From a virus (lineage: Duplodnaviria; Caudoviricetes), in the IMG/VR virus record IMGVR_UViG_3300017917_000723, positions 1,251 through 65,250 of that record: a DNA stretch of 64,000 bases; one strand, 5' to 3'. Positions 1 through 64,000 of the stretch are shown here, piece by piece. Under the pieces are notes generated by a model. That model was not told the origin of the DNA, ran no database searches, and saw only the letters and a program-made list of their open reading frames with translations. Both the position numbers and the translations under genes were made by a program. Position 1 is the stretch's first letter, and every line of letters starts with the position of its first letter.

Positions 1-58
1 TAAGTCCGTCAACCTTTATGTTTACTTCATCTCTTATTGTTAGTTTACAAATTGACAA
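1..58 (-). CDS. uvsW: N-terminus of probable UvsW-like SF2 helicase (runs off window edge)
   Basis: TTG start at 58 overlaps the end of the upstream gene and reads (M)SICKLTIRDEVNIKVDGL, resembling the N-termini of UvsW-like helicases in large T4-like phages. Only 19 codons are visible. Confidence 0.45.
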   Translation of the reverse strand, partial: MSICKLTIRDEVNIKVDGL

Positions 59-1235
59 TTTTTTGTCCTCGTTGCCCTGTAGGTTTTGTCTGTCCAAGAT
101 AAATTACACATGGATGACTACTAAACCAATCTCTCGCTAATACATTTGTAGGCGGATAAATGTTGTTAGTTACTAACATTTTAACATCTTCTTCAGACTT
201 AAACAACCACTTAGCCGGTTTAGATTCAAAAATTAAATACTTCCCCGATTCGACAGTTCCGCCAACACCTGCCGATTTAATCCATTCATTAAGACCTGCT
301 TTGCTCTCTTTAGGATCTCTGAAACAGACCTTAATTTCTTCTCTATCAATGCCATTTTTATCAGCATCTGAAACAAAACTTTGAAGCCATTGAATTGTAT
401 TACTGGACCTATCGAGGACTATACAAATTTTTCCTGAGACACGAGAACTTAGGTAAAAGAATTCTTCGTTAGTCTTAATCCAAAAAGTATTTTCTTGGGA
501 CGATGCAATTTTTTCGACGAAATTTTCAGGATTTTTTTGAAGTGGAAAACCTATGCTTTTTGCCAACAACAGATCATTAGTAGGTTCCCATTGCTTGTGA
601 CTGAACCACCATTCTCTTATCTCTGCAGATGCATTATGCAGTTCAACACAATTTTCTTCGATAGTAGAGTAAGGTACGATTTCTTCAGAATTTTGCCAGA
701 TTTCTTCCACATCTGCCAGAACATTCATAAAGCTATCGTCGATGTCAAATCCATGCTTCATGGCAAATTCGTAAAGACTGATTAGATTGAAATCATAGAA
801 TCGAAGTCTTCGAACCTTGTCTTCATTGTCCCAATGGCTGACTCGATGACTGTTGGGCAAATTCACATTTATTTCGTCATCGAACTCCTTTTTTAGCTGG
901 TAAGGAAATTTTAGACAAATTTCTAATTGTCCCGATTTGCCAGCTTCGACATAGATTCGTTTTTCTAAGTCGAGGACTCTAAAAGGCTGCTTCCATTCTA
1001 ATTTAGTCAGTTCGCCTCGATAGTCAAGTCCTAACGATGCTGACAGATTTTTGTATTTTTCCAGTAATTTTATGATGTAGTTGGCCTGATTTTTAGTCAG
1101 TGGATTCTGGTCATAAATCTTTGTATGGAAGCTGAGGATAGGCGAGAAGTCCTGGTGTTGTACATTCAGTTGACCAGACTGCACCAAGGCATAAAATTTG
1201 AGGAAAATGTCTTCTGCGAATACCGAGTTTAGCAT
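45..1235 (-). CDS. Hypothetical protein, 396 aa
   Basis: Long ORF with a near-consensus sigma70 promoter directly upstream; no motif recognised. Confidence 0.8.
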   Translation of the reverse strand: MLNSVFAEDIFLKFYALVQSGQLNVQHQDFSPILSFHTKIYDQNPLTKNQANYIIKLLEKYKNLSASLGLDYRGELTKLEWKQPFRVLDLEKRIYVEAGKSGQLEICLKFPYQLKKEFDDEINVNLPNSHRVSHWDNEDKVRRLRFYDFNLISLYEFAMKHGFDIDDSFMNVLADVEEIWQNSEEIVPYSTIEENCVELHNASAEIREWWFSHKQWEPTNDLLLAKSIGFPLQKNPENFVEKIASSQENTFWIKTNEEFFYLSSRVSGKICIVLDRSSNTIQWLQSFVSDADKNGIDREEIKVCFRDPKESKAGLNEWIKSAGVGGTVESGKYLIFESKPAKWLFKSEEDVKMLVTNNIYPPTNVLARDWFSSHPCVIYLGQTKPTGQRGQKIVNL

Positions 1236-1241
1236 TTTTTA

Positions 1242-1270
1242 ATTATAGCTGACGAAAATATGAAAGTCAA
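1242..1270 (-). promoter_or_regulatory. Sigma70-type promoter TTGACT-N17-TATAAT
   Basis: Minus strand reads TTGACT ttcatattttcgtcagc TATAAT taaaaa ATG(1235). No Shine-Dalgarno, so probably leaderless. Confidence 0.8.
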
Positions 1271-2091
1271 CCGAATAATCTTGCCAAAGGTATACCTTGG
1301 CGAATTTCGTCAACTGTCCATTCCGTGTGGCATAATTTTAAAAACCATTCTTCTCGATCAGATAGTGTAGGGTTTTCTAAATTTTCCCATGAAATTGATA
1401 AAGGTGCTGCTAAACTAGAGGAATCGCATAAAATCGGTACTCCCTGTATAGCCGCCTGTACAGCCGGGCCGCTATTATAGTTTATAACACAGTGATAGTT
1501 ATAAAAAATATCAAAGTCATCATAGGTGTTCGGTAACCTTTGTGGTCTTTCTAATATAATGTTGGGCATCACAAAAGGAAAAGGTGACCTAGGATGTGGT
1601 CTAACTATAATTCTTCGATTAGTTTTTTCTCTTATTTTAGAAATTGTGTCCTCAACCCACTTTTTCATAGTTGGCATACCTTCCCATTGAAGACTTTCTT
1701 GGTGCTGGCATGCTATTAGAACTTCTCCGCGGCGCCTCTCTGGAGGAGGTTTAAGAAATACTCCTAATTTTTGTGGCCTGTTTGAATCAAGGTCTTTGTC
1801 GTTACCAAAAATTCCAAGACTGTTAATATGGTTTAGAGAAACACGCCACGTTTCGTTTCTTTTTAAATTACCAACTTCTATAATAATTACTGGTTTGCCA
1901 GTATTTTTGCATTCATGGTAGATTCTTCTATTTTCTCGCATACGTCCCGACCACAGAACCGACCAAATGACAGCTACATCCTCATTTTCTGAGACAGACT
2001 CATGGCCAAGTGACCTCAGTCCTTCTTCGAAAGCATCAAAGACTGGTCTACTGTTAAGGGCACCGTATTCGCGATAAAGTTTGAAGCGCAT
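1267..2091 (-). CDS. Capsule-synthesis-like (KpsS/KpsC-like) GT-B glycosyltransferase, paralog 1
   Basis: Motifs VRPHP, NYNSGPAVQAAIQGVP and REEWFLKLCHTEWTVDEIRQG are shared with five other island genes. Confidence 0.6.
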   Translation of the reverse strand: MRFKLYREYGALNSRPVFDAFEEGLRSLGHESVSENEDVAVIWSVLWSGRMRENRRIYHECKNTGKPVIIIEVGNLKRNETWRVSLNHINSLGIFGNDKDLDSNRPQKLGVFLKPPPERRRGEVLIACQHQESLQWEGMPTMKKWVEDTISKIREKTNRRIIVRPHPRSPFPFVMPNIILERPQRLPNTYDDFDIFYNYHCVINYNSGPAVQAAIQGVPILCDSSSLAAPLSISWENLENPTLSDREEWFLKLCHTEWTVDEIRQGIPLARLFG

Positions 2092-2099
2092 ATATAAAC

Positions 2100-2119
2100 T
2101 AAATAATCTACGTATTTAA
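2100..2119. promoter_or_regulatory. Overlapping divergent T4-like late promoter cores
   Basis: TAAATA on + at 2100-2105 and TAAATA on - (tattta 2113-2118) lie in the 35 bp gap between divergent genes. Confidence 0.5.
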
Positions 2120-2126
2120 TCAGATC

Positions 2127-2525
2127 ATGGACAAGTTTCAAAAAAGAGTACAAAAAATATCTAGACCTAACGAAAATGCTGTTGTGATTGGCAGCGGGTT
2201 TGGTCGGCTTGAAGATATTTTAAAAATTTTCAATACAGTATTTGTGTTAGGCGGGCCAATGCCTGAAATAAAAGCAAAAAATTTAGTATACAAAGAATCT
2301 TATCAAAATTTAAACAACATAACACTGATAAGTGCTATATTTTTTGACTTAAATGATATAGGTAAGTTGGAAGATTTTAAAAGTTTCTGGCAAAGAAACG
2401 ATTCTGTGATTATTATCGAAGGCGACGAACCTATTGGTAGAGAATTTTCTAAATCTTTGTATGATACAGGCTGGGGTTGTACTAGTTTACAAGGATTTTT
2501 TCATGTATGGGAAAAAATAAAATGA
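2127..2525 (+). CDS. Hypothetical protein, possibly a degenerate Rossmann/methyltransferase-like fold
   Basis: 132 aa ORF with a VVIGSGFG glycine motif; translationally coupled to the next gene. Confidence 0.6.
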   Translation: MDKFQKRVQKISRPNENAVVIGSGFGRLEDILKIFNTVFVLGGPMPEIKAKNLVYKESYQNLNNITLISAIFFDLNDIGKLEDFKSFWQRNDSVIIIEGDEPIGREFSKSLYDTGWGCTSLQGFFHVWEKIK

Positions 2526-3358
2526 AATATGCGGTAGTTACTACCTTTCACGAGAAAGGATTGAAGGATTACGGTCAACGAATGATTGACACATTCTGTA
2601 AAAACTGGCCAGAAGAGGTAACCTTACACATTTATCCTGAACTTTGTAATCCTGCTATCAGCAATCATAACCATGTAACCTTAAAACGTCTTGAAGAACT
2701 AGAAGATTTGATGAAATTTAAAGAAAAATGGAAAGATGTTCCGAAAGCCAACGGAGATGTCAGTGCGGACCCAGTAAGAAGTAAAAGAAAAGATGCAGGT
2801 AAGGGGTTTAAGTGGAACGCTATTAGGTTCGCTCATAAAGTTTATGCAATTTTTCATTGTGCGCAAACTACAGATGCCGATATTATCATATGGATGGATG
2901 CGGACACTGTATGTCACAGTCCTATTTCGTTAAAAGACATTGAAAGATTAATTCCTGCTGATTCCGAACTATGTTATCTTGGTAGAAAAGGAAAATATAG
3001 CGAGTGCGGACTTTACTCAATGAATTTAAGATCAGAAAATGTTAAAAATTTTCTAAAAGAATTTCAAAAATTTTACGACGATGCAGAAAACGGTATTTTT
3101 ACACTAGAGGAATGGCATGATAGTTTTGTTTTTGATGCTGTTCGTAAAAAATTTCCTCAAATGAGACAAATAGACTGGGCAGCATCATTGCAAGATCTTC
3201 GTCCTCGTCCCGGAATGAGCTCGGGCGAAGGACATCCTCTAATTAATAGCGACTGGGGCGCTTGGTTAGACCATTTAAAAGGTGGTAGAAAAAATAGAGG
3301 TCGAAGTAGTAAGGAAGATCTTAAGGTAAAACGTAACGAACCGTATTGGAACCAATGA
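2522..3358 (+). CDS. GT-A fold glycosyltransferase (nucleotide-diphospho-sugar transferase)
   Basis: IIWMDADT (DxD motif), RFAHKVYA, EWHDSFVF and DHLKG. Start moved to ATG 2522 (ATGA overlap). Confidence 0.75.
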   Translation: MKYAVVTTFHEKGLKDYGQRMIDTFCKNWPEEVTLHIYPELCNPAISNHNHVTLKRLEELEDLMKFKEKWKDVPKANGDVSADPVRSKRKDAGKGFKWNAIRFAHKVYAIFHCAQTTDADIIIWMDADTVCHSPISLKDIERLIPADSELCYLGRKGKYSECGLYSMNLRSENVKNFLKEFQKFYDDAENGIFTLEEWHDSFVFDAVRKKFPQMRQIDWAASLQDLRPRPGMSSGEGHPLINSDWGAWLDHLKGGRKNRGRSSKEDLKVKRNEPYWNQ

Positions 3359-4134
3359 AAACTCCTAATTTTATTTGTTTAGAGAACACAGGTTACGGTG
3401 CAGATGAATTTACCCGAGGCAGTGGTGGAATATTTGTTGCCGATAGAGAAGCTATGTACTCTAATACCACATTACCAATGTGTTGGGCTGGATTTTTTAA
3501 ACCTCAATGGTTAGAGATTTGTGAAAAACATTTTTTAGATTTTTATAATTTAGATAGTGCTTATTTTGGAAACAAAAAAACTAAAACAATTTTTAGACTT
3601 ACAAAAAACGGATTTCAAAATACCAACAACATCATCGATCGGCCAATAGATAGATGGGAAAAACTTAAATTAAATTTAGATAGTTTTAAACAGGGCGGAG
3701 ATATTGTTATTGTACCACCTGATAGAAAAATTTGTCATACATTAAATCTAGGATCTGTTGACGAATGGACAGACAATCTTCGTAATCAAATTAAAAACTA
3801 TTCAGGTAGAAGTATCAAAGTTCGGAATAGACCAGAACCTCGCAGCGAACGCACTACAACAAACACATTTAAAGATTTTATCAAAGATAATACACATTGT
3901 GTAATCGGATTTGCATCTAATGCATTAGTGGAAGCAGCTATGTGTGATATTCCTGTTATTTCTATTGGACGTTCTGCTACAAAAAGTTTATATTCAAATA
4001 ATTTAGAACATATAGAAGATTTAAAGCCTGCCGATGCAGATAAAAAACAGGCCTGGTTGAATCACCTATCATATTCTCAATTTGATAGGGAAGAACTATT
4101 GTCTGGTTATGCTTGGGAAGTAATTAACAATTAA
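3355..4134 (+). CDS. Capsule-synthesis-like GT-B protein, paralog 2
   Basis: DSAYFGN, SNALVEAAMCDIPV and WLNHLSYSQFDREELLSGYAW. Start at ATG 3355 (ATGA overlap). Confidence 0.6.
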   Translation: MKTPNFICLENTGYGADEFTRGSGGIFVADREAMYSNTTLPMCWAGFFKPQWLEICEKHFLDFYNLDSAYFGNKKTKTIFRLTKNGFQNTNNIIDRPIDRWEKLKLNLDSFKQGGDIVIVPPDRKICHTLNLGSVDEWTDNLRNQIKNYSGRSIKVRNRPEPRSERTTTNTFKDFIKDNTHCVIGFASNALVEAAMCDIPVISIGRSATKSLYSNNLEHIEDLKPADADKKQAWLNHLSYSQFDREELLSGYAWEVINN

Positions 4135-4841
4135 CTAGCATATCTCGGAGCATACGGTCCTGGACCTAAATATCTTTTTAAGATCTTTTTATCAACTGGA
4201 CTGTTATGCCCGGTTCTAGGTGCCCACACAAAATTTCGTTTACTTTTTATATAAACTGCTTCGTATCCGTGATCTTCCATTAATTTACAGCAGTGATCTA
4301 TATCTTCGTTTATTTCTATCATTACCCAAGGTCTTTGTGTTTCTATGATAGATTTCATACCTTTTAACACTTCTAATTCCCAGCCTTGAGTATCAATTTT
4401 TACCATATCAACTTCTGTAAGATTTTCTTCATCTAGTTTTACAACAGGAACTTTATAAGATGATTTAACTCCCTCTCGACATAATTTCCCGTCACCACAA
4501 TTTTTTCCGGCTTGATGAAATTCAGCTTCACCGGAAAAATCAGCTACAGCCTTTTCTCTCAATTCTATACCAGTAGGAATATTCATTTTAATACATTCAA
4601 TATTTTGTTTAGATGGCTCATATGACACTGTTTTCTTAAAATGTTTAGACATAGGAAGGCTCCATATTCCAACATTGGCTCCGACATCAATGAATGTTCT
4701 TTTATTAGGCAAATGATCAAGTATTGCTTGTCGATATTTGTCTTCGTATGCAGGATTTTCCATTGATTTGTCGTTTTCTAATAATCCTGTAACTCGTGTG
4801 TCGTCGTCTGGAACTAACCATCCGTTAGCTAATTGTTTCAT
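4131..4841 (-). CDS. FkbM-family SAM-dependent methyltransferase
   Basis: FIDVGANVG, SYEPS and VKIDTQGWELEVLKG are typical FkbM motifs. Confidence 0.9.
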   Translation of the reverse strand: MKQLANGWLVPDDDTRVTGLLENDKSMENPAYEDKYRQAILDHLPNKRTFIDVGANVGIWSLPMSKHFKKTVSYEPSKQNIECIKMNIPTGIELREKAVADFSGEAEFHQAGKNCGDGKLCREGVKSSYKVPVVKLDEENLTEVDMVKIDTQGWELEVLKGMKSIIETQRPWVMIEINEDIDHCCKLMEDHGYEAVYIKSKRNFVWAPRTGHNSPVDKKILKRYLGPGPYAPRYAS

Positions 4842-5437
4842 ACTGCATCCTTATTAATTATGATTGCACATTGCATTATAGTTTTTCCATTTTCGTTTTT
4901 TTCTATAATTTCTTTTACATCTATTCCTTGAGACTTTAGTTCTTGGATAAATTTTGCCACACCAGGAAATTTATTTTCGTAGGTGTCATCAAATATAATT
5001 ATCTTACTATTTTGAACTTGTTCGTAATCCCATTTAACTGTTGAATACGAATGTCCTCCATCTATATATACCATATCAAACTGTAGAGGACCTTTTAATA
5101 CTTCATGTGTCCAGCCTTTAATAATATTATAAGATTCTAATAGATCGTTTTTTACATATTTGTCACAGCGATCTTTGATTTTTTCGTAAGACGCAGATTC
5201 TTTTCCGTTGTGTTCCATTTCTCCTGTAATAGGATTTTTTGGATATTCAAATGTAGGTCGTTCTGCTAATTCAAATGCATCGTAACCTATATAATCTATT
5301 TTATATCCTAGTTCTTTAGATAGAGGAATTAAAGATTTTAAAGTTAATCCCTCGTGACAACCTATTTCGCAAAATGTTTTTGGTTTATATTTTTCTAATA
5401 AAGGTTTAAAAACCTGATTCCATTTATAATCTTTCAT
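4838..5437 (-). CDS. Class I SAM-dependent methyltransferase (Methyltransf_24-like)
   Basis: EIGCHEG, YIDGGHSY and IIFDD motifs. Confidence 0.85.
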   Translation of the reverse strand: MKDYKWNQVFKPLLEKYKPKTFCEIGCHEGLTLKSLIPLSKELGYKIDYIGYDAFELAERPTFEYPKNPITGEMEHNGKESASYEKIKDRCDKYVKNDLLESYNIIKGWTHEVLKGPLQFDMVYIDGGHSYSTVKWDYEQVQNSKIIIFDDTYENKFPGVAKFIQELKSQGIDVKEIIEKNENGKTIMQCAIIINKDAV

Positions 5438-6357
5438 ATATATTTTTTAAAAAAATCCCAAGCCTCTCCTGATCTTAATTCATCAAAATTCCAATGACAC
5501 ATAGATAATTTTTCTACCCACTGTTGTCTTTCTGGCATATTAGGATTTTCTATATCCCTTAAATTTAAATTGGCTACTGCAAGACTTTGACTGTATTCTG
5601 GTTTTGGATCTGTTAAGAAAACTGGAATCCCTTCGATTGCACTAGCTACGCTAGGAGAACTGTTATAAACCACAGTAGCCCAGGCATTAACAAAATCCTG
5701 TGTTAACAGTTTATTTTTACTTATAGAAGTATTGGGATGATTTATTTTTAGATAAGTTGAAACTTTTTTATCTCCCGGATGACTTCTTACGATTATATGT
5801 CGTGAACTATACTTTCTGATTTCACGTATTGTTCTATCTAACCATTCCATTACTGGAAGACCTCTCATGCTCCAACCACCATTTCTTTGTAGGCAAATTA
5901 AAATATGACTTCCGTTGGATCTATAAGGTTTTAGTGTAATGCCTAAATTTTTGCTAATCTTTTCCCAACGCTGTGGATCTATATCAGTGTCAAAATAAAA
6001 TCCAGTAGTTGGAAAAACTCCATCAAAACTATATCTTAGATATCTTTTAGAATTTTCCGGATCTGCGTATAAAAATAAATTACTATCGACTATTAAGCTT
6101 CTTTTACCATTACGCCGTTGTAAATCTACTGCGTCTTTTCTTAATTTTAAATGCGGTAGATTTTTACCATCGTCGTGTACAAATCCTTGAATAAGTGCTA
6201 CATCGCATTCAATAGCGTTCATGCCTCTGTGAGCTATTGCAGTGTCGCCCAATGCAGATACACCTTGACAAAAATTATCGAGGATTAGAGGTTTTTCTAA
6301 ATTAGTATTTTTAGGAGGAATTCCTCCGTAATATGCTACTGCTGTTAACTTAGACAT
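5434..6357 (-). CDS. Capsule-synthesis-like GT-B glycosyltransferase, paralog 3
   Basis: VRSHPGD, YNSSPSVASAIEGIP and RQQWVEKLSMCHWNFDELRSGEAW. Confidence 0.6.
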   Translation of the reverse strand: MSKLTAVAYYGGIPPKNTNLEKPLILDNFCQGVSALGDTAIAHRGMNAIECDVALIQGFVHDDGKNLPHLKLRKDAVDLQRRNGKRSLIVDSNLFLYADPENSKRYLRYSFDGVFPTTGFYFDTDIDPQRWEKISKNLGITLKPYRSNGSHILICLQRNGGWSMRGLPVMEWLDRTIREIRKYSSRHIIVRSHPGDKKVSTYLKINHPNTSISKNKLLTQDFVNAWATVVYNSSPSVASAIEGIPVFLTDPKPEYSQSLAVANLNLRDIENPNMPERQQWVEKLSMCHWNFDELRSGEAWDFFKKYI

Positions 6358-7432
6358 GATATTTTTTAACTATGGTATAAGCAGTTCCGTTTACAAGTTC
6401 ATCAAATGTAAATTGACTATAACTTAATATCGATAACCAATTAGATAGAGATCCCCTATAAAGATTGTTTATATCCGATAATTGATTTCTAGCCACGCTA
6501 TTTGATATATGTTTGTCTAGAGTAATTACCGGAATGCCAGCCCATATAGATTCTGTAGCTGCATTAGAATTGATACTTACAACACAGTAATAGTCTTCGT
6601 CTAACAGATGTTTATATAACGGAGCTCGTTTTTTCTTAGGAGCCTTTTCTCTAAATACGATTTTTTTATCTGTATATTTTCTTAACTCTTCTTCTACAGA
6701 TTTTTTCCATTGAGATATTTCAACGTGGAAAATAGAAGCGGCAAATTCTCCCGGTTCTATAATTAAAATTTTATCTCCGCCTGTGCGCCATTGTGCCGGA
6801 AAGGTTTCAAACATTCCTAGACGATCTACCGGAGCTTCAAAATTTTTATTAAAATGTAGATGGTTTCTTACTAGACGATGCCATGTTTTGTGTGTACCTA
6901 AAAAATTTGTGTACCCGCTATCTATAAACCAAAAAGGTAACTTATCGTCTATTTTTTTAGTTAAAAAATTTTCATTGCCTACTGTATTTCTAATTAATAC
7001 ATCTTCTTTAATGTCTGAATATTTTTTTCTACGACAAAATTCTCCGTTAGGATCTATCTGAAGTCCTACACTTTTACAAAAATATTCAACTTTACTGTTT
7101 TTATAATTTTCAAATATAAATTCTTCGCCAAATCGATTAATAAAATATTCTAGATGAGTTCTAACATTTTTAATGTAATGATTTCTTAATAGAGAAATTT
7201 CACTTTTAACAGTGTCGACATAAGTTTTTAAATCTTGTTCTACAGCTTTATATACCTTGTCACGAACTTTTTCAATATTCAGATCTTTACCTTTACCTTT
7301 TCTATCCAACACCCAGCCTACTGCATCGTTAGTATTTGTTAAAGGAACTTTTATTTTTGATACGTGCTCTTTTATATCTATTAATTCTGCTAGATAATTA
7401 GAAACTTCTTTGTCGTTTAATAAAATTTTCAT
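6350..7432 (-). CDS. Capsule-synthesis-like GT-B protein, paralog 4, with N-terminal extension
   Basis: FIDSGY, WHRLVRN, INSNAATESIWAGIP and LSYSQFTFDELVNGTAY. Confidence 0.6.
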   Translation of the reverse strand: MKILLNDKEVSNYLAELIDIKEHVSKIKVPLTNTNDAVGWVLDRKGKGKDLNIEKVRDKVYKAVEQDLKTYVDTVKSEISLLRNHYIKNVRTHLEYFINRFGEEFIFENYKNSKVEYFCKSVGLQIDPNGEFCRRKKYSDIKEDVLIRNTVGNENFLTKKIDDKLPFWFIDSGYTNFLGTHKTWHRLVRNHLHFNKNFEAPVDRLGMFETFPAQWRTGGDKILIIEPGEFAASIFHVEISQWKKSVEEELRKYTDKKIVFREKAPKKKRAPLYKHLLDEDYYCVVSINSNAATESIWAGIPVITLDKHISNSVARNQLSDINNLYRGSLSNWLSILSYSQFTFDELVNGTAYTIVKKYHV

Positions 7433-8214
7433 GGATTATACTTCTTTAAAATTTTCCAAGCTGTTCCGTTTTCCATTTCTTGTCCGGTAAATTGACTATA
7501 AGCAAGCCCTCTGCAATGTTGTTGAACAAGATCTGCATCAGGATAATACGGATTTGAAATTTGTGTTAGATCTGTTGATGCTAACGGTGATGCTGCACAC
7601 GGTGATGACACAAACGAAGGTATACCATACGCAATAGATTCCATTGCAGCAATACTATTAAAGGCAACGGTTGCAAAAACACCACTATCGAAAGCATCGT
7701 AGATTGTATAAACCGTTCCTCGATAACTTCTAGATCCTTTTTCTCTTATTTCTATGGCCATGTCTGTGTTTTGTTTAATTGTTTCTAGTGTATTCTTTAC
7801 CCAGTCGTCGTAGTTTATTCCGTAAAACACACAAGATTTTCTATTAGGTAAAACAACTAGAATTTTATTTCCGTTCTTTTTCCATCCATGCCATTTTAAT
7901 CTAGGATCACCTTTAACTAGACTTTCCCATCTGTCTGCAGGATAGTTCCCAATTGATGTATTTTGTAATTGATTTTTTACAATTCGATGCCAGATCTTTT
8001 TTCCGGAAGGATTTCCGTTGCTTATAAAATTACCAAAATATCCAGTATCCATGTAGAAAAAATCACGATTTTCTTTCCATAGCTGATGAATACTTTTTCT
8101 TTTAACTATACCTCTAAAAACAGTTGGCTTGGTTAGATCATTTGAGTCTAATGAAACTTCGCCGTTAGTTCCTTTAACAAATGCCTGTTCCCAACCTAGT
8201 TTTTCTTCATCCAT
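7429..8214 (-). CDS. Capsule-synthesis-like GT-B protein, paralog 5
   Basis: YMDTGYFGN, WHRIVKN, FNSIAAMESIAYGIP and LAYSQFTGQEMENGTAW. Confidence 0.6.
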   Translation of the reverse strand: MDEEKLGWEQAFVKGTNGEVSLDSNDLTKPTVFRGIVKRKSIHQLWKENRDFFYMDTGYFGNFISNGNPSGKKIWHRIVKNQLQNTSIGNYPADRWESLVKGDPRLKWHGWKKNGNKILVVLPNRKSCVFYGINYDDWVKNTLETIKQNTDMAIEIREKGSRSYRGTVYTIYDAFDSGVFATVAFNSIAAMESIAYGIPSFVSSPCAASPLASTDLTQISNPYYPDADLVQQHCRGLAYSQFTGQEMENGTAWKILKKYNP

Positions 8215-9010
8215 AAAATTTTTCCAATAATTCTTTTGCTTTTCCAGATTTTAATTCGCTAATATGAAATTGTCCGTATGATAAATGACAAGCCCATGCA
8301 TATAATTTATCTTTATCTGGATAGTAAGGTTCGTTTATTTTAGTGAGGTCTTGAAGTGACACAGGACTCGCAGCGTTTGTGGGTGCTAAGGTAAATGCCG
8401 GTATACCGTGGAACACACTTTCTATGGCAGCAACACTATTAAATGTTACTAGAGCAAATACGTCATCATCTAAGGCTTCTTGTAATGTATTATGAACAAT
8501 CCTATCGGTTCTATTTTTTACACGTTCTCTAACAACAACAGGCCTGTCGGTATATTGTCTTATAGTTTCTACGGTAGTTTTTATCCAGTCTTGTTGTGTT
8601 GTTCCGTAAAATTTACAAGGTTTTTCGTCGGGTGCCGCAATTAAAATCTTACGACCGTCTTTTTTCCAAGGTTGAAATTTTTTATTAAAATGTTTAAATC
8701 TGTCATCTGGTCTTGAAATTATTTCGTTTCCGTGTTGAAGATCATTTTTTACTATGCGATGCCAATATTTCCAACCGTTAGGATTTGTATTAGTTGCCTC
8801 GTTACCAAAATATCCGGTATCCATGAAATAAAATATTCGACCGTCTTCCCAACATCTATGTATAATTTTTTTCTTTAATATCCCTCTTAGTATAATTGGG
8901 TCTTTACTATCTTCGTAATTAAAGTTGTCAGTGTTTACCACAGGACTATTGCAGCCTTTAGCAAACATATTAATATACGGATCTTCCCCGTCTTTACTAA
9001 GAAAAATCAT
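8207..9010 (-). CDS. Capsule-synthesis-like GT-B protein, paralog 6
   Basis: FMDTGYFGN, WHRIVKN, FNSVAAIESVFHGIP and LSYGQFHISELKSGKA. Start at ATG 9010 (ATGA overlap). Confidence 0.6.
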   Translation of the reverse strand: MIFLSKDGEDPYINMFAKGCNSPVVNTDNFNYEDSKDPIILRGILKKKIIHRCWEDGRIFYFMDTGYFGNEATNTNPNGWKYWHRIVKNDLQHGNEIISRPDDRFKHFNKKFQPWKKDGRKILIAAPDEKPCKFYGTTQQDWIKTTVETIRQYTDRPVVVRERVKNRTDRIVHNTLQEALDDDVFALVTFNSVAAIESVFHGIPAFTLAPTNAASPVSLQDLTKINEPYYPDKDKLYAWACHLSYGQFHISELKSGKAKELLEKFYG

Positions 9011-9687
9011 AGACCGTGTTGTAGACAATAGTCGGTATAAATTCTTTCTCTATGCCATTCGTCTCCCATAGGAGTTGTTGCAAAATCATGAAAGCTAGGA
9101 GTACCAAGGGTATAGTGCAATAGTTTAGCATCTTGATTTGATCCAAACTCGTCGGGAAGCCAATTCCATTCTATAGGTAAAGAACCTACATCATTTTCAT
9201 CAATGCACCAAGTAAATCTGTGTAATTGTGCTCCAGTAGATTTTTGTATAAATTCAGGAGTTAATATTTTATTTTTCGGATGACCACAATTCCAAAGGAT
9301 GACACTAGACCAATTTTTGCAAGGATAGTCTTCGTTTTTAGCTCCGAGATATTTTGTAGTCATCCTAGTCTTATAATTATGCTTAACTACCATGACAGCG
9401 TGTTTATCATCTCGCATGTTCCATAGCTTAACAATATCGTCTCTTAACAGCATATCTCCGTCCATGAATATCGCCCATCCTTGATAATTCATTAGATGAG
9501 GAACAAGAAATCTGCTATAGATAAAATGATTGCTACCGTCATTGTGCATTTCTTTATATCCGTTTAAGATATTTAATGCTAACGGAGCCACGGTAACCGG
9601 TTGACTAGAATGTCTAATAATACTATTTGTGCATACGTGGTATGCTACTGCTTCTCTAGGGTCATATCCTATAAAAATTGGAATCAT
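9007..9687 (-). CDS. GT-A glycosyltransferase (GT8-like, widespread phage family)
   Basis: IFIGYDPRE, FIYSRFLVP, FMDGDM (DxD), KNWSS, EWNWL and LHYTLGTP. Confidence 0.85.
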   Translation of the reverse strand: MIPIFIGYDPREAVAYHVCTNSIIRHSSQPVTVAPLALNILNGYKEMHNDGSNHFIYSRFLVPHLMNYQGWAIFMDGDMLLRDDIVKLWNMRDDKHAVMVVKHNYKTRMTTKYLGAKNEDYPCKNWSSVILWNCGHPKNKILTPEFIQKSTGAQLHRFTWCIDENDVGSLPIEWNWLPDEFGSNQDAKLLHYTLGTPSFHDFATTPMGDEWHRERIYTDYCLQHGL

Positions 9688-10442
9688 TTTCTTTCTATAT
9701 CCTCTTCTTCACATTTTTCACCGTATTGGATTTCTACTATTTTACATGGAACATCATACGGATTGGTAAGTTGATGCCATTCGCCTACAGGAACCCGATA
9801 TTCTAAATGTTCTTTTAACATCGTAGGAGGCAAGTTATAGCCGCCCTCTGTCGTAGAGTTTACCACACAAGCACCGTGAGTTACTAACCAGTATTCTGCG
9901 CGATGATTATGTTTTTGCATACTGAGACTTTTGCCAGGTTCAACGGTTAATTCTTTAACTTTACAACCCGAAACTTCGTGCAATACTCTATAGTATCCCC
10001 ACTGCCGTTCGGTCTTAGGTGCCTTCCATTCTTCTAATATCCACGAACTAGAATTCATTTTGTTTTCACCGCCGACTCCAAAAACAAATTGTAGATTATC
10101 ATCCACAATATCCATTTCTGGAATATTTGACGATGTGCGGTCGCCGCCGTTGGCAAAAATAATTGTATCAGTGGGATAATTTAATCGAACTTTTCGAATA
10201 GCATCTTTAGCTGTTCCGTCAGAGTCGTCAAATTGAACGGTCCAATTAACTCCTCTAATATTTTTAACCACAGCTAATCGATCTTCCCATTTCATAAATG
10301 GACGACCTTTTTTGCGTGTGAGCCATTCGTCGCTGTTAAGACCAACGATGAGTTGATCTCCTAACTTTTTTGCCTCTTCAAAATATTTGATATGGCCAGA
10401 ATGTAAGGGGTCAAACCCGCCCGTAATTAAGACTATTTTCAT
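9684..10442 (-). CDS. Cytidylyltransferase-like (TagD/RfaE family) domain fused to a mannose-6-phosphate isomerase-type cupin
   Basis: TGGFDPLHSGH (HxGH), GLNSD and FANGGDR; C-terminal RQWGYY...SMQKHNHRAEYW...EIQYG...EEDIER cupin. Confidence 0.9.
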   Translation of the reverse strand: MKIVLITGGFDPLHSGHIKYFEEAKKLGDQLIVGLNSDEWLTRKKGRPFMKWEDRLAVVKNIRGVNWTVQFDDSDGTAKDAIRKVRLNYPTDTIIFANGGDRTSSNIPEMDIVDDNLQFVFGVGGENKMNSSSWILEEWKAPKTERQWGYYRVLHEVSGCKVKELTVEPGKSLSMQKHNHRAEYWLVTHGACVVNSTTEGGYNLPPTMLKEHLEYRVPVGEWHQLTNPYDVPCKIVEIQYGEKCEEEDIERK

Positions 10443-10447
10443 AGTCT

Positions 10448-10455
10448 TATTTATA
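10448..10455 (-). promoter_or_regulatory. T4-type late promoter TATAAATA heading the glycan operon
   Basis: Exact T4 late consensus 5 nt upstream of ATG 10442. Confidence 0.75.
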
Positions 10456-10474
10456 TGAGCAGTTTATTGGAAAA

Positions 10475-10930
10475 TTAAAGAGTGGCGTCTTCTAAGCCTG
10501 CTACTCGCAGTTTAACGATGTTGCTTAGATGCCATTGTTTTTGATCTAGGGCTTTGATAATGCCTAGCCATTTGTTTCTTAGTAATGCAAAGTCATTGAT
10601 AATCTTTTCAAAATCAACAACGTCAGCTTCACCTTCTACGAACTTTTCACAGTCCCTAGAAGATAAAGCTCGTTGATAATTTTCAAGATATTTGCGGAAG
10701 TATTGACTACGAATTCGACGCAACTCGATGTTTAGATATTCTAGAATTGCTTCGATTTCCTGAAGTTGGTTAAATCGGTTTTCAACAATGCCAGGCATAC
10801 TGGCGGATGCTTTCTCTATGTTTCCCGCTATGCGAGCATCTAACTTTGCCGCCTGTAATTCAGCTTCGTAGTATGCCACAGCATTTGGAATCTGCGAGAT
10901 ATCCTTTGAAACCTGATCATACCAATTCAT
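10475..10930 (-). CDS. uvsY: Recombination mediator UvsY-like
   Basis: Helical 151 aa protein (KYLENYQRALSSRD.EKFVEGEADV, IKALDQKQW) adjacent to uvsX. Confidence 0.75.
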   Translation of the reverse strand: MNWYDQVSKDISQIPNAVAYYEAELQAAKLDARIAGNIEKASASMPGIVENRFNQLQEIEAILEYLNIELRRIRSQYFRKYLENYQRALSSRDCEKFVEGEADVVDFEKIINDFALLRNKWLGIIKALDQKQWHLSNIVKLRVAGLEDATL

Positions 10931-11170
10931 TTAATCCTCATCTTGCCCGTAGTCATAATCTTCTTCGTCTTCGATTTCCTCACCGTCGATTGCGTATTCT
11001 ATAGCATCATCTAGGTAAGGGTCAACTCCCAATAAATGGTCCAAGGTAGATTCTTTGATACCATAATCCATTAAGGTGTTAACAAAGTCAGTGGCAACGT
11101 TTGCACGTTGCTTTTCTGGAATATGTTCTACTACCACTGACCACAAATCTGCAATTAAATCTTCTTTCAT
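10931..11170 (-). CDS. Small acidic hypothetical protein
   Basis: 79 aa with a D/E-rich tail, coupled between uvsX and uvsY. Confidence 0.75.
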   Translation of the reverse strand: MKEDLIADLWSVVVEHIPEKQRANVATDFVNTLMDYGIKESTLDHLLGVDPYLDDAIEYAIDGEEIEDEEDYDYGQDED

Positions 11171-12246
11171 TATGCGCTCTCCGTTTCAGGCTCAACTTTA
11201 GTAGTTATCTCGGAAACGGAATTTTCGCCGTGTTTTGAAATGTCTGCCATGATAGCATCTAAGCCACCATTCTCGTTTCTTTCCCACGCCTTGCGGAACT
11301 GCTTAATGATTTCGCCGTCTTTAGTTGTGTAAACAAGGCTATTTCCTTCTTTCTTTAGAAGACCCTTTTCTTCTGCCAGGTCTACCAGTCCACTATATGG
11401 ATTCATACCTGTTTCATAAGGAATCTTAACCTGTACACTTTCAAAAGGTTTTGCATAGCGAGTTTTCATAATCTTACAGGCAGCGCGAATACCTTTGACT
11501 TCGGAGATCTTATTACCATCTTCGTCTTCTTTCAACTTCAATTTGCGCATCGCTACAACAATCGAAGAAGCATAGATAAATCCTTGACCGCCACTGATCT
11601 TGTCATCAGGATCAAACATATCTTGTGAAGCGTATGTGTGATTAGTTGCGACTAGACCGATGTTTAGTGAACCAAACATATTAACACAGTTGCGAACCAA
11701 TGCTGTCAAGGCCTTAGGCTTACGGCCCATATCACCTTTCAAATCACCTGCTTCGAACTGATTAACGTCAGTTGGGGTTAACAACATACCTAGTGAATCT
11801 AATACAAACAACACCTTTGGACGAGTGTCTTCTGGCATGGCCTTGTACTCAGCAACAAATTCTGTAATAGTTTTTGCTACATCATCGATCATAGCCATAT
11901 TAAGTTTTAACAACTTATCTTCGCTAGTATCAACACCCAATGCCTTAAGCCAATCTTCGTCGAGTGCGTTTTCTGTATCAACTAGGATGGGATAAATTCC
12001 TTGTGCCTGTGCTGCCTTAATAAGATTGCCAGAACAAATATACGATTTACCTGCACCACTTTCGCCTGCAAACACAGTTACCTTACCCAGAGGAACGCCT
12101 TTGTGGAAGTCGCCACTAATTAGATAATTTAATGCGTAATTACCTGTGCTAACCCAATCTGTTGGATCATTGAAGCCAATTGACAAACCTTCGATAGACT
12201 TTGTAATTGACTTTCTAAATTTAGAAATATCAAATGCTTTAGCCAT
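11170..12246 (-). CDS. uvsX: RecA-like recombinase UvsX
   Basis: Walker A GESGAGKS, DTENA, LDSLG, DMGRKPK, TNHTY and SGGQGFIYASS. Confidence 0.95.
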   Translation of the reverse strand: MAKAFDISKFRKSITKSIEGLSIGFNDPTDWVSTGNYALNYLISGDFHKGVPLGKVTVFAGESGAGKSYICSGNLIKAAQAQGIYPILVDTENALDEDWLKALGVDTSEDKLLKLNMAMIDDVAKTITEFVAEYKAMPEDTRPKVLFVLDSLGMLLTPTDVNQFEAGDLKGDMGRKPKALTALVRNCVNMFGSLNIGLVATNHTYASQDMFDPDDKISGGQGFIYASSIVVAMRKLKLKEDEDGNKISEVKGIRAACKIMKTRYAKPFESVQVKIPYETGMNPYSGLVDLAEEKGLLKKEGNSLVYTTKDGEIIKQFRKAWERNENGGLDAIMADISKHGENSVSEITTKVEPETESA

Positions 12247-12437
12247 TAGTTGTCAACCTCCATCGTATTCCATTCTTTTACAACAGCGATCATTTCTTCT
12301 TCTGAATTACAGAGAATCTTCGCTGTCTTCCATTCGCTGTCTTCATCACGACCGCCTACTTCGACCATAAAGCCGTTGTCATAACGGTTAAGAGTGATCG
12401 ACTCGTTTACTTTTGCTAATTTAGATAATTTTGCCAT
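12246..12437 (-). CDS. Small hypothetical protein (63 aa)
   Basis: Start at ATG 12437 behind a GGAG SD; coupled to uvsX. Confidence 0.7.
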   Translation of the reverse strand: MAKLSKLAKVNESITLNRYDNGFMVEVGGRDEDSEWKTAKILCNSEEEMIAVVKEWNTMEVDN

Positions 12438-12454
12438 AGTTATTCTCCAGTGAA

Positions 12455-12480
12455 GAGAGTGCGAGCAAGCCCGCACTCTT
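12455..12480 (-). terminator. Stem-loop downstream of gp32 (weak terminator or RNA-stabilising hairpin)
   Basis: Minus strand AAGAGTGCGGG CTTG CTCGCACTCT followed by CTT. Confidence 0.5.
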
Positions 12481-12488
12481 GTTTATTA

Positions 12489-13493
12489 TTATTGCTTTTG
12501 ACGATTGCGAATCATGGCCAAGATATCTTGAGCACGTGATGCGCCTTCGCTGCCTGCTGCCGGAGCTTCTGCTTTTGGAGCAGGTGCTGCCTTTTGAGCA
12601 GGCTCATCTTCCCAAGGAAGTTCTTCTTCACTAGATGCAGGAGCAGCAGCCTTTGGAGCAGCCGCAGTTCTAGCTACTGGATCACCAGTTGCAGAACCCA
12701 TACCTGCTGGTTTGAAATATTGACCCCAACGGTCCATGTCGTAGGCTTCGCCGTCGACTGATGCTTCAAACATTTCTTTCATTACCTTAAGCTCAACATC
12801 AGTTGGCTTCTTAGGAAGGAATGCTGAAAGATCAAATAGACCATATTGATCAATAGCTGCCTTTTCAGCGTCAGATAGTGTACGCTCACGACGGCTCCAC
12901 TTAGATGTAGAGTAGTCTGCGAAACCACCTTTGCTAGTCTTGGCGATTTTGAAGTCAACACCTCGGAGGTAATCAGTTGGAAGTTCTTCCAACTCTGGGT
13001 CCATTAGCGCAGATTTAATCGTTTGGAAAATCTGAGGACCAATGATGAATCTACGAATCGGATTTTCGGGTGTGTTTTCTTCTTTAAGGGCATCTTCTAC
13101 TACAAAGCCTTGGAAGATGTAAGAACGCTTCTTCCAATACTTACGACCCATGTCTTCCAATGACTTGTCTTTGAACCAACCACGGACTTCGCTTAGGATA
13201 GGACAAACTGATCCGTCATTGTACATTTCAACACAGGGAACCTGTACTTGAACTGGACGTGAATCTGTTTCACCTTTAATACCTGCGAATGGGAGTTTGA
13301 TCATCGCACGTTCTACCCAGAAGAATGTGTTGTTTGCATTGCCATCTGGAAGAAAACGAACTACGGCTTCTTTGCCTTCTTGCATATTCCAATGCGGATA
13401 AATCGCATTGTCGCCGCCTGATGATGATGTAGAATTTGAACCTTTATTTTGTGCTTCTTGAAGTTTCGCACGAATTTCTGCTAATGTTGCCAT
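12489..13493 (-). CDS. gp32: Single-stranded DNA-binding protein, T4 gp32 family
   Basis: VRFLPD, CVEMY...CPI, RKYWKKRSY, GVDFKIAKTSKGGFADYSTSKW and an Ala/Pro-rich linker. Confidence 0.92.
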   Translation of the reverse strand: MATLAEIRAKLQEAQNKGSNSTSSSGGDNAIYPHWNMQEGKEAVVRFLPDGNANNTFFWVERAMIKLPFAGIKGETDSRPVQVQVPCVEMYNDGSVCPILSEVRGWFKDKSLEDMGRKYWKKRSYIFQGFVVEDALKEENTPENPIRRFIIGPQIFQTIKSALMDPELEELPTDYLRGVDFKIAKTSKGGFADYSTSKWSRRERTLSDAEKAAIDQYGLFDLSAFLPKKPTDVELKVMKEMFEASVDGEAYDMDRWGQYFKPAGMGSATGDPVARTAAAPKAAAPASSEEELPWEDEPAQKAAPAPKAEAPAAGSEGASRAQDILAMIRNRQKQ

Positions 13494-13548
13494 TTTAATT
13501 TAGCCTCCTATAATTTGCCTTAAAATGTATGCCTTGCGCATAAAACTT

Positions 13549-13577
13549 ATTATGCGTGTTTTATTTAGCAAGGTCAA
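13549..13577 (-). promoter_or_regulatory. gp32 promoter: sigma70-type TTGACC-N17-CATAAT with a nested late TAAATA (13562-13567)
   Basis: Minus strand TTGACC ttgcTAAATAaaacacg CATAAT; GGAGG SD before ATG 13493. Confidence 0.65.
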
Positions 13578-13601
13578 GTATATATCGAGATTTTATTTCA
13601 C

Positions 13602-13634
13602 CAAAAAGAAAAATCCACGTTAACCGTGGATTTC
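13602..13634 (-). terminator. Rho-independent terminator
   Basis: AAATCCACG GTTAA CGTGGATTT followed by TTCTTTTT; overlaps the stop at 13620. Confidence 0.75.
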
Positions 13635-13815
13635 TCTATACTTGAGTAATGCTAGTTGTCTAGCTAAAAACAATCTCCATTTGATATGTTCTGGAAGATC
13701 GTCGTCCTGATCATCGTGTTCTAACCTTGGTCTACTGTAGCCTCGATGAATCGAATCTTCAAATTCAAACTCAACTTCAGTGTCGTCAAGAGTTAGAACA
13801 ATAGATCGATAAGGA
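13620..13815 (-). CDS. Small acidic-then-basic hypothetical ORF; start codon unresolved
   Basis: Protein-like sequence DDTEVEFEFED...HIKWRLFLARQLALLKYREIHG ends at a terminator. There is no ATG/GTG/TTG after the upstream gene's stop. Confidence 0.45.
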
Positions 13816-14022
13816 TTACTTCTTAGCAGGCTCAGCTTTTTTGTCGCTGCTTTTGGTGGCGTCAGCGGCCTTCTTTTCAGCCGGCTTGGCTGCAGATGCT
13901 GCTGGTGCTGCGGCTGCTGGTTTGGCTTCTTCTTTCTTAGCAGGTGCTGCTGGTGCTGCTGGTGCTTGTGCGAAAGCGGATACTGCAAATAAAGATACTA
14001 CTAGAGCTAATACTGATTTCAT
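13816..14022 (-). CDS. Secreted Ala/Lys/Pro-rich small protein with Sec signal peptide
   Basis: AAGGAG SD then MKSVLALVVSLFAVSAFA|QAPAAPAAPAKKEEAK...; AFA signal peptidase I site. Confidence 0.85.
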   Translation of the reverse strand: MKSVLALVVSLFAVSAFAQAPAAPAAPAKKEEAKPAAAAPAASAAKPAEKKAADATKSSDKKAEPAKK

Positions 14023-14099
14023 GTGAAATCTCCTTTTAAGTATCGCAGACAATATCATCTGCGTATATATACAACGCCTTAGGAATAGAATTAGTTGAC

Positions 14100-14123
14100 A
14101 AAAGAAAGGGCACCGAAGTGCCC
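14100..14123 (-). terminator. Rho-independent terminator with UUCG loop
   Basis: GGGCAC TTCG GTGCCC TTTCTTTT on the minus strand. Confidence 0.85.
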
Positions 14124-14145
14124 AATCTAACTGCTACGAACAATA

Positions 14146-16023
14146 TTAAATTCTTGCTAGTTCTTTAATACGAGCCAATTCTGCTAATTCTGGGTTTTGG
14201 TCTGTGCTTTGTTGTGGTGCCATTCTTTCTACAAATTTACGAGCAACTTGTTCTGCCTGTTCGCCAAACTTTTTGCCTACCATTGTTACCACACCCTCTG
14301 GGCCTTTAGGGAAAGTGTTAGATTCTTTGTCATAAAAGCTCATAATGAACTCAGCTAATGACTTAGTATCCATACTTTCACCACTTTCGCCTCTCATTTT
14401 TCTTAGTGTATCTTTATCGCTAATGTTTCTTTCTTTTTCTTTTTCTAGATCGTCGTGGCTAACTTTCCAGTCATCACCGCCTTTTGCCTTACGCATATAC
14501 GCAGGAACATCGCTCTTCTTAGGACCGTCTGCAGATTCTTGAGGAACTGGTTCTTCTGCTGGTGCCGCTGCTGGTTCAGCAGCTACAGGTTCTTCTGCAG
14601 GTGCTTCGCCTGCTGCTGGTTCCTCTACAAAATCGCCAAAATCTAACTGCTCTAATGCTTCAGGAGCATTTAGTTCTAACCAATCTTTAACTAGACCTCG
14701 GCAGCAACTTTCTGGATCTTGTGCAGCCTGTTCTTTAATTCTCTTGTATAATTCCGGATCTTCAATCAGTCCCTTTAGGCTCTCGATAGCATTAGTACCA
14801 TCTACACCTGCAGGAAAATGTTGACCCACTAGTTCTTGTAATTTTTGTATTGCTGCCTGTTGCTCTTCTGGATCTTCTGAAGTAACTGCAGAATCTTCAC
14901 CTAAACCCATTACCCAGTTTTCAAACTTAGCAAAAGGATCAAATGTGTCTTCTTCTACATCAACGTCTTCGTTCTGCATTTCTTCTTGTGTCATTGCGAC
15001 TATGTCGTCATAGCCTATCGTGTTTCCCTCTTTCATTAGTCTATATAAGACCGGAAATACGCTTGCGATATCTTCTTTGAATGAACGAACTGTAAATTTT
15101 TCTTTAAAATCTTCTACAACTTCTTGTGGAACTTCTTCTTGGCCTTGTGCTTGGAAGTTTTCTATATATGCCTCATAATGGCTTTGTTTGCTCAGTGCCT
15201 TGATTTGTTCACGTAGGCTGTTCAAATATGATGTTGAACGCTCTACTACAGAGTTAGTTTCGGAATTCATTAGGTCGTTACGAACAACATAATTACCAAA
15301 GCTCTTTAGTGCTGCGATTTCTTCGCTCATTCTAATAATGCTCTTACCAACCTCGTCGTAAGGAACACCGCCGTTGGCCACGTGACGTTGCATAGCACGA
15401 GCACCTGCTAGGTGAATGAATGGATATTTAAATCTTTCTCCGTCTTGATTTTCTACAAATAATGCATTAATGTGACGTGTTCTAGCGCCTGGCTGTGTAT
15501 CGTCCATGACTGCTTGATTGTGTTTAATAATAAGACGTGTGTCTAAAAGATTTTGATAGCTCATTAATCGGCTACCATACATTGAGCTTTCTGCCATAAT
15601 ACTTTCTCCGACGGGCTTTTGAATAGTGTTCATTTGTTGTTTAGGTTGAGCATTTTGGCTCAAAAATTCATAATCTCGTTTATCTAGATTATCCTTAGCG
15701 ATATCTCTAGTATCAAAACTTAGTAGTCTGCGTTTAGCAAACCCACGTAATTCTTTCAAGAAACCATACCAATTAGTCTTTTGCCCATCATCCATACCTT
15801 CTGTGATTCCGTGGCTGAAATAAACTTTCATTGAATTAGGTTCAGCTAGGCTAATACTAACGTGCCCAATTGGTTGTTCGCCTTCCATATAATCAAAATC
15901 AAAGAAGCGAGCCTCTTCTGGATTAATGGTTATTTGGCCTGTTTCAGCACCTAATTTTAGGCCTGTGAAGCGGCTGCGAATTTTATAGAATAAATCTGTA
16001 GCGATATTGTTTCTTGCGTCCAT
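14146..16023 (-). CDS. Large acidic hypothetical protein, probably virion/head-associated
   Basis: Start moved to ATG 16023 (ATAAATA-N5-ATG). Directly follows the terminase gene; Glu/Ala/Pro-rich C-terminal third. Confidence 0.7.
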   Translation of the reverse strand: MDARNNIATDLFYKIRSRFTGLKLGAETGQITINPEEARFFDFDYMEGEQPIGHVSISLAEPNSMKVYFSHGITEGMDDGQKTNWYGFLKELRGFAKRRLLSFDTRDIAKDNLDKRDYEFLSQNAQPKQQMNTIQKPVGESIMAESSMYGSRLMSYQNLLDTRLIIKHNQAVMDDTQPGARTRHINALFVENQDGERFKYPFIHLAGARAMQRHVANGGVPYDEVGKSIIRMSEEIAALKSFGNYVVRNDLMNSETNSVVERSTSYLNSLREQIKALSKQSHYEAYIENFQAQGQEEVPQEVVEDFKEKFTVRSFKEDIASVFPVLYRLMKEGNTIGYDDIVAMTQEEMQNEDVDVEEDTFDPFAKFENWVMGLGEDSAVTSEDPEEQQAAIQKLQELVGQHFPAGVDGTNAIESLKGLIEDPELYKRIKEQAAQDPESCCRGLVKDWLELNAPEALEQLDFGDFVEEPAAGEAPAEEPVAAEPAAAPAEEPVPQESADGPKKSDVPAYMRKAKGGDDWKVSHDDLEKEKERNISDKDTLRKMRGESGESMDTKSLAEFIMSFYDKESNTFPKGPEGVVTMVGKKFGEQAEQVARKFVERMAPQQSTDQNPELAELARIKELARI

Positions 16024-16034
16024 AAGTGTATTTA

Positions 16035-17621
16035 TCATAAACCCATGCTGACAAAGATCGGCATAGGCATTGATTCTTCCGTGATTTTTTCAGTCATTTT
16101 TTCGTAGACCTGCGGATCCCAGTCTGCTAGTACTTCTGCCATGCGTACTATTAGCAGGGTAGAACTTACTAGATCGTCATGCTCTCCAGATTTAGCTTTA
16201 AAACCTAGTCCTGTAGCCACGAATGTTTTTAGCTCAGAGATAAGCGGTTTACTGTGGATTTTCATCTTATTAGTTTCGACCATGTTCTTAAGTATAGAAC
16301 ATGCTGTTATCTTAGTGCGATGTGTTGTGTTAAATCCTTTGCGGAATTTACGCACATGTCCTTTGCGTATAGGCTCTGATAAGAATAAACCTGGAAAGTT
16401 TTCCTCGCCTATATCGCTGATAACAATTAGAGCAGCTTCACCGATGTTATTATTTTCTACAGAATAATATATCTGCGGAACTGCGCCTTTTTCTTCGCCG
16501 CGATCGTGAATATAACGAAGTATTTCTCGCATATGTTTAACCTGTTGCTGTACAGGTGTTTCGTTATGATGCCACTCTGCAACCTGCGTCATGCTAGGCA
16601 TTTCATATACCTGTATAGCACCATAGTCTCCGCCCGTACCTAAACTAGGATCAAGTGCAACTAGATATGTACATTTAGGATCGATATCTTTATACCAACG
16701 TGTTTGCCCCATAGTCATGTAAGGCTCTGATCCCTGCATTTCTACAAGTTTTACTGAATGTATCAGTGTTTCATCATAGATCAAGAATTCACATTCAAAT
16801 TCTCGACGGAAACGTTCTTCACCAATCTTAGCTTTTTCTAATCTAGCCCAAGCATCATCTCGATCGGGGTGTTCGTTCCAGTGGGCAAAGAACGCAAAGA
16901 AACCGTTTTGTCCTAACTGTTGTTCGTTGCCAAACTCATCAAACTTTTTATTTGCTTCTGTCCAGATCATAGCGAACTGATCTTCGTCGGAGTTCGGTGT
17001 TGATGTAATAATTGCTTTACCGCCTGTGGCTAGTGTTGGTGATAACGCAGTCCAGAACTCTTTGGCCTTTTCTGGCGGTTGCACGAACGCAAACTCGTCG
17101 CAGTATATTAGAGAAAGAGATTTACCACGACCGGTATTTTCTGTAGTTGTAGTTGCTTGTATACGACTTCCATTATCGTATTCGATAGTATTTCTGTTGT
17201 AGGAATAAACACCTGCACGAATAAAGTCTGGAAGGTTTTCATAGGCATATCGATAACGATCCATGATGTCTCGAGCACCTTCGTATTTGTGTGCTGCAAT
17301 TAATACCTGAACGTCTGGAACAAACATAGTATACCATAACAAATAAGCAACTGCACATGTAGTTTTACCCATCTGTCGAGGTAACATAGCAATACACTGT
17401 TTGTTATTATGGTATGCATGGATTAGTCTTTCCTGGAATTCATAAGGTTCAAATGGAATCGATCCTCTTACCGGGTGTTGAATCTTAATAAAGTTTTTGG
17501 CAAAATACAAAGGACCATCTACAGGATCCATGCACCTTTCAAGGTGTTGGACTTCTTCAAGAGTATACTTGATCTGGGCATGGGCCTTCTTAATTAAATT
17601 GCCGTCTAATGATTTTGACAT
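16035..17621 (-). CDS. gp17: Terminase large subunit
   Basis: YFAKNFIKI, Q motif YEFQ, Walker A PRQMGKTT, Walker B YCDEFAF, ITSTPN, nuclease LDPSLGTGGDY and HDDLV. Confidence 0.97.
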   Translation of the reverse strand: MSKSLDGNLIKKAHAQIKYTLEEVQHLERCMDPVDGPLYFAKNFIKIQHPVRGSIPFEPYEFQERLIHAYHNNKQCIAMLPRQMGKTTCAVAYLLWYTMFVPDVQVLIAAHKYEGARDIMDRYRYAYENLPDFIRAGVYSYNRNTIEYDNGSRIQATTTTENTGRGKSLSLIYCDEFAFVQPPEKAKEFWTALSPTLATGGKAIITSTPNSDEDQFAMIWTEANKKFDEFGNEQQLGQNGFFAFFAHWNEHPDRDDAWARLEKAKIGEERFRREFECEFLIYDETLIHSVKLVEMQGSEPYMTMGQTRWYKDIDPKCTYLVALDPSLGTGGDYGAIQVYEMPSMTQVAEWHHNETPVQQQVKHMREILRYIHDRGEEKGAVPQIYYSVENNNIGEAALIVISDIGEENFPGLFLSEPIRKGHVRKFRKGFNTTHRTKITACSILKNMVETNKMKIHSKPLISELKTFVATGLGFKAKSGEHDDLVSSTLLIVRMAEVLADWDPQVYEKMTEKITEESMPMPIFVSMGL

Positions 17622-17626
17622 AACTT

Positions 17627-17632
17627 TATTTA
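17627..17632 (-). promoter_or_regulatory. Late promoter core TAAATA, 5 nt before terminase ATG
   Basis: GTAAATA AAGTT ATG. Confidence 0.65.
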
Positions 17633-17635
17633 CTG

Positions 17636-17663
17636 AAAAAAATAGGGCCTTGCGGCCCTATTT
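17636..17663 (-). terminator. Rho-independent terminator with GCAA loop
   Basis: AAATAGGGCC GCAA GGCCCTATTT TTTT. Confidence 0.9.
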
Positions 17664-17678
17664 GATATATTAGCTTAA

Positions 17679-18128
17679 TTAAGCAAATGTTAAACCTGTT
17701 AACGCTACTTCAGTAATAGTAATGTCGTTTTCGGCAACACCTAACGCTGCACCGATAGCATCTTCTAGATTTTCGTAAGAACCGTCAAACGATGTAGAAG
17801 CACCGTACCCGTTACCAGAATCTGCTTTATTAGTATTGATTAGGGCAACAAACTGGTTAGCACCACTTGCTGTTGGAATTCCTACATAATAAATTTCAGC
17901 TAAAGACTGTAGACCTCTAACAGCTTTGGACATATTACTGTTTGCTGCTGTAGGTGTTGTTGTAAAATTAATTGTTGCAGAAACAACTTTGATAGCCTGT
18001 AACTTTGGTGTACCAAAACTTGTGTAAGGACCAACGCCGCTGGCGCCGTCTCCTAAAATTTTTCTAGCATTAGCGTCAATATTACCTGTTAAACCGCCGC
18101 CGATTGCTACTCCGTATAAGTCTGCCAT
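17679..18128 (-). CDS. Hypothetical virion protein
   Basis: 149 aa, Gly/Ala/Thr-rich, in the structural operon. Confidence 0.65.
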   Translation of the reverse strand: MADLYGVAIGGGLTGNIDANARKILGDGASGVGPYTSFGTPKLQAIKVVSATINFTTTPTAANSNMSKAVRGLQSLAEIYYVGIPTASGANQFVALINTNKADSGNGYGASTSFDGSYENLEDAIGAALGVAENDITITEVALTGLTFA

Positions 18129-18862
18129 TATTTTGCTCCTTTAGCTTCTGCTAATTTCTTTTGTAGTTCTGAACGGATCCAAGAACGTAGTTCTTCGCCT
18201 TCCATAGCCATCGGATTATCTCCTTGACGATAGCTATGCTTGTGCATAGTCTTAGGTTTATTTAGATCGTTGCCATCTGGAATAGCATCCTTAGGTTCAC
18301 CAACTTCAGGCTCTGAATCTCCTACAGAATTGCCGAATGCTTCTTCTTCCTTATCTTTCTTTTCCATGTCATGGTCGTCCATGTCATGATCGCCATCGTT
18401 ATCTAGATCTCCCTGTGCCTTAGAAACTTCATCGTCTCCGCCAGGCTTGTTCATGATATCAATTTCTGGCTCTTCTCCGCCTTCATCAGAGTCTAAGTCT
18501 GGTAGCATTTTTAAAGGACCCGAATCTAGATTTCCTAATTTCATCGGAGACATCGCGCCTGGTTTATCCATTGGCTCAATTTCGATACTAGGAGCCATGC
18601 TAGGTGCAGGCTGATCCATGTCTTTGTTCACTGCTTTGATTAGATTCATTAGCTCTTCGATGTTATCTAATCCTTGTGCATTTAGATTAATGCTCATACT
18701 TGGAGGCGGAGCATCCTGTTCTTTCGGCATAGACATACCCATTGGGCTAGGAGGCATTTCTCCACACTCGTCTGTTGCCACTGGTTCTTCAACAACCGCG
18801 GCTGCTGCCGGTGCTGGCTGATCCAGTTCATTCATCTTTGCTAATAGTTGTTGAAAGTCCAT
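18128..18862 (-). CDS. Acidic low-complexity protein, candidate prohead core or internal protein
   Basis: D/E/M/P-rich with DLDNDGDHDMDD; predicted largely disordered. Confidence 0.6.
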   Translation of the reverse strand: MDFQQLLAKMNELDQPAPAAAAVVEEPVATDECGEMPPSPMGMSMPKEQDAPPPSMSINLNAQGLDNIEELMNLIKAVNKDMDQPAPSMAPSIEIEPMDKPGAMSPMKLGNLDSGPLKMLPDLDSDEGGEEPEIDIMNKPGGDDEVSKAQGDLDNDGDHDMDDHDMEKKDKEEEAFGNSVGDSEPEVGEPKDAIPDGNDLNKPKTMHKHSYRQGDNPMAMEGEELRSWIRSELQKKLAEAKGAK

Positions 18863-18864
18863 TA

Positions 18865-19443
18865 TTATTTTCCTTTGCGTGGATCTGGATTGTCTGTCTT
18901 ACTCATAGGGGACACAGATCCAGCTTTATCTGCTTTTTGTTTACTAATTTTGTATTCTGCATTGAAACCATCTTTAGTACGTTGCTTAGATGCTTTCTGT
19001 AAATCTTTTAAGAAACCTTTGTTGAAATCGTCACCGAAGTAATCTTTGTGTTTGACCTTGTCGTTATAGGGCTCTTCTAATACTGCCTTACCGCTAGGTT
19101 CCATATCGGCTGTATTGTGATCTAATTCTTCTGCATCTCCGCCGTTTCTAACACGGAAATGTGATTCAGGAACAAACCACTTGATATGTTCTTGTAATTC
19201 AGGTGCTGTAATTGGATACTCGCAAACAACTTCAAATGTTGTGACAGGCAAGTAAGTTAATTCTGGAAAATCCAGAGGAACAGATTGAATAGGAGTCGAA
19301 CTCTTTTCAACTATAGTAGGATTAGCCTTGCCAATACAGTCTTTTAGATCTTCGATAAAATTCTTAGGTACGTCGCCTGCGATTTTTAATCTAAAAGGGT
19401 ATGACTTTGTGTTTTCGGCCAGATATTCTTTAAAGGTCTTCAT
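18865..19443 (-). CDS. Candidate internal head protein with capsid-targeting-like N-terminus
   Basis: Starts MKTFKEYLAE, similar to the T4 internal protein targeting peptide MKTYQEFIAE. TAAATA-N5-ATG upstream. Confidence 0.6.
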   Translation of the reverse strand: MKTFKEYLAENTKSYPFRLKIAGDVPKNFIEDLKDCIGKANPTIVEKSSTPIQSVPLDFPELTYLPVTTFEVVCEYPITAPELQEHIKWFVPESHFRVRNGGDAEELDHNTADMEPSGKAVLEEPYNDKVKHKDYFGDDFNKGFLKDLQKASKQRTKDGFNAEYKISKQKADKAGSVSPMSKTDNPDPRKGK

Positions 19444-19451
19444 AGTAATAT

Positions 19452-19934
19452 TTATGCTTTTCCGCTTAATTTTTTCAGTAGCTCGTTGCGGTCAGTAATC
19501 ACATAACCCTGACCGTTAATCACATTATTTGGATCGTTGCCTGCATCATTATCAATTTTTAACTTCTTTAGCTGTAGATCCACTGACTTTAACTTCTTTT
19601 CGATCTTATTGGTTTTGGCAGTAATAGCATTGCCCATCATAGAACTGGCCACTTCAAAAATGCGGCTAGCATAGCGTACTTCTACGTTCATGCCTAGATC
19701 CATTAGATCGTCATAGGCCTGCTCTGCTTTTTTGGCTAGATTATCTAGTTCCTGCTCGTCTAGATTTTCTAGTTCCTGTATTTTGGGCAAAGTTTGAACT
19801 ATTTTTTCTACTGCCTGATATTGCTCGTCAAGGCTGGTTACTTCTTCGTGTGTAGGAGCAGGCGGTTTTTCAATCTCAACTTTTTTAGGTTGTGATGATT
19901 CTAGATTAAAAAGTTCTTCAAGTTTTTTGGTCAT
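19452..19934 (-). CDS. gp16: Terminase small subunit-like protein
   Basis: Helical core AYDDLMDLGMNVE.RYASRIFEVA and a C-terminal DRNELLKKL resembling T4-like TerS. Confidence 0.6.
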   Translation of the reverse strand: MTKKLEELFNLESSQPKKVEIEKPPAPTHEEVTSLDEQYQAVEKIVQTLPKIQELENLDEQELDNLAKKAEQAYDDLMDLGMNVEVRYASRIFEVASSMMGNAITAKTNKIEKKLKSVDLQLKKLKIDNDAGNDPNNVINGQGYVITDRNELLKKLSGKA

Positions 19935-19941
19935 ACTTTAC

Positions 19942-20382
19942 TTATCTACGTTTTCCACCATTATGGAAAATATCATTTTCGCTAACTACCCTAAAACGTA
20001 TACCCTGTTGCTTACACCATTTTCCAGCAGCTTCCCATTTGGCCATATTTTTAACATATTGTTCTTGGTTATATAAACTTTTGCCAACTTTTTCTCTTAG
20101 TGTATGGTTGCTAGGCTTTACTTCTACAACTTCTGCATGTTTGGTTCCATTTTTATCAACATACACGATAAAAAAATCAGGCACATATATTGTGCTTTTG
20201 CCTGTCAGGGGATCTCTATATGGAATTTGAATACTTTCGCTAGCCCAATTCTGAACCCCTGGGTGTTCGTCGAGCATTCGCATAAAAACAAATTCCCATG
20301 AACTACGGGCTAAAGGAGTTTTCTTCCCAACATATTTGTCAGGGTTTTTCATTTCAAATTTACCCTGTGCAAACTTAGCCAT
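19942..20382 (-). CDS. gp4: Head completion nuclease (gp4/TnsA-like PD-(D/E)xK)
   Basis: NPDKYVG, RSSWE, WASE..IPY, YVPDF, EVKP and NMAKWEAA. Confidence 0.9.
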   Translation of the reverse strand: MAKFAQGKFEMKNPDKYVGKKTPLARSSWEFVFMRMLDEHPGVQNWASESIQIPYRDPLTGKSTIYVPDFFIVYVDKNGTKHAEVVEVKPSNHTLREKVGKSLYNQEQYVKNMAKWEAAGKWCKQQGIRFRVVSENDIFHNGGKRR

Positions 20383-20747
20383 TATGCCGATATATTCCTT
20401 GTTTGATTAGGTTTAACGTCGGTGGTTCTAAAACCTAATATAGATGTCGAAATCCTGTTATTGTTTAATATTTCGCCAACTAGTTGACTCAATGACATAG
20501 CAGAAAATCCTTTAAGACTATCTAATATTTGTCCTATAGGTGTGCCGTCAATTTTGGCTTGTCTTAATAGTGTCATAGCTACTGTGTTTGCAGCATCGTT
20601 GTCAAAACCAACTCTTTCAAAAAAAGTTACAGCTAGTGTTACATCGTTAGCTGAAAACTCCATAGGAGTTTCGCCGTATCGATCAAAATATAACTTAGTG
20701 CCGGCGGCACTATCTTCTATAACTCTTGGAGGTAAATTAGTTGCCAT
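20382..20747 (-). CDS. Hypothetical protein
   Basis: 121 aa ORF coupled in the tail/head operon. Confidence 0.75.
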   Translation of the reverse strand: MATNLPPRVIEDSAAGTKLYFDRYGETPMEFSANDVTLAVTFFERVGFDNDAANTVAMTLLRQAKIDGTPIGQILDSLKGFSAMSLSQLVGEILNNNRISTSILGFRTTDVKPNQTRNISA

Positions 20748-20748
20748 A

Positions 20749-21825
20749 TTATCGACCTGTTAGATTTCTCTGGGTAGCAGATGTTGTAGGTTCAGTAGAA
20801 GCACTCTTAGGAAATACACTGCCAACAACACCACCTACGGTTGAAACTGCTGTGGCAATATTTCCAGGGTTGCTTAAAATATTAACAGCTTCATACTTTA
20901 GTTGAGCGGTTGATAATGATTTTGCATTTTTATATGTGTTAACGGCTTTTATAGCTGTTCCTAAAAATCCACCAAAACTATCAAATGCTTGACCTGATCC
21001 AATATCTCCGAACACCTGTTCTAGGCCGTCGAGTACGCCACCTTCGCCTGTAAGAGTAGCAACACCACCACCGGCAACAGATAGTGGACTAGGAGTTGAA
21101 TCGTAATGTAAATTAGCAAATCCTTTTGGATTATTATAGCTAACATTTCCTGCAGAATATTTTACAGCTTCGTATTCCAATGTCATTTGGCTATCGTTAA
21201 ATTCCGAAGCAGAGTAATCCATTGTTCCGTGAGTCCAAGACTTGATTCTAGGATTAACTAATGTGTAGCCGATAAATCTTCTACGACTCATTGTATAAAT
21301 TGTAACGGAATCAAAGAAGGGTGCTCCTACATCATTGTCTAAACCGTATCTAAAATTATCTTTAGGAGTCTTTGTTGGTCTTAATTGACTAGCATCATAT
21401 GCAGCATTTGGTTGCAATCTATCTGCGATATAGTATCCGTAATAGATCGCCCACATAGCACTAATTATACCTGCACTATCATCGTGCATTGTGATAGAGA
21501 CTGGCTCATAATTAATTTGTTTGTAAACTATTTTCTTTCTATTGTATTGATTTTTTACAACACTATCAAAGTTAAATTTAGGTAAGTCTGCTGACTTTAC
21601 TAGTAGGCCAACTTCTTCTTGATGTTTGTTAGTAAAAGACGGAGCTCTAATGGCACGTTTATTGATTTCAAATCGAACATAAAAAAGAAATTTAGTTCGA
21701 GGCGCCAACCTCATAGTATCGTCTACAAATAGACGTGTGGCATGTCGCCAGTTGGATTGTTGTCCCTTAGGGTTTAAAACACCTTCAGCAACACCGTTAA
21801 GAAATCTTGTGAAATAATTGGCCAT
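20749..21825 (-). CDS. Tail-tube-fold baseplate/tube initiator (gp48/gp54-like)
   Basis: LVKSADLPKF, NQYNRK, YEPVSITMHDD and MTLEYE resemble the tube fold; lies next to gp19. Confidence 0.65.
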   Translation of the reverse strand: MANYFTRFLNGVAEGVLNPKGQQSNWRHATRLFVDDTMRLAPRTKFLFYVRFEINKRAIRAPSFTNKHQEEVGLLVKSADLPKFNFDSVVKNQYNRKKIVYKQINYEPVSITMHDDSAGIISAMWAIYYGYYIADRLQPNAAYDASQLRPTKTPKDNFRYGLDNDVGAPFFDSVTIYTMSRRRFIGYTLVNPRIKSWTHGTMDYSASEFNDSQMTLEYEAVKYSAGNVSYNNPKGFANLHYDSTPSPLSVAGGGVATLTGEGGVLDGLEQVFGDIGSGQAFDSFGGFLGTAIKAVNTYKNAKSLSTAQLKYEAVNILSNPGNIATAVSTVGGVVGSVFPKSASTEPTTSATQRNLTGR

Positions 21826-21842
21826 ACAAATATTTATGCCAC

Positions 21843-21870
21843 AAAAAAAGCCCGGTTAAACCGAGCTTTC
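21843..21870 (-). terminator. Rho-independent terminator after tail tube gene
   Basis: AAAGCTCGG TTTAA CCGGGCTTT TTTT, followed by ATAAATA-N5-ATG(21825). Confidence 0.85.
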
Positions 21871-21886
21871 TTTGTTAAAGGTTTAA

Positions 21887-22537
21887 TTAACCTTGGGCTG
21901 TAGAAGCACCTGTTGTAGCTGCACCTAAAGTACGGCCAACTGCTGCGCCAATACCACCAACTGGACTTACTGCTGCTGCACCTGCTGCAAACTGCGATAA
22001 GTTATCGTAGGCGATTGTAAGAGCAACAGTCATGTGCTCGTTGGTGCTGTAGTTAGCATCACCGTAGTCTACGTTCTGTAAGAAGCAACCGTATAGTTCA
22101 AATGTTTCTAGTGTTTCTGGAGTTAGTGTACCGTTACCACCGTCTAGTACTTCGATACGTGTTGTGAACTTGTAATCAATACCTGAACGAGCAGATGCCT
22201 GCTCCATGAAGTCGTATTGCTTCTGGATTTGTTGTCCAACTAACTTTTGAACTTGTCCGCTAGCATCGTCACGTAATGTTAATGTTACGTTTTCTAACGA
22301 ATACTTACCAGCAAGTTTAACCTTAGAGTTATAAACGTCTAGTGTCATTTCTTCGAATGAAACTTTTGGTCTAGTAACTTCTTGAACTTGCTTTGTTAGT
22401 TCAGTTGCAGCGGCAACTCCAAATCCTAACAGGGTAACACGGAAGCGATATTTCAACTTCGGCATTAGAAGCACCTGAGTGCTTCCTGCCGCATTGGTTG
22501 TTGGAATACCGATGTTGTTAAGTGATGTAATTGCCAT
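21887..22537 (-). CDS. gp19: Tail tube protein
   Basis: PKLKYRFRV, RPKVSFEE, LTLRDD and ELYGCFLQNVDYG; directly downstream of the sheath gene. Confidence 0.88.
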   Translation of the reverse strand: MAITSLNNIGIPTTNAAGSTQVLLMPKLKYRFRVTLLGFGVAAATELTKQVQEVTRPKVSFEEMTLDVYNSKVKLAGKYSLENVTLTLRDDASGQVQKLVGQQIQKQYDFMEQASARSGIDYKFTTRIEVLDGGNGTLTPETLETFELYGCFLQNVDYGDANYSTNEHMTVALTIAYDNLSQFAAGAAAVSPVGGIGAAVGRTLGAATTGASTAQG

Positions 22538-22539
22538 TT

Positions 22540-25500
22540 TTAAATTTCTCCTGTGTTCTTGACACGCAATGGAATGTAAATGAATTCAACTGCCTTCACT
22601 GGTTCAATCGCAATGTCTACATATAGTTCGTTACGATCGATACGTGATGGAGTGTTGTTGCTTTCATCACAAACAACAGCATAGTCGTAAATAGCTCTTA
22701 GACCTACTAACTCTAACAACAAGCTCTCAACTGCTTGTTTGATCTCATCACGTGTGATCTTATCGTTAGGTTCGAAGATGTATGGACGAGCTAGTTTGTT
22801 CAACTGACTGCGTAGATATACAACTAAACGTGCTACGTTAATTCTGTCTAGTGCAGAAGCATTTCTTGCACGAGTCTTTTGACCGTATGCAACTAAACCA
22901 ACACCGTTGAAGAATGGAATTGGGTTAATCTTTAGGTCATATAGTGTATCACGCTGTCCTTCATTTAGTGCTACAGTTTGGAATTCACCTGTCATAGCAT
23001 CGATATAACCAACTGCTGTAGCGTTAGTAATACCACCACGACGTGTACCTGCTGGAGCAAACCATGGATAACTTACGTTGTCGCTTAGAGCGATTGTCTT
23101 TAGCATCATGTGCGATGCTGGAACAACTGCACCTGCGCCGCTTAGGTCTGTTGTGAAACCGTTTGGATAATAAGTAGCTAGGTATTCATCATATGTAACG
23201 ATACCGTCGTCACCGTTGTCTGTTACTAGGTTAGCGTTAGTACCCCATGTTGTTAACGAAGTAGCATCGCTCTTTAATCTTAATGGAGTATCACCGACAA
23301 CGAACGCTGTGATACCGCGATCGATGTTTAGGTTAACTAGATTGCTTAATAATTCTGGATAACCAGGAGCAGCAATTAAGTTAAAGTTTCTACGCTCTTC
23401 GTCACGAATTTCTTGGCTAGTATCAACAACACTCTTCATTGCCTGTACAACAACTTTACGCTGTGCCTTGCGACCAAAGCTACCTGAACCGTCTTCGTTG
23501 TTACCAGAAGCAGTAACCCAACGATCTGTCCAGTATGTTTCCATGCTTAGACCAGCTCCGCTGAGGAATGCTGTACCTGCTAGTGTTGCTGTACTTGTAC
23601 GTGGGTTGTCACCAGTAGTGTCAATATAGCTGTTAGCATAACGCTTAACGTTACCGCCGGAACGACGTAGGTTCCATAGCAACATACCTTTTGGATATAG
23701 TGCCGGATCTGGAGCATCTGGGTCTAGGAAGTTATTTGTAACTAGGTCTTCGATTGTTGATGCTTCTTTTGATGAACCTGCTGTTGCCCAACGAGCGTCA
23801 GCAAATAGAACACCTTCTTCTGTTGTTTGATCTGTCTTATCGACTAATTCCCAACGTTGTGATTGATCAGCAATGTCTGTTAAGTTGCTGTTATATCTAT
23901 AGATAGTTGGATAGTTTTCCATGTCAGCTGTGCTGATCCATAAGTCGCCAGTTGTTGTTACACCAGAAACATAAGGATTGCTTGCAGCTACGATTGGTAG
24001 ATAACCTGTTCTTAGATTTGTTGTTGGGGCTTCATAATATGGAGCAGTTGAGTGTCTGTAACCTACCCATGTAGCACCGTTATGAACCATGATATCAACT
24101 TCGCTGAAGTTTGGATTATACCATAATTGTCCGTCTGTTGGCTCGTTTAGAGGAGCATCTCCGCTGGCTGCAAATCTTGGATTTGAAGCACATAGTGGTT
24201 TCCAACCAGATGCTAGATATTCTTCACTTGCGCCTGCTGATAGGTCTTCTTGGCCTACAACAACTGAACCAGTTGATAGGTTGTAGAAGTTTTCTGTACC
24301 TTCTCTTGTTTTTAAATTGTATGCTGCAAATAGCTTAGAAACAGGAGTACCAGTACCGTCTGTAAATCTCATGTCTCCGCCAGCTGTATGAGTAATTACT
24401 AATCTGCTTGATGTTGCAGACACTGTAATTACAGAAGCTTCGATATTGGTAAAACCTGCAGAGTTTATAGCTGCGGCAATGATGTCAGCATCACCCGAAT
24501 TACCTTGCAACGGATTAGCAGGTGTATTTGTTGATGCACAGCTAATTGTTTTTGCAGTATCTAAACTTTCTTGTCCTACTAAAGTTTCTTTTAATGTAAA
24601 TGTATAGTTTCCTGCAGAAAAAGTTCCTGATTTAATAATATTCGATGTAACACTAGTACCGGTTCCAGCAGCTACATTTCTGCGCCATACACGGAATTCT
24701 GCTGTGTTTGTTGTCGAATCAAAACCAGAATTTTCAGATGCATTGCTCTGTACAAATAATGCATCAGCTGCAACTTTTGCACCACCACCGCTACGGTCTA
24801 AAGAATAAAGTGCAGCATTTGTTGAAGCGTAAATTGGTGCTTCGTTGCTGACCCATGATTCTGTAGCAGAACTCCATTGCTTTGCTCTCCAACGAGCACC
24901 GTTGTTTGGTTCTGTAGACTTAATCCAAACAGAACCTGTTGGATATCCTGCTGTTAATGGATTGTTTCCAGTAGCATTGTCTGTGATCTTAAATGCTGGC
25001 ACAGAAGTATGTGGGCTGATTTGTAATTTAGGTGCTGCATATCTTCCAACTGTTACACCTAATGTTGCCCAGCTAGCTGTACCGTCTTCTAGTTGAACTG
25101 TACCGTCTGCTGCTGAATCTAAACCAGAGGATGTTCCGTCACAGTAGACATATAATTTGTTGTTAATAACATCTGCACATACTCCAGGTATGCTTGCACC
25201 GTTAATTGCTGTTTCAGCTGCGGCTACTCCGCCGTTAACGTTAATCTGTTGATTGTTAATGAACAATGTGCCGTTAACTGTGCTTGTAGAAGCAGTTCCA
25301 GCGTATACTGGCCAGCTAGCTTTCCATTCTGGGCTACCGACTAGTACCCAGTCACCTGAGCTAACTGCTGTTCCGCCACCTGCTACGCCACCATTACCTG
25401 CAGATTTAAAATAAATTCTTGCTAGGTCTTCGTTTGTACCGAATGATGTATCGCCTTCAACAGTTTGGAATACTACAGCATAGTCACCGATCATGCCCAC

Positions 25501-26061
25501 AGATCCCTTTGGAGCATTGTTTTCAATCTTAGCTGGATAGTCGCTGTCGGTTAAAACCACAGGAACTTTATTGCTAAATTTCTGTCCACCTGTAGTAGTA
25601 GGAGCAGCACCGTTCCATTCTTGTACACCCCAGGTTGTTGCCTGTGTGTCAATCCACCATTGTCCGTTTGTTGGGTTCGCTCCCGGGGCATCTACTTGTG
25701 CTTCTAGTTCGTCTAGGTTTACATCTGCACGAACAATAAATGCCGCGTTACTTACACCTAATAAACTGTATGCTGCTAACAAACCGTATTCGTTACGCTC
25801 TGATCCGTGTACAGGAGTAGAACTCGCTGTCTTTTCAAAGAACGGAATACCGAATGTTTCTGTTAAATCTCTTTGGCTGGTCATTTTAAATGCCTTACCA
25901 GCATTGGCTTTTGTTGTACCGGCGGCAACGCCTGTGCCTGCGCCGTTTGTCTTATCTTGGCCTGTTGCTACAACGATAAGAGGTGTTGTCCCAGGCTCAG
26001 CTGGTGTATAAAAACTCTCGTCGATTACCGTAACTTGTACGCCGGGTGATGTTAGTGCCAT
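22540..26061 (-). CDS. gp18: Contractile tail sheath protein with a large internal insertion (1173 aa)
   Basis: MALTSPGVQVTVIDES N-terminus; PWFAPAGTRRG, INPI, YGQKT, LDRINVARL, FEPND and IEPVKAVEFIYI. Confidence 0.96.
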   Translation of the reverse strand: MALTSPGVQVTVIDESFYTPAEPGTTPLIVVATGQDKTNGAGTGVAAGTTKANAGKAFKMTSQRDLTETFGIPFFEKTASSTPVHGSERNEYGLLAAYSLLGVSNAAFIVRADVNLDELEAQVDAPGANPTNGQWWIDTQATTWGVQEWNGAAPTTTGGQKFSNKVPVVLTDSDYPAKIENNAPKGSVGMIGDYAVVFQTVEGDTSFGTNEDLARIYFKSAGNGGVAGGGTAVSSGDWVLVGSPEWKASWPVYAGTASTSTVNGTLFINNQQINVNGGVAAAETAINGASIPGVCADVINNKLYVYCDGTSSGLDSAADGTVQLEDGTASWATLGVTVGRYAAPKLQISPHTSVPAFKITDNATGNNPLTAGYPTGSVWIKSTEPNNGARWRAKQWSSATESWVSNEAPIYASTNAALYSLDRSGGGAKVAADALFVQSNASENSGFDSTTNTAEFRVWRRNVAAGTGTSVTSNIIKSGTFSAGNYTFTLKETLVGQESLDTAKTISCASTNTPANPLQGNSGDADIIAAAINSAGFTNIEASVITVSATSSRLVITHTAGGDMRFTDGTGTPVSKLFAAYNLKTREGTENFYNLSTGSVVVGQEDLSAGASEEYLASGWKPLCASNPRFAASGDAPLNEPTDGQLWYNPNFSEVDIMVHNGATWVGYRHSTAPYYEAPTTNLRTGYLPIVAASNPYVSGVTTTGDLWISTADMENYPTIYRYNSNLTDIADQSQRWELVDKTDQTTEEGVLFADARWATAGSSKEASTIEDLVTNNFLDPDAPDPALYPKGMLLWNLRRSGGNVKRYANSYIDTTGDNPRTSTATLAGTAFLSGAGLSMETYWTDRWVTASGNNEDGSGSFGRKAQRKVVVQAMKSVVDTSQEIRDEERRNFNLIAAPGYPELLSNLVNLNIDRGITAFVVGDTPLRLKSDATSLTTWGTNANLVTDNGDDGIVTYDEYLATYYPNGFTTDLSGAGAVVPASHMMLKTIALSDNVSYPWFAPAGTRRGGITNATAVGYIDAMTGEFQTVALNEGQRDTLYDLKINPIPFFNGVGLVAYGQKTRARNASALDRINVARLVVYLRSQLNKLARPYIFEPNDKITRDEIKQAVESLLLELVGLRAIYDYAVVCDESNNTPSRIDRNELYVDIAIEPVKAVEFIYIPLRVKNTGEI

Positions 26062-26167
26062 ATTCCCTATTCTCCTGGTAATAGTTGCTCATAATATTTA
26101 GCGGCAATAAGGAAAAACGGGCAGTTATAGCCAATGAAAAAGGGGAAGAAAAGGTGTAAATATTTTT

Positions 26168-26506
26168 ATGAGACCACTTTGTAAGGCCTGCGCACAGCGG
26201 CCTAGCGCATTGAATTATTATAAAAACGGAAAACCTTACTATCGAAGGTTATGTGAGGCATGTATGGCTCACGGTCCTAGGGCACATATACCTAGATGGC
26301 AACAAGCTGGTTATAAACCTAAGAATTACTGTGAGAAGTGCGGTTTTAAGTCACCGCACAAAGAAGTTTTTAGAGTGTTTCATATAGACGGCAACTTAGA
26401 TAATTGCCGCCCTACTAACTTAAAAACAATCTGTGCCAATTGTGCTCAGGTGCTTCACAAGGAGGGCGTCACTTGGCGTCAGGGGGACCTCGTTGCTGAT
26501 TACTGA
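26168..26506 (+). CDS. Zinc-finger/HNH-fold protein, apparently with a degenerate active site
   Basis: Four CxxC pairs and VFHIDGNLDNCRPTNLKTICANC. GTAAATA-N5-ATG upstream. Confidence 0.75.
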   Translation: MRPLCKACAQRPSALNYYKNGKPYYRRLCEACMAHGPRAHIPRWQQAGYKPKNYCEKCGFKSPHKEVFRVFHIDGNLDNCRPTNLKTICANCAQVLHKEGVTWRQGDLVADY

Positions 26507-27106
26507 TGCAACTTTGGCATAAAGATCAGCCACAGTTCCATCGTTTTCAATAATATGGTCAAAATCAGTACCTACCCAGGCAGTTTCGCTAGCGTGTATT
26601 TTCTGCATTTTAAGATCCTGCACAGCCCAATTGTGACCTTTATTAGCTGCCACTGCTAGATTGTACCACTCAGGAAGTTCTCCACGTTTGACCCAGATGA
26701 TTTTTCCACCTGCATTACGGATACTAGAAATTTCATTAGGAAAACGACAGTCTGAAATGACTACATGATCTTTACTATTACGGAGTTTGTTTTCTAGGCT
26801 AGCAATCCAAATATCGTCATGGAAGCCTTTGCGGCATACTTCTGTGCCCCAGTATTGTAATACCCAACGAGGAGTAAGTGTAGGCATGTCAAGACGTTCT
26901 GCCCACCACGGATCTACTTGTTCACGCCATTCACGAGCTTCTTTAGTGCGTCCTTCTAACAGCATCCGGTCCCATCCAAACACCGCGCTTACAGCATCTT
27001 TAAGAGTCGACGCAAAACTCTCCCGTCTAAACTCGTGAAAATTTACCAAATAGTCCGCGATAGTATCTTTACCGGAACCAATAAAGCCGCAAATACCTAT
27101 GATCAT
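26420..27106 (-). CDS. gp1: Deoxynucleoside monophosphate kinase
   Basis: IIGICGFIGSGKDT P-loop, FASTLKD, TPRWVLQYWGTE, ISDCRFPNE and HASE. Start at ATG 27106 after GGAGG. Confidence 0.93.
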   Translation of the reverse strand: MIIGICGFIGSGKDTIADYLVNFHEFRRESFASTLKDAVSAVFGWDRMLLEGRTKEAREWREQVDPWWAERLDMPTLTPRWVLQYWGTEVCRKGFHDDIWIASLENKLRNSKDHVVISDCRFPNEISSIRNAGGKIIWVKRGELPEWYNLAVAANKGHNWAVQDLKMQKIHASETAWVGTDFDHIIENDGTVADLYAKVASVISNEVPLTPSDALLVKHLSTIGTDCF

Positions 27107-27126
27107 AATATCCTCCAATTAAGGAC

Positions 27127-27156
27127 ATTATAGCATACAGAAATTTATAGTGTCAA
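27127..27156 (-). promoter_or_regulatory. Sigma70-type promoter TTGACA-N18-TATAAT with extended -10
   Basis: Minus strand TTGACA ctataaatttctgtaTGc TATAAT upstream of the dNMP kinase. Confidence 0.8.
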
Positions 27157-27911
27157 CCAGTAATCCAAGTGTAACCGGAACCGCCAGGAACTAATTTCAT
27201 CAAATCTTCAACTAATTTGTCCATCTCGGCTTGGGCTTCTGTTTTAAGTGCGGCACCGTTTAGACTGCTTCCGCCCTGTGGACCTGCTATCTGTGCAAAC
27301 TTCTCACGTGCCTGACCTAGCATCATTTTGCAGTTTGCTAAAGCGTAATCTTTAATCCACTGTCCAGAGTAGACATCATCTATAATAGCAAAATCCGGTT
27401 TGCTGTTATAGACCATAAGCATGACGCTTTCTTCACCTCTTGGACGTTGCTGAACAATAAGTTTGTGTGTTTGAGGATGCCATGTAAAATTGATATATGA
27501 GCCAAACATTTTTCCTACTAGCTCTTGATACTGTGCAAACAGTTCATAGGTCAATAATCCGCCCATATTCGTAGAACTTAAAAGATAGGTATTAGTATAG
27601 GCTAAGTTGAACGGTTCAAACACTGTACCACCTGTACCGTTACCCGTTCTAGAACCAACACTTCTACGGAAAATTTGGCGAACCTGTTGTATTTCTTTAG
27701 GTAGAATATACTCGTTTTGGCTTTCTTGTAGTGTTAAAAATACATAACTTTCTTCTACGGCATTATCGGATCTTTGTCGGAAAACCGCTAGAGCACGATT
27801 TAGGGCTGTTTCGTAGTGTTGGGGATCTAGTTCTACGTCAATCATACCGTCACCTAGCATGGTGCGGCAATAGTCGTAAACTGACTGGCGGGCTTGGTCG
27901 TTTGTACTCAT
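27153..27911 (-). CDS. gp13: Neck protein (head-tail adaptor)
   Basis: LGDGMIDVELD, WIKDYALANCKMMLGQAREKF and GPQGGSSLNGAALK. Confidence 0.88.
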   Translation of the reverse strand: MSTNDQARQSVYDYCRTMLGDGMIDVELDPQHYETALNRALAVFRQRSDNAVEESYVFLTLQESQNEYILPKEIQQVRQIFRRSVGSRTGNGTGGTVFEPFNLAYTNTYLLSSTNMGGLLTYELFAQYQELVGKMFGSYINFTWHPQTHKLIVQQRPRGEESVMLMVYNSKPDFAIIDDVYSGQWIKDYALANCKMMLGQAREKFAQIAGPQGGSSLNGAALKTEAQAEMDKLVEDLMKLVPGGSGYTWITG

Positions 27912-27916
27912 ACTAC

Positions 27917-27937
27917 TATTTATCGTAGCGGTAAATA
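27917..27937. promoter_or_regulatory. Back-to-back late promoter cores for gp13 (-) and gp14 (+)
   Basis: tattta at 27917-27922 (minus TAAATA) and TAAATA at 27932-27937. Confidence 0.7.
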
Positions 27938-27944
27938 TATGACT

Positions 27945-29339
27945 ATGCCAAGACTTTCGCTATACCGCCCAGAAAAGGGCAACGACTACAAATTTATCGA
28001 TAAAAATATCTGGGAAATGTTTCAGGTTGGCGGTACTGACGTTTTTGTACACAAATATTTAGGCCCAAACACTTCTGTGCAGGGCAACACACCTAGCACT
28101 CCTGAATATACTGGCGGAGATGATCCTTTTAAGATACAAGATTTGTTATTCTTAGAAAATCGAGATCGAAAATATGATCCAGATGTTTATATTCTTAGAG
28201 GAGTTTATAACTTACAGGATATTGATTTTAATCTAAGTCAATTTGGACTATTTTTACAAAATGATACAGTGTTTATGACATTTCATATTAATGATACTGT
28301 AGAAAAACTCGGCCGTAAGATTATTGCAGGAGATGTTATCGAACTTCCGCACCTAAAAGACGAATATGCCCTGAATGATTTTAAGTATGCTCTAAAAAGA
28401 TACTATGTGATAGAAGAAGTTAGTCGAGCTGCGGAAGGATTTTCTGTAACATGGTATCCCCATTTATATAGAGCGAAGTGTAAACCGTTAGTTGATAGTC
28501 AAGAATACAAACAAATACTCGACGGAATCGCAAATTCTGATTCTGACAAAGGCACATATAATTCTGCTATTACATATTATCCCGGAGATATTATCACCGG
28601 ACCAGATGGTAAAAAGTACGAAGTGATACAAGAAGTTACCGGTGTTGCACCTCCTGACACAACATATTATCAGCTTGCAGATACTCTTAGAGATATCATT
28701 AGTACCTATAACAAAGAGATGGAAATCACTCAGGCTGTACTTAATCAAGCCGAGGCCGATGCACCTAAAAGTGGTTACGACACTAGCAAATATTGGACCT
28801 TACAACGTTCCGACGATGGTACAGCAGAATTGGCTACGACCGATGCTAGCCAAGTTACTGTTGATGCTGCTACACAGGCAACTGATATCGATGGAAACTT
28901 ATTATATGATAATAACGGAGATCCGATATATGTAGGTCAAACAGCTAGTTCTGTTTCTATGCCCGTAGATGGAGATGGTTATAATGGATATCTAACTGCT
29001 GACGGTTTACCGCCGAACGGTGCACCTTTTACAGCAGGATTGGCATTTCCAATTAATCCTAGCACAGGACAATTCTGTTTGAGAACAGACTACTTACCTA
29101 ATAGATTGTTTAGATATAACGGTAGTAGATGGGTTAAATTCGAAGATAATGTACGTATGACAATGAGCAACTTAGGTGAAAGCGATGTCGGAACTGGTGA
29201 TACTTTTGCCGGTAAGGAAGTTCGTAAGACACAGAAAACAACATTTATTAACAATACTAATGTTGATACGATCGACGGACATACTACTCAAGAAAAACAA
29301 AGCCTTAGTAAGGCTCTTAGACCACAGGCAGACGAATAA
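27945..29339 (+). CDS. gp14: Neck/head-closure protein with C-terminal extension
   Basis: MPRLSLY start; DLLFLENRDRKY, LSQFGLF and GDVIELPH; position between gp13 and gp15. Confidence 0.75.
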   Translation: MPRLSLYRPEKGNDYKFIDKNIWEMFQVGGTDVFVHKYLGPNTSVQGNTPSTPEYTGGDDPFKIQDLLFLENRDRKYDPDVYILRGVYNLQDIDFNLSQFGLFLQNDTVFMTFHINDTVEKLGRKIIAGDVIELPHLKDEYALNDFKYALKRYYVIEEVSRAAEGFSVTWYPHLYRAKCKPLVDSQEYKQILDGIANSDSDKGTYNSAITYYPGDIITGPDGKKYEVIQEVTGVAPPDTTYYQLADTLRDIISTYNKEMEITQAVLNQAEADAPKSGYDTSKYWTLQRSDDGTAELATTDASQVTVDAATQATDIDGNLLYDNNGDPIYVGQTASSVSMPVDGDGYNGYLTADGLPPNGAPFTAGLAFPINPSTGQFCLRTDYLPNRLFRYNGSRWVKFEDNVRMTMSNLGESDVGTGDTFAGKEVRKTQKTTFINNTNVDTIDGHTTQEKQSLSKALRPQADE

Positions 29340-30859
29340 TGGATTACTTTTACGACGGTCAGATAAGAAGATATGTCACACAGTTTATGCGTGTGTTTAT
29401 CGGTTTTAAGTGGAAGGCCGGTGACGGTGCAGAAACTACAGTTCCTGTTATGTACGGAGACATGACTCGTCAAGTAGCGGCATTAATTAAAGAAAATTCT
29501 GAAAACAAAATGCCTAGTGTACCTCGCATAGCCTGTTATATCACAGGTCTTGAAATGGCTACAGATCGATTAGCAGATCCAACATTCGTTAGTAAAGTTC
29601 ATATTAGAGAACGTAGATATACAGATGCAGGAGGAACTAGAGACTATCAGAACGTCCAAGGCGGAAATTATACAGTTGAAAGACTAATGCCTACGCCGTT
29701 TAAATTAACCATGAAGGCCGATATCTGGACTTCAAACACTGATCAGAAATTACAGTTACTAGAACAAATATTAGTTTTGTTTAATCCTAGTTTAGAATTA
29801 CAAACCACAGACAATTACATAGACTGGACTAGTCTTAGCGCCATGTACCTAACTACAACAAATTTTACCAGTAGAACAATACCTGCAGGAGCAGAAAGTG
29901 AAATTGATGTTTGTAGTTTAGAATTTGAAATGCCTATATGGATTACTCCTCCAGCTAAGGTCAAGAAGTTAGGCATAGTACAAAGTGTTATTTCTAATGT
30001 ATTCTCAGAAACAGGTGAGGTTGTAAATCTAGACGACCTAGTCTATAACAGAAGAACAGGATCATTTAGTACTACTTCTAATAGATATCGAGTATTATTG
30101 TTTAAGTCAAATACCGGTAACCTTACAGATAACTTATATGATCTAACATTAGTTAATCCCGACTCTGCTGTTCTAGCATTAGGGTTATCTCAAAAATCTG
30201 TTAAGAACGGCGAACCGATAGCATGGGAAAATATATTAGAAGTTCAAGGCGGTTACCAGCCTGGCAGCGAAGTTTGGTTTAAGAAGGAAGACGGGTCAGA
30301 GATTATCGGAACTTTCGTAATTAATTCTCTAGATAGTAGTATTTTAACAGTAACCTTAGATCCAGATACGTATCCAGTAAATACCGATATATCTAGCAAT
30401 ATAGAAACAAGAGGAACTGTTGATGCTATCATAGATCCTTACAAATATAATCCTTTAGAAGTTTATGGTACACACGCTAACATCCCAGTCGGGCTTCGTT
30501 TCTTAATGTTAGACGATGTTAATAACAGCATCAATAGAGACGGATATATAGAATATCCCTCTAATCCAGCAGATAGTACCAGTGTTCCGTATAGAGGTCC
30601 TCAAGCATGGAGAGAACCAAGCAATAACGATAGTTCTTGGGAAAACCAAGACGGAACCGATCCAATAATTCTAGCAAATTCTATAGTAGAATGGAACGGC
30701 ACACAGTGGAATACTATTTGGAATCCTGCAGACCACACGGAAACTGTCTATATCCAAAATATCCGTACAGGCATCAAATATAAGTGGGACGGAGAACAGT
30801 GGCTCAAAGCCTTTGAAGGCGAGTACGGGCCAGGACAGTGGAACTTTAAACTAGTCTAA
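29339..30859 (+). CDS. gp15: Tail terminator/sheath stabiliser with C-terminal extension
   Basis: YFYDGQIRRY, VPVMYG, PRI, PTPFKL and QLLEQILVLFNP. Confidence 0.85.
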   Translation: MDYFYDGQIRRYVTQFMRVFIGFKWKAGDGAETTVPVMYGDMTRQVAALIKENSENKMPSVPRIACYITGLEMATDRLADPTFVSKVHIRERRYTDAGGTRDYQNVQGGNYTVERLMPTPFKLTMKADIWTSNTDQKLQLLEQILVLFNPSLELQTTDNYIDWTSLSAMYLTTTNFTSRTIPAGAESEIDVCSLEFEMPIWITPPAKVKKLGIVQSVISNVFSETGEVVNLDDLVYNRRTGSFSTTSNRYRVLLFKSNTGNLTDNLYDLTLVNPDSAVLALGLSQKSVKNGEPIAWENILEVQGGYQPGSEVWFKKEDGSEIIGTFVINSLDSSILTVTLDPDTYPVNTDISSNIETRGTVDAIIDPYKYNPLEVYGTHANIPVGLRFLMLDDVNNSINRDGYIEYPSNPADSTSVPYRGPQAWREPSNNDSSWENQDGTDPIILANSIVEWNGTQWNTIWNPADHTETVYIQNIRTGIKYKWDGEQWLKAFEGEYGPGQWNFKLV

Positions 30860-30872
30860 GCTAAGTAAAGGC

Positions 30873-31259
30873 ATGCAGCAGCGTGCCGGCTTATTATTCC
30901 TAGCAAAAAACACAGGAAGAGTCCTATTAATTTTAGAGGACTCTCGATGGACTGTACCTACTTTTCCTAGAAAAGGTGCGCTCATAGATGATGCTATAGA
31001 TCTTTTAAAAAATTATTCGCAAGGAAGGATATTGCCTATAGAACTTTATCTTTCCGAAGATCGTGGTTTTGAATACGGTACATACGTTTGCGTAGTTGAA
31101 GAAGAATTTTTAACCCTAGCGGCCGACACAATTTGTTGGTCTGGGTTAGATTATCTGCCCAAACAGCTACATACTGGATTAAAAATCACACTGAATAATC
31201 AGATTATTAGAACTAAAATTGAAACAATAATGGAGTTAGAAAAAGATGCTTCAAGCTAA
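30873..31259 (+). CDS. Degenerate NUDIX-fold-like protein
   Basis: AGLLFLAKNTGRVLL...FEYGTYVCVVEEEF...W...LPKQLH resembles phage NUDIX proteins, but the Nudix box is absent. TAAGTA-N5-ATG upstream. Confidence 0.5.
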   Translation: MQQRAGLLFLAKNTGRVLLILEDSRWTVPTFPRKGALIDDAIDLLKNYSQGRILPIELYLSEDRGFEYGTYVCVVEEEFLTLAADTICWSGLDYLPKQLHTGLKITLNNQIIRTKIETIMELEKDASS

Positions 31260-31503
31260 TCAAAGATTTCAAGAAGATGTTAAACGATATACCGAGGCTA
31301 TTAATGATATGCCCGACAGTCAGGGAAAAATCGAAGCTCAAAAACTTCTTAATGATCTTATATACGAAGTAAAAAACATGGACAATATGTTTATGGATAT
31401 GGTGTATTCAAAACAGCTACCTTCTCTCGGAGCAGAAATTAGAGATCGGATAACTGATATCAGAAAAAAGTTAGATAAAAAAATAGCAAGACAGTCTGTA
31501 TGA
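31246..31503 (+). CDS. Hypothetical helical protein
   Basis: 85 aa ORF overlapping both neighbours. Confidence 0.65.
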   Translation: MLQANQRFQEDVKRYTEAINDMPDSQGKIEAQKLLNDLIYEVKNMDNMFMDMVYSKQLPSLGAEIRDRITDIRKKLDKKIARQSV

Positions 31504-32969
31504 TAAGAAGAATTAAAAATTTAGTAATCTTAGGAGGTGGCACATCTGCATGGTTATCTGCTGCCTATATGAGAAGACATTTTCCAGATCTAAGAATTTC
31601 GGTGGTCGATAAAGAAGTTAGTACTCCTGTCGGTGTCGGTGAAGGAACTCTATTAAATTTCAAAACGTTCATGGAAAACTGCGGGTTTCAGGTAGACGAT
31701 TGGTTTCCTAAAATTGATGCCACATACAAAGCAGGTATTTTATTTCCGAATTGGAAAAAGAAAGGATTAACAGTTTGGCATCCCTTTAAGATGAATCCTT
31801 TAATGTATGAAAATGTTAACCTGTTTGATCTATGGAGCTCTAATCAAGACTTAGACTTCGCGAACTATGGCACAACAATGTATGATATTACTGTTAATAG
31901 AAATAAAATAGATCTCTCGGAGAATTACGGATTTCATGTTGATTGTTTAAAATTAGTAAATTATATAAAAGAAAAATTAGGAAATTCTGTAGAACTAATA
32001 AATTCCGAAATGGTTGAAGTTATTAGAGATGAAGACCAGCATATCACTGAACTGATATTAAAAAATAATCGGATAATTAAAGGAGATTTATTTTTTGATT
32101 GCACAGGATTTAAATCTTTGTTAAACGAATCTCCAGCGAGAGTAGATTTAAAAAATAGACTTTTCTGCGATACAGCTATTGCAGGACATGTTCCTTACGA
32201 CGATCGCAAAACAGAACTAAGACCTTATGTTATTTCAGAAGCGGTTGAATGTGGTTGGATATGGAATATCCCAACAAGGAAACGTATTGGGTCAGGATTA
32301 GTTTTTAATCGTAGCATAACAGATATTGAAGAAGCTAAGGATATATTTGTAAAGCACTGGCAGAATAGAATTTCCAAAGAAAATTTAAAAGTTATAGACT
32401 GGACTCCTTTTTATAACGAAAACTTTTGGCATGAGAATGTGATATCGATTGGCCTAAGTGCAGGATTTATAGAACCTTTAGAAAGCACAGGCATCGCCCT
32501 TATTATGGAGGGAATATATCAAGCTGCTCAACGCATCAGAGGATATAAATTCGAAGACCTAGATATCGAAGTGTATAACAAAATCATGAAATGCTTCTTT
32601 GAAGAAAGTATAGATTTTGTAGGTATGCACTATTCTGTAACTGAACGGGAAGAACCGTTTTGGAAATTTGTTAAAGAGAATTCTAAGATTTCTCAGAGAC
32701 AGCAATTCTATATAGATCAATTAAAAGATCCATCTCAAGCAGTTCCATATCAAGGTACAAATACAAACTTCTTCTGCGGAGAAAATTGGTCAATTTGGTT
32801 GATACAATTAGGGTGGAATCCGGCTCCTAGAAATGTGTTAGTTCCCGAAGAGCAGGCCAGAGAAATACTAATTAGCTACCACGATAGAAATGAAAAATTT
32901 AGACATGTATGGTCTAGAGATCATGTTGGCGAAATAGAAAGATTAGAAAATTTTTATAATTTGGAATAA
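31500..32969 (+). CDS. Flavin-dependent (tryptophan) halogenase family protein
   Basis: GGGTSAW FAD motif, GVGEGT, ATYKAGI (catalytic Lys position), FDCTGF, GWIWNIP (WxWxIP) and GFIEPLESTG. Confidence 0.92.
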   Translation: MIRRIKNLVILGGGTSAWLSAAYMRRHFPDLRISVVDKEVSTPVGVGEGTLLNFKTFMENCGFQVDDWFPKIDATYKAGILFPNWKKKGLTVWHPFKMNPLMYENVNLFDLWSSNQDLDFANYGTTMYDITVNRNKIDLSENYGFHVDCLKLVNYIKEKLGNSVELINSEMVEVIRDEDQHITELILKNNRIIKGDLFFDCTGFKSLLNESPARVDLKNRLFCDTAIAGHVPYDDRKTELRPYVISEAVECGWIWNIPTRKRIGSGLVFNRSITDIEEAKDIFVKHWQNRISKENLKVIDWTPFYNENFWHENVISIGLSAGFIEPLESTGIALIMEGIYQAAQRIRGYKFEDLDIEVYNKIMKCFFEESIDFVGMHYSVTEREEPFWKFVKENSKISQRQQFYIDQLKDPSQAVPYQGTNTNFFCGENWSIWLIQLGWNPAPRNVLVPEEQAREILISYHDRNEKFRHVWSRDHVGEIERLENFYNLE

Positions 32970-32972
32970 TAT

Positions 32973-33728
32973 ATGCAATTAAAATCTTCTTACTATTATT
33001 TTCAGAGTGCAATTCCTAAAGAAATTTGCCGAAGGATAATAGACCTAGGATTAGAAAAACTCAACGACTACAAAAAAACCGGAAAACGCATTGATGCTGT
33101 AACATTCAATGACAAACAAAAGGATGCTTTACCGGATAGCGTTCCTGCTGCGGACTTAACCAAAGAAGAATTAAAAAAGAAAAACGTTGATTTGTTTTAC
33201 GAAAGAGACAGTAAGGTTGCTTGGTTGAATGAAAAATGGTTGTATGATATGATACATCCGTATGTTCATGAAGCCAACGCGAGAGCAGGGTGGAATTGGC
33301 AATGGGATTACTCTGAGCAATTTCAATTCACGATCTATGAACCGGGCGGATTTTACAGTTGGCATTGCGATGGCCCTAGCGACCATAATGGAATCTTTAA
33401 AAGATATATTTACGGAGTGACTCCTAAACCTTTAAAATCCGACGGTAGGATACCAGAAGGATATGCTGCCGACGATAATATGATTGGAAAGATTAGAAAA
33501 CTAAGTTTAACAATTAATTTAAACGAACCCGGAGAATACGAAGGTGGAGAATTAAAATTTGATCTTGGAGATCACAATGACGGAAAGAAGATTGTAGTCT
33601 GTGAAGAAATAAAACCTCAAGGCAGCATAGTAGTATTTCCTAGTTTCTTACCTCACTGTGTTGCGCCGGTAACAAAAGGAACTAGGTATAGTTTAGTACT
33701 CTGGACATTAGGAAATCCGTATAAATGA
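32973..33728 (+). CDS. 2OG-Fe(II) oxygenase (PKHD/P4H-like)
   Basis: YSWHCD, RKLSLT, YEGGEL and FPSFLPHCVAPVTKGTRYSLV. Confidence 0.92.
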   Translation: MQLKSSYYYFQSAIPKEICRRIIDLGLEKLNDYKKTGKRIDAVTFNDKQKDALPDSVPAADLTKEELKKKNVDLFYERDSKVAWLNEKWLYDMIHPYVHEANARAGWNWQWDYSEQFQFTIYEPGGFYSWHCDGPSDHNGIFKRYIYGVTPKPLKSDGRIPEGYAADDNMIGKIRKLSLTINLNEPGEYEGGELKFDLGDHNDGKKIVVCEEIKPQGSIVVFPSFLPHCVAPVTKGTRYSLVLWTLGNPYK

Positions 33729-34381
33729 ACAATATTTCAAATATTCAAAACTTTTTCAACAAAAACGGTTTTGTTGTTATCAAAAATTTTATAGATAGAA
33801 ATATCGTTAATATTTTTTATCAATATACTATATTAAAAGTACAGAGTGTTGATTATAAAAAATTAAATTATCCTGATCATTATAACAAAGACTGGGACGG
33901 AAAGTTTGGAGACCCTCAAATTCCAAACTCATATAACTGTTATGGGGATACTCTAATGGATAGTCTTTTGATTTCGTCTTTAAACCAGATGGAACAATAC
34001 ACTGGCATGTCCTTAGTACCTACATATAGTTATTGGAGATTCTATCAGCTAGGCGATGTTCTTAAAAAGCATCGAGATAGAAATAGTTGTGAAATTTCTG
34101 CTACATTATGCTTAGGTTATAATGCCGAAAACATGAAAGATTTAAATTATTCTTGGCCGATCTGTGTTGAAAGCACTTTAGATCCTTCTAAAGATTTTAC
34201 AGAAATAAATTTAGAACCCGGCGACATGATCATTTACAAAGGCTGTGAATTGTTGCATTGGAGAGATGCGTATCAGGGATTAAATCACGCACAGGTATTT
34301 TTGCATTATAATAGAAAAGATAATCCCAATAATAATATTTTAGACGGCAGAAGCATATTGAGTATTCCTCATGGATTTTAA
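33725..34381 (+). CDS. 2OG-Fe(II) oxygenase-like protein
   Basis: PTYSYWRFY, LKKHRDRNSCEISATL, GCELLHWR and QVFLHY. Confidence 0.8.
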   Translation: MNNISNIQNFFNKNGFVVIKNFIDRNIVNIFYQYTILKVQSVDYKKLNYPDHYNKDWDGKFGDPQIPNSYNCYGDTLMDSLLISSLNQMEQYTGMSLVPTYSYWRFYQLGDVLKKHRDRNSCEISATLCLGYNAENMKDLNYSWPICVESTLDPSKDFTEINLEPGDMIIYKGCELLHWRDAYQGLNHAQVFLHYNRKDNPNNNILDGRSILSIPHGF

Positions 34382-34994
34382 TAATTTTTCTATTCAGACG
34401 ATTTTTCCTACTGCTATTTTAACAAATAACATCAGTAGAAAATTTACGGAAGAAGAATACAATTACATTAATAATTGTCTAGAGACTCGAATCTCCAACG
34501 TAGGAAATACAACTTCTTTAGAAAGTTATGTGTTAGACAATCCTGCACTAGCTGATCTAAAGAAATCAATTGAAGCCTGTATAGATTATTATAAAAAAGA
34601 AATCCTATGTCCTAAAGATGATATAGAAATTTATATCACACAATCATGGTTAAATGTTTCGGAAAAAGGACAACATCATCATATACACAATCACACAAAT
34701 AGTTTTCTTTCCGGAGTTTTTTACATCCAGACAGATGATAAAAATAATAAAATAACATTTCACCGAGACAGATACGATATGATAAAGTTAATTCCAAAAG
34801 AATTCAACGAATATAATTCAAAATCTTGGTGGCTACCTGCAGAGGTTGGAAATATAATTATATTTCCGTCTCACTTACAACATGATGTTTCTATTAACGA
34901 AAGCAACGAACCTAGGATTAGTTTATCCTTTAATACATTTATAAGAGGAACTGTTGGAGAGGCTGAGTCCCTAACTAAGATAGTACTGCGATGA
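34371..34994 (+). CDS. Putative 2OG-Fe(II) oxygenase (TIGR02466-like)
   Basis: SWLN, HHIHNHTNSFLSGVFY, FPSHLQHDV and RISLSFN. Confidence 0.85.
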   Translation: MDFNNFSIQTIFPTAILTNNISRKFTEEEYNYINNCLETRISNVGNTTSLESYVLDNPALADLKKSIEACIDYYKKEILCPKDDIEIYITQSWLNVSEKGQHHHIHNHTNSFLSGVFYIQTDDKNNKITFHRDRYDMIKLIPKEFNEYNSKSWWLPAEVGNIIIFPSHLQHDVSINESNEPRISLSFNTFIRGTVGEAESLTKIVLR

Positions 34995-35551
34995 ATTTAA
35001 ATTTAGATAATTATATAAAAGTTTATAATAGACTTTCTCTGTCTTTTTGTGATAACATAGTTGAAGAATTAGAAAAGTCATCTTGGGAAAAACATAGTTT
35101 CTACGTTAACTCAGAAGGAAACTATTATTCAACCGATACAGATTTTAAAGTTACATGGAATCCCCTTAAAGTCCAAGAAATTTTACATCAAGCTGTATGG
35201 GACAGTTTGTATCAATATGTTGTACAGGATATAAATTTTTCATGGTTTCACGGATGGCAACAGTTTACTGGGGTTAGGTTCAATCGTTATGAGACTAATA
35301 CAGAAATGCATAATCATTGCGATCACATACACGATATTTTTGACGGTGAGAATAAAGGAGTTCCAGTATTAAGTGTCCTCGGAATACTAAATGATGATTT
35401 CGAAGGCGGTGATTTAATATTTTTTGAAGATAAAAAAATTGAAACAAAGAAAGGAGATATAATTGTATTTCCTTCAAACTTTTTATTTCCTCATAAAGTT
35501 TCTCCAGTAACTAAAAATGTAAGGTATTCATTTGTTTCATGGGCATGGTAA
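34991..35551 (+). CDS. 2OG-Fe(II) oxygenase (prolyl-4-hydroxylase-like)
   Basis: HCDH, LNDDFEGG and FPSNFLFPHKVSPVTKNVRYSFVSW. Confidence 0.9.
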   Translation: MNLNLDNYIKVYNRLSLSFCDNIVEELEKSSWEKHSFYVNSEGNYYSTDTDFKVTWNPLKVQEILHQAVWDSLYQYVVQDINFSWFHGWQQFTGVRFNRYETNTEMHNHCDHIHDIFDGENKGVPVLSVLGILNDDFEGGDLIFFEDKKIETKKGDIIVFPSNFLFPHKVSPVTKNVRYSFVSWAW

Positions 35552-35552
35552 T

Positions 35553-37070
35553 ATGAAAATTTTAGGGTTAATCATTGGACACGATGCATCTGCATGTGTT
35601 ATAGAAGATGGAAAAATTGTTTACTATAGAATGGCCGAACGACTATCTAGAGTAAAACATGACTATAATATATTTCCTTGTTTACAAGATCTAGTAGAAG
35701 AAAATTTTGTCGAGTTTGATACTATAATTGTTTCTTACTTTTTAGATAGAGCCAAAGATGAATTTATAAAAAATCAAGATTTTATAAACGAAAATTTTTC
35801 ATTTAATAATTTAAAATTAATCAAAGATCAACATCATCTGCATCATGCGTTTGGTGCTTTATATTCATCTGGATATAACGATGCTGTAGTTATAGTGTTA
35901 GACGGTTCGGGTAGTATTAATTATAATCTAGTAGAAGGACGGGAATCTCGAGAAATTGAAAGTATATACTATATTGATTTATCTCAAAAATCAGTTGATA
36001 CAATTTATAAACACTATCACTCCGATATAGAAGAAAGGATAGTAAACAATAATATTGAAATTAGCAACGATATTAGCGTTGGTTGGGCCTTTGAAAGATG
36101 TGCTGAGAATATAGGTTTTGATATTTGGTCAGCTGGAAAAGTTATGGGATTATCTCAGTATCTTGGGCACGAGCAGTTATTAGAAGATCAATGGAAGAAC
36201 AAAGTATTTGCAGCATATGAATGTCAAACTGCTACGGAAGCTAGAGCAGAATTTTTACTATATAAGGCAATAACTTCAACAAGCTGTAAAAATATTGTAA
36301 TTACCGGTGGATATGGTTTAAATTGTTTGGCTAATTTTAAATACAGCGAGCTATTACATCGAAACTATAATCTTTATATAGATCCTATATGCTTTGATGC
36401 TGGAATTTCAATAGGTGCTGCATTCAAAGAATATGTAGAAGAAACAAACTATTACTTTCCAAAACATATAAAAAATGTTTTTATAGGCAACAAAAAATCT
36501 TACGATCTTAAAAATTATAATGCAGTTGATACTACAGAAGAATACATTTTACAGCTAATAGAAAATCAAGAACCTGTGGCTGTGTACTACGGAAATTCTG
36601 AGGCTGGTCAACGAGCATTAGGCCATAGAAGTATATTATTCGACCCAAGGAATCCTAACGGTAAAGATCTAATGAACACAATAAAAAACAGAGAATCTTT
36701 TAGACCTTTTGGATGTAGTGTTCTAATCGACCTAGCATTTGAATGGTTTAGAAGTGATACAATAACATCCTCTCCGTTTATGACCTATGCTGTACCAGTC
36801 AGAGAAAAATATAAAAAATACATTCCTGCAGTCGTTCATATAGATGGAACTTCTAGGATACAAACATTAGATCCTCAGAATAATGAGTATCTATATTCTT
36901 TAGTTGAGAAGTTTTATAAGAAAACTGGTATTCCGTTGTTAGGAAATACCAGTTTGAATTTAGCGGGAGAACCGTTAGTTGAAACTTTAGAAGATGCTGT
37001 TAACGTATTACATAACAGTGATTTAAAATATCTATATCTTCCCAAAGAACAAAAACTTATAACAGTTTAA
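35553..37070 (+). CDS. O-carbamoyltransferase (NodU/CmcH/TobZ family)
   Basis: GHDAS, ERLSRVKH, HHLHHA, DGSG, GKVMGL, GGYGLNC, RALGHRSI, KNRESFRPF and NTSLN. Start at ATG 35553. Confidence 0.93.
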   Translation: MKILGLIIGHDASACVIEDGKIVYYRMAERLSRVKHDYNIFPCLQDLVEENFVEFDTIIVSYFLDRAKDEFIKNQDFINENFSFNNLKLIKDQHHLHHAFGALYSSGYNDAVVIVLDGSGSINYNLVEGRESREIESIYYIDLSQKSVDTIYKHYHSDIEERIVNNNIEISNDISVGWAFERCAENIGFDIWSAGKVMGLSQYLGHEQLLEDQWKNKVFAAYECQTATEARAEFLLYKAITSTSCKNIVITGGYGLNCLANFKYSELLHRNYNLYIDPICFDAGISIGAAFKEYVEETNYYFPKHIKNVFIGNKKSYDLKNYNAVDTTEEYILQLIENQEPVAVYYGNSEAGQRALGHRSILFDPRNPNGKDLMNTIKNRESFRPFGCSVLIDLAFEWFRSDTITSSPFMTYAVPVREKYKKYIPAVVHIDGTSRIQTLDPQNNEYLYSLVEKFYKKTGIPLLGNTSLNLAGEPLVETLEDAVNVLHNSDLKYLYLPKEQKLITV

Positions 37071-38110
37071 GCACCGCGTACAAATATATGTACGAATTGT
37101 ATGGCGTGTCCTTCACCGTTTACTTGATTAGTACCGTTAGCATTAAATCCGGGATAATGACATTCGGATCCTGTGCTAAACCCGCTGTATTGTCCGGTGC
37201 CGCCCGCGCCACCGCCACCGGCTCCGCTGTGTCCGCTCCAGGTCCATGTAAACAAACGACGCCAGTCGTTGGCACCGCCATAATCATTGTCGGACCATGA
37301 AGTAATCGTTCCTTGAGAGGATGCAACTCCTCCTGTACACATAGGTCCAAAATATCTAGTACAGTTCACTGAAGTTGCGCTCTCTGTTGCACTTGTGCTT
37401 GAGTTATCAACGCTATTATTGCCGTTAAAATCGCTCCAGTGGAAGTTACCAGATTGGCCGGTCCAGTAATAACTATCTCCTAATTCTGGTCTGTTAATAA
37501 TCATTCTAACGTTGGTCCAGGCGCTGCCGCCGCAGGCTGCACGAACCCAATCTCTAGGCATATATCTAGGATTTCTATTACTGGTTGGAAAATTTTGAGC
37601 TGTGCCGATTCCGTTATTAAATGGTACATCTACCGAGCTGAAGCCTAAATTGTTTGATCTTAAGCCAGTGGCAAAATCACCGTTACCAGCATTTAAATGC
37701 CAAGTATTATATCCTGCAACAGTTGCACCTTGGCGTCCTTCTCTGCCTACACCAACTAACATCCAGCCTCCGGTGAATCCTCCTACAGATGTAGTCATGT
37801 CGCAGAAGATTCTATAGGCTGTTTGTCCTGGTGGTTTAATCCAATAATCACCGCTGATGTTTGTTCCTGTTAAGGTTTTAATTGCTGCTGCGTTTGGTGC
37901 TGCTAGTGCTTCGGTTGATCCGTCTAGACCAGCAACGTTTCCGTTTTCAAGATTAATCCAGTTTGTGCCGTTGTAATATTCAGTAATGTTAAATGTTGTA
38001 TTAAAACGAATCATTCCAGCAGCAGGACTTCCTGGACGCTGTGCTGTAGTACCGTTTGGTATTCTAATAAATCCTGTGTCGTTAATTGTTGTATTTTTTA
38101 ATGTTGCCAT
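37067..38110 (-). CDS. Fibre/receptor-binding protein: N-terminal adaptor plus fibrinogen-like domain
   Basis: MATLKNTT...GTTAQRP...GMIRFN...EYYNGTNW, then SGDYWIKP...FCDMT...GGWMLV. Confidence 0.75.
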   Translation of the reverse strand: MATLKNTTINDTGFIRIPNGTTAQRPGSPAAGMIRFNTTFNITEYYNGTNWINLENGNVAGLDGSTEALAAPNAAAIKTLTGTNISGDYWIKPPGQTAYRIFCDMTTSVGGFTGGWMLVGVGREGRQGATVAGYNTWHLNAGNGDFATGLRSNNLGFSSVDVPFNNGIGTAQNFPTSNRNPRYMPRDWVRAACGGSAWTNVRMIINRPELGDSYYWTGQSGNFHWSDFNGNNSVDNSSTSATESATSVNCTRYFGPMCTGGVASSQGTITSWSDNDYGGANDWRRLFTWTWSGHSGAGGGGAGGTGQYSGFSTGSECHYPGFNANGTNQVNGEGHAIQFVHIFVRGA

Positions 38111-38111
38111 A

Positions 38112-39095
38112 TTATCTTACCCAAGTTGTGTAACCAACACAGTCGTATGCGTTTCCGTCGATGTGATACCATCCTTCATAAGCACCTTCAGTTGCGCCGT
38201 GGCCTATGTATGTACCTGTAGTAGGATCTCCGCTAGATCCAGCTGTTGCTGCGGCGCCAACTGTAATTTGATTAGAATTAGATGTATAACCACCGTTAAG
38301 TCTATCAGCTTTTACACTGTCTAGTATAAAATAATTTGATGAACTCTGGGTACTGCCGTATGCTCTAACACTTTGTTCTCGTCTTGTTACAGCAGTTAGT
38401 CTGGCACTACCAGTAACATCTTGGCGAATATCCCAAATCCATACTCCGCACATTCCCAGATTTCCTGTAGATCCTGCAGTTGGCCAACTATAAAGATCAG
38501 CTCTTATAGAACCGGCGCCACCTGCTGCGGTTGCCTGCGAAGTTCCCGTACCACCAAATAAGAAAATTCTAGCTTGGTCAAAATTTAAATTGTTAATCAT
38601 AGGTCCTATGATGTAATCAAAATTAGGACTTATTACTGCTCCTACAGCAGATGACAACAACGGGCCACTCTGACCCGGACGATCTAATTCGTAGAGTTGG
38701 TTTTGTCTAGATGTTCCGCTTGGAATAGTAGTATCTGCAGAATGATTAGAAGCTACCATCATCCAACCACCACCGTGAAAATCCATGTCACAATACAGTT
38801 GTTGAGCTGTTGCAAATCCCGAAGGTTGTATCCAATAAAGTCCGCTTGCTGCTGTAGGATTTGCTGCTAAAATATGTAAAGCACTTCTAGCTGGATTAGT
38901 TGACGTAGATCCTAGATCTACATTTCTCTTAACAGAATTAACTATCCAAGCTGTTCCGTTATATACTTCAATAACACCTGTGACAGAATTACGTCTAAGC
39001 TGTCCTACAGCGGGAGTGGGTCTTTCCGCGGTAGTGCCGACGGGTGCTTGTAAAAATCCTGTATCATTAACTGTAAGACTTGATAGTGTAGCCAT
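38112..39095 (-). CDS. Fibre/receptor-binding protein paralog: adaptor plus fibrinogen-like domain
   Basis: MATLSSLTVNDTG...GTTAERP...EVYNGTAW, then SGLYWIQP...YCDMDFHGGGWMMV. Confidence 0.75.
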   Translation of the reverse strand: MATLSSLTVNDTGFLQAPVGTTAERPTPAVGQLRRNSVTGVIEVYNGTAWIVNSVKRNVDLGSTSTNPARSALHILAANPTAASGLYWIQPSGFATAQQLYCDMDFHGGGWMMVASNHSADTTIPSGTSRQNQLYELDRPGQSGPLLSSAVGAVISPNFDYIIGPMINNLNFDQARIFLFGGTGTSQATAAGGAGSIRADLYSWPTAGSTGNLGMCGVWIWDIRQDVTGSARLTAVTRREQSVRAYGSTQSSSNYFILDSVKADRLNGGYTSNSNQITVGAAATAGSSGDPTTGTYIGHGATEGAYEGWYHIDGNAYDCVGYTTWVR

Positions 39096-39118
39096 ATTAT
39101 TTTCGCTTTATTATATAT

Positions 39119-39301
39119 TTACCATTTTTGCAGAGGGCAAGACTGCGACATCATTCTCGCTTTTAAAGGCATAAAGCATAGGCATTTTGAGCACTGTTTT
39201 GTTAATTTTACAAAATTTTCGCATTTTTTACAGATCTCAATCCTACGCACATATTCCTGATAGTTACTGTCTGAGGTTGGGATCATCGCAGCAATTGTCA
39301 T
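39119..39301 (-). CDS. Small Cys-rich metal-binding protein (DUF6171-like)
   Basis: RRIEICKKCE...QCSKCLCFMPLKA...CPLQKW. Start uncertain. Confidence 0.7.
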   Translation of the reverse strand: MTIAAMIPTSDSNYQEYVRRIEICKKCENFVKLTKQCSKCLCFMPLKARMMSQSCPLQKW

Positions 39302-39641
39302 CCATAGAAACCCATGATTCTGTTGGCTCGTCCCACAGATAAGGTTTTTTTGGATCCGGATAAGGAATAGGTGGTTCCCATCTCCATATATCTCCTGACT
39401 TATTTAGAACCCACGAAGGAAACGGAGAAGGATCATAGAATTTATCTGCACCGGCATCGTAGATAGATCCGGGGCTTGCTGGGTTTCCTCTAAATCCTAC
39501 GTCTGTGTCGTTCTCTCTTTTCCATGTTTCAAGCCACTGAGCTGGGTCTCCGAAAGTTCCGTTTTGTATAACTGTCTCGTCTTGAACAACTATAACGTTT
39601 TCTACTATGTTATCTTTGTTAATTTTAGCAAAATATTTCAT
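39264..39641 (-). CDS. Fibre-associated hypothetical protein
   Basis: MKYFAKI...VENVIVV...FRGNPA..G.IYD...D.FY.P.PFPSW...WEPPIPYP is of a type commonly found next to Gly-rich fibre genes. AGGAG SD; start 39641. Confidence 0.75.
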   Translation of the reverse strand: MKYFAKINKDNIVENVIVVQDETVIQNGTFGDPAQWLETWKRENDTDVGFRGNPASPGSIYDAGADKFYDPSPFPSWVLNKSGDIWRWEPPIPYPDPKKPYLWDEPTESWVSMDDNCCDDPNLRQ

Positions 39642-40279
39642 TTTTTGTATTCCTCTCCTGTGGGCGAATAATTTGGTAAAAAATTGCACCATCCGGTAAT
39701 AATATATTTAGTTGTAGTTGGGCTGGTAATTCCTCGGTGAAAATGTGTCCAGTAAGGAGGCCAAATTACAACACTTCCTGCCCTAGCTTCAGTAACTAAA
39801 TTTTGGAATTTAAACTCAGTTCCGCCATCTGGTACATCGTTTAGATATACCATCCAAACTAACATTCTAGTTACAAACTGGGGAATTGGATTAGGAGTTT
39901 CGCAGTGCCAAGCGTAGTATCCTTCTCCGGGAGTATATCGTTGTATGTTAAAGCCCGGCGATACCTGCCACGGGGCTATTCCATCTATGCCAGATATTCC
40001 AAATTCATCGGTGAAAAAACTGTAGATCTTTTTATACTCTTCGATTTCGCTGCTTAGGGAAATCATAAACTCTCTTAGAGATTCATACCAAGCATGTCCA
40101 GGAACAAAAAAATCGGGATTTAGTCCAATTTCTGTATCCTGTTTCCAGGACGGATTATTTTTTGATAATCCGCCCGTCGAACCTCTGATATGTAAATGAG
40201 GGTGAGACTCGAATAGTTCTATTAGTTTAGAACATAATTCTGGCCGTAGTGCGTTTTCTTTGTAATGTATAAAATTCAT
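39638..40279 (-). CDS. 2OG-Fe(II) oxygenase embedded in the fibre operon
   Basis: IQRYTPGEGYYAWHCE, YLNDVPDGGTEF, WTHFHRG and KYIITGW. Confidence 0.9.
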   Translation of the reverse strand: MNFIHYKENALRPELCSKLIELFESHPHLHIRGSTGGLSKNNPSWKQDTEIGLNPDFFVPGHAWYESLREFMISLSSEIEEYKKIYSFFTDEFGISGIDGIAPWQVSPGFNIQRYTPGEGYYAWHCETPNPIPQFVTRMLVWMVYLNDVPDGGTEFKFQNLVTEARAGSVVIWPPYWTHFHRGITSPTTTKYIITGWCNFLPNYSPTGEEYKK

Positions 40280-40343
40280 ATAATCGATCCGTTAATAACT
40301 TAATTATTTTAATTATTAAAGAATTTCTTATAAAATGAATACA

Positions 40344-42179
40344 TTAAAAGTTCGGTCTCATTCTAACAGGATATCTGATGATAGCTACACCGTTACCGCC
40401 TGCTCCGCTGTTAGTGCTGTTTGGAGCCCATCCTGCGCCACCGCCACCACCACCTAGTCCATTACCACCAGGCTGTCCTTTTGGATGTCCTGCTGAGCCA
40501 CCACCGCCTGCGCCTCCAATACCAGTTCTTCCAGGACCGCCGTTGGAACAAGTTGATCCTGCACCTCCACCTGCATAGTATTGTAGACTTCCGGAAATTG
40601 TATAAGCACGTCCCTGACCGCCGTCGCCGCCGTCAGTGGTTGTTCCGTCAACTCCCACGGTTCCTGCACCGCCACCGCCACCGCCACCCCATTCTGGGCC
40701 GCTATTATTTCCGTTGCCGCCGGCATTACCAAAACCGCCATTGGCGCTCTGTGGTTGATCTGCGCCGCCTGTTGGCGCTGTGTAAGGGTTGGCACCACCG
40801 CCACCGGAGCCGCCTGCGTTTCCTCTACCAGAGTTAACACCTGAGCCACCGCCACCGCCACCACCACCACGTGCAGTAAGTCCAAAGAATGTTGTGTTAC
40901 CCCCATTATTACCAACTGCTGCTGTGCCTGAAGGTCTTGCTGCTCCTCCCGAGCCGATAGTCACAGGATATGTTCCTGGAGACACCTGCCAGGTATACTC
41001 GTGGATTAATCCGCCAGCGCCGCCGCCACCGTTTGAACAGTTGTTTTGTGCTGCGCCACCGCTGCCTCCACCGCCAACCAATAATATCTCTGCTGCTCTG
41101 GTAAATCCGCTAGATACTGTAAATGTTCCTGAATTCCAGAAAGTATGAACTCTAAAGATCATACCATCTTCTTCATAATCGACAATTCTGTCACCGCCAG
41201 TGGCTACAACAGAATTTTCTAAATGATCCCAATATGTTCCATCATTTGTTTCTACTTGGCCGTTAACATATCTAAGTTGGCCGGCTGCTGCAGAAAGTCC
41301 ATTAGGGTTAGTATATCTAATAATAACAATACCAGGGCCGCCGTTTCCGCCTCTGGCATTGTAGGAGCCATTATCAAATGAGCCACCACCGCCACCACCG
41401 CCTGTGGCAAAGCGTCCGTCTTGTCCGGCATCATTGCCGCCGCCGCCGTGGCCGCCGCCACCCCAGCCTCCCATACCACCTTGGCCTCGACCAAAAGCAG
41501 TAGATCCGCCACCGCCACCGGCATAGTAAGTTGGTTTTCCGCTGATGCTATATCTTACACCGATTCCTCCGTGTCCACCCTGGCCGTCATTATTTGCCAC
41601 ACATCCTGGGCTTGAAGTTATAAATGGAACAATATTTCCGTTACCGCCAGCACCGGCAGAGCCACCACCTGCATATCCCTGTGCAGTAGTACCGCAAGAT
41701 CCAGATCCAGAAGTATATGTTATTCCCGACGAAGTAGTACTACCCCCTTGGCTACCACCTCCTGCACTTAAAATTGTAGGTCCTGAACCAAATGTTGTTG
41801 CTGATCCTGCTGAACCGCCCGACGGAGAATAAGGTGAAGTTTGAGGACTACCGTTCGCTGCTGGTCCAGTACCGCCTGCACCGATCGTAATCGGATATGT
41901 TGTTCCTGGAGATACTGGATAGCTGGCTGCTACCCTAGGACTTTCTGGACCGTAATATAATACTGAGCCGGCTGAGCCTCCGTTAGCATGTCGTTGACCA
42001 CCAGCTCCGCCTCCACCAACCATCAATAACTGAATACTAGTTACTCCAGTCGGTGCTGTCCATGATCCGCTGGCTGTAAAAATTTCAACTACGTCTCCCG
42101 GTCTTTGAGCATTAGTAGACCCTACAGGGAGTTGTAAAGCATCCGTACCTGAAATCGTAGTATTTTTTAATGTTGCCAT
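40344..42179 (-). CDS. Glycine-rich fibre/adhesin protein with two tandem Gly-rich domains
   Basis: Two copies of FT/FW.SG.(W/F)T...L.VGGGG.GG...YYAGGG...GG.G..IIRY, plus the adaptor motif. Confidence 0.8.
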   Translation of the reverse strand: MATLKNTTISGTDALQLPVGSTNAQRPGDVVEIFTASGSWTAPTGVTSIQLLMVGGGGAGGQRHANGGSAGSVLYYGPESPRVAASYPVSPGTTYPITIGAGGTGPAANGSPQTSPYSPSGGSAGSATTFGSGPTILSAGGGSQGGSTTSSGITYTSGSGSCGTTAQGYAGGGSAGAGGNGNIVPFITSSPGCVANNDGQGGHGGIGVRYSISGKPTYYAGGGGGSTAFGRGQGGMGGWGGGGHGGGGNDAGQDGRFATGGGGGGGSFDNGSYNARGGNGGPGIVIIRYTNPNGLSAAAGQLRYVNGQVETNDGTYWDHLENSVVATGGDRIVDYEEDGMIFRVHTFWNSGTFTVSSGFTRAAEILLVGGGGSGGAAQNNCSNGGGGAGGLIHEYTWQVSPGTYPVTIGSGGAARPSGTAAVGNNGGNTTFFGLTARGGGGGGGGSGVNSGRGNAGGSGGGGANPYTAPTGGADQPQSANGGFGNAGGNGNNSGPEWGGGGGGGAGTVGVDGTTTDGGDGGQGRAYTISGSLQYYAGGGAGSTCSNGGPGRTGIGGAGGGGSAGHPKGQPGGNGLGGGGGGAGWAPNSTNSGAGGNGVAIIRYPVRMRPNF

Positions 42180-43147
42180 TATCTATTACCTTTTAATTGT
42201 TCGATTTCACTCTTTAAAGTTTTTATAGATTCTATTAGGTAAGCACCTAATTTTGTATATTTAACACCGTAAGGCTTACCGTTTTCGTCCAAACTGACTA
42301 AATCTGGTGCTACCTTATAGACATGTTCAGCAATCAAACCAGCTTCGTGTTCTTTATTATCTTTACGATCATAAGTTACACCGGCTAATTGCATGATTAA
42401 ATCTAAAGCATTATCGATAGGATTAATATTTTCCTTAAATGTAATACTTGAAGTTTCAACTAGTGTAGTACAGGTTAACTGCCCACTTACTCCTACACCA
42501 CCAGTGACAACTAATGTTCCTGTACCTGTTGTACTTGAAGCTACACCGTCAGTCATTAGCACAGAAGCTGTTGCTTTAGTAGCCGATGTTGTACCTCTTA
42601 ACGTTAAAGTTCCGCTGTTAGAAGCACTGCCATACATGTTTGCTGCTAATAAAGCTGTAGCTGTCAATTCACCTGTACTAGGAACAAAACTTAAGTTTGT
42701 TCTAGCCAACGGTGTTAACGAACTAGGTAAAGATCCGCTGTTAGTTGCAAATATTGGATAGTGTACAGTTGCAGTAGATCCTGGATCTGACACAGAGATT
42801 GATAAGCTCGAAGGACTGATCCAACTTAAATTACCGCTGCCATCGGAAGAAAGAACATATCCACTGCCTGCCGATACCGCTGCTGGCCAAGTAATTGTGT
42901 AATTGCTCGACATGCTGGCGCTGGCTTTGATAGCAATATAATTTGTACCGTTGGCTGTAGCTTCGAATAGTTGTAACGTCTTATTAGCAGTTATAGCTAC
43001 GTCTGTGCTAGACGAAACAATACCGGTTCCGTTAGGAGCCAATGTAAGATTGCTATTTGTTTGAGTTGTTGTTAATGTGCTTTGATTAGCCGAGACGTTA
43101 CCAATTTTTTCTAAACCAACCGAAGCACCGCTTGTTCTTCTTCCCAT
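42179..43147 (-). CDS. Tail fibre protein with C-terminal intramolecular chaperone (peptidase S74-like)
   Basis: TSSITFKENINPI...GLIAEHV..APDLV...VKYTKL..YLIESIK.L coiled-coil tail. Confidence 0.85.
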   Translation of the reverse strand: MGRRTSGASVGLEKIGNVSANQSTLTTTQTNSNLTLAPNGTGIVSSSTDVAITANKTLQLFEATANGTNYIAIKASASMSSNYTITWPAAVSAGSGYVLSSDGSGNLSWISPSSLSISVSDPGSTATVHYPIFATNSGSLPSSLTPLARTNLSFVPSTGELTATALLAANMYGSASNSGTLTLRGTTSATKATASVLMTDGVASSTTGTGTLVVTGGVGVSGQLTCTTLVETSSITFKENINPIDNALDLIMQLAGVTYDRKDNKEHEAGLIAEHVYKVAPDLVSLDENGKPYGVKYTKLGAYLIESIKTLKSEIEQLKGNR

Positions 43148-43159
43148 GTTTTATCCACC

Positions 43160-43492
43160 TTATGCTGTTGATGTTTCGATACCGTAGGCTACACACGTAA
43201 CTGTTGGTGTTGCTGATGATATGTTTACTACTAAGTATTTTCCAGCATCCATTACTAAACCTGTACGTTCTAAAACACCGTTAGCTACAATAGATGCATC
43301 ATATTCGATCCATTCATCAGTCCCCGGTGTTGCAGTACCAGATATTGCTATTCTAACAGAAGCAGCTGCTGAGCTGTTTCGGTTAACGATGTTTAAACTA
43401 ACTACAGCAAAAGTACTTGCAGGTACTGTGTAGATAGTGGTATTGGTAGAAGCACTTGTAATGTTAGCTGTACCTAATCTTCCTGTTGCCAT
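43160..43492 (-). CDS. Small beta-rich virion protein (paralog family A)
   Basis: 110 aa, with a similar pattern to 57090..57422 and 61184..61588. Confidence 0.7.
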   Translation of the reverse strand: MATGRLGTANITSASTNTTIYTVPASTFAVVSLNIVNRNSSAAASVRIAISGTATPGTDEWIEYDASIVANGVLERTGLVMDAGKYLVVNISSATPTVTCVAYGIETSTA

Positions 43493-43509
43493 TATAAAAT
43501 CTCCATTTA

Positions 43510-46500
43510 TTAATTATTTAAGAAATAATTCCAAGCTACTGGGTAACCTCTTACTCCGGCTTGGAAGTTAAAGGTAGCCTTCATTTGGATTGTTCCGCCT
43601 GTTGTTGTTGTGATTTGTGTTCCTGAAATTGAAACAAAACCAGCTACGATACTATTTACGTTCAAAGATGCACCACCGCCACCGATTTGTGCAGCAATAT
43701 ACGCCTTAATAGCTTTTTGTGTCGGAACAACAGTATCACTATTAGCTGTTAAGAACGGATCAGTTGAAAATTCAGTAATCGTTGCTGAATTTCCGCCTAG
43801 TGTAATATTACCTAGTGATAATTCTGTTAGACCTGCAATATTAAATGCATCAGCATTCAATGTTGCCTTACCAGTTGCTTGTTCGATAACAAACAATTCA
43901 CCAACTCTAAAGTTACCGTCTTGGTCAGTACTTGTGTAGAACACGCGGCCGCCGTTTAAATCGGCTGTTTCGTTACTTTGAACAGGTGCTTGAGTAGGTT
44001 CCCCTGGATAATTAGTCTCAGTAAAGTTTCCTGTACCAATATCTAGGAAATCGTGACCTGTTAATCTAACTTGGCTGTAGCGAATTCTAGTAGTTACTCC
44101 AGTTCCGTCTGCAGGGCTGTTGTATATGCTCATATTAGGAGAAATCTGTAAGAAAGCTCCTTTTGCACCGTCATATGTTCCGGTTGGTGAAAGTACCTGT
44201 ACAAGTTTATAGACAGTATTTGGTTGTGTAGAAAATACTACGTTAGCACCAGCTTCTGGACTTCCTGATAATCTACGTACAGCTATAAACGATCCGCTTT
44301 GGAAATTATTTGCATAACCGTCGCCTGTGTCTATAGTTGCTATACCAGAATCGTATCCTGTACCTCTATTAATAAAGTCTACGTTTGCACAAGCACCGTT
44401 TCCGATTCTAACTTCTGTCGGTGCTTCGTATAAATTGTTAGTATCTGTGATAGTAATTGTTGGTGCAGAACTATATGCAGAACCTGGATCTGTAATTCTA
44501 ATAGCATAGATCTTATTAGAAGAAACATATGCACGAGCTTTTGCAGTTGCGCCTAACACTGCACTAGAAGCTGCTGTAGTTGAAGCACTTGGAATAATTG
44601 CCCAAATTCCAGATTGACCTGGGTTACCGTGGGCTGCAAGACCAAAACCTGTACCGCTAGCTCTAGTAATAGCTCTAGTTGTCCAGTTTACACCGTCCTC
44701 TGAGCTAGAACCGTTGTTATTTGCAGAGTTTACTGCTAAAAATACTCCTTGTCCGTACTTGACAGATGTCCATGTTCCTGTAGTAGAGAGTGTTGAAGAA
44801 GACCAAGTTGTACCGTCTAGACTATATGCTGCGATCGATCCACTTGCATTAGATACTGCAACAAATTTATTCGCTCCGTAAGTTACGCTAATCCAATTTG
44901 AGCTACTTGGCAATGTTGCGCTAGACCATGTTGCACCACCGTCAGTTGAATATGCTGCTATATCAGTAGAACTGCCTCCGCCTGTTATAGCAACAAATAC
45001 TCCTGCACCATAGGCAATATCTACATAATTAGTAGCTGTTGGTAATGCGCCACCTGCAGTCCATGTTACTCCGCCGTTGGTAGAATATGCTGTAGCACCG
45101 TTAGCACCGATAGCTACCCATCTTCCGTTTCCGCTTACTTTACCGTAGGCTACCGCAACAGTATCTCCGGATAATCCTCCAGGTAGTGAGCCACCTGCAG
45201 TCCATGTTACTCCGCCGTCAGTTGAGTATGCATTTACTGTAGTGCTGCTTGAGATTGCTACAAGATGATTCGCAATCGGAGTAGCTGTACCAGTACCACT
45301 ACCTGCTCCTGTAGCTACAAAGTATGTTCCTACTAGATTTGCAGAAGCTCCAATGCTGGTAAACACTGTGTTACCTAATGAAGTAATAATGTATGCACGA
45401 CCTGTTACAAATCCACCAGCAGTTTCTAATACAGTTAATTCACCGCTAGCCAGTCCTCTCCAGTTAGAGGTACTTGGCAATGCTGTTGTATTAGCTACCC
45501 AGTTAATACCATCTACAGATGTGTTTACGTTTCTTGAACTTTGAGCCACAATCGCAAATTTATTTCCGCCACCTACTCCTATAAACTCAAATGCTAATAT
45601 TGCTCCAGATGTTGAATCTACTGCGGTTACAGTAATTGTGATATCGTTGGCTGTGCTTGCACCACCTACGCTGGTTCCTGCTATAGTTAGTGTATCTAAT
45701 CTAGTATAAGCTGTACCTCCTGATACAATAGATACTGAACTATATTTGATTCCTTTTTTAACAACAGTAAACGTTGCTGAACTTCCTGTACCTCCAGTTG
45801 CAGATACCGGTGTGTATACTCCGTAGGTTACAGCCCAATTTTCTGCTGAATAAGTTTGAGCTGTAGCTAAAGTTCTTCCGGTAGAACTGTATGTAGGACC
45901 AGTAAATGATACACGTGGTTCAACAATATATGTTGAACTAGCATCGGGTGCTATAATAGCTGTTCCAGGAACAATATGATCCCATCCCGATCCTCCGGTT
46001 GATTCTTTTACCACTGTGGCAACCTTTGTTCCAGAGGTATATGCAGAAACTATGCCCACCTGTCCAGCACCTGTTCCGCTGGTAATAATTACCTTCATAC
46101 CTACATAGGCACCAGTAATTTCATCATCAGTGGCTGCAAGAGTAATCGAAGAAGTAGTTCCACCTTGTGCGGTGTTAGAATTTGAAATATATCCAAATCC
46201 TCCGTAGTTTCCGTCAACTTCTGGTGCAGCTGTAGAATCGTCAACGTTATCTAACAATCTAACTTGATACACTGCACCATCTCTAAAATCAGTATGTTCA
46301 ACGGAAGCGTTTGAGTTTCCACCTGTTACTGACCATGTTGCACGAGTATAATCTATACCTGCATTATCATATTCAAATTGATATATTTCATCAATACCGT
46401 CTGTTAATACTGATCCAACAGTCACTGAATATGCTTTGTTGTCAACTTCTGCCAATATTGGAGTTTCAGTGACATCATATCCTTCTGCTACAGAACCAAA

Positions 46501-49500
46501 GTCACCGTAAGAATTGTTACCGTTCGTACCGCGGATACGTCCGCCGTTTTCTGATAGATAACCGATGTGTGAATAGTATGTGAACACTGAAACAAGTTCT
46601 GCTCTAGCATTATTTGTAACGTATGCTCCAATACCATCACTGATTAACTGAGTAAAGTCGTTAGAAACAATAGATTTGTTTCCGCCATTGTGTAAATCGC
46701 CGTCGATCTTTTGACCGATAGCAGCATATCCAAACGTTGCTACGTTTTGAACATACGGAGAACGGGCCACAATCCAAGTGCGGAAATCTGCAGGACCCCA
46801 ACCTGGGTCAAGACTTGCATAAGCACCTGCTGTTGTACGACTAGTTCCGTATTCATTTTCAGGTGTTAGGTCTCCTCTTAGACCTTCTAAGGTCATGTTT
46901 CTTAAACCAGTACCGTTTCTTAACAAGAACATGTTTTCTTCTTTGTTACCGATTACCGCATTAGTGTAGAGTTTTGTAGCAACTTGAGTTGCATAACTTC
47001 CCGGAAATTGAAGATCATGTTTAAATGCATCAATGAATTCACCGACGTCTCTTTCACAAGTGGTTTGTGCATAATACATAGAAACAGTCATTGAACCAGA
47101 TGCATCAGCTGTTATTTCAAACGGAGCAATTGCATTTCTAGTTGTAGAAATTTTAAATGTTGTTGAACTTACTATGTTTTGAACATAATAAGTAGTTCCT
47201 GCAGTTATTCCACCGAATACAGTTCCAGAGAATCTAATAGCTGTGTTGCGTTGCATCCAGCTAGTATCAGCACAGGTAAACACATCAGTGGATGCTGTGA
47301 CTGCTGTAACTGTTGTTTTGTAGGTATCATTAGTCCAAGCTGAAATTTCAGAAACAATATAATTTCTGTTTCGTTCTAATTGTAATCTTGCCCAATCAGC
47401 TGAACGTTGTTCTGTTTGACAAATAGATCCTTCAACCGAACCGCTATAGATAATGTCAGCAATCAAAGTCATATTTGCTTCGATAGAGTTTTGTGCCGTA
47501 GCATTTCCGCCAACGTTTGCCTTGGCTTGATCTTTAGCGTATAACAAGGAAGCTATAGTTGCATCTTTTAATAACTGACTTTGATATACAGAACTATTGC
47601 TTCTTCTTAGATATGCGTATGCCGCTTTAAGAGCTGCATAGTTACCGCCAAACATTAAATCATATCCGATAGCTGTTAACACTAACTGAACATCTCTTTG
47701 TGTTTTTGTTGTGTTATATGTGAGTGTAGGATAAGTTGAATTAATATAACTTACTGTATTTGATGCTATTGTAGCCGAGGCTGCACTTAATGTAGTCCAT
47801 GCAGTGACTAGGCCTGCACTTACCCAAGAAGTAGCTGGCATAAACATAACATCTGCGTCAATGTCTAAGCTACTTCCGTTGGTAAATGATGCTAATGTAG
47901 TACCATCAAAACTTGCAGCAAGTGTGAATGTTGTTGACAAAGGAACAGATTTTACATAATAAACTGTATCTGCTACTAAACCGTTAGCTGTAATTCTTGG
48001 TTTGATCGTATCGCCGACTGCTAAACCGTGTGCTGATCCTGTAGTGAATGTGTTGTTAGTTGCAATAGTTGTAATATTAATGCTAGGAGGATTACCGCTA
48101 GTAGAATCACCGCCCACTAGATTGATAATAATATCCATATTAGCACCAATGAACGAACTTGCATTGCCGCCGTTTGGTAAATTTGTGCTATCAGCCCATT
48201 GTGTTTCAAGGTTACCGGCAGTCTTAGTTACTGCGGTATTTGCAACAATTTGTTGCATTACTGTTTTTAATCTACCCTGAGATGCTACTGTAGCTCCTAG
48301 TATAGATGCTGGAATCAATGGAGTTAAATCTCCATCAAAATACGCTAATCCAGTTACGATAGATTGATAAGAATCTCCGTAGGTTAAATCATAGATCATT
48401 GCATCAACAATGTATCCTACATCTTGACGAGTATCTGTTTTTCCGTATTTTAATGTTGGGTAGTTAACTGCTAGCCAAGCTATAATTTCTTCTTGTATGA
48501 ATTTCTTATTTTCAATTAACAGTTTTCTAGCATCTCCGTATCCTCCCAAGTAACTAGTATTATAATTTGTTGGGTTAGGATATGATGCGGAAATCATAGT
48601 TCCTAATTCCCAATCAATCTTATACTTTGTTGCTCTAATTAATTTTTGTAGAGCAGTTACTTCTACAGAACTTGCAAAAGGAAAATCTGCACTTTGAATA
48701 GCAGTATTTCCTGTACTTTCGGTAACATTTGTTCCTAGAAGAATCTGTCCTAAGACAGTTTCCATTCTGCCAAAAGATCCAACAGTGTATTTTGCATCTG
48801 TGATATGTACTAAACTATCACTTGGTGATACATGTACTGAACGTACCTCATCACCAACTATAGCAGTTTCTGCTGGAACAATAATCGGTAGTGTTTCAAA
48901 ATAATTTCCAGTCTTAACAAAAACTGTATTATTTGGTACTATTCTAGAAGGTAAGTTAGTTGTTACTTGATCTGTTAATGCTGTGGTAATAATTCCAACT
49001 AATTCATTAACTCTATCAGTCACTCCTGTTTCAGCTGTATAATCAGTATCAATAGTCTGTGCTACGATCGATGTAGAATCTAATGCCAATGTTTGATAAA
49101 CAGTTGTAGGAGCTTCGTTGGCCAATACTGCATAAATTACTTCTTCCATGTAATTATATGCTGCTATACCTTCATCGGCTTCCGATGCCAATGTCACATA
49201 TGTTTGACTTTCTTCTGGTGCTGTAAATTCACCAGATTCCCCAAACGCACCTAAAAGACTAAATGCCGCAGCACGTACCTTTAAGTTTCCTCCGTGGCTG
49301 ATGTCCCAGATTAATCGATCTACAACAAATCCAACATCTCGTTCGCACTTGTATTCATCATAATCGAATGAAGATGTAAATGGACTGATGTTGTTGGTTA
49401 TCTGATAACGAATCCAAGCACTTACTTCTTTCTGTATAAATGCACGATTTAACTCTAATAATGTTTTAGCTTGTGGATTTAGAGCACCTTTTTCGATTTG

Positions 49501-51168
49501 TTGGCAAGCATAACGAATACTTGCCCAAGGCTTATCTAAACTTACGCCGCAATCTGGGTAAGGTCTGTTGTCGCCGCTTGGAGCAACATAATAAACATGA
49601 TCAACTTTACCCCAGGTAACCCATTCAGGAATTCCGCCTGCGCTTACTCTAAGAATCTGTCCTTCTGAACCCACTGGTAATCTTGTTGGGCCAGCGCCGC
49701 CGTAGTAAACCATGTCACCTACAGTAGTCAACACTGAAGTTTCACTGCCTACTGTTAGAACATTCCAATATGTACCGGATGCATCTAAGTCTGGTCTACT
49801 GTTAGATTGTCCGCCACCTTCTACTCCTAGTGTAGAACCGTCGTCGCCTTCTGCTCTATGTGATTGTACACAAATATAGGCATTAGAATTAAGTCTAACA
49901 GCATCACCTACATTATATTCTGTGTCATCGGCCCAATCACCTCTCCAATTAATACCGCGTGAAATATCAACCCAATAGCCGGTATTAGGAGGTTCTGCAG
50001 AAACTCTAGCAGTCATTGATCCTGCAACATCTGCAGTTACATTAAATGTTGTTCCACCCGACGTGGTGCTGATAGTAATATATCCAGCCGCTACAGTCTT
50101 AACGTAATATCTGCCGCTAGTATTAATTCCGCCAAATGTAGTTCCTGTAAATCTTACAGTCATTCCAGCAACAATACCAGTAGTATCTGCAATAGTAAAT
50201 CTATCATTCGATGCTGTGGCTGCTGTAACTGTAAATGTTAGACTTGGACTATCAGTTACTGCTAGATAATTATAGCCGCCGTACTGTACCACTTGACCTA
50301 TTTTGTATGAAGTAGCATTAGACCAAGTTGATTGATAACTTAAACCTTGAGAAAACAGATCCCAGTCGCTGGTTCCTGTTAACGGATTAGAATTTGTGTT
50401 TAAAGTTTTTGCTATGTATCTATTTCCACCATAGATAACTACATCGCCTGGTTGATATGCTGTTGCAGAACTCCATGTACTTTCAAATTCAAATCCTTCT
50501 GTATACTGACTCCAGTATGAAGAATCAGTTGGGAATGTACTTGAAGTATGCTGTGTTGTGCAAATCCATAAACCTGCACCCCACTTAACAATATCATTTA
50601 CCTTGTATCTAGTCGATGTTGTCCAGGTTCCTAAATATTCTTGACCTTGGCTGAATACTTGCCAATCACTAGAGTTTGCTTCTAATCCTAGTGCAACAGT
50701 AGCAGCAGATGTATGACCTGTTTGACAGATATAGTTAATTCCGCCGTATCTAACTATATCATTAAGTTTATATCTTGTTGAGACTGTCCAGTCACCTTTC
50801 CAATCAAAACCTTCGACAAATATATCCCAATCACCGGAGTTTGCTTCTAAACCTAATGCAGCGGTAGCGGCAGATGTATGTCCGTCTATGCAAACATAAA
50901 CAGTTCCACCGTAGTTTACTAGATCACCTTCTTGGTAAGCTGTGGCTGTTGTCCAATCGCCGGTCCATCGTTGACCGTCGCTCATTAAGTTCCACTTTGA
51001 AGGAACTATGTCTAAATCTGTATTAAAATCAGCAGCTGATGTATGACCAATTTGACACAAATATACCTTTCCGCCAAATCTGACAACGTCATCTTTGTAG
51101 TATGCGGTACCTGTGGCCCACGCACCTTTCCATACAAATCTAATTCTACCTAGTTTAAATTCTGCCAT
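43510..51168 (-). CDS. Giant virion structural/appendage protein (2552 aa)
   Basis: N-terminal WxGxW...YxxxDxVxYGG..YxC...HTS repeats (CBM5/12-like), a central region resembling beta-helix proteins, SxDG/NGxTW Asp-box repeats and a C-terminal TGHDFLDIG...GGRVFYTSTDQDGNFRVG. Confidence 0.85.
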   Translation of the reverse strand: MAEFKLGRIRFVWKGAWATGTAYYKDDVVRFGGKVYLCQIGHTSAADFNTDLDIVPSKWNLMSDGQRWTGDWTTATAYQEGDLVNYGGTVYVCIDGHTSAATAALGLEANSGDWDIFVEGFDWKGDWTVSTRYKLNDIVRYGGINYICQTGHTSAATVALGLEANSSDWQVFSQGQEYLGTWTTSTRYKVNDIVKWGAGLWICTTQHTSSTFPTDSSYWSQYTEGFEFESTWSSATAYQPGDVVIYGGNRYIAKTLNTNSNPLTGTSDWDLFSQGLSYQSTWSNATSYKIGQVVQYGGYNYLAVTDSPSLTFTVTAATASNDRFTIADTTGIVAGMTVRFTGTTFGGINTSGRYYVKTVAAGYITISTTSGGTTFNVTADVAGSMTARVSAEPPNTGYWVDISRGINWRGDWADDTEYNVGDAVRLNSNAYICVQSHRAEGDDGSTLGVEGGGQSNSRPDLDASGTYWNVLTVGSETSVLTTVGDMVYYGGAGPTRLPVGSEGQILRVSAGGIPEWVTWGKVDHVYYVAPSGDNRPYPDCGVSLDKPWASIRYACQQIEKGALNPQAKTLLELNRAFIQKEVSAWIRYQITNNISPFTSSFDYDEYKCERDVGFVVDRLIWDISHGGNLKVRAAAFSLLGAFGESGEFTAPEESQTYVTLASEADEGIAAYNYMEEVIYAVLANEAPTTVYQTLALDSTSIVAQTIDTDYTAETGVTDRVNELVGIITTALTDQVTTNLPSRIVPNNTVFVKTGNYFETLPIIVPAETAIVGDEVRSVHVSPSDSLVHITDAKYTVGSFGRMETVLGQILLGTNVTESTGNTAIQSADFPFASSVEVTALQKLIRATKYKIDWELGTMISASYPNPTNYNTSYLGGYGDARKLLIENKKFIQEEIIAWLAVNYPTLKYGKTDTRQDVGYIVDAMIYDLTYGDSYQSIVTGLAYFDGDLTPLIPASILGATVASQGRLKTVMQQIVANTAVTKTAGNLETQWADSTNLPNGGNASSFIGANMDIIINLVGGDSTSGNPPSINITTIATNNTFTTGSAHGLAVGDTIKPRITANGLVADTVYYVKSVPLSTTFTLAASFDGTTLASFTNGSSLDIDADVMFMPATSWVSAGLVTAWTTLSAASATIASNTVSYINSTYPTLTYNTTKTQRDVQLVLTAIGYDLMFGGNYAALKAAYAYLRRSNSSVYQSQLLKDATIASLLYAKDQAKANVGGNATAQNSIEANMTLIADIIYSGSVEGSICQTEQRSADWARLQLERNRNYIVSEISAWTNDTYKTTVTAVTASTDVFTCADTSWMQRNTAIRFSGTVFGGITAGTTYYVQNIVSSTTFKISTTRNAIAPFEITADASGSMTVSMYYAQTTCERDVGEFIDAFKHDLQFPGSYATQVATKLYTNAVIGNKEENMFLLRNGTGLRNMTLEGLRGDLTPENEYGTSRTTAGAYASLDPGWGPADFRTWIVARSPYVQNVATFGYAAIGQKIDGDLHNGGNKSIVSNDFTQLISDGIGAYVTNNARAELVSVFTYYSHIGYLSENGGRIRGTNGNNSYGDFGSVAEGYDVTETPILAEVDNKAYSVTVGSVLTDGIDEIYQFEYDNAGIDYTRATWSVTGGNSNASVEHTDFRDGAVYQVRLLDNVDDSTAAPEVDGNYGGFGYISNSNTAQGGTTSSITLAATDDEITGAYVGMKVIITSGTGAGQVGIVSAYTSGTKVATVVKESTGGSGWDHIVPGTAIIAPDASSTYIVEPRVSFTGPTYSSTGRTLATAQTYSAENWAVTYGVYTPVSATGGTGSSATFTVVKKGIKYSSVSIVSGGTAYTRLDTLTIAGTSVGGASTANDITITVTAVDSTSGAILAFEFIGVGGGNKFAIVAQSSRNVNTSVDGINWVANTTALPSTSNWRGLASGELTVLETAGGFVTGRAYIITSLGNTVFTSIGASANLVGTYFVATGAGSGTGTATPIANHLVAISSSTTVNAYSTDGGVTWTAGGSLPGGLSGDTVAVAYGKVSGNGRWVAIGANGATAYSTNGGVTWTAGGALPTATNYVDIAYGAGVFVAITGGGSSTDIAAYSTDGGATWSSATLPSSSNWISVTYGANKFVAVSNASGSIAAYSLDGTTWSSSTLSTTGTWTSVKYGQGVFLAVNSANNNGSSSEDGVNWTTRAITRASGTGFGLAAHGNPGQSGIWAIIPSASTTAASSAVLGATAKARAYVSSNKIYAIRITDPGSAYSSAPTITITDTNNLYEAPTEVRIGNGACANVDFINRGTGYDSGIATIDTGDGYANNFQSGSFIAVRRLSGSPEAGANVVFSTQPNTVYKLVQVLSPTGTYDGAKGAFLQISPNMSIYNSPADGTGVTTRIRYSQVRLTGHDFLDIGTGNFTETNYPGEPTQAPVQSNETADLNGGRVFYTSTDQDGNFRVGELFVIEQATGKATLNADAFNIAGLTELSLGNITLGGNSATITEFSTDPFLTANSDTVVPTQKAIKAYIAAQIGGGGASLNVNSIVAGFVSISGTQITTTTGGTIQMKATFNFQAGVRGYPVAWNYFLNN
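45049..45218. repeat. Exact 29-nt direct repeat (45049-45077 and 45190-45218)
   Basis: GCCACCTGCAGTCCATGTTACTCCGCCGT occurs twice, encoding GGVTWTAGG in adjacent Asp-box blades. Confidence 0.9.
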
Positions 51169-51200
51169 TATATACTCCGATATTCATTATTTACCAAAAA

Positions 51201-54200
51201 TTATCCTCTGAAGTTAAAGCTTCTAAAGAACATTGTCTGAGCCAATATACTTCCGCCTACTCCAGCACCGCTTCCACTAAAATCTGCCATCACTTTTACA
51301 TCAATTGTAAGGCCTGCTGTATTACTAAATTCTCCCGGACCAACTTTCACAGTACCGGCTATCACAGACGGAGTTAATAAATCTTCTCCGCCTATGTTTA
51401 ATCTAGATCCTAGATAAGATCTTATTGCACGTTGAGTCGGGATAATGCTATTAGAATTTTGTAAGAACAGTGGATCTTTACTAAATTCTCTAATAATTGC
51501 TGTAGAACCAACGTTGATTCCTGCCAATCTTAATTCTGTTAATCCTGCTAGATCAAAGAAGTCGGCACTAATTGTAATAATACCTGTTGCCTGTTCAACT
51601 GCAAACAACTCACCTGCTCTAAAATTACCATCTTGGTCAGTGGATGTATAAAATACTCTACCGCCGTTTAAAGAAAATACTTCTTGCAAAGGAGAAGTTT
51701 CATAGTTGTAATCTTGATAAAGAACAGGATAATTTGTTGTTTCAAAATTACCTGCACCAACATCTAAAAAGTCGTGGCCAGTGATACGTACTTGACTATA
51801 TCTTTCACGAATAACAACTTCCATTCCGTGTTCAATAAAATCATTTAAATCAAGGGTGGGGCTAATTTGAAACTTAATTTGATATGTTCCGTCTGGATTA
51901 TCGACTTGTTCTATATTTGAAACAGCTATAAAATAATCAGTTCTTCCGCCAATATAAAACTGAGCTCCAGGTCCGGGGACTCTTGTTAAGCTATCTAAAG
52001 TCAAGAATTTTCCGTTCGGAGTAATATCTGCAAACCCGTCTCCGTTTACAACCACTGATGTTGTACTTGTTTTGTAAGAGAACCCTTTGGCTAAGAATGT
52101 AGGTTGAGCTAATACACCGTCGGCTATTCTAGTTCTGAAAGTAGCATTTTCAGTTACACCTGGACAAATTAATGATTCCATAGTGGGCGGAGAGTCATAT
52201 CCGCTTCCTGATTCCCACAATTTTACTTCTGAGATTCCGCTTCCTCCGACCACAGCACGGCCTAATGCTCTTGCTCCTGTATAAACTTTATTAACAACTC
52301 CAGAATCTGTTCCTGAAGCTATTATCCAGGTCGGTTTACTATTAGAAACAGTACTGTCTCCTAAGGTCACATCTGGATTACCAAATGCTGCCACAGACCA
52401 ATTAGCAGAAGTTGCTAATGTTCTTGTAGTCCAAACAATACCGTCATAGGATGTTGCTGCAAATGTAGTTGGACCTAAGGTAGGATCTGCTCCTATGTCT
52501 CGGCCTGCTGTATCTCCGACAGCAAAAAACACTCCTTGTCCATATCTGATTTGTTTCCAGTTATGTACTGTTGAACCGTCTTGCGTAGGTAGTGTTGCAG
52601 GATACCAAGTGAAACCGTCAAAGCTGTAACCTACATCACCTGTATTAGATATAGCAACAAATCTTCTATTACCGTAGGCAATACTGACCCATTGTTTTCT
52701 TGACGAATCAGCTACTACATCCATTATAGAACTAGTCCATGTTAGAGTAGTTCCGTTCCATGTTCCTATACCCACTACGTTTTGTTCATTAGCTAGTGCT
52801 ACGAAAACTCCAGATCCGTATGCAATGTCAGTCCACTCGCAAATAGTAGAGTCGCCAACCGTTGGCATAGTTGTTGATGTCCATGAGATTCCGTTTGTAG
52901 AATAAGCTCCAGAATTTAATGTTCCCGAAACAGCAACAAATATTCCGTCACTAACTCCTAAAGGTTGTCCGTATGCGAGTCCTCTCCAATCTCTGTCAGC
53001 TGGCATGCTACTAGCAGTCCAATCTACTCCGTTGGTGCTGTATGCAGCCTCTGCACTTGAATTTTTAATAGTTACAAATCTATTGTTTCCAGTAGCTAAA
53101 CACGACCAATTACCTAAGGATGGTAAAAAGAAAGTATCCCATGTTTCGCCGTCTGACGAATATATTCCTGTATGATAATTATTTGGTGTTAGAATAAATT
53201 TTCCGCTGTTAGCGATAGCAGATACATCTGATTCGAATAATAGTATAGAATTAGTACTGTCATCTGAAATGTTAGTAACTGTAATAACAATGTCATTTTC
53301 TAAACTTATACCTCCGACATCTGCACCGTCAATAGTTATAATATCTCCTACAGCATATCCAGCTCCTCCCGAAGATAATGCAATTGAATATCTTCTTCCG
53401 GTTTTAGTTACAGTAAACTGTGCAGCAGCCGGAGTAACTTCTATAGTAGTTCCAGTTCCCGATGTTCCAGAAACATTTGTAAATGTTTCTGATGTTTCAC
53501 CATAGATTCCTGCAGAAAATGTAATGTTATTGTTTATGATAACTTCAGAAGCCGAATAACTAGGTGCACTAAACGTAGGTCTTGGTTCAATTCGATATCT
53601 AGTTCCTGTTGTCAATAAATCTTTAGAAGGTGTTCCGGGAAGAATATGATCCCAACCCGGTTGATTATCACTTTCTCGATACACTACGCAATTTTTAGTT
53701 CCGGCATTATAAGAATAAACATATCCGTATTGACCAGTGCCCTCACCCGAAATGATAATAATTCTCATTCCTAAAATTTCAGCTTCAGTTGCCGATTCAG
53801 CTGCGGCTAAAACTATGATAAATTGATTTCCTAATTGAGCTTGATTACCAAATTGTGAAAATCCAAGTCCTCCTGACAACACCTGGCATTCGAACATTGC
53901 ATTGTCTCTAAATTCTTCTTGAATTGTAGTTGCGCCCGAACCCGAACTAGTAATAGAATATGAAGCTGTTGTATATTCTTGCCCCATATTATAAAATTCT
54001 AATCCTAAGATATAATCAAGAATTTCTCCAGCAAATGCTGATGCAACAATGGCTTGTTCTGTTCTGGTATTCACGTAACCGTATCTAACTGTTTCGGCAG
54101 CATCTAATCCGTCAGCTAATGCGCCAAAATCTCCGTAAGAACTATTGCCGTTAGTAGCACGTATAATACCACCGTTGGTTGCATACATACCGACATGACA

Positions 54201-56690
54201 ATAGTAAGTAAACACTGAAACAAGTTCTGCACGGCCACCGTCAGCTACCCACGCACCGATACCATCTGAAATTACCTGCGTATAATCGTTAGAAACGATA
54301 GATCGATTACCACCGTTATGAAGAGTTCCGTCAATTTTTTGACCTATAGCAGCAGTACCAAATGTTGTACAGTTTTGAATGTAACAAGATCTTGTTGTAA
54401 TCCATACACGTTCGTCGTTTGGTCCCCAACCTGGATCTAAAGAAACAAATGATCCGCCTGTTGGTATTCTATAGAATTCACCTTCGACTAGTGCCGGTAG
54501 TGTACCTTCTAGTCCTTTGAAAGTCATATTTCTAAGACCAGTAGCATCTCTCACATACCACATATCTTCTAATGCGGAACCTGTTACTGCATTGGCATAA
54601 TATCTTCCTGCTAATACAGATTTATAATTTCCTGGATATCGCAAATCGTATATAACTGCATCGATAAATTTATCTAGATCTCTTTCGCATTTTTCTGTAT
54701 TAAAAGAATATAAAGGATTGTTTGATGCCATATAAGCAATGGCTTCGGCTTTAATAAATGCCCGGTTGTCATTTAAAATACTACCCGTATTCAATCTTGA
54801 AAGATTAGTTGTTAATGTGTTGCTTCCTGTTACTGTTGGCCAAGTGCCATTATTATTAACTCTGTAATCTATAGAATCAATTATTGATCCCCACAATGTA
54901 TCAACTATTGCTGCTTCACTTGGTGTTACAGGAGCTACATTTAATACAGGAGTTAAGTTATTTCCTGTGCTGTTTATTATAGGAAGACCTCTAAGAATAT
55001 TTGGTAATATAGTTCCGATTCTAACTAGGGTTTCAATAGTATATTGAGCATCGTTCGCTAGTGCCGCTATTGGACTATTAGCTTTAACTGTTACACCTCT
55101 TAACTCGTCTCCTACAACCGCGGTTCTTGCTGGAACTATTAACGGTAATATTTCTTCATATTCGCCTGTTGAAACTAAAATTGTTGTATGCCCAGCAAAT
55201 CCGTCATCAGCATGTTCGAGTGCATATCTAATAGTTCTAAAAGGCTTAAAGTAATTGATTCCTCTGTTAGAGTCTGTATCGTCGTCTACACCGTTGGTTC
55301 TCACATAAAAAATTCTTTGTATGTTGCCCCAGGTTTTATATCCAATATCTCCGTTATTATTTTCAACAACTAATAACTGATCTTGCTCTCCAACAGGAAC
55401 AGCGGTAGGACCAAACGTACTTCCGTCCCCAAGATTAAAAACAGTACTTCCATCTTCTAAAACATTCCTATAAAGATTAAAAGTAATTAAATCTCCTAAT
55501 CTTGTTAGAGCACTGTTTTCATTACTAATAACTACAATTGTCCAATAATTAAATCCAGAACCGTTGTCTCCCGGAAAATTTTGTAGATCGCTGATATGTG
55601 GAGTGTTTGCATAATATAAAACACCTCTATAATAAACAGTATCGTATTGATTATAATTTTCGTCGGTTCTCCATGCGCCTGTAAAATTATATGAAGAAAT
55701 AACGATTTCCCAATTTGACGTATCAAACGGAGTTAAAGAGCTGTCATCGGATAATTGATCTGTTAAACTAATCCAAAGAGTTCCGCCTCTTCTAACTAAA
55801 TCTCCTTGATAGTATTTTCTATTACTACCAGAATCATATTCCCCTTCCCAAGACACTGCTTTATCAATTACTGCCCAATTTGAAGGATTTCCACTTGAAT
55901 ATGCTTCTGAAATTCCAGGCTCACTATTGGAATTATTTGTTTGAGCAATATAATATGTTCCACCTTTTTTAACAACATCACCTATCGCATAAAAAACAGA
56001 ACTATTCCATTCATTATGAAATTCGTATGCTGGCAAGTATGTTTCAAATTTAGTATTATCTATAGAAGACGATGCTGTGTGATCTTCGGTACATTTTAAA
56101 ATAGATCCGCCGTATTTTACCAGATCATTTTTTCTATATACAACCGATTCGGCCCAAACACCAACAAAAGAATAGTTTTCTACAACAACACCCCAATTAG
56201 TTTCGTCGATAGTTGATCCCGATGTGTGTTCTGTAGTACATTGATAAGTGTATCCGTTATATCTAATGATATCACCTACACGGTATCTTGTAGTTGCAGA
56301 CCATGTATTTCTAAAATTATTTCCAGTAGCTAGTAAATCCCATCTTGATATGTCACTTACAAATTGAGAAGATGAAACATGAGATGATATGCAAAGGTAA
56401 AGATGTCCGCCAACTAATATTATTGCACCCGGGTCATATCTAGTTCCTGTAGCCCAATTTCCTTTCCATTCTCTGCCATCGGACATTTTTACCCATGCTG
56501 GGCTAGGATTGGTATCTCCAACTGCGGTGTATGTCTGTGCATCGTTAAACACACTTGATGTATGTGCTCTAACACAGACCCATGCTGATCCTTCATAGTA
56601 TACAACATCATCTTTTTTATAAGATACAGAACTGTCGTCCCAAGGACCTGTCCAAGTATATCTAAATCTCGTAATCTTAAATTCTGCCAT
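51201..56690 (-). CDS. Giant virion structural/appendage protein, paralog (1829 aa)
   Basis: Same architecture as 43510..51168: MAEFK start, W-G-W repeats, SLDPGWGP, GQKIDG.LHNGGN.SIVSND and YSQVR.TGHDFLD. Confidence 0.85.
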   Translation of the reverse strand: MAEFKITRFRYTWTGPWDDSSVSYKKDDVVYYEGSAWVCVRAHTSSVFNDAQTYTAVGDTNPSPAWVKMSDGREWKGNWATGTRYDPGAIILVGGHLYLCISSHVSSSQFVSDISRWDLLATGNNFRNTWSATTRYRVGDIIRYNGYTYQCTTEHTSGSTIDETNWGVVVENYSFVGVWAESVVYRKNDLVKYGGSILKCTEDHTASSSIDNTKFETYLPAYEFHNEWNSSVFYAIGDVVKKGGTYYIAQTNNSNSEPGISEAYSSGNPSNWAVIDKAVSWEGEYDSGSNRKYYQGDLVRRGGTLWISLTDQLSDDSSLTPFDTSNWEIVISSYNFTGAWRTDENYNQYDTVYYRGVLYYANTPHISDLQNFPGDNGSGFNYWTIVVISNENSALTRLGDLITFNLYRNVLEDGSTVFNLGDGSTFGPTAVPVGEQDQLLVVENNNGDIGYKTWGNIQRIFYVRTNGVDDDTDSNRGINYFKPFRTIRYALEHADDGFAGHTTILVSTGEYEEILPLIVPARTAVVGDELRGVTVKANSPIAALANDAQYTIETLVRIGTILPNILRGLPIINSTGNNLTPVLNVAPVTPSEAAIVDTLWGSIIDSIDYRVNNNGTWPTVTGSNTLTTNLSRLNTGSILNDNRAFIKAEAIAYMASNNPLYSFNTEKCERDLDKFIDAVIYDLRYPGNYKSVLAGRYYANAVTGSALEDMWYVRDATGLRNMTFKGLEGTLPALVEGEFYRIPTGGSFVSLDPGWGPNDERVWITTRSCYIQNCTTFGTAAIGQKIDGTLHNGGNRSIVSNDYTQVISDGIGAWVADGGRAELVSVFTYYCHVGMYATNGGIIRATNGNSSYGDFGALADGLDAAETVRYGYVNTRTEQAIVASAFAGEILDYILGLEFYNMGQEYTTASYSITSSGSGATTIQEEFRDNAMFECQVLSGGLGFSQFGNQAQLGNQFIIVLAAAESATEAEILGMRIIIISGEGTGQYGYVYSYNAGTKNCVVYRESDNQPGWDHILPGTPSKDLLTTGTRYRIEPRPTFSAPSYSASEVIINNNITFSAGIYGETSETFTNVSGTSGTGTTIEVTPAAAQFTVTKTGRRYSIALSSGGAGYAVGDIITIDGADVGGISLENDIVITVTNISDDSTNSILLFESDVSAIANSGKFILTPNNYHTGIYSSDGETWDTFFLPSLGNWSCLATGNNRFVTIKNSSAEAAYSTNGVDWTASSMPADRDWRGLAYGQPLGVSDGIFVAVSGTLNSGAYSTNGISWTSTTMPTVGDSTICEWTDIAYGSGVFVALANEQNVVGIGTWNGTTLTWTSSIMDVVADSSRKQWVSIAYGNRRFVAISNTGDVGYSFDGFTWYPATLPTQDGSTVHNWKQIRYGQGVFFAVGDTAGRDIGADPTLGPTTFAATSYDGIVWTTRTLATSANWSVAAFGNPDVTLGDSTVSNSKPTWIIASGTDSGVVNKVYTGARALGRAVVGGSGISEVKLWESGSGYDSPPTMESLICPGVTENATFRTRIADGVLAQPTFLAKGFSYKTSTTSVVVNGDGFADITPNGKFLTLDSLTRVPGPGAQFYIGGRTDYFIAVSNIEQVDNPDGTYQIKFQISPTLDLNDFIEHGMEVVIRERYSQVRITGHDFLDVGAGNFETTNYPVLYQDYNYETSPLQEVFSLNGGRVFYTSTDQDGNFRAGELFAVEQATGIITISADFFDLAGLTELRLAGINVGSTAIIREFSKDPLFLQNSNSIIPTQRAIRSYLGSRLNIGGEDLLTPSVIAGTVKVGPGEFSNTAGLTIDVKVMADFSGSGAGVGGSILAQTMFFRSFNFRG

Positions 56691-56704
56691 TCTTGTGTCC
56701 TAAT

Positions 56705-57079
56705 TTATGAAGAAATTCCTGTTGGATAAGAATAACCTCTATTTGCTCTTACTACTAACATTCCTTCACTATCTACATAATAAAACAGTGGTCTATTATC
56801 CCAACGATATTGAGGATAATATAAATTTTCTTTTGGTTTTTCATGATTAGCATCTATACCGTCGAGATAATCTGTACCTATCACAAAATCAACAAAATCC
56901 TCTTCTGGAGGTCCAGGTATATTTAATTCGTATGCATCAGTGTCTAATATTTGATCGCTTCTAACTAAAAATAATTCGCCATCTTCGTTTCTACGCATAG
57001 CATACCAATAACGAGGACTATCGCCTAATTGCTCTTGGGGAGTAGTACCTAAATAATACGGACTTGAATTTGTTGCCAT
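56705..57079 (-). CDS. Hypothetical virion-region protein
   Basis: 124 aa with AGGAG SD; YPQYRWD...YYVDSEG.LVVR. Confidence 0.75.
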   Translation of the reverse strand: MATNSSPYYLGTTPQEQLGDSPRYWYAMRRNEDGELFLVRSDQILDTDAYELNIPGPPEEDFVDFVIGTDYLDGIDANHEKPKENLYYPQYRWDNRPLFYYVDSEGMLVVRANRGYSYPTGISS

Positions 57080-57089
57080 TGTATGCTCC

Positions 57090-57422
57090 TTATGATATCT
57101 CTACGTAACTAACTGTTGCATCAATGCTATCTGTTACATTACTTGTTACACGCAAAGATGTAGATTCTGGTAATATTAATTTTTCGCCTTGTGTAACAAT
57201 TTTTACTGCTGTATTAGGCGGTATAGCTAATCCTTTAATATAATAACTTGTTACAGAATCTGATCCTTTAATTTCAACATCTGCAACCACTGTATCATAT
57301 TCTGTTACATTTGCTAGATTACATCCAATAACTGTCGCTCGAACTCCTACTCCAATCTCTACTACATCTGTTGGGTTAGTTCCTATTTGTGTTACTAGAC
57401 TATGTTTAAAAACTGTTGGCAT
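57090..57422 (-). CDS. Small beta-rich virion protein (paralog family A)
   Basis: ATVIGCNLAN...YYIKGLAIPPNT...GEKLIL...SIDATVSYVEIS. Confidence 0.75.
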   Translation of the reverse strand: MPTVFKHSLVTQIGTNPTDVVEIGVGVRATVIGCNLANVTEYDTVVADVEIKGSDSVTSYYIKGLAIPPNTAVKIVTQGEKLILPESTSLRVTSNVTDSIDATVSYVEIS

Positions 57423-57426
57423 ATCC

Positions 57427-58935
57427 TTATCCTAAAATTAAAGCCCACTGTGCAGCAATGTCGTTGGCAGCGGTAACGCTAACAGCACCCGATGTTCCTG
57501 CTGGACTAGCCCAACTTATTCCATCCCATATTTCTAATGATTTAGAGTTGGTATTATATCTTGTCATTCCTATTGGAATAAATGCATATCCTCCCACTAA
57601 ACTAGGACGTTGTGCATCTGATCCGACTGGGGGTACAAATCCATTCGTACCTTGGATTTTAAAATATCCAATTCCTGATTGAGCGATTTCAGTTACAGCG
57701 TCTACTGATAGATTAGTGATTGTATTGTCAACTATTTTAAAATTACCTAATCTAACACCGCCTACACCGTTTCCATCAATGTATAGATCTTGACCAGTAG
57801 TGGTTGTGATCTCATTATCGCGGAACATTATATTTCCAACATCAATTGCCGGAACTGACATTGCATCAGTATAAAATTGTCCTGCATAGACTGTTCTCCA
57901 TCTGTATGAAAGAGAACCTAAATCGTATGTATTGTCAACTTCTGGAACTAGATCACTTTTAATACTTGCATTAATTACTAAGTTATCTAATAAACTATCA
58001 CCGATGATAATATTTCCACCGATTGTTACATTTCCTACCGCATTAATATTTCCGCTAACTGATAAATTTCCTGTAACATTTGTATTAGCTTCTAATTCGA
58101 TAGTTCCAGTTCCGTTAGGTCTAATGTCTATTGACGAATTCGAAACGATTGTGGAAATACTATTGCCAGCGATTTCATAATCGCCTACTAAAATTTTAGA
58201 ATTAAAGATTACAGAATTGCCCGACGGTGTGTTAAAATTAATCGAACTAGCTGTTGAAGATATAGTATTTCCCGTAAATGAGAAAGTTCCTAATGTAAAT
58301 TGATTGTTAACTACAAAATTATTTAGATAGGCGGTTCTCCATCTAAAAGAAGAACTACCTAGATCATATAAAATATCAGTTTCTGGTATTAAACTACTTT
58401 TAATACTAGCATTAATGGTAACAGTGTCTGTTAGATTGTCACCGATGATAATATTACCGCCAATTGTTACATTACCTGTAGCACTGATATTTCCTGTAAC
58501 ATTTAAGTCTCCAGTAATATTTGTACTACCTAAAATTTCAAGAGTACCTGTTCCGTTGGGTCTTATTTCGATAGGAGAATTAGATACTAATGTTGAAATA
58601 GTATTTCCAGATATCTGGAAATCATCTATTTGTAATTTGGAATGATATACGGTTGCTTGACCAGCAGATGCTGTGAAATTTATAGTCGACGAGCTGCTGT
58701 TTATTGTGTTGTTGGAGATTGTTAAATCTCCAACAGTTAACTGATTGTCTACTTGTACTGTGGTAGCTCTTATAGTGCCGTTGACGTCTAGGTCAGCTGC
58801 AGGCGATGTTGTCTTTACTCCGATACGAGAGTTAACAACATCAAGATAGAGTAAGTCGGTCTCGAAAGCCAGGTTCTCGCCCGCACGGAGCAAGTTTGAC
58901 TTCAAGAGCTGACCGGATATACGACCAATAGCCAT
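57427..58935 (-). CDS. Fibre-shaft-like protein with internal repeats and C-terminal adaptor
   Basis: Start MAIGRISG at 58935; two ~147 aa repeats (IRPNGTGT...GNVTIGGNIIIGD...YDLGS..RWRT). Confidence 0.8.
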   Translation of the reverse strand: MAIGRISGQLLKSNLLRAGENLAFETDLLYLDVVNSRIGVKTTSPAADLDVNGTIRATTVQVDNQLTVGDLTISNNTINSSSSTINFTASAGQATVYHSKLQIDDFQISGNTISTLVSNSPIEIRPNGTGTLEILGSTNITGDLNVTGNISATGNVTIGGNIIIGDNLTDTVTINASIKSSLIPETDILYDLGSSSFRWRTAYLNNFVVNNQFTLGTFSFTGNTISSTASSINFNTPSGNSVIFNSKILVGDYEIAGNSISTIVSNSSIDIRPNGTGTIELEANTNVTGNLSVSGNINAVGNVTIGGNIIIGDSLLDNLVINASIKSDLVPEVDNTYDLGSLSYRWRTVYAGQFYTDAMSVPAIDVGNIMFRDNEITTTTGQDLYIDGNGVGGVRLGNFKIVDNTITNLSVDAVTEIAQSGIGYFKIQGTNGFVPPVGSDAQRPSLVGGYAFIPIGMTRYNTNSKSLEIWDGISWASPAGTSGAVSVTAANDIAAQWALILG

Positions 58936-59060
58936 TAGCTCTCCACATAAAGACACCGTGTTGCACGGATTACCTGATTTTCAGCTTTCGCTCTTTGCCG
59001 GTATACCACAGTCGGATCTTACAAGAAATTGGTCGTTTCTTGCAATTAGTAGTATTTATA
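58936..59060 (-). ncRNA. Candidate structured 5' leader RNA downstream of late promoter TATAAATA (59053-59060)
   Basis: Several hairpins in a ~110 nt leader: TTGCAAGAAA/TTTCTTGTAA, AGC-GAAA-GCT and CCGTG-CAA-CACGG. Confidence 0.45.
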
Positions 59061-59072
59061 CCAAATGGAAAA

Positions 59073-60608
59073 TTAGCCGAGGATGAGGGTCCAAACGTTG
59101 CTGTAATCTTCCATGTCAGCAACACCGACTGTAGGACCAGCACCGATAGAAATAACCCAGTTAGAACCGTCCCAGCATTCGAGATAACCCTGGTCGGTGT
59201 TCCATCGTGTTTCTCCCAATTCAGGAGTTGAACGACGTTCGGCATCTGTACCTGATGGAATAAGTAGTCCATTAGTACCGTCATATCTAACATAATTTCT
59301 GCCTAGCCCTGTAAAGATGAGCGGAGTATTTGCTAAATTTGTTAGATAATTGCCTTCCCATTTTGTACTTTCAATGTAGGTTATTCCTGTATCTGGGTTT
59401 AATAAAATATCTTCGTTAGATTGAATAGTAGATATTTTATTGGTAACTCCGTTTAATGAAGTTTGATCGCTTATTGTTACAGTTAGCGGAAATATGCCAC
59501 TACCTGGCCATGCACCTGTAGATATGTTTTGCCAGCCCGGAGAATATACCTGTGCCCATCGTCTTGGACTTGAATCTCCGGGATCTGCTCCTAATGCGTA
59601 GGTTAGATCGTCTCCAGGAATAATACTTTGAGTAAAATCAGTATTAACAGTTACAGTATCTATGGTTTGATCGCCGATAGTAATAGTACCAAGAAATGCC
59701 AGATCACCAGTTAATATAGTATTACCACTAACAGCTAGATTTCCTGTAACATTTGTGGAAGATTCTAAATTAATAAAACCTGCACCATTAGGATTAAATC
59801 TAATATTTTGATTGCTAAATCCTTCGATTAGATTACCTTCGATACTTAGGCCAGATGTTTGTATCGCACCTGTAAAATTTGATACAGGATCAGATCCCGG
59901 AATATTAATTGATATGTTTCCAGACGAAACAGATATTGTTGACGGAGAAGAAACAGTAATATTTCCTGCAGTAAATCCGGATTTTACATCAACGTTATTT
60001 GAATATCCGTTTCTCCATCGTTTTAATCCGGATCCTAAATCATATAGAATGTCGTTACCGGGAATAATGCTTTGTGTTAGATCCGGAGCTATTGTTACAG
60101 TATCTAAAGGACTATCACCAACAGTTACAATGCCATCCGATCTTAAATTTCCGGGAACTAAAATATTACCAGAGACTCCTAAATTTCCTGTAATATTAGT
60201 TGTAGCATAAACTTCTAAAGTACCAGTTCCGTTTGGATCTAATAGTATGTTACTATTAGAGAACGAGGATATGAAGTTATCATCGAATTCTAAAGAACTT
60301 GTAGTTAATCTATCATGATATAATGTCGGTCCGTTTATGTAAACGTCTATTGGAGATAGTATAGAACCGATAGTATTCGGTGCGGTAAACCGGATATCAT
60401 CTATCGTAGCTGTTGCAGTTGCCGTTAATCCGTTTGTTACAATATGCGAATTAACATCAAGATCATAAACAGGATTAGATTTGCGTATGCCTATACGCTT
60501 ATCTGTAACATTTAGATATAATAGATCAGTTTCAAACGCTAGATCTATTCCGGCTCGTAGCAGGTTGTCTGATAAAACCTGACCGCCTATACGTCCGATT
60601 TGACTCAT
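59073..60608 (-). CDS. Fibre-shaft-like protein, paralog of 57427..58935
   Basis: IGRIGGQVLSDNLLRAGIDLAFETDLLYL N-terminus, the same repeat unit and a C-terminal adaptor ending W.LILG. Confidence 0.8.
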   Translation of the reverse strand: MSQIGRIGGQVLSDNLLRAGIDLAFETDLLYLNVTDKRIGIRKSNPVYDLDVNSHIVTNGLTATATATIDDIRFTAPNTIGSILSPIDVYINGPTLYHDRLTTSSLEFDDNFISSFSNSNILLDPNGTGTLEVYATTNITGNLGVSGNILVPGNLRSDGIVTVGDSPLDTVTIAPDLTQSIIPGNDILYDLGSGLKRWRNGYSNNVDVKSGFTAGNITVSSPSTISVSSGNISINIPGSDPVSNFTGAIQTSGLSIEGNLIEGFSNQNIRFNPNGAGFINLESSTNVTGNLAVSGNTILTGDLAFLGTITIGDQTIDTVTVNTDFTQSIIPGDDLTYALGADPGDSSPRRWAQVYSPGWQNISTGAWPGSGIFPLTVTISDQTSLNGVTNKISTIQSNEDILLNPDTGITYIESTKWEGNYLTNLANTPLIFTGLGRNYVRYDGTNGLLIPSGTDAERRSTPELGETRWNTDQGYLECWDGSNWVISIGAGPTVGVADMEDYSNVWTLILG

Positions 60609-60611
60609 CGA

Positions 60612-61187
60612 TTAATTAGCGTAACCGTAGTATATAGTAACGTATACAGGGTTGCCGCCACCTCCTGTTGCAGGTACTGCTGATGTGAATTTAACATACC
60701 ATCCGTCAGCATAGGGTGCGCTAGGTCCTGTTAAACTACCTGACACACTTTGCACAACAGTATAGTTTGTTGTAGAAATTTGCATAACGTTTTCTACAAG
60801 AACTAAGATGTTATCAGGACTTGCAGAATATGATGTAACAAAACTTGCATTTAACGGACCAAATACAGTTTCGGTGCCGTTGCCTGGTCCTAGTGTTTGT
60901 TTAGTAATAGCCGATGCAACTGGACTAGCTACAGTGACCCAAGTGCCTCCTACGTATGCTTCTAGTACATTTAGTGTTGTATTATATCGAATAGTTCCGT
61001 TAGCATCTGTTGGCTGACGAACTCCGGTTAGTTGAGGACGCTCAGCAGTTGTGCCTTTTGGAAGCATCATTCCGCCTTTGGCATTTACTACGATTCTGTT
61101 GCCCGGGCCGTTACCGTTAGGATAGGATATCAACGATCTATCATTGATACTAAACTTACTAATATTTTTTGTTTTTAAGAATTTCAT
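60612..61187 (-). CDS. Virion protein with adaptor motif
   Basis: LPKGTTAERP...GTIRYNT...EAYVGGTW, then GNGTETVFGPL...ILVLVENVMQ. Confidence 0.75.
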   Translation of the reverse strand: MKFLKTKNISKFSINDRSLISYPNGNGPGNRIVVNAKGGMMLPKGTTAERPQLTGVRQPTDANGTIRYNTTLNVLEAYVGGTWVTVASPVASAITKQTLGPGNGTETVFGPLNASFVTSYSASPDNILVLVENVMQISTTNYTVVQSVSGSLTGPSAPYADGWYVKFTSAVPATGGGGNPVYVTIYYGYAN

Positions 61188-61588
61188 ACTGCCAATGCAC
61201 TCACTGTAACGCTTAGTATACTAGCTGCTGAAGTACCTATCCAAATTTCATCGCCACCATCTAATACCATTCTTTCTTCACTAAAAAACACAGTTTCACC
61301 TGCAGGTACTGTTAAATTGCTAACAACTAAATTTCCACTACCATAACTTTTTCCGCTTCTTACAAAATAAATGTTTACATTAACAGAATTAGTAGTTTCG
61401 TCTGATGCGCTAGGCGCTGCGGTATTACACAATGCTATTGTAGTTACAGCGTTGACTCTTGCAGTTGCTCCGCCTACACCAACACCACCGCCTGTAGTAG
61501 TACTGGTAAAAACTTTTACTGGAACGGTAACGCTAGTCGAGTCAACTAATGAAATTGTTCCTTCTGGATTTTCGTAATTTCTTATCAT
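61184..61588 (-). CDS. Small beta-rich virion protein (paralog family A)
   Basis: AVTTIALCN...LVVSNLTVPAGETV...ERMVLDGGDEI...TVS. Confidence 0.7.
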   Translation of the reverse strand: MIRNYENPEGTISLVDSTSVTVPVKVFTSTTTGGGVGVGGATARVNAVTTIALCNTAAPSASDETTNSVNVNIYFVRSGKSYGSGNLVVSNLTVPAGETVFFSEERMVLDGGDEIWIGTSAASILSVTVSALAV

Positions 61589-61597
61589 ATCTGTCTC

Positions 61598-62650
61598 TTA
61601 AAATAGCATACTGAACACCAGTGCTTTATTCTTACTTATTAATTCTCCGTTACGCTTTGCAGTTTCTGCGCTATCGTTTTGAAACCAAATTCCTGTAGTT
61701 CCTATGTCTGGAGTGCTGGCATATAATAATATACTGTCTGTTACATAAGCAGGAGTAACTCCAATTTTTTCTAATTGCAATGCATAGTTTGTCTGCAACT
61801 TACCAGTACCTTGTGTTCTAATATAAATGTTTTCGTTAGTTATACTAGCTCTATTTGTGATTTCGTTCCTATCAACACCACCACCAATTTCGAGATCTCC
61901 TACTTCAAATCTATTATTGTAGAATTGTCCTATTAACATTCCGTCAACAATCATAGAAACTGCGCTTTCGCCAAAGGTGCTGTGAGTAGTTGATGATGTG
62001 AAATAAGCTAATGAACCAGGAGTTCCTGAAGTATTAGGCGAAATATCTTTATCAGCAATAACAACTTTTGTGTCTTGTGTCTGAGGTGCGACAATCTGGA
62101 AAGTAGGATTATTTAAAATTGCATCGTCTACGTATTTTTTATTAGGAAGATCGTCGTCGTGTGTAACTTGATTTTCGTAATTATCTGTGCCAATGACCTT
62201 AACAACTCCTGTTCCAGTACCTATTAAAGTTAAATCTCCATCGTCTGTAGCAGAGTTTGTTAAAATTTTTCTTAATCTTAAATTACTGCTATCGTAATTA
62301 AATGGTCCGGGAGCAGTTCCATGAGCTACTATCCATGAATCTGTACTTTCATCATAAAGCAAAGATGCATTGTTTTGAGGAGAAGTACTAGAAGTATCTC
62401 CTCTATCAATTTGTAAACCAGAATAAACTAATGTAACTCCGGGACCAATTTCTCCGTAATTTAGTGTAATGATGTTATCTTCTACATCTAAATTAGTAGC
62501 GGCAACGCTAACTGTTTCACCTTCGACTATTAAATCTCCAGTAACTCTAACAGATCCACCTGCAGCCGCAGGACCGGTATCAAGAACAATCTTTGCACCG
62601 TCTGCTGCTTTGATGTTATAGTCGCCGTTGACTCTGAGAAATTGTCCCAT
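61598..62650 (-). CDS. Hypothetical virion structural protein
   Basis: 350 aa with VTGDLIVEG, DNIITLNYGE, GLQIDRG and PNKKYVD fibre-type motifs. Confidence 0.75.
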   Translation of the reverse strand: MGQFLRVNGDYNIKAADGAKIVLDTGPAAAGGSVRVTGDLIVEGETVSVAATNLDVEDNIITLNYGEIGPGVTLVYSGLQIDRGDTSSTSPQNNASLLYDESTDSWIVAHGTAPGPFNYDSSNLRLRKILTNSATDDGDLTLIGTGTGVVKVIGTDNYENQVTHDDDLPNKKYVDDAILNNPTFQIVAPQTQDTKVVIADKDISPNTSGTPGSLAYFTSSTTHSTFGESAVSMIVDGMLIGQFYNNRFEVGDLEIGGGVDRNEITNRASITNENIYIRTQGTGKLQTNYALQLEKIGVTPAYVTDSILLYASTPDIGTTGIWFQNDSAETAKRNGELISKNKALVFSMLF

Positions 62651-62664
62651 TATTACTTCCTACA

Positions 62665-63078
62665 TTATAGAGGTGTTACTTCGATTTGATCGACAGTACT
62701 ATCTGCATAGTTAGTCATACGCCATGTATACTTGTTTCCACTAAAATCTGTAATGATTCTTTTGGTAATCTTAGCAACGTTAATGGCCGAAGCATCGGCA
62801 CCGCCTACTGCATAAGCAACAATTTGCATTTCGCCGTAAGCTGTAGGTGTTCCGTTTTTTAGTACAGCAGTGACATATGCTGATGTTGTACCAATGTTTC
62901 CAATTTGACAAACTTGGAATGTTTTTGATCCACGTTGTTTAATGATAACACCGTCTGTTCTTAGACTTGCATCGTAGAATTTAACTTTAATACCGGCACT
63001 TGCATCGCCTGGGCCAGTTGTTCCGTAGGTGCCAATAACATTAACACCAAATACATCTTTCTTTAATGGACGTCCCAT
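62665..63078 (-). CDS. Hypothetical virion protein
   Basis: MGRPLKK start with AAGGAG SD; IIKQRGSKTF motif. Confidence 0.75.
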   Translation of the reverse strand: MGRPLKKDVFGVNVIGTYGTTGPGDASAGIKVKFYDASLRTDGVIIKQRGSKTFQVCQIGNIGTTSAYVTAVLKNGTPTAYGEMQIVAYAVGGADASAINVAKITKRIITDFSGNKYTWRMTNYADSTVDQIEVTPL

Positions 63079-63171
63079 TTGTTTTCTCCTTAAATATGAC
63101 GTTCTAGGTCTACGCTGCGGGTTACAGCATAAGTCCGCTCATAGTCGGCTCTTACTTAGACAATGTATTTA
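63079..63171 (-). ncRNA. Candidate structured 5' leader RNA downstream of late promoter TAAATA (63166-63171)
   Basis: Hairpin TATGCTG-TAACCCG-CAGCGTA and GAC-CTAGAAC-GTC just before the SD. Confidence 0.4.
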
Positions 63172-63438
63172 TCTTTGGCTCAACATTGCCATCAACTCTA
63201 GTTTTTCAACTGTTTCAATAACTCTGTTGATTTCGTCTAATTCTTTCTGTGCTCTTTCTAGATATTGCCGTTGCTTTGTTTGCCTATAATGTACGCCAGC
63301 AATAGCAAAGTTTTGTATGTGTTCTTCGATAATATGCTCTATTTGATTTACATCATGTGTAAACATAGGAAATCGTTTACGCCAAACACTAAATTGTCTG
63401 CGTAATTCTGTGAAATCTCTATCACTCTCAACTCGCAT
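63169..63438 (-). CDS. Hypothetical helical protein
   Basis: Start moved to ATG 63438 (TTAAATA-N5-ATG), 89 aa. Confidence 0.7.
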   Translation of the reverse strand: MRVESDRDFTELRRQFSVWRKRFPMFTHDVNQIEHIIEEHIQNFAIAGVHYRQTKQRQYLERAQKELDEINRVIETVEKLELMAMLSQR

Positions 63439-63456
63439 AGAGATATTTAAGTCAAA

Positions 63457-63482
63457 CAAAAAGGGCCTTGCGGCCCTTTTTG
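63457..63482. terminator. Rho-independent (potentially bidirectional) terminator after the major capsid gene
   Basis: Perfect inverted repeat CAAAAAGGGCC TTGC GGCCCTTTTTG. Confidence 0.9.
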
Positions 63483-63509
63483 AGTTACGTAAGTTAATCG
63501 TTCTGTCGA

Positions 63510-64000
63510 TTAAGCAAAACGTAGGTTTGCAGATGTAACACCAACGGTTGCCAAGTAGTCAGCAGCATTACCTAGAGATGATGCTGTGTTTGTTAGCTCA
63601 ACATAACCATAACGTGTCATGAAGCTTACTACTGGTTCGAAGGTTGCTGGATCTAGAACAACACCGCTGCTCATCAATGGAATGTATGGGCAGTAGAATG
63701 CTGCTGCGTCAGATTCAGAAGAACCTTTGTAACCGATTAGAACATCGTCAGTTGTAGCATATGTGTTTACATATACTTTCATTGCGCTGTTCAATGTACC
63801 AACAAACTTAGTATTTGTAGGTGCTTCGAATGTACCTTCTGTTGTTCTTGCGAATGCAGAAGTTGTTGCGCTCTGTAACAATGTTAATACTGTTGGAGAA
63901 ACAACAGCCCAGTTACCAGCACCACGACGTGTACGCTGAGCGATCAAGTTAGCAGCACGGTTGATTTGAACAGCTAAAGCAGCGTGTTCGTCACCAACGA
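63510..64000 (-). CDS. gp23: Major capsid protein, C-terminal part (5' end beyond window)
   Basis: The frame is open to the edge: ...NLIAQRTRRGAGNW, GYKGSSESDAAAFYCPYIPL and FEPVVSFMTRYG. Confidence 0.97.
   Translation of the reverse strand, partial: VGDEHAALAVQINRAANLIAQRTRRGAGNWAVVSPTVLTLLQSATTSAFARTTEGTFEAPTNTKFVGTLNSAMKVYVNTYATTDDVLIGYKGSSESDAAAFYCPYIPLMSSGVVLDPATFEPVVSFMTRYGYVELTNTASSLGNAADYLATVGVTSANLRFA

What the first reader, a model, noticed from the sequence alone, without database searches (positions are those of the whole stretch)
1267..10455. Late-expressed glycan-building island with six paralogous capsule-type transferases: candidate virion glycosylation system
Seen: 12 tightly coupled genes in visibly AT-rich DNA. 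They comprise six paralogs sharing NS..A.....G(I/V)P and L(S/A)YSQF..E...G.A-type motifs, two DxD glycosyltransferases, two methyltransferases, a nucleotidyltransferase-cupin fusion and one hypothetical protein. The island is headed by an exact TATAAATA. Known: TATAAATA is the T4 late (gp55) promoter; KpsS/KpsC-type GT-B enzymes build capsule linkers; FkbM-type enzymes O-methylate glycans. Inference: late timing argues for assembly of a methylated oligosaccharide on the virion rather than early host serotype conversion or DNA protection. No flippase, polymerase or membrane protein is present, which fits a soluble target.
Basis: partly seen in the sequence, partly recalled or inferred. Interest (0 to 1): 0.8.

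Follow-up and report, generated by a model that had tools for sequence, protein, structure and literature searches.

The report
Late-signalled sugar-building island, giant phage
An uncultured giant T4-like phage carries twelve adjacent genes for soluble sugar-chain-building enzymes, six of them copies of an unnamed virus-specific enzyme family, behind a late-gene signal; they probably build a variable, methylated sugar chain, perhaps for the virus particle itself, but the target is unproven.

Summary
Window 1267-10442 carries 12 tightly packed ORFs in AT-rich DNA. They are six paralogs, two GT-A-type transferases, two methyltransferases, a nucleotidyltransferase-cupin fusion and one small ORF.

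The family is very large (5081 cluster representatives) and, as far as sampled, viral.

The TATAAATA is real and not a chance hit. ATAAATA is depleted (7 seen, 29 expected). TAAATA-N5-ATG marks 8 ORF starts, including terminase and tail genes. The site is kept in 76 of 79 relatives, and gp55 homologs occur in 4 of 4 large relatives.

The island sits at the same place in 30 of 30 spanning relatives, with 2 to 6 paralogs.

Late transcription is plausible. The target (virion, host envelope or DNA) is untested. This scan noted a similar island earlier in another genome (e1-5375797).

The parts
10448..10455 (-). TATAAATA, a late-promoter-like box 5 nt before the ATG of the first island gene
   Evidence: ATAAATA-N5-ATG is kept at this place in 76 of 79 relatives.
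9684..10442 (-). Fusion of a cytidylyltransferase-like nucleotidyltransferase (residues 1-~115) with a type II phosphomannose-isomerase cupin (residues ~144-251)
   Evidence: PF01467 at 59.1 bits and PF01050 at 83.1 bits. The best sub-threshold NCBIfam hit is RfaE domain II. The nearest solved chains are cytidylyltransferases.
9007..9687 (-). GT8-family (GT-A, DxD) glycosyltransferase
   Evidence: PF01501 at 30.5 bits, above the 24.3 cut-off. phrog_28018 at 4e-37. DGD at residue 76.
8207..9028 (-). KpsC-fold paralog P6 (P...R-E-R-V type); a conserved core member
   Evidence: 2682 homologs, all without a name.
7429..8214 (-). KpsC-fold paralog P5 (P...R-E-K-G type); this is the modelled protein
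6350..7432 (-). KpsC-fold paralog P4, with an N-terminal extension of about 100 residues
5434..6357 (-). KpsC-fold paralog P3, Q...RSHP subtype; a conserved core member
   Evidence: All three listed top Atlas clusters are viral; a rank-21 cluster carries PF05159 in 18% of members.
4838..5437 (-). Class I SAM methyltransferase (Methyltransf_24)
   Evidence: PF13578 at 36.8 bits, above the 26.3 cut-off.
4131..4841 (-). FkbM-family methyltransferase
   Evidence: PF05050 at 62 bits. TIGR01444 at 94.2 bits.
3346..4134 (+). KpsC-fold paralog P2 (P...R-N-R-P type)
2522..3358 (+). GT-A-fold DxD glycosyltransferase, nearest to the GT6 retaining alpha-Gal/GalNAc transferases. The start was moved from 2507 to 2522.
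   Evidence: AF2 pLDDT 89.1. Foldseek E 2e-9 to alpha-1,3-galactosyltransferase. Start set from relatives. DAD motif.
2127..2525 (+). Small ORF, possibly a minimal class I methyltransferase-like fold (lead only)
   Evidence: Atlas structure search gives TM 0.77 to viral FkbM-domain clusters. No Pfam or PHROG hit.
2092..2126 (.). Divergent control region. CTAAATA (+) and TTAAATA (-) each lie 21 nt before their ATG, around an AAATACGTATTT palindrome.
1267..2091 (-). KpsC-fold paralog P1, Q...RPHP subtype

Best explanation
What it is. The island is a cytoplasmic, membrane-independent glycan assembly line of an uncultured T4-like jumbo phage. The lineage's genome is about 350 kb.

Proposed steps:
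- The nucleotidyltransferase-cupin fusion supplies an activated donor. The cupin would interconvert fructose-6-P and mannose-6-P. The HIGH-type nucleotidyltransferase would make an NDP- or CDP-linked mannose/heptose-type or polyol-phosphate donor.
- Two GT-A enzymes (one GT8, one GT6-like) and up to six KpsC-fold transferases add residues one after another.
- Two or three methyltransferases cap hydroxyl groups.

How the KpsC-fold paralogs probably work. They keep the nucleotide-binding frame: the Arg and mostly the Pro of (K/R)XHP, an NS phosphate-binding helix cap and a ribose-binding Glu. They have lost the Asp nucleophile. They are therefore unlikely to use the double-displacement Kdo chemistry of KpsC. 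Two of them (Q...RxHP) may still take a CMP-activated acidic sugar. Four (P...Rx[K/R]x) probably take another nucleotide-linked donor.

Timing and target. At least the eight-gene block starts at a gp55-type late promoter, so the product is made while virions assemble. The most likely acceptor is one or more virion proteins, which would give a strain-variable methylated glycan coat.

Status of each step:
- Shown: gene content, folds, motif states, conservation of the promoter-like motif, and fixed position with variable content among relatives.
- Inferred: donor identity, order of action, timing and acceptor.
For: Enzyme set.

Fold of the paralogs:

Motifs in an 84-sequence family alignment:
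- R157 in 80 of 84 and P160 in 61 of 84.
- S187 in 80 of 84, E192 in 57 of 84, E246 in 83 of 84, and D/E56 in 84 of 84.
- H159 in 16 of 84, always together with Q123.

Fusions of the family to GT8 (2) and to GT1 (1) were found among 25 long relatives scanned.

Late signal:
- ATAAATA occurs 7 times against 29.2 +/- 5.8 expected, all on the main coding strand.
- TAAATA-N5-ATG occurs 8 times against 2.0 expected, and 0 of 100 shuffles reach 8.
- All 8 sites sit at ORF starts. These include the large terminase, a tail-tube-like gene, a head-tail adaptor and the island head.
- The site before the island is kept in 76 of 79 relatives, or 45 of 48 distinct sequences, with information peaking at -12 to -6.
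- T4 gp55 homologs occur in 4 of 4 large related records at E about 1e-6.

Position and variability: the island lies between uvsY and the same 396-aa gene in 30 of 30 spanning relatives, with 2-6 family members.

No predicted membrane segment.

Parallel in an unrelated phage: in Caulobacter phage CcrColossus a family member sits in a transferase cluster between a tail gene and the lysis cassette.
Against: - No experiment or expression data exist for this phage.
- No terminator-like site on the minus strand separates gp32, uvsX and uvsY from the island. A sigma-70-like site lies before gp32. Early or middle read-through is therefore possible, and the island could be expressed throughout infection.
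- A second conserved ATAAT element at -25 to -21 is unexplained and could be another promoter.
- ATAAATA-N5-ATG could in principle be a translation signal rather than a promoter.
- Published readings of similar gene sets in pelagimyophages and cyanomyophages favour modification of the host surface (PMC7029224 and PMC12801897, passages read).
- KpsC and WbbB are soluble enzymes that work on lipid-linked acceptors, so the absence of membrane proteins does not point to a protein target.
- The mapping of motif positions rests on motif order, secondary structure and spacing. It does not rest on a residue-level superposition.
Confidence: 0.4

Rival explanations
1. The glycan is built on a host envelope glycolipid: LPS core or O-antigen, a capsule linker, or an undecaprenyl-linked intermediate. 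This would happen at the cytoplasmic face of the membrane, and host transporters would export the product. It would change or cap the host surface, either to block superinfection or to stop progeny from sticking to cell debris.
For: - The nearest structural relatives, KpsC and WbbB, act on lipid-linked acceptors, and WbbB caps O-antigen chains (abstracts and passages of PMC10148158 and PMC9587256).
- The literature interprets such clusters this way (PMC7029224; PMC12801897).
- GT8 is common in LPS synthesis, as stated in PMC7029224.
- Variable content at a fixed locus resembles O-antigen loci.
Against: - The late-type promoter is conserved at the island head. A surface change that begins shortly before lysis has little time to act.
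- There is no initiating phosphoglycosyl transferase, flippase, ligase or transporter in the island.
- Close homologs were found almost only in viral sequence. One 2-kb MAG contig was the only hit in 185,579 genomes for the one paralog tried, with a method that finds close relatives only.
Confidence: 0.3
2. The enzymes glycosylate phage DNA bases, giving a hypermodified genome that resists restriction.
For: - The island adjoins recombination and replication genes (uvsY, uvsX, gp32).
- Phage glycosyltransferases that decorate DNA with multi-sugar glycans are known (bioRxiv 10.1101/2023.12.21.572611, search listing only).
Against: - No thymidylate-synthase-type hydroxymethylase (PF00303) was found in 0 of 5 related records. 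These are all fragments, 19-67% complete.
- A late promoter fits poorly with a modification that is needed from the start of replication.
- Up to eight transferases plus methyltransferases is far more than known DNA sugar modifications use.
Confidence: 0.05
3. The KpsC-fold paralogs are not sugar transferases. They would be phosphotransferases that build a polyol-phosphate or sugar-phosphate (teichoic-acid-like) chain from CDP-activated donors made by the island's cytidylyltransferase-like enzyme. The acceptor could be either of those named above.
For: - The nucleotidyltransferase domain's nearest solved relatives make CDP-ethanolamine, CDP-glycerol and CDP-choline.
- The paralogs keep the cytosine-contacting Arg and Pro of (K/R)XHP, but in most the His is replaced by Lys or Arg. 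This would suit a diphosphate.
Against: - The best NCBIfam hit of the nucleotidyltransferase is the ADP-heptose synthase domain.
- The fused cupin points to mannose-type sugar phosphates.
- TagF-type enzymes did not appear among the listed structural matches. That absence is not decisive.
Confidence: 0.1

Closest known systems
Retaining beta-Kdo glycosyltransferases KpsC (GT107), WbbB (GT99) and KrkA (GT140)
   Same: - The Arg of (K/R)XHP is kept in all six paralogs, and the full motif in two.
- An acidic residue ends an N-domain strand, a Ser caps the phosphate-binding helix, and a C-terminal extension is present.
   Different: - There is no sequence-level match to PF05159 or to any solved chain.
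- The QXXXD nucleophile is absent at the expected site in 0 of 6 paralogs, and only 1 of 84 family members has it.
- His is replaced by Lys or Arg in 68 of 84.
- The proteins are shorter (about 260 aa), virus-encoded and present in arrays of 2-6.
- No CMP-Kdo synthetase (PF02348) was found in the 5 partial records.
Virus-encoded virion glycosylation: mycobacteriophage capsid and tail-tube glycosylation (Freeman et al. 2023, seen only as a citation in PMC12619734 and PMC12801897) and chlorovirus or mimivirus self-glycosylation (recalled)
   Same: Soluble virus-encoded transferases, with methyltransferases in some cases, and no dedicated membrane machinery. Four structurally similar 'capsule polysaccharide biosynthesis' proteins occur in the giant Tetraselmis virus 1.
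   Different: No glycan has been shown on any virion of this lineage. The enzyme families differ, and the host and acceptor are unknown.
'LPS' or cell-wall gene clusters of large cyanomyophages and pelagimyophages (P-SSM2, S-SSM7, S-SCSM2R, pelagimyophage host-recognition clusters)
   Same: Marine or freshwater T4-like phages with many small transferases, an rfaE/TagD-like nucleotidyltransferase and AT-rich variable islands (PMC3037559, PMC7029224 and PMC12801897). Pelagibacter phage Mosig carries two family members beside methyl-, sulfo- and glycosyltransferases.
   Different: Those clusters were annotated by sequence only. The KpsC-fold family was left as 'hypothetical' or generic 'glycosyltransferase'. 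No late promoter was found in pelagimyophages (PMC7029224). Here the promoter-like site is explicit and conserved.
T4 late promoter (TATAAATA read by gp55)
   Same: The 8-bp box, or its ATAAATA core, lies before structural genes. gp55 homologs occur in the lineage. T4's box lies about one helical turn before the transcription start (PMC2988020).
   Different: Here a fixed 5-nt gap to the ATG at 8 ORF starts implies leaderless or near-leaderless late mRNAs. I found this in no paper; the one search for it was.

Membership tests
Retaining Kdo glycosyltransferases (GT99/GT107/GT140; KpsC, WbbB, KrkA) | Modified GT-B global architecture | tested here: met
   [not shown]
Retaining Kdo glycosyltransferases (GT99/GT107/GT140; KpsC, WbbB, KrkA) | Invariant QXXXD motif after the first strand of the C-terminal domain (Asp nucleophile, Gln binds the Kdo carboxylate), as defined in PMC12887879 and PMC10148158 | tested here: not met
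   At the aligned site the six paralogs read QHQES, QRNGG, PNRKS, PDEKP, PDRKI and PGEFA. Asp at +4 occurs in 0 of 6. In the 84-row alignment Q occurs in 16 and QxxxD in 1. The site was assigned from motif order and secondary structure, not from a residue-level superposition.
Retaining Kdo glycosyltransferases (GT99/GT107/GT140; KpsC, WbbB, KrkA) | (K/R)XHP CMP-binding motif | tested here: inconclusive
   Present in 2 of 6 paralogs (RPHP in 1267-2091, RSHP in 5434-6357). The others read RERV, REKG, REKA and RNRP. In the family, H occurs in 16 of 84, K in 56 and R in 12.
Retaining Kdo glycosyltransferases (GT99/GT107/GT140; KpsC, WbbB, KrkA) | Sequence match to Pfam Capsule_synth (PF05159) | tested here: not met
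   No hit for any paralog up to E 10. No six-frame hit in the record. 4 of 84 family members match weakly, best E 0.011.
Retaining Kdo glycosyltransferases (GT99/GT107/GT140; KpsC, WbbB, KrkA) | Transfer of Kdo from CMP-Kdo with retention, through a covalent adduct | not testable with these tools
   This needs enzyme assays. No CMP-Kdo synthetase family (PF02348) was found in 0 of 5 partial records.
GT8 glycosyltransferases | Pfam PF01501 above the gathering score, plus a DxD motif | tested here: met
   9007-9687 scores 30.5 bits against 24.3. DGD at residue 76.
GT-A fold DxD glycosyltransferase (GT2 or GT6-like) | GT-A fold with DxD; family-level sequence match | tested here: inconclusive
   For 2522-3358 the fold is met: Foldseek E 2e-9, probability 1.0, TM about 0.41 to GT6 alpha-1,3-galactosyltransferase, with DAD present. 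Pfam GT2 scores only 17.1 bits against 23.3, so no family is assigned.
FkbM-family methyltransferases | PF05050 / TIGR01444 above cut-off | tested here: met
   4131-4841 scores 62 bits against 22.7 and 94.2 against 37.7. The substrate is not testable.
Cytidylyltransferase-like nucleotidyltransferase fused to a type II PMI cupin | PF01467 and PF01050 above cut-off; HxGH motif; cupin metal ligands | tested here: met
   59.1 bits against 21 and 83.1 against 23.6. HSGH and the HxH...E and H cupin motifs are visible in the translation. No equivalog-level NCBIfam model is reached: RfaE domain II scores 80.2 against 181.5, so the substrate stays open.
T4-type (gp55) late promoter | TATAAATA-type box placed before late genes; gp55 in the phage; a late transcript 5' end | tested here: inconclusive
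   The box and its enrichment at ORF starts are met. Conservation is met. gp55 homologs occur in 4 of 4 large relatives, but this record holds only 65 kb. The transcript 5' end and timing could not be tested.

The most novel reading that the evidence does not exclude
An abundant lineage of aquatic T4-like jumbo phages coats its own virions with a strain-variable, methylated oligosaccharide. The glycan is made entirely in the cytoplasm by viral enzymes. The core of the machinery is a large, virus-specific, so far unnamed branch of the KpsC/WbbB fold. This branch has given up the Asp-adduct Kdo chemistry for another nucleotide-linked donor, which the island's own nucleotidyltransferase-cupin supplies. 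This would be a bacterial-virus counterpart of chlorovirus and mimivirus self-glycosylation, driven from leaderless gp55-type late transcripts.
Probability: 0.3. Interest if true: 0.8.

Novelty: new variant of a known kind. Interest (0 to 1): 0.6.

Why it matters
Glycan gene clusters in large marine and freshwater phages have been known for twenty years, yet no function has been established for them. One comparative study even asked whether they are 'stuffer DNA' (PMC3037559).

This report adds three things:
- It gives the commonest unnamed genes of one such cluster a fold and a testable active-site hypothesis.
- It shows that the cluster is a fixed but variable feature of a widespread phage lineage.
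- It ties the cluster to a conserved late-type start signal.

If the product sits on the virion, it bears on how phages evade recognition, adsorb or survive in water. If it sits on the host, it is a late-acting surface-editing system.

The family (5081 cluster representatives) would also add a fourth, mechanistically different branch to the retaining Kdo transferase fold. The KpsC authors describe that fold as having no other global relatives.

Tried and rejected
- Megablast of the island against 50,697 phage records gave no match.
- Profile searches of the six paralogs (A1), of 84 family members (A2) and of the Q/HP subtype (A4) against PDB sequences gave only chance hits. The best were E 0.15, designed TIM barrels at 5e-4 through a repeat artefact, and 0.7.
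- Pfam up to E 10 and NCBIfam up to E 0.1 gave nothing usable for the paralogs. A six-frame search of the record with PF05159 gave none.
- The phage DSL-LC06 protein annotated 'KpsC' and the Mosig homologs also have no Pfam match, so they gave no sequence bridge to Capsule_synth.
I used single proteins instead.
Its apparent restriction to viruses rests on one paralog and a close-relative method and on Atlas taxa.
- RNA evidence: no RNA holder was listed for 4131-12300.
- The 'moraphage' jumbo-phage paper (PMC12619734; abstract, outline and passages read) describes a different lineage without T4-type machinery and was set aside.
- The preprint 10.64898/2026.10.24.761521 mentions glycosyltransferases only generically (passages).
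- FkbM and GT8 have no solved sequence relatives at E 0.01.
- Complex prediction was not used, because no specific pair of binding partners is claimed.

Full report
CONTEXT

The window is almost the whole of a 65,250-base IMG/VR virus record that CheckV rates 19% complete. It is a T4-type myovirus. It encodes:
- UvsY (10475-10930), UvsX (11170-12246) and gp32 (12489-13493).
- The large terminase, a head-closure protein, tail tube, a 1173-aa sheath, a head-tail adaptor, two giant fibre proteins and the end of a major head protein.

UvsX is 62-70% identical to those of 340-490 kb jumbo phages: Vibrio phage 2.275.O, Xanthomonas XbC2, Pectobacterium CBB, Cronobacter GAP32 and Agrobacterium Atu_ph07. 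Related records reach 238 kb at 67% estimated completeness. One homolog lies on a 357-kb contig. The lineage's genome is therefore about 350 kb.

THE OBSERVATION

Twelve ORFs fill 1267-10442. Eight lie on the minus strand from 10442 down to 4131, and each overlaps the next by 4-22 nt. Three lie on the plus strand (2127-4134) and end 4 nt inside the last minus-strand gene. One (1267-2091, minus) diverges from the plus-strand trio at a 35-nt spacer. GC is 0.32-0.35 over 2-9 kb, against 0.39-0.44 next door.

Identified genes:
- Pfam identifies a GT8 transferase, an FkbM methyltransferase, a Methyltransf_24 methyltransferase and a cytidylyltransferase-like domain fused to a type II phosphomannose-isomerase cupin. 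All score above their gathering thresholds.
- The second 'DxD' protein scores below the Pfam cut-off. Relatives show that its start is at 2522. Its AlphaFold model (pLDDT 89.1) has a GT-A fold closest to the GT6 retaining alpha-Gal/GalNAc transferases (Foldseek E 2e-9).
- The remaining small ORF (2127-2525) resembles minimal class I methyltransferases in the ESM Atlas structure search (TM 0.77). This is a lead only.

None of the twelve proteins has a hydrophobic stretch of membrane-helix strength.

The six paralogs align along their whole length at 20-26% identity with 13 invariant columns. Its two motifs are each one residue off in spacing.

WHAT THE PARALOGS ARE

No sequence library names them. 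I tried Pfam, PHROGs, NCBIfam and PDB sequence profiles.

The family is very large:
- 2682 proteins at 90% clustering match one paralog.
- 5081 cluster representatives at 50% identity match the six-paralog profile, 892 of them below 1e-30.
- Of 25 longer relatives scanned, two are fused to GT8 and one to a GT1 domain.
- 22 of 84 members weakly touch DUF6716, a putative glycosyltransferase family, and 4 of 84 touch Capsule_synth.

A model of 7429-8214 built on 84 sequences is confident (pLDDT 94.9, pTM 0.91).
- Foldseek's best 15 PDB rows are KpsC, KrkA and WbbB.
- The KpsC authors remark that these enzymes have no other global structural relatives (PMC10148158, passage). That makes the match specific.

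IS IT A MEMBER?

The defining features are given in PMC12887879 and PMC10148158 (passages). They are an invariant QXXXD, whose Asp forms the covalent Kdo adduct and whose Gln holds the Kdo carboxylate, and a (K/R)XHP motif on CMP. Both lie in the C-terminal domain.

In the six paralogs the loop after the first strand of that domain reads QHQES, QRNGG, PNRKS, PDEKP, PDRKI and PGEFA. There is no Asp at +4 in any of them. The second motif reads RPHP, RSHP, RERV, REKG, REKA and RNRP.

Across 84 family members two subtypes separate cleanly:
- 16 have Q together with R-x-H-P. Of these, 14 read QxxxS, one QxxxG and one QxxxD.
- 68 have, mostly, P together with R-x-(K/R)-P.

Other positions are kept: the Arg (80 of 84), a helix-capping Ser (80 of 84), a Glu five residues later (57 of 84), an acidic residue ending an N-domain strand (84 of 84), R95 (82 of 84) and a C-terminal Glu (83 of 84).

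The proteins therefore look like working nucleotide-dependent transferases on the KpsC scaffold that cannot use KpsC's double-displacement chemistry. I file them as a new branch that works on the same fold, not as members of GT99, GT107 or GT140. One caveat applies: I assigned the positions from motif order, predicted secondary structure and spacing, not from a coordinate superposition.

THE DONOR

The nucleotidyltransferase domain's closest solved relatives are ethanolamine-phosphate, glycerol-3-phosphate and choline-phosphate cytidylyltransferases and an RfaE-like protein. Its best NCBIfam hit, below cut-off, is the ADP-heptose synthase domain. The cupin keeps the His/His/Glu/His metal motif (read).

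A mannose/heptose-type or polyol-phosphate donor linked to a nucleotide is the likeliest product. Its identity is open. No CMP-Kdo/CMP-sialate synthetase family was found in five partial records of the lineage.

THE LATE SIGNAL

TATAAATA occurs twice in the window.

Its core ATAAATA occurs 7 times against 29.2 +/- 5.8 expected, every time on the main coding strand.

TAAATA followed by exactly five bases and ATG occurs 8 times against 2.0 expected, and 0 of 100 shuffles reach 8. All eight coincide with ORF starts:
- the island head;
- the large terminase;
- a virion structural protein (start revised to 16023);
- a gene at 18865-19443 in the structural module;
- a tail-tube-like gene;
- the head-tail adaptor;
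- a small gene beside the capsid gene;
- an HNH-like ORF at 26168.

By contrast the dNMP kinase gene and the 396-aa gene after the island carry near-consensus sigma-70 boxes.

In 79 related viral loci the first island gene is preceded by ATAAATA-N5-ATG in 76. That is 45 of 48 distinct sequences, preceded by G in 35, T in 9 and A in 1. Information peaks at -12 to -6 while the flanks drift.

T4 gp55 finds a homolog in 4 of 4 large related records at E about 1e-6.

T4's box lies about one helical turn before the start site (PMC2988020, passage). The 5-nt gap therefore implies leaderless or nearly leaderless late mRNAs. That is an inference.

Points that weaken 'late only':
- No terminator-like site separates the island from gp32, uvsX and uvsY.
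- A second conserved ATAAT element at -25 to -21 is unexplained.

The other four genes have C/TTAAATA 21 nt upstream, like several fibre and sheath genes with 19-33 nt leaders.

RELATIVES

The search for related loci confirmed 281 related viral stretches and kept 80 loci.
- In all 35 loci of 12 kb or more the order is gp32-uvsX-uvsY-island.
- In the 30 loci that span from uvsY to the 396-aa gene the island is always there, 6.9-12.3 kb long. It holds 2 (4 loci), 3 (2), 4 (3), 5 (16) or 6 (5) family members.
- Both methyltransferases are present in 4 loci, one in 5 and none in 21. Several loci are near-identical, so these are not independent counts.
- The constant core is the nucleotidyltransferase-cupin, GT8, one paralog of each subtype and the GT6-like enzyme.

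Outside the lineage, family members occur in:
- Pelagibacter phage Mosig, beside methyl-, sulfo- and glycosyltransferases;
- the 30-kb phage DSL-LC06, beside FkbM, heptosyl- and sialyltransferase-like genes;
- Caulobacter giant siphophages, where the gene lies in a transferase cluster between a tail gene and the lysis cassette.

Structurally similar 'capsule polysaccharide biosynthesis' proteins occur four times in Tetraselmis virus 1. The only hit in 185,579 prokaryote genomes, for the one paralog tried, was a 2-kb MAG contig.

TARGET

Nothing computed here identifies the acceptor.

For the virion:
- the conserved late-type start;
- the late-module position of the family in an unrelated phage;
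- the absence of any initiating, flipping or exporting component;
- the variable-content pattern expected of an exposed structure.

For the host envelope:
- the biology of the nearest structural relatives;
- the prevailing interpretation in the literature (PMC7029224 and PMC12801897, passages; PMC3037559, passages).

For DNA: only the neighbourhood. No hydroxymethylase family was found in five partial records.

My estimates are virion 0.4, host envelope 0.3, a phosphotransfer variant 0.1 and DNA 0.05, with the remainder unknown.

NOVELTY

I found no paper describing KpsC-fold paralog arrays in phages or leaderless-geometry gp55 promoters. The searches were made, in the held library only.

This scan has already noted a similar island in another uncultured freshwater giant phage (e1-5375797). 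Its reading agrees with mine, and I did not examine that genome.

The kind of object, a phage glycan island, is known. The new elements are the enzyme branch, its motif state, the conserved late start and the fixed-locus variability.

Noticed in passing
window 10440-10453, 16021-16034, 17619-17632, 19441-19454, 21823-21836, 26157-26170, 27909-27922, 63436-63449: TAAATA, exactly 5 nt, then ATG marks eight ORF starts (8 seen, 2.0 expected). With a T4-type box about one helical turn before the start site, this implies leaderless or near-leaderless late mRNAs. ATAAATA is four-fold depleted elsewhere in the window.
   Followed up: partly
window 31246-37070 (+): A second AT-rich island (GC 0.30-0.35) lies inside the structural region. 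It holds a tryptophan-halogenase-like gene, four 2OG-Fe(II) oxygenase-like genes and a NodU/Nol-type carbamoyltransferase. The last could also modify a glycan.
   Followed up: no
relatives L002-L081, positions -25 to -21 before the first island gene; window about 10463-10467: A second conserved element (consensus ATAAT, 1.1-1.7 bits) lies 8-9 nt upstream of the late box. Its function is unknown; it may be another promoter element.
   Followed up: no
window 2092-2126: The divergent spacer between 1267-2091 and 2127-2525 holds the perfect palindrome AAATACGTATTT. This places C/TTAAATA 21 nt before each of the two ATGs.
   Followed up: no
window 26168-26506 (+): A 112-aa Cys-rich HNH-like ORF lies between the sheath and dNMP kinase genes. 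It starts at a TAAATA-N5-ATG site on the opposite strand and overlaps the end of the kinase ORF.
   Followed up: no
window 1242-1270 (-) and about 27120-27150 (-): Near-consensus sigma-70 promoters (TTGACT-17-TATAAT and TTGACA...TATAAT) lie before the 396-aa gene that follows the island and before the dNMP kinase gene. Early-type and late-type signals are therefore clearly distinct in this phage.
   Followed up: partly
window 14146-16038, 63169-63459, 2507-3358: The mechanical ORF starts are probably too far upstream. Late-box geometry or relatives place the starts at 16023, 63438 and 2522.
   Followed up: partly
L088 (phage DSL-LC06, 30 kb): A small freshwater phage devotes a large share of its genome to a similar set: a heptosyltransferase-like gene, FkbM, two GTs, a family member annotated 'KpsC' and a sialyltransferase-like gene.
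   Followed up: partly
L087 (2-kb contig of a Methanobacteriota MAG): The only prokaryote-genome hit to paralog 5434-6357 (54% identity) is a 2-kb contig. It is probably phage DNA binned into the MAG.
   Followed up: no
window 59053-59060 (-): The second exact TATAAATA lies about 90 nt before the next ORF and is followed by a 7-bp hairpin (CAAGAAA...TTTCTTG). This would be a late transcript with a structured leader.
   Followed up: no
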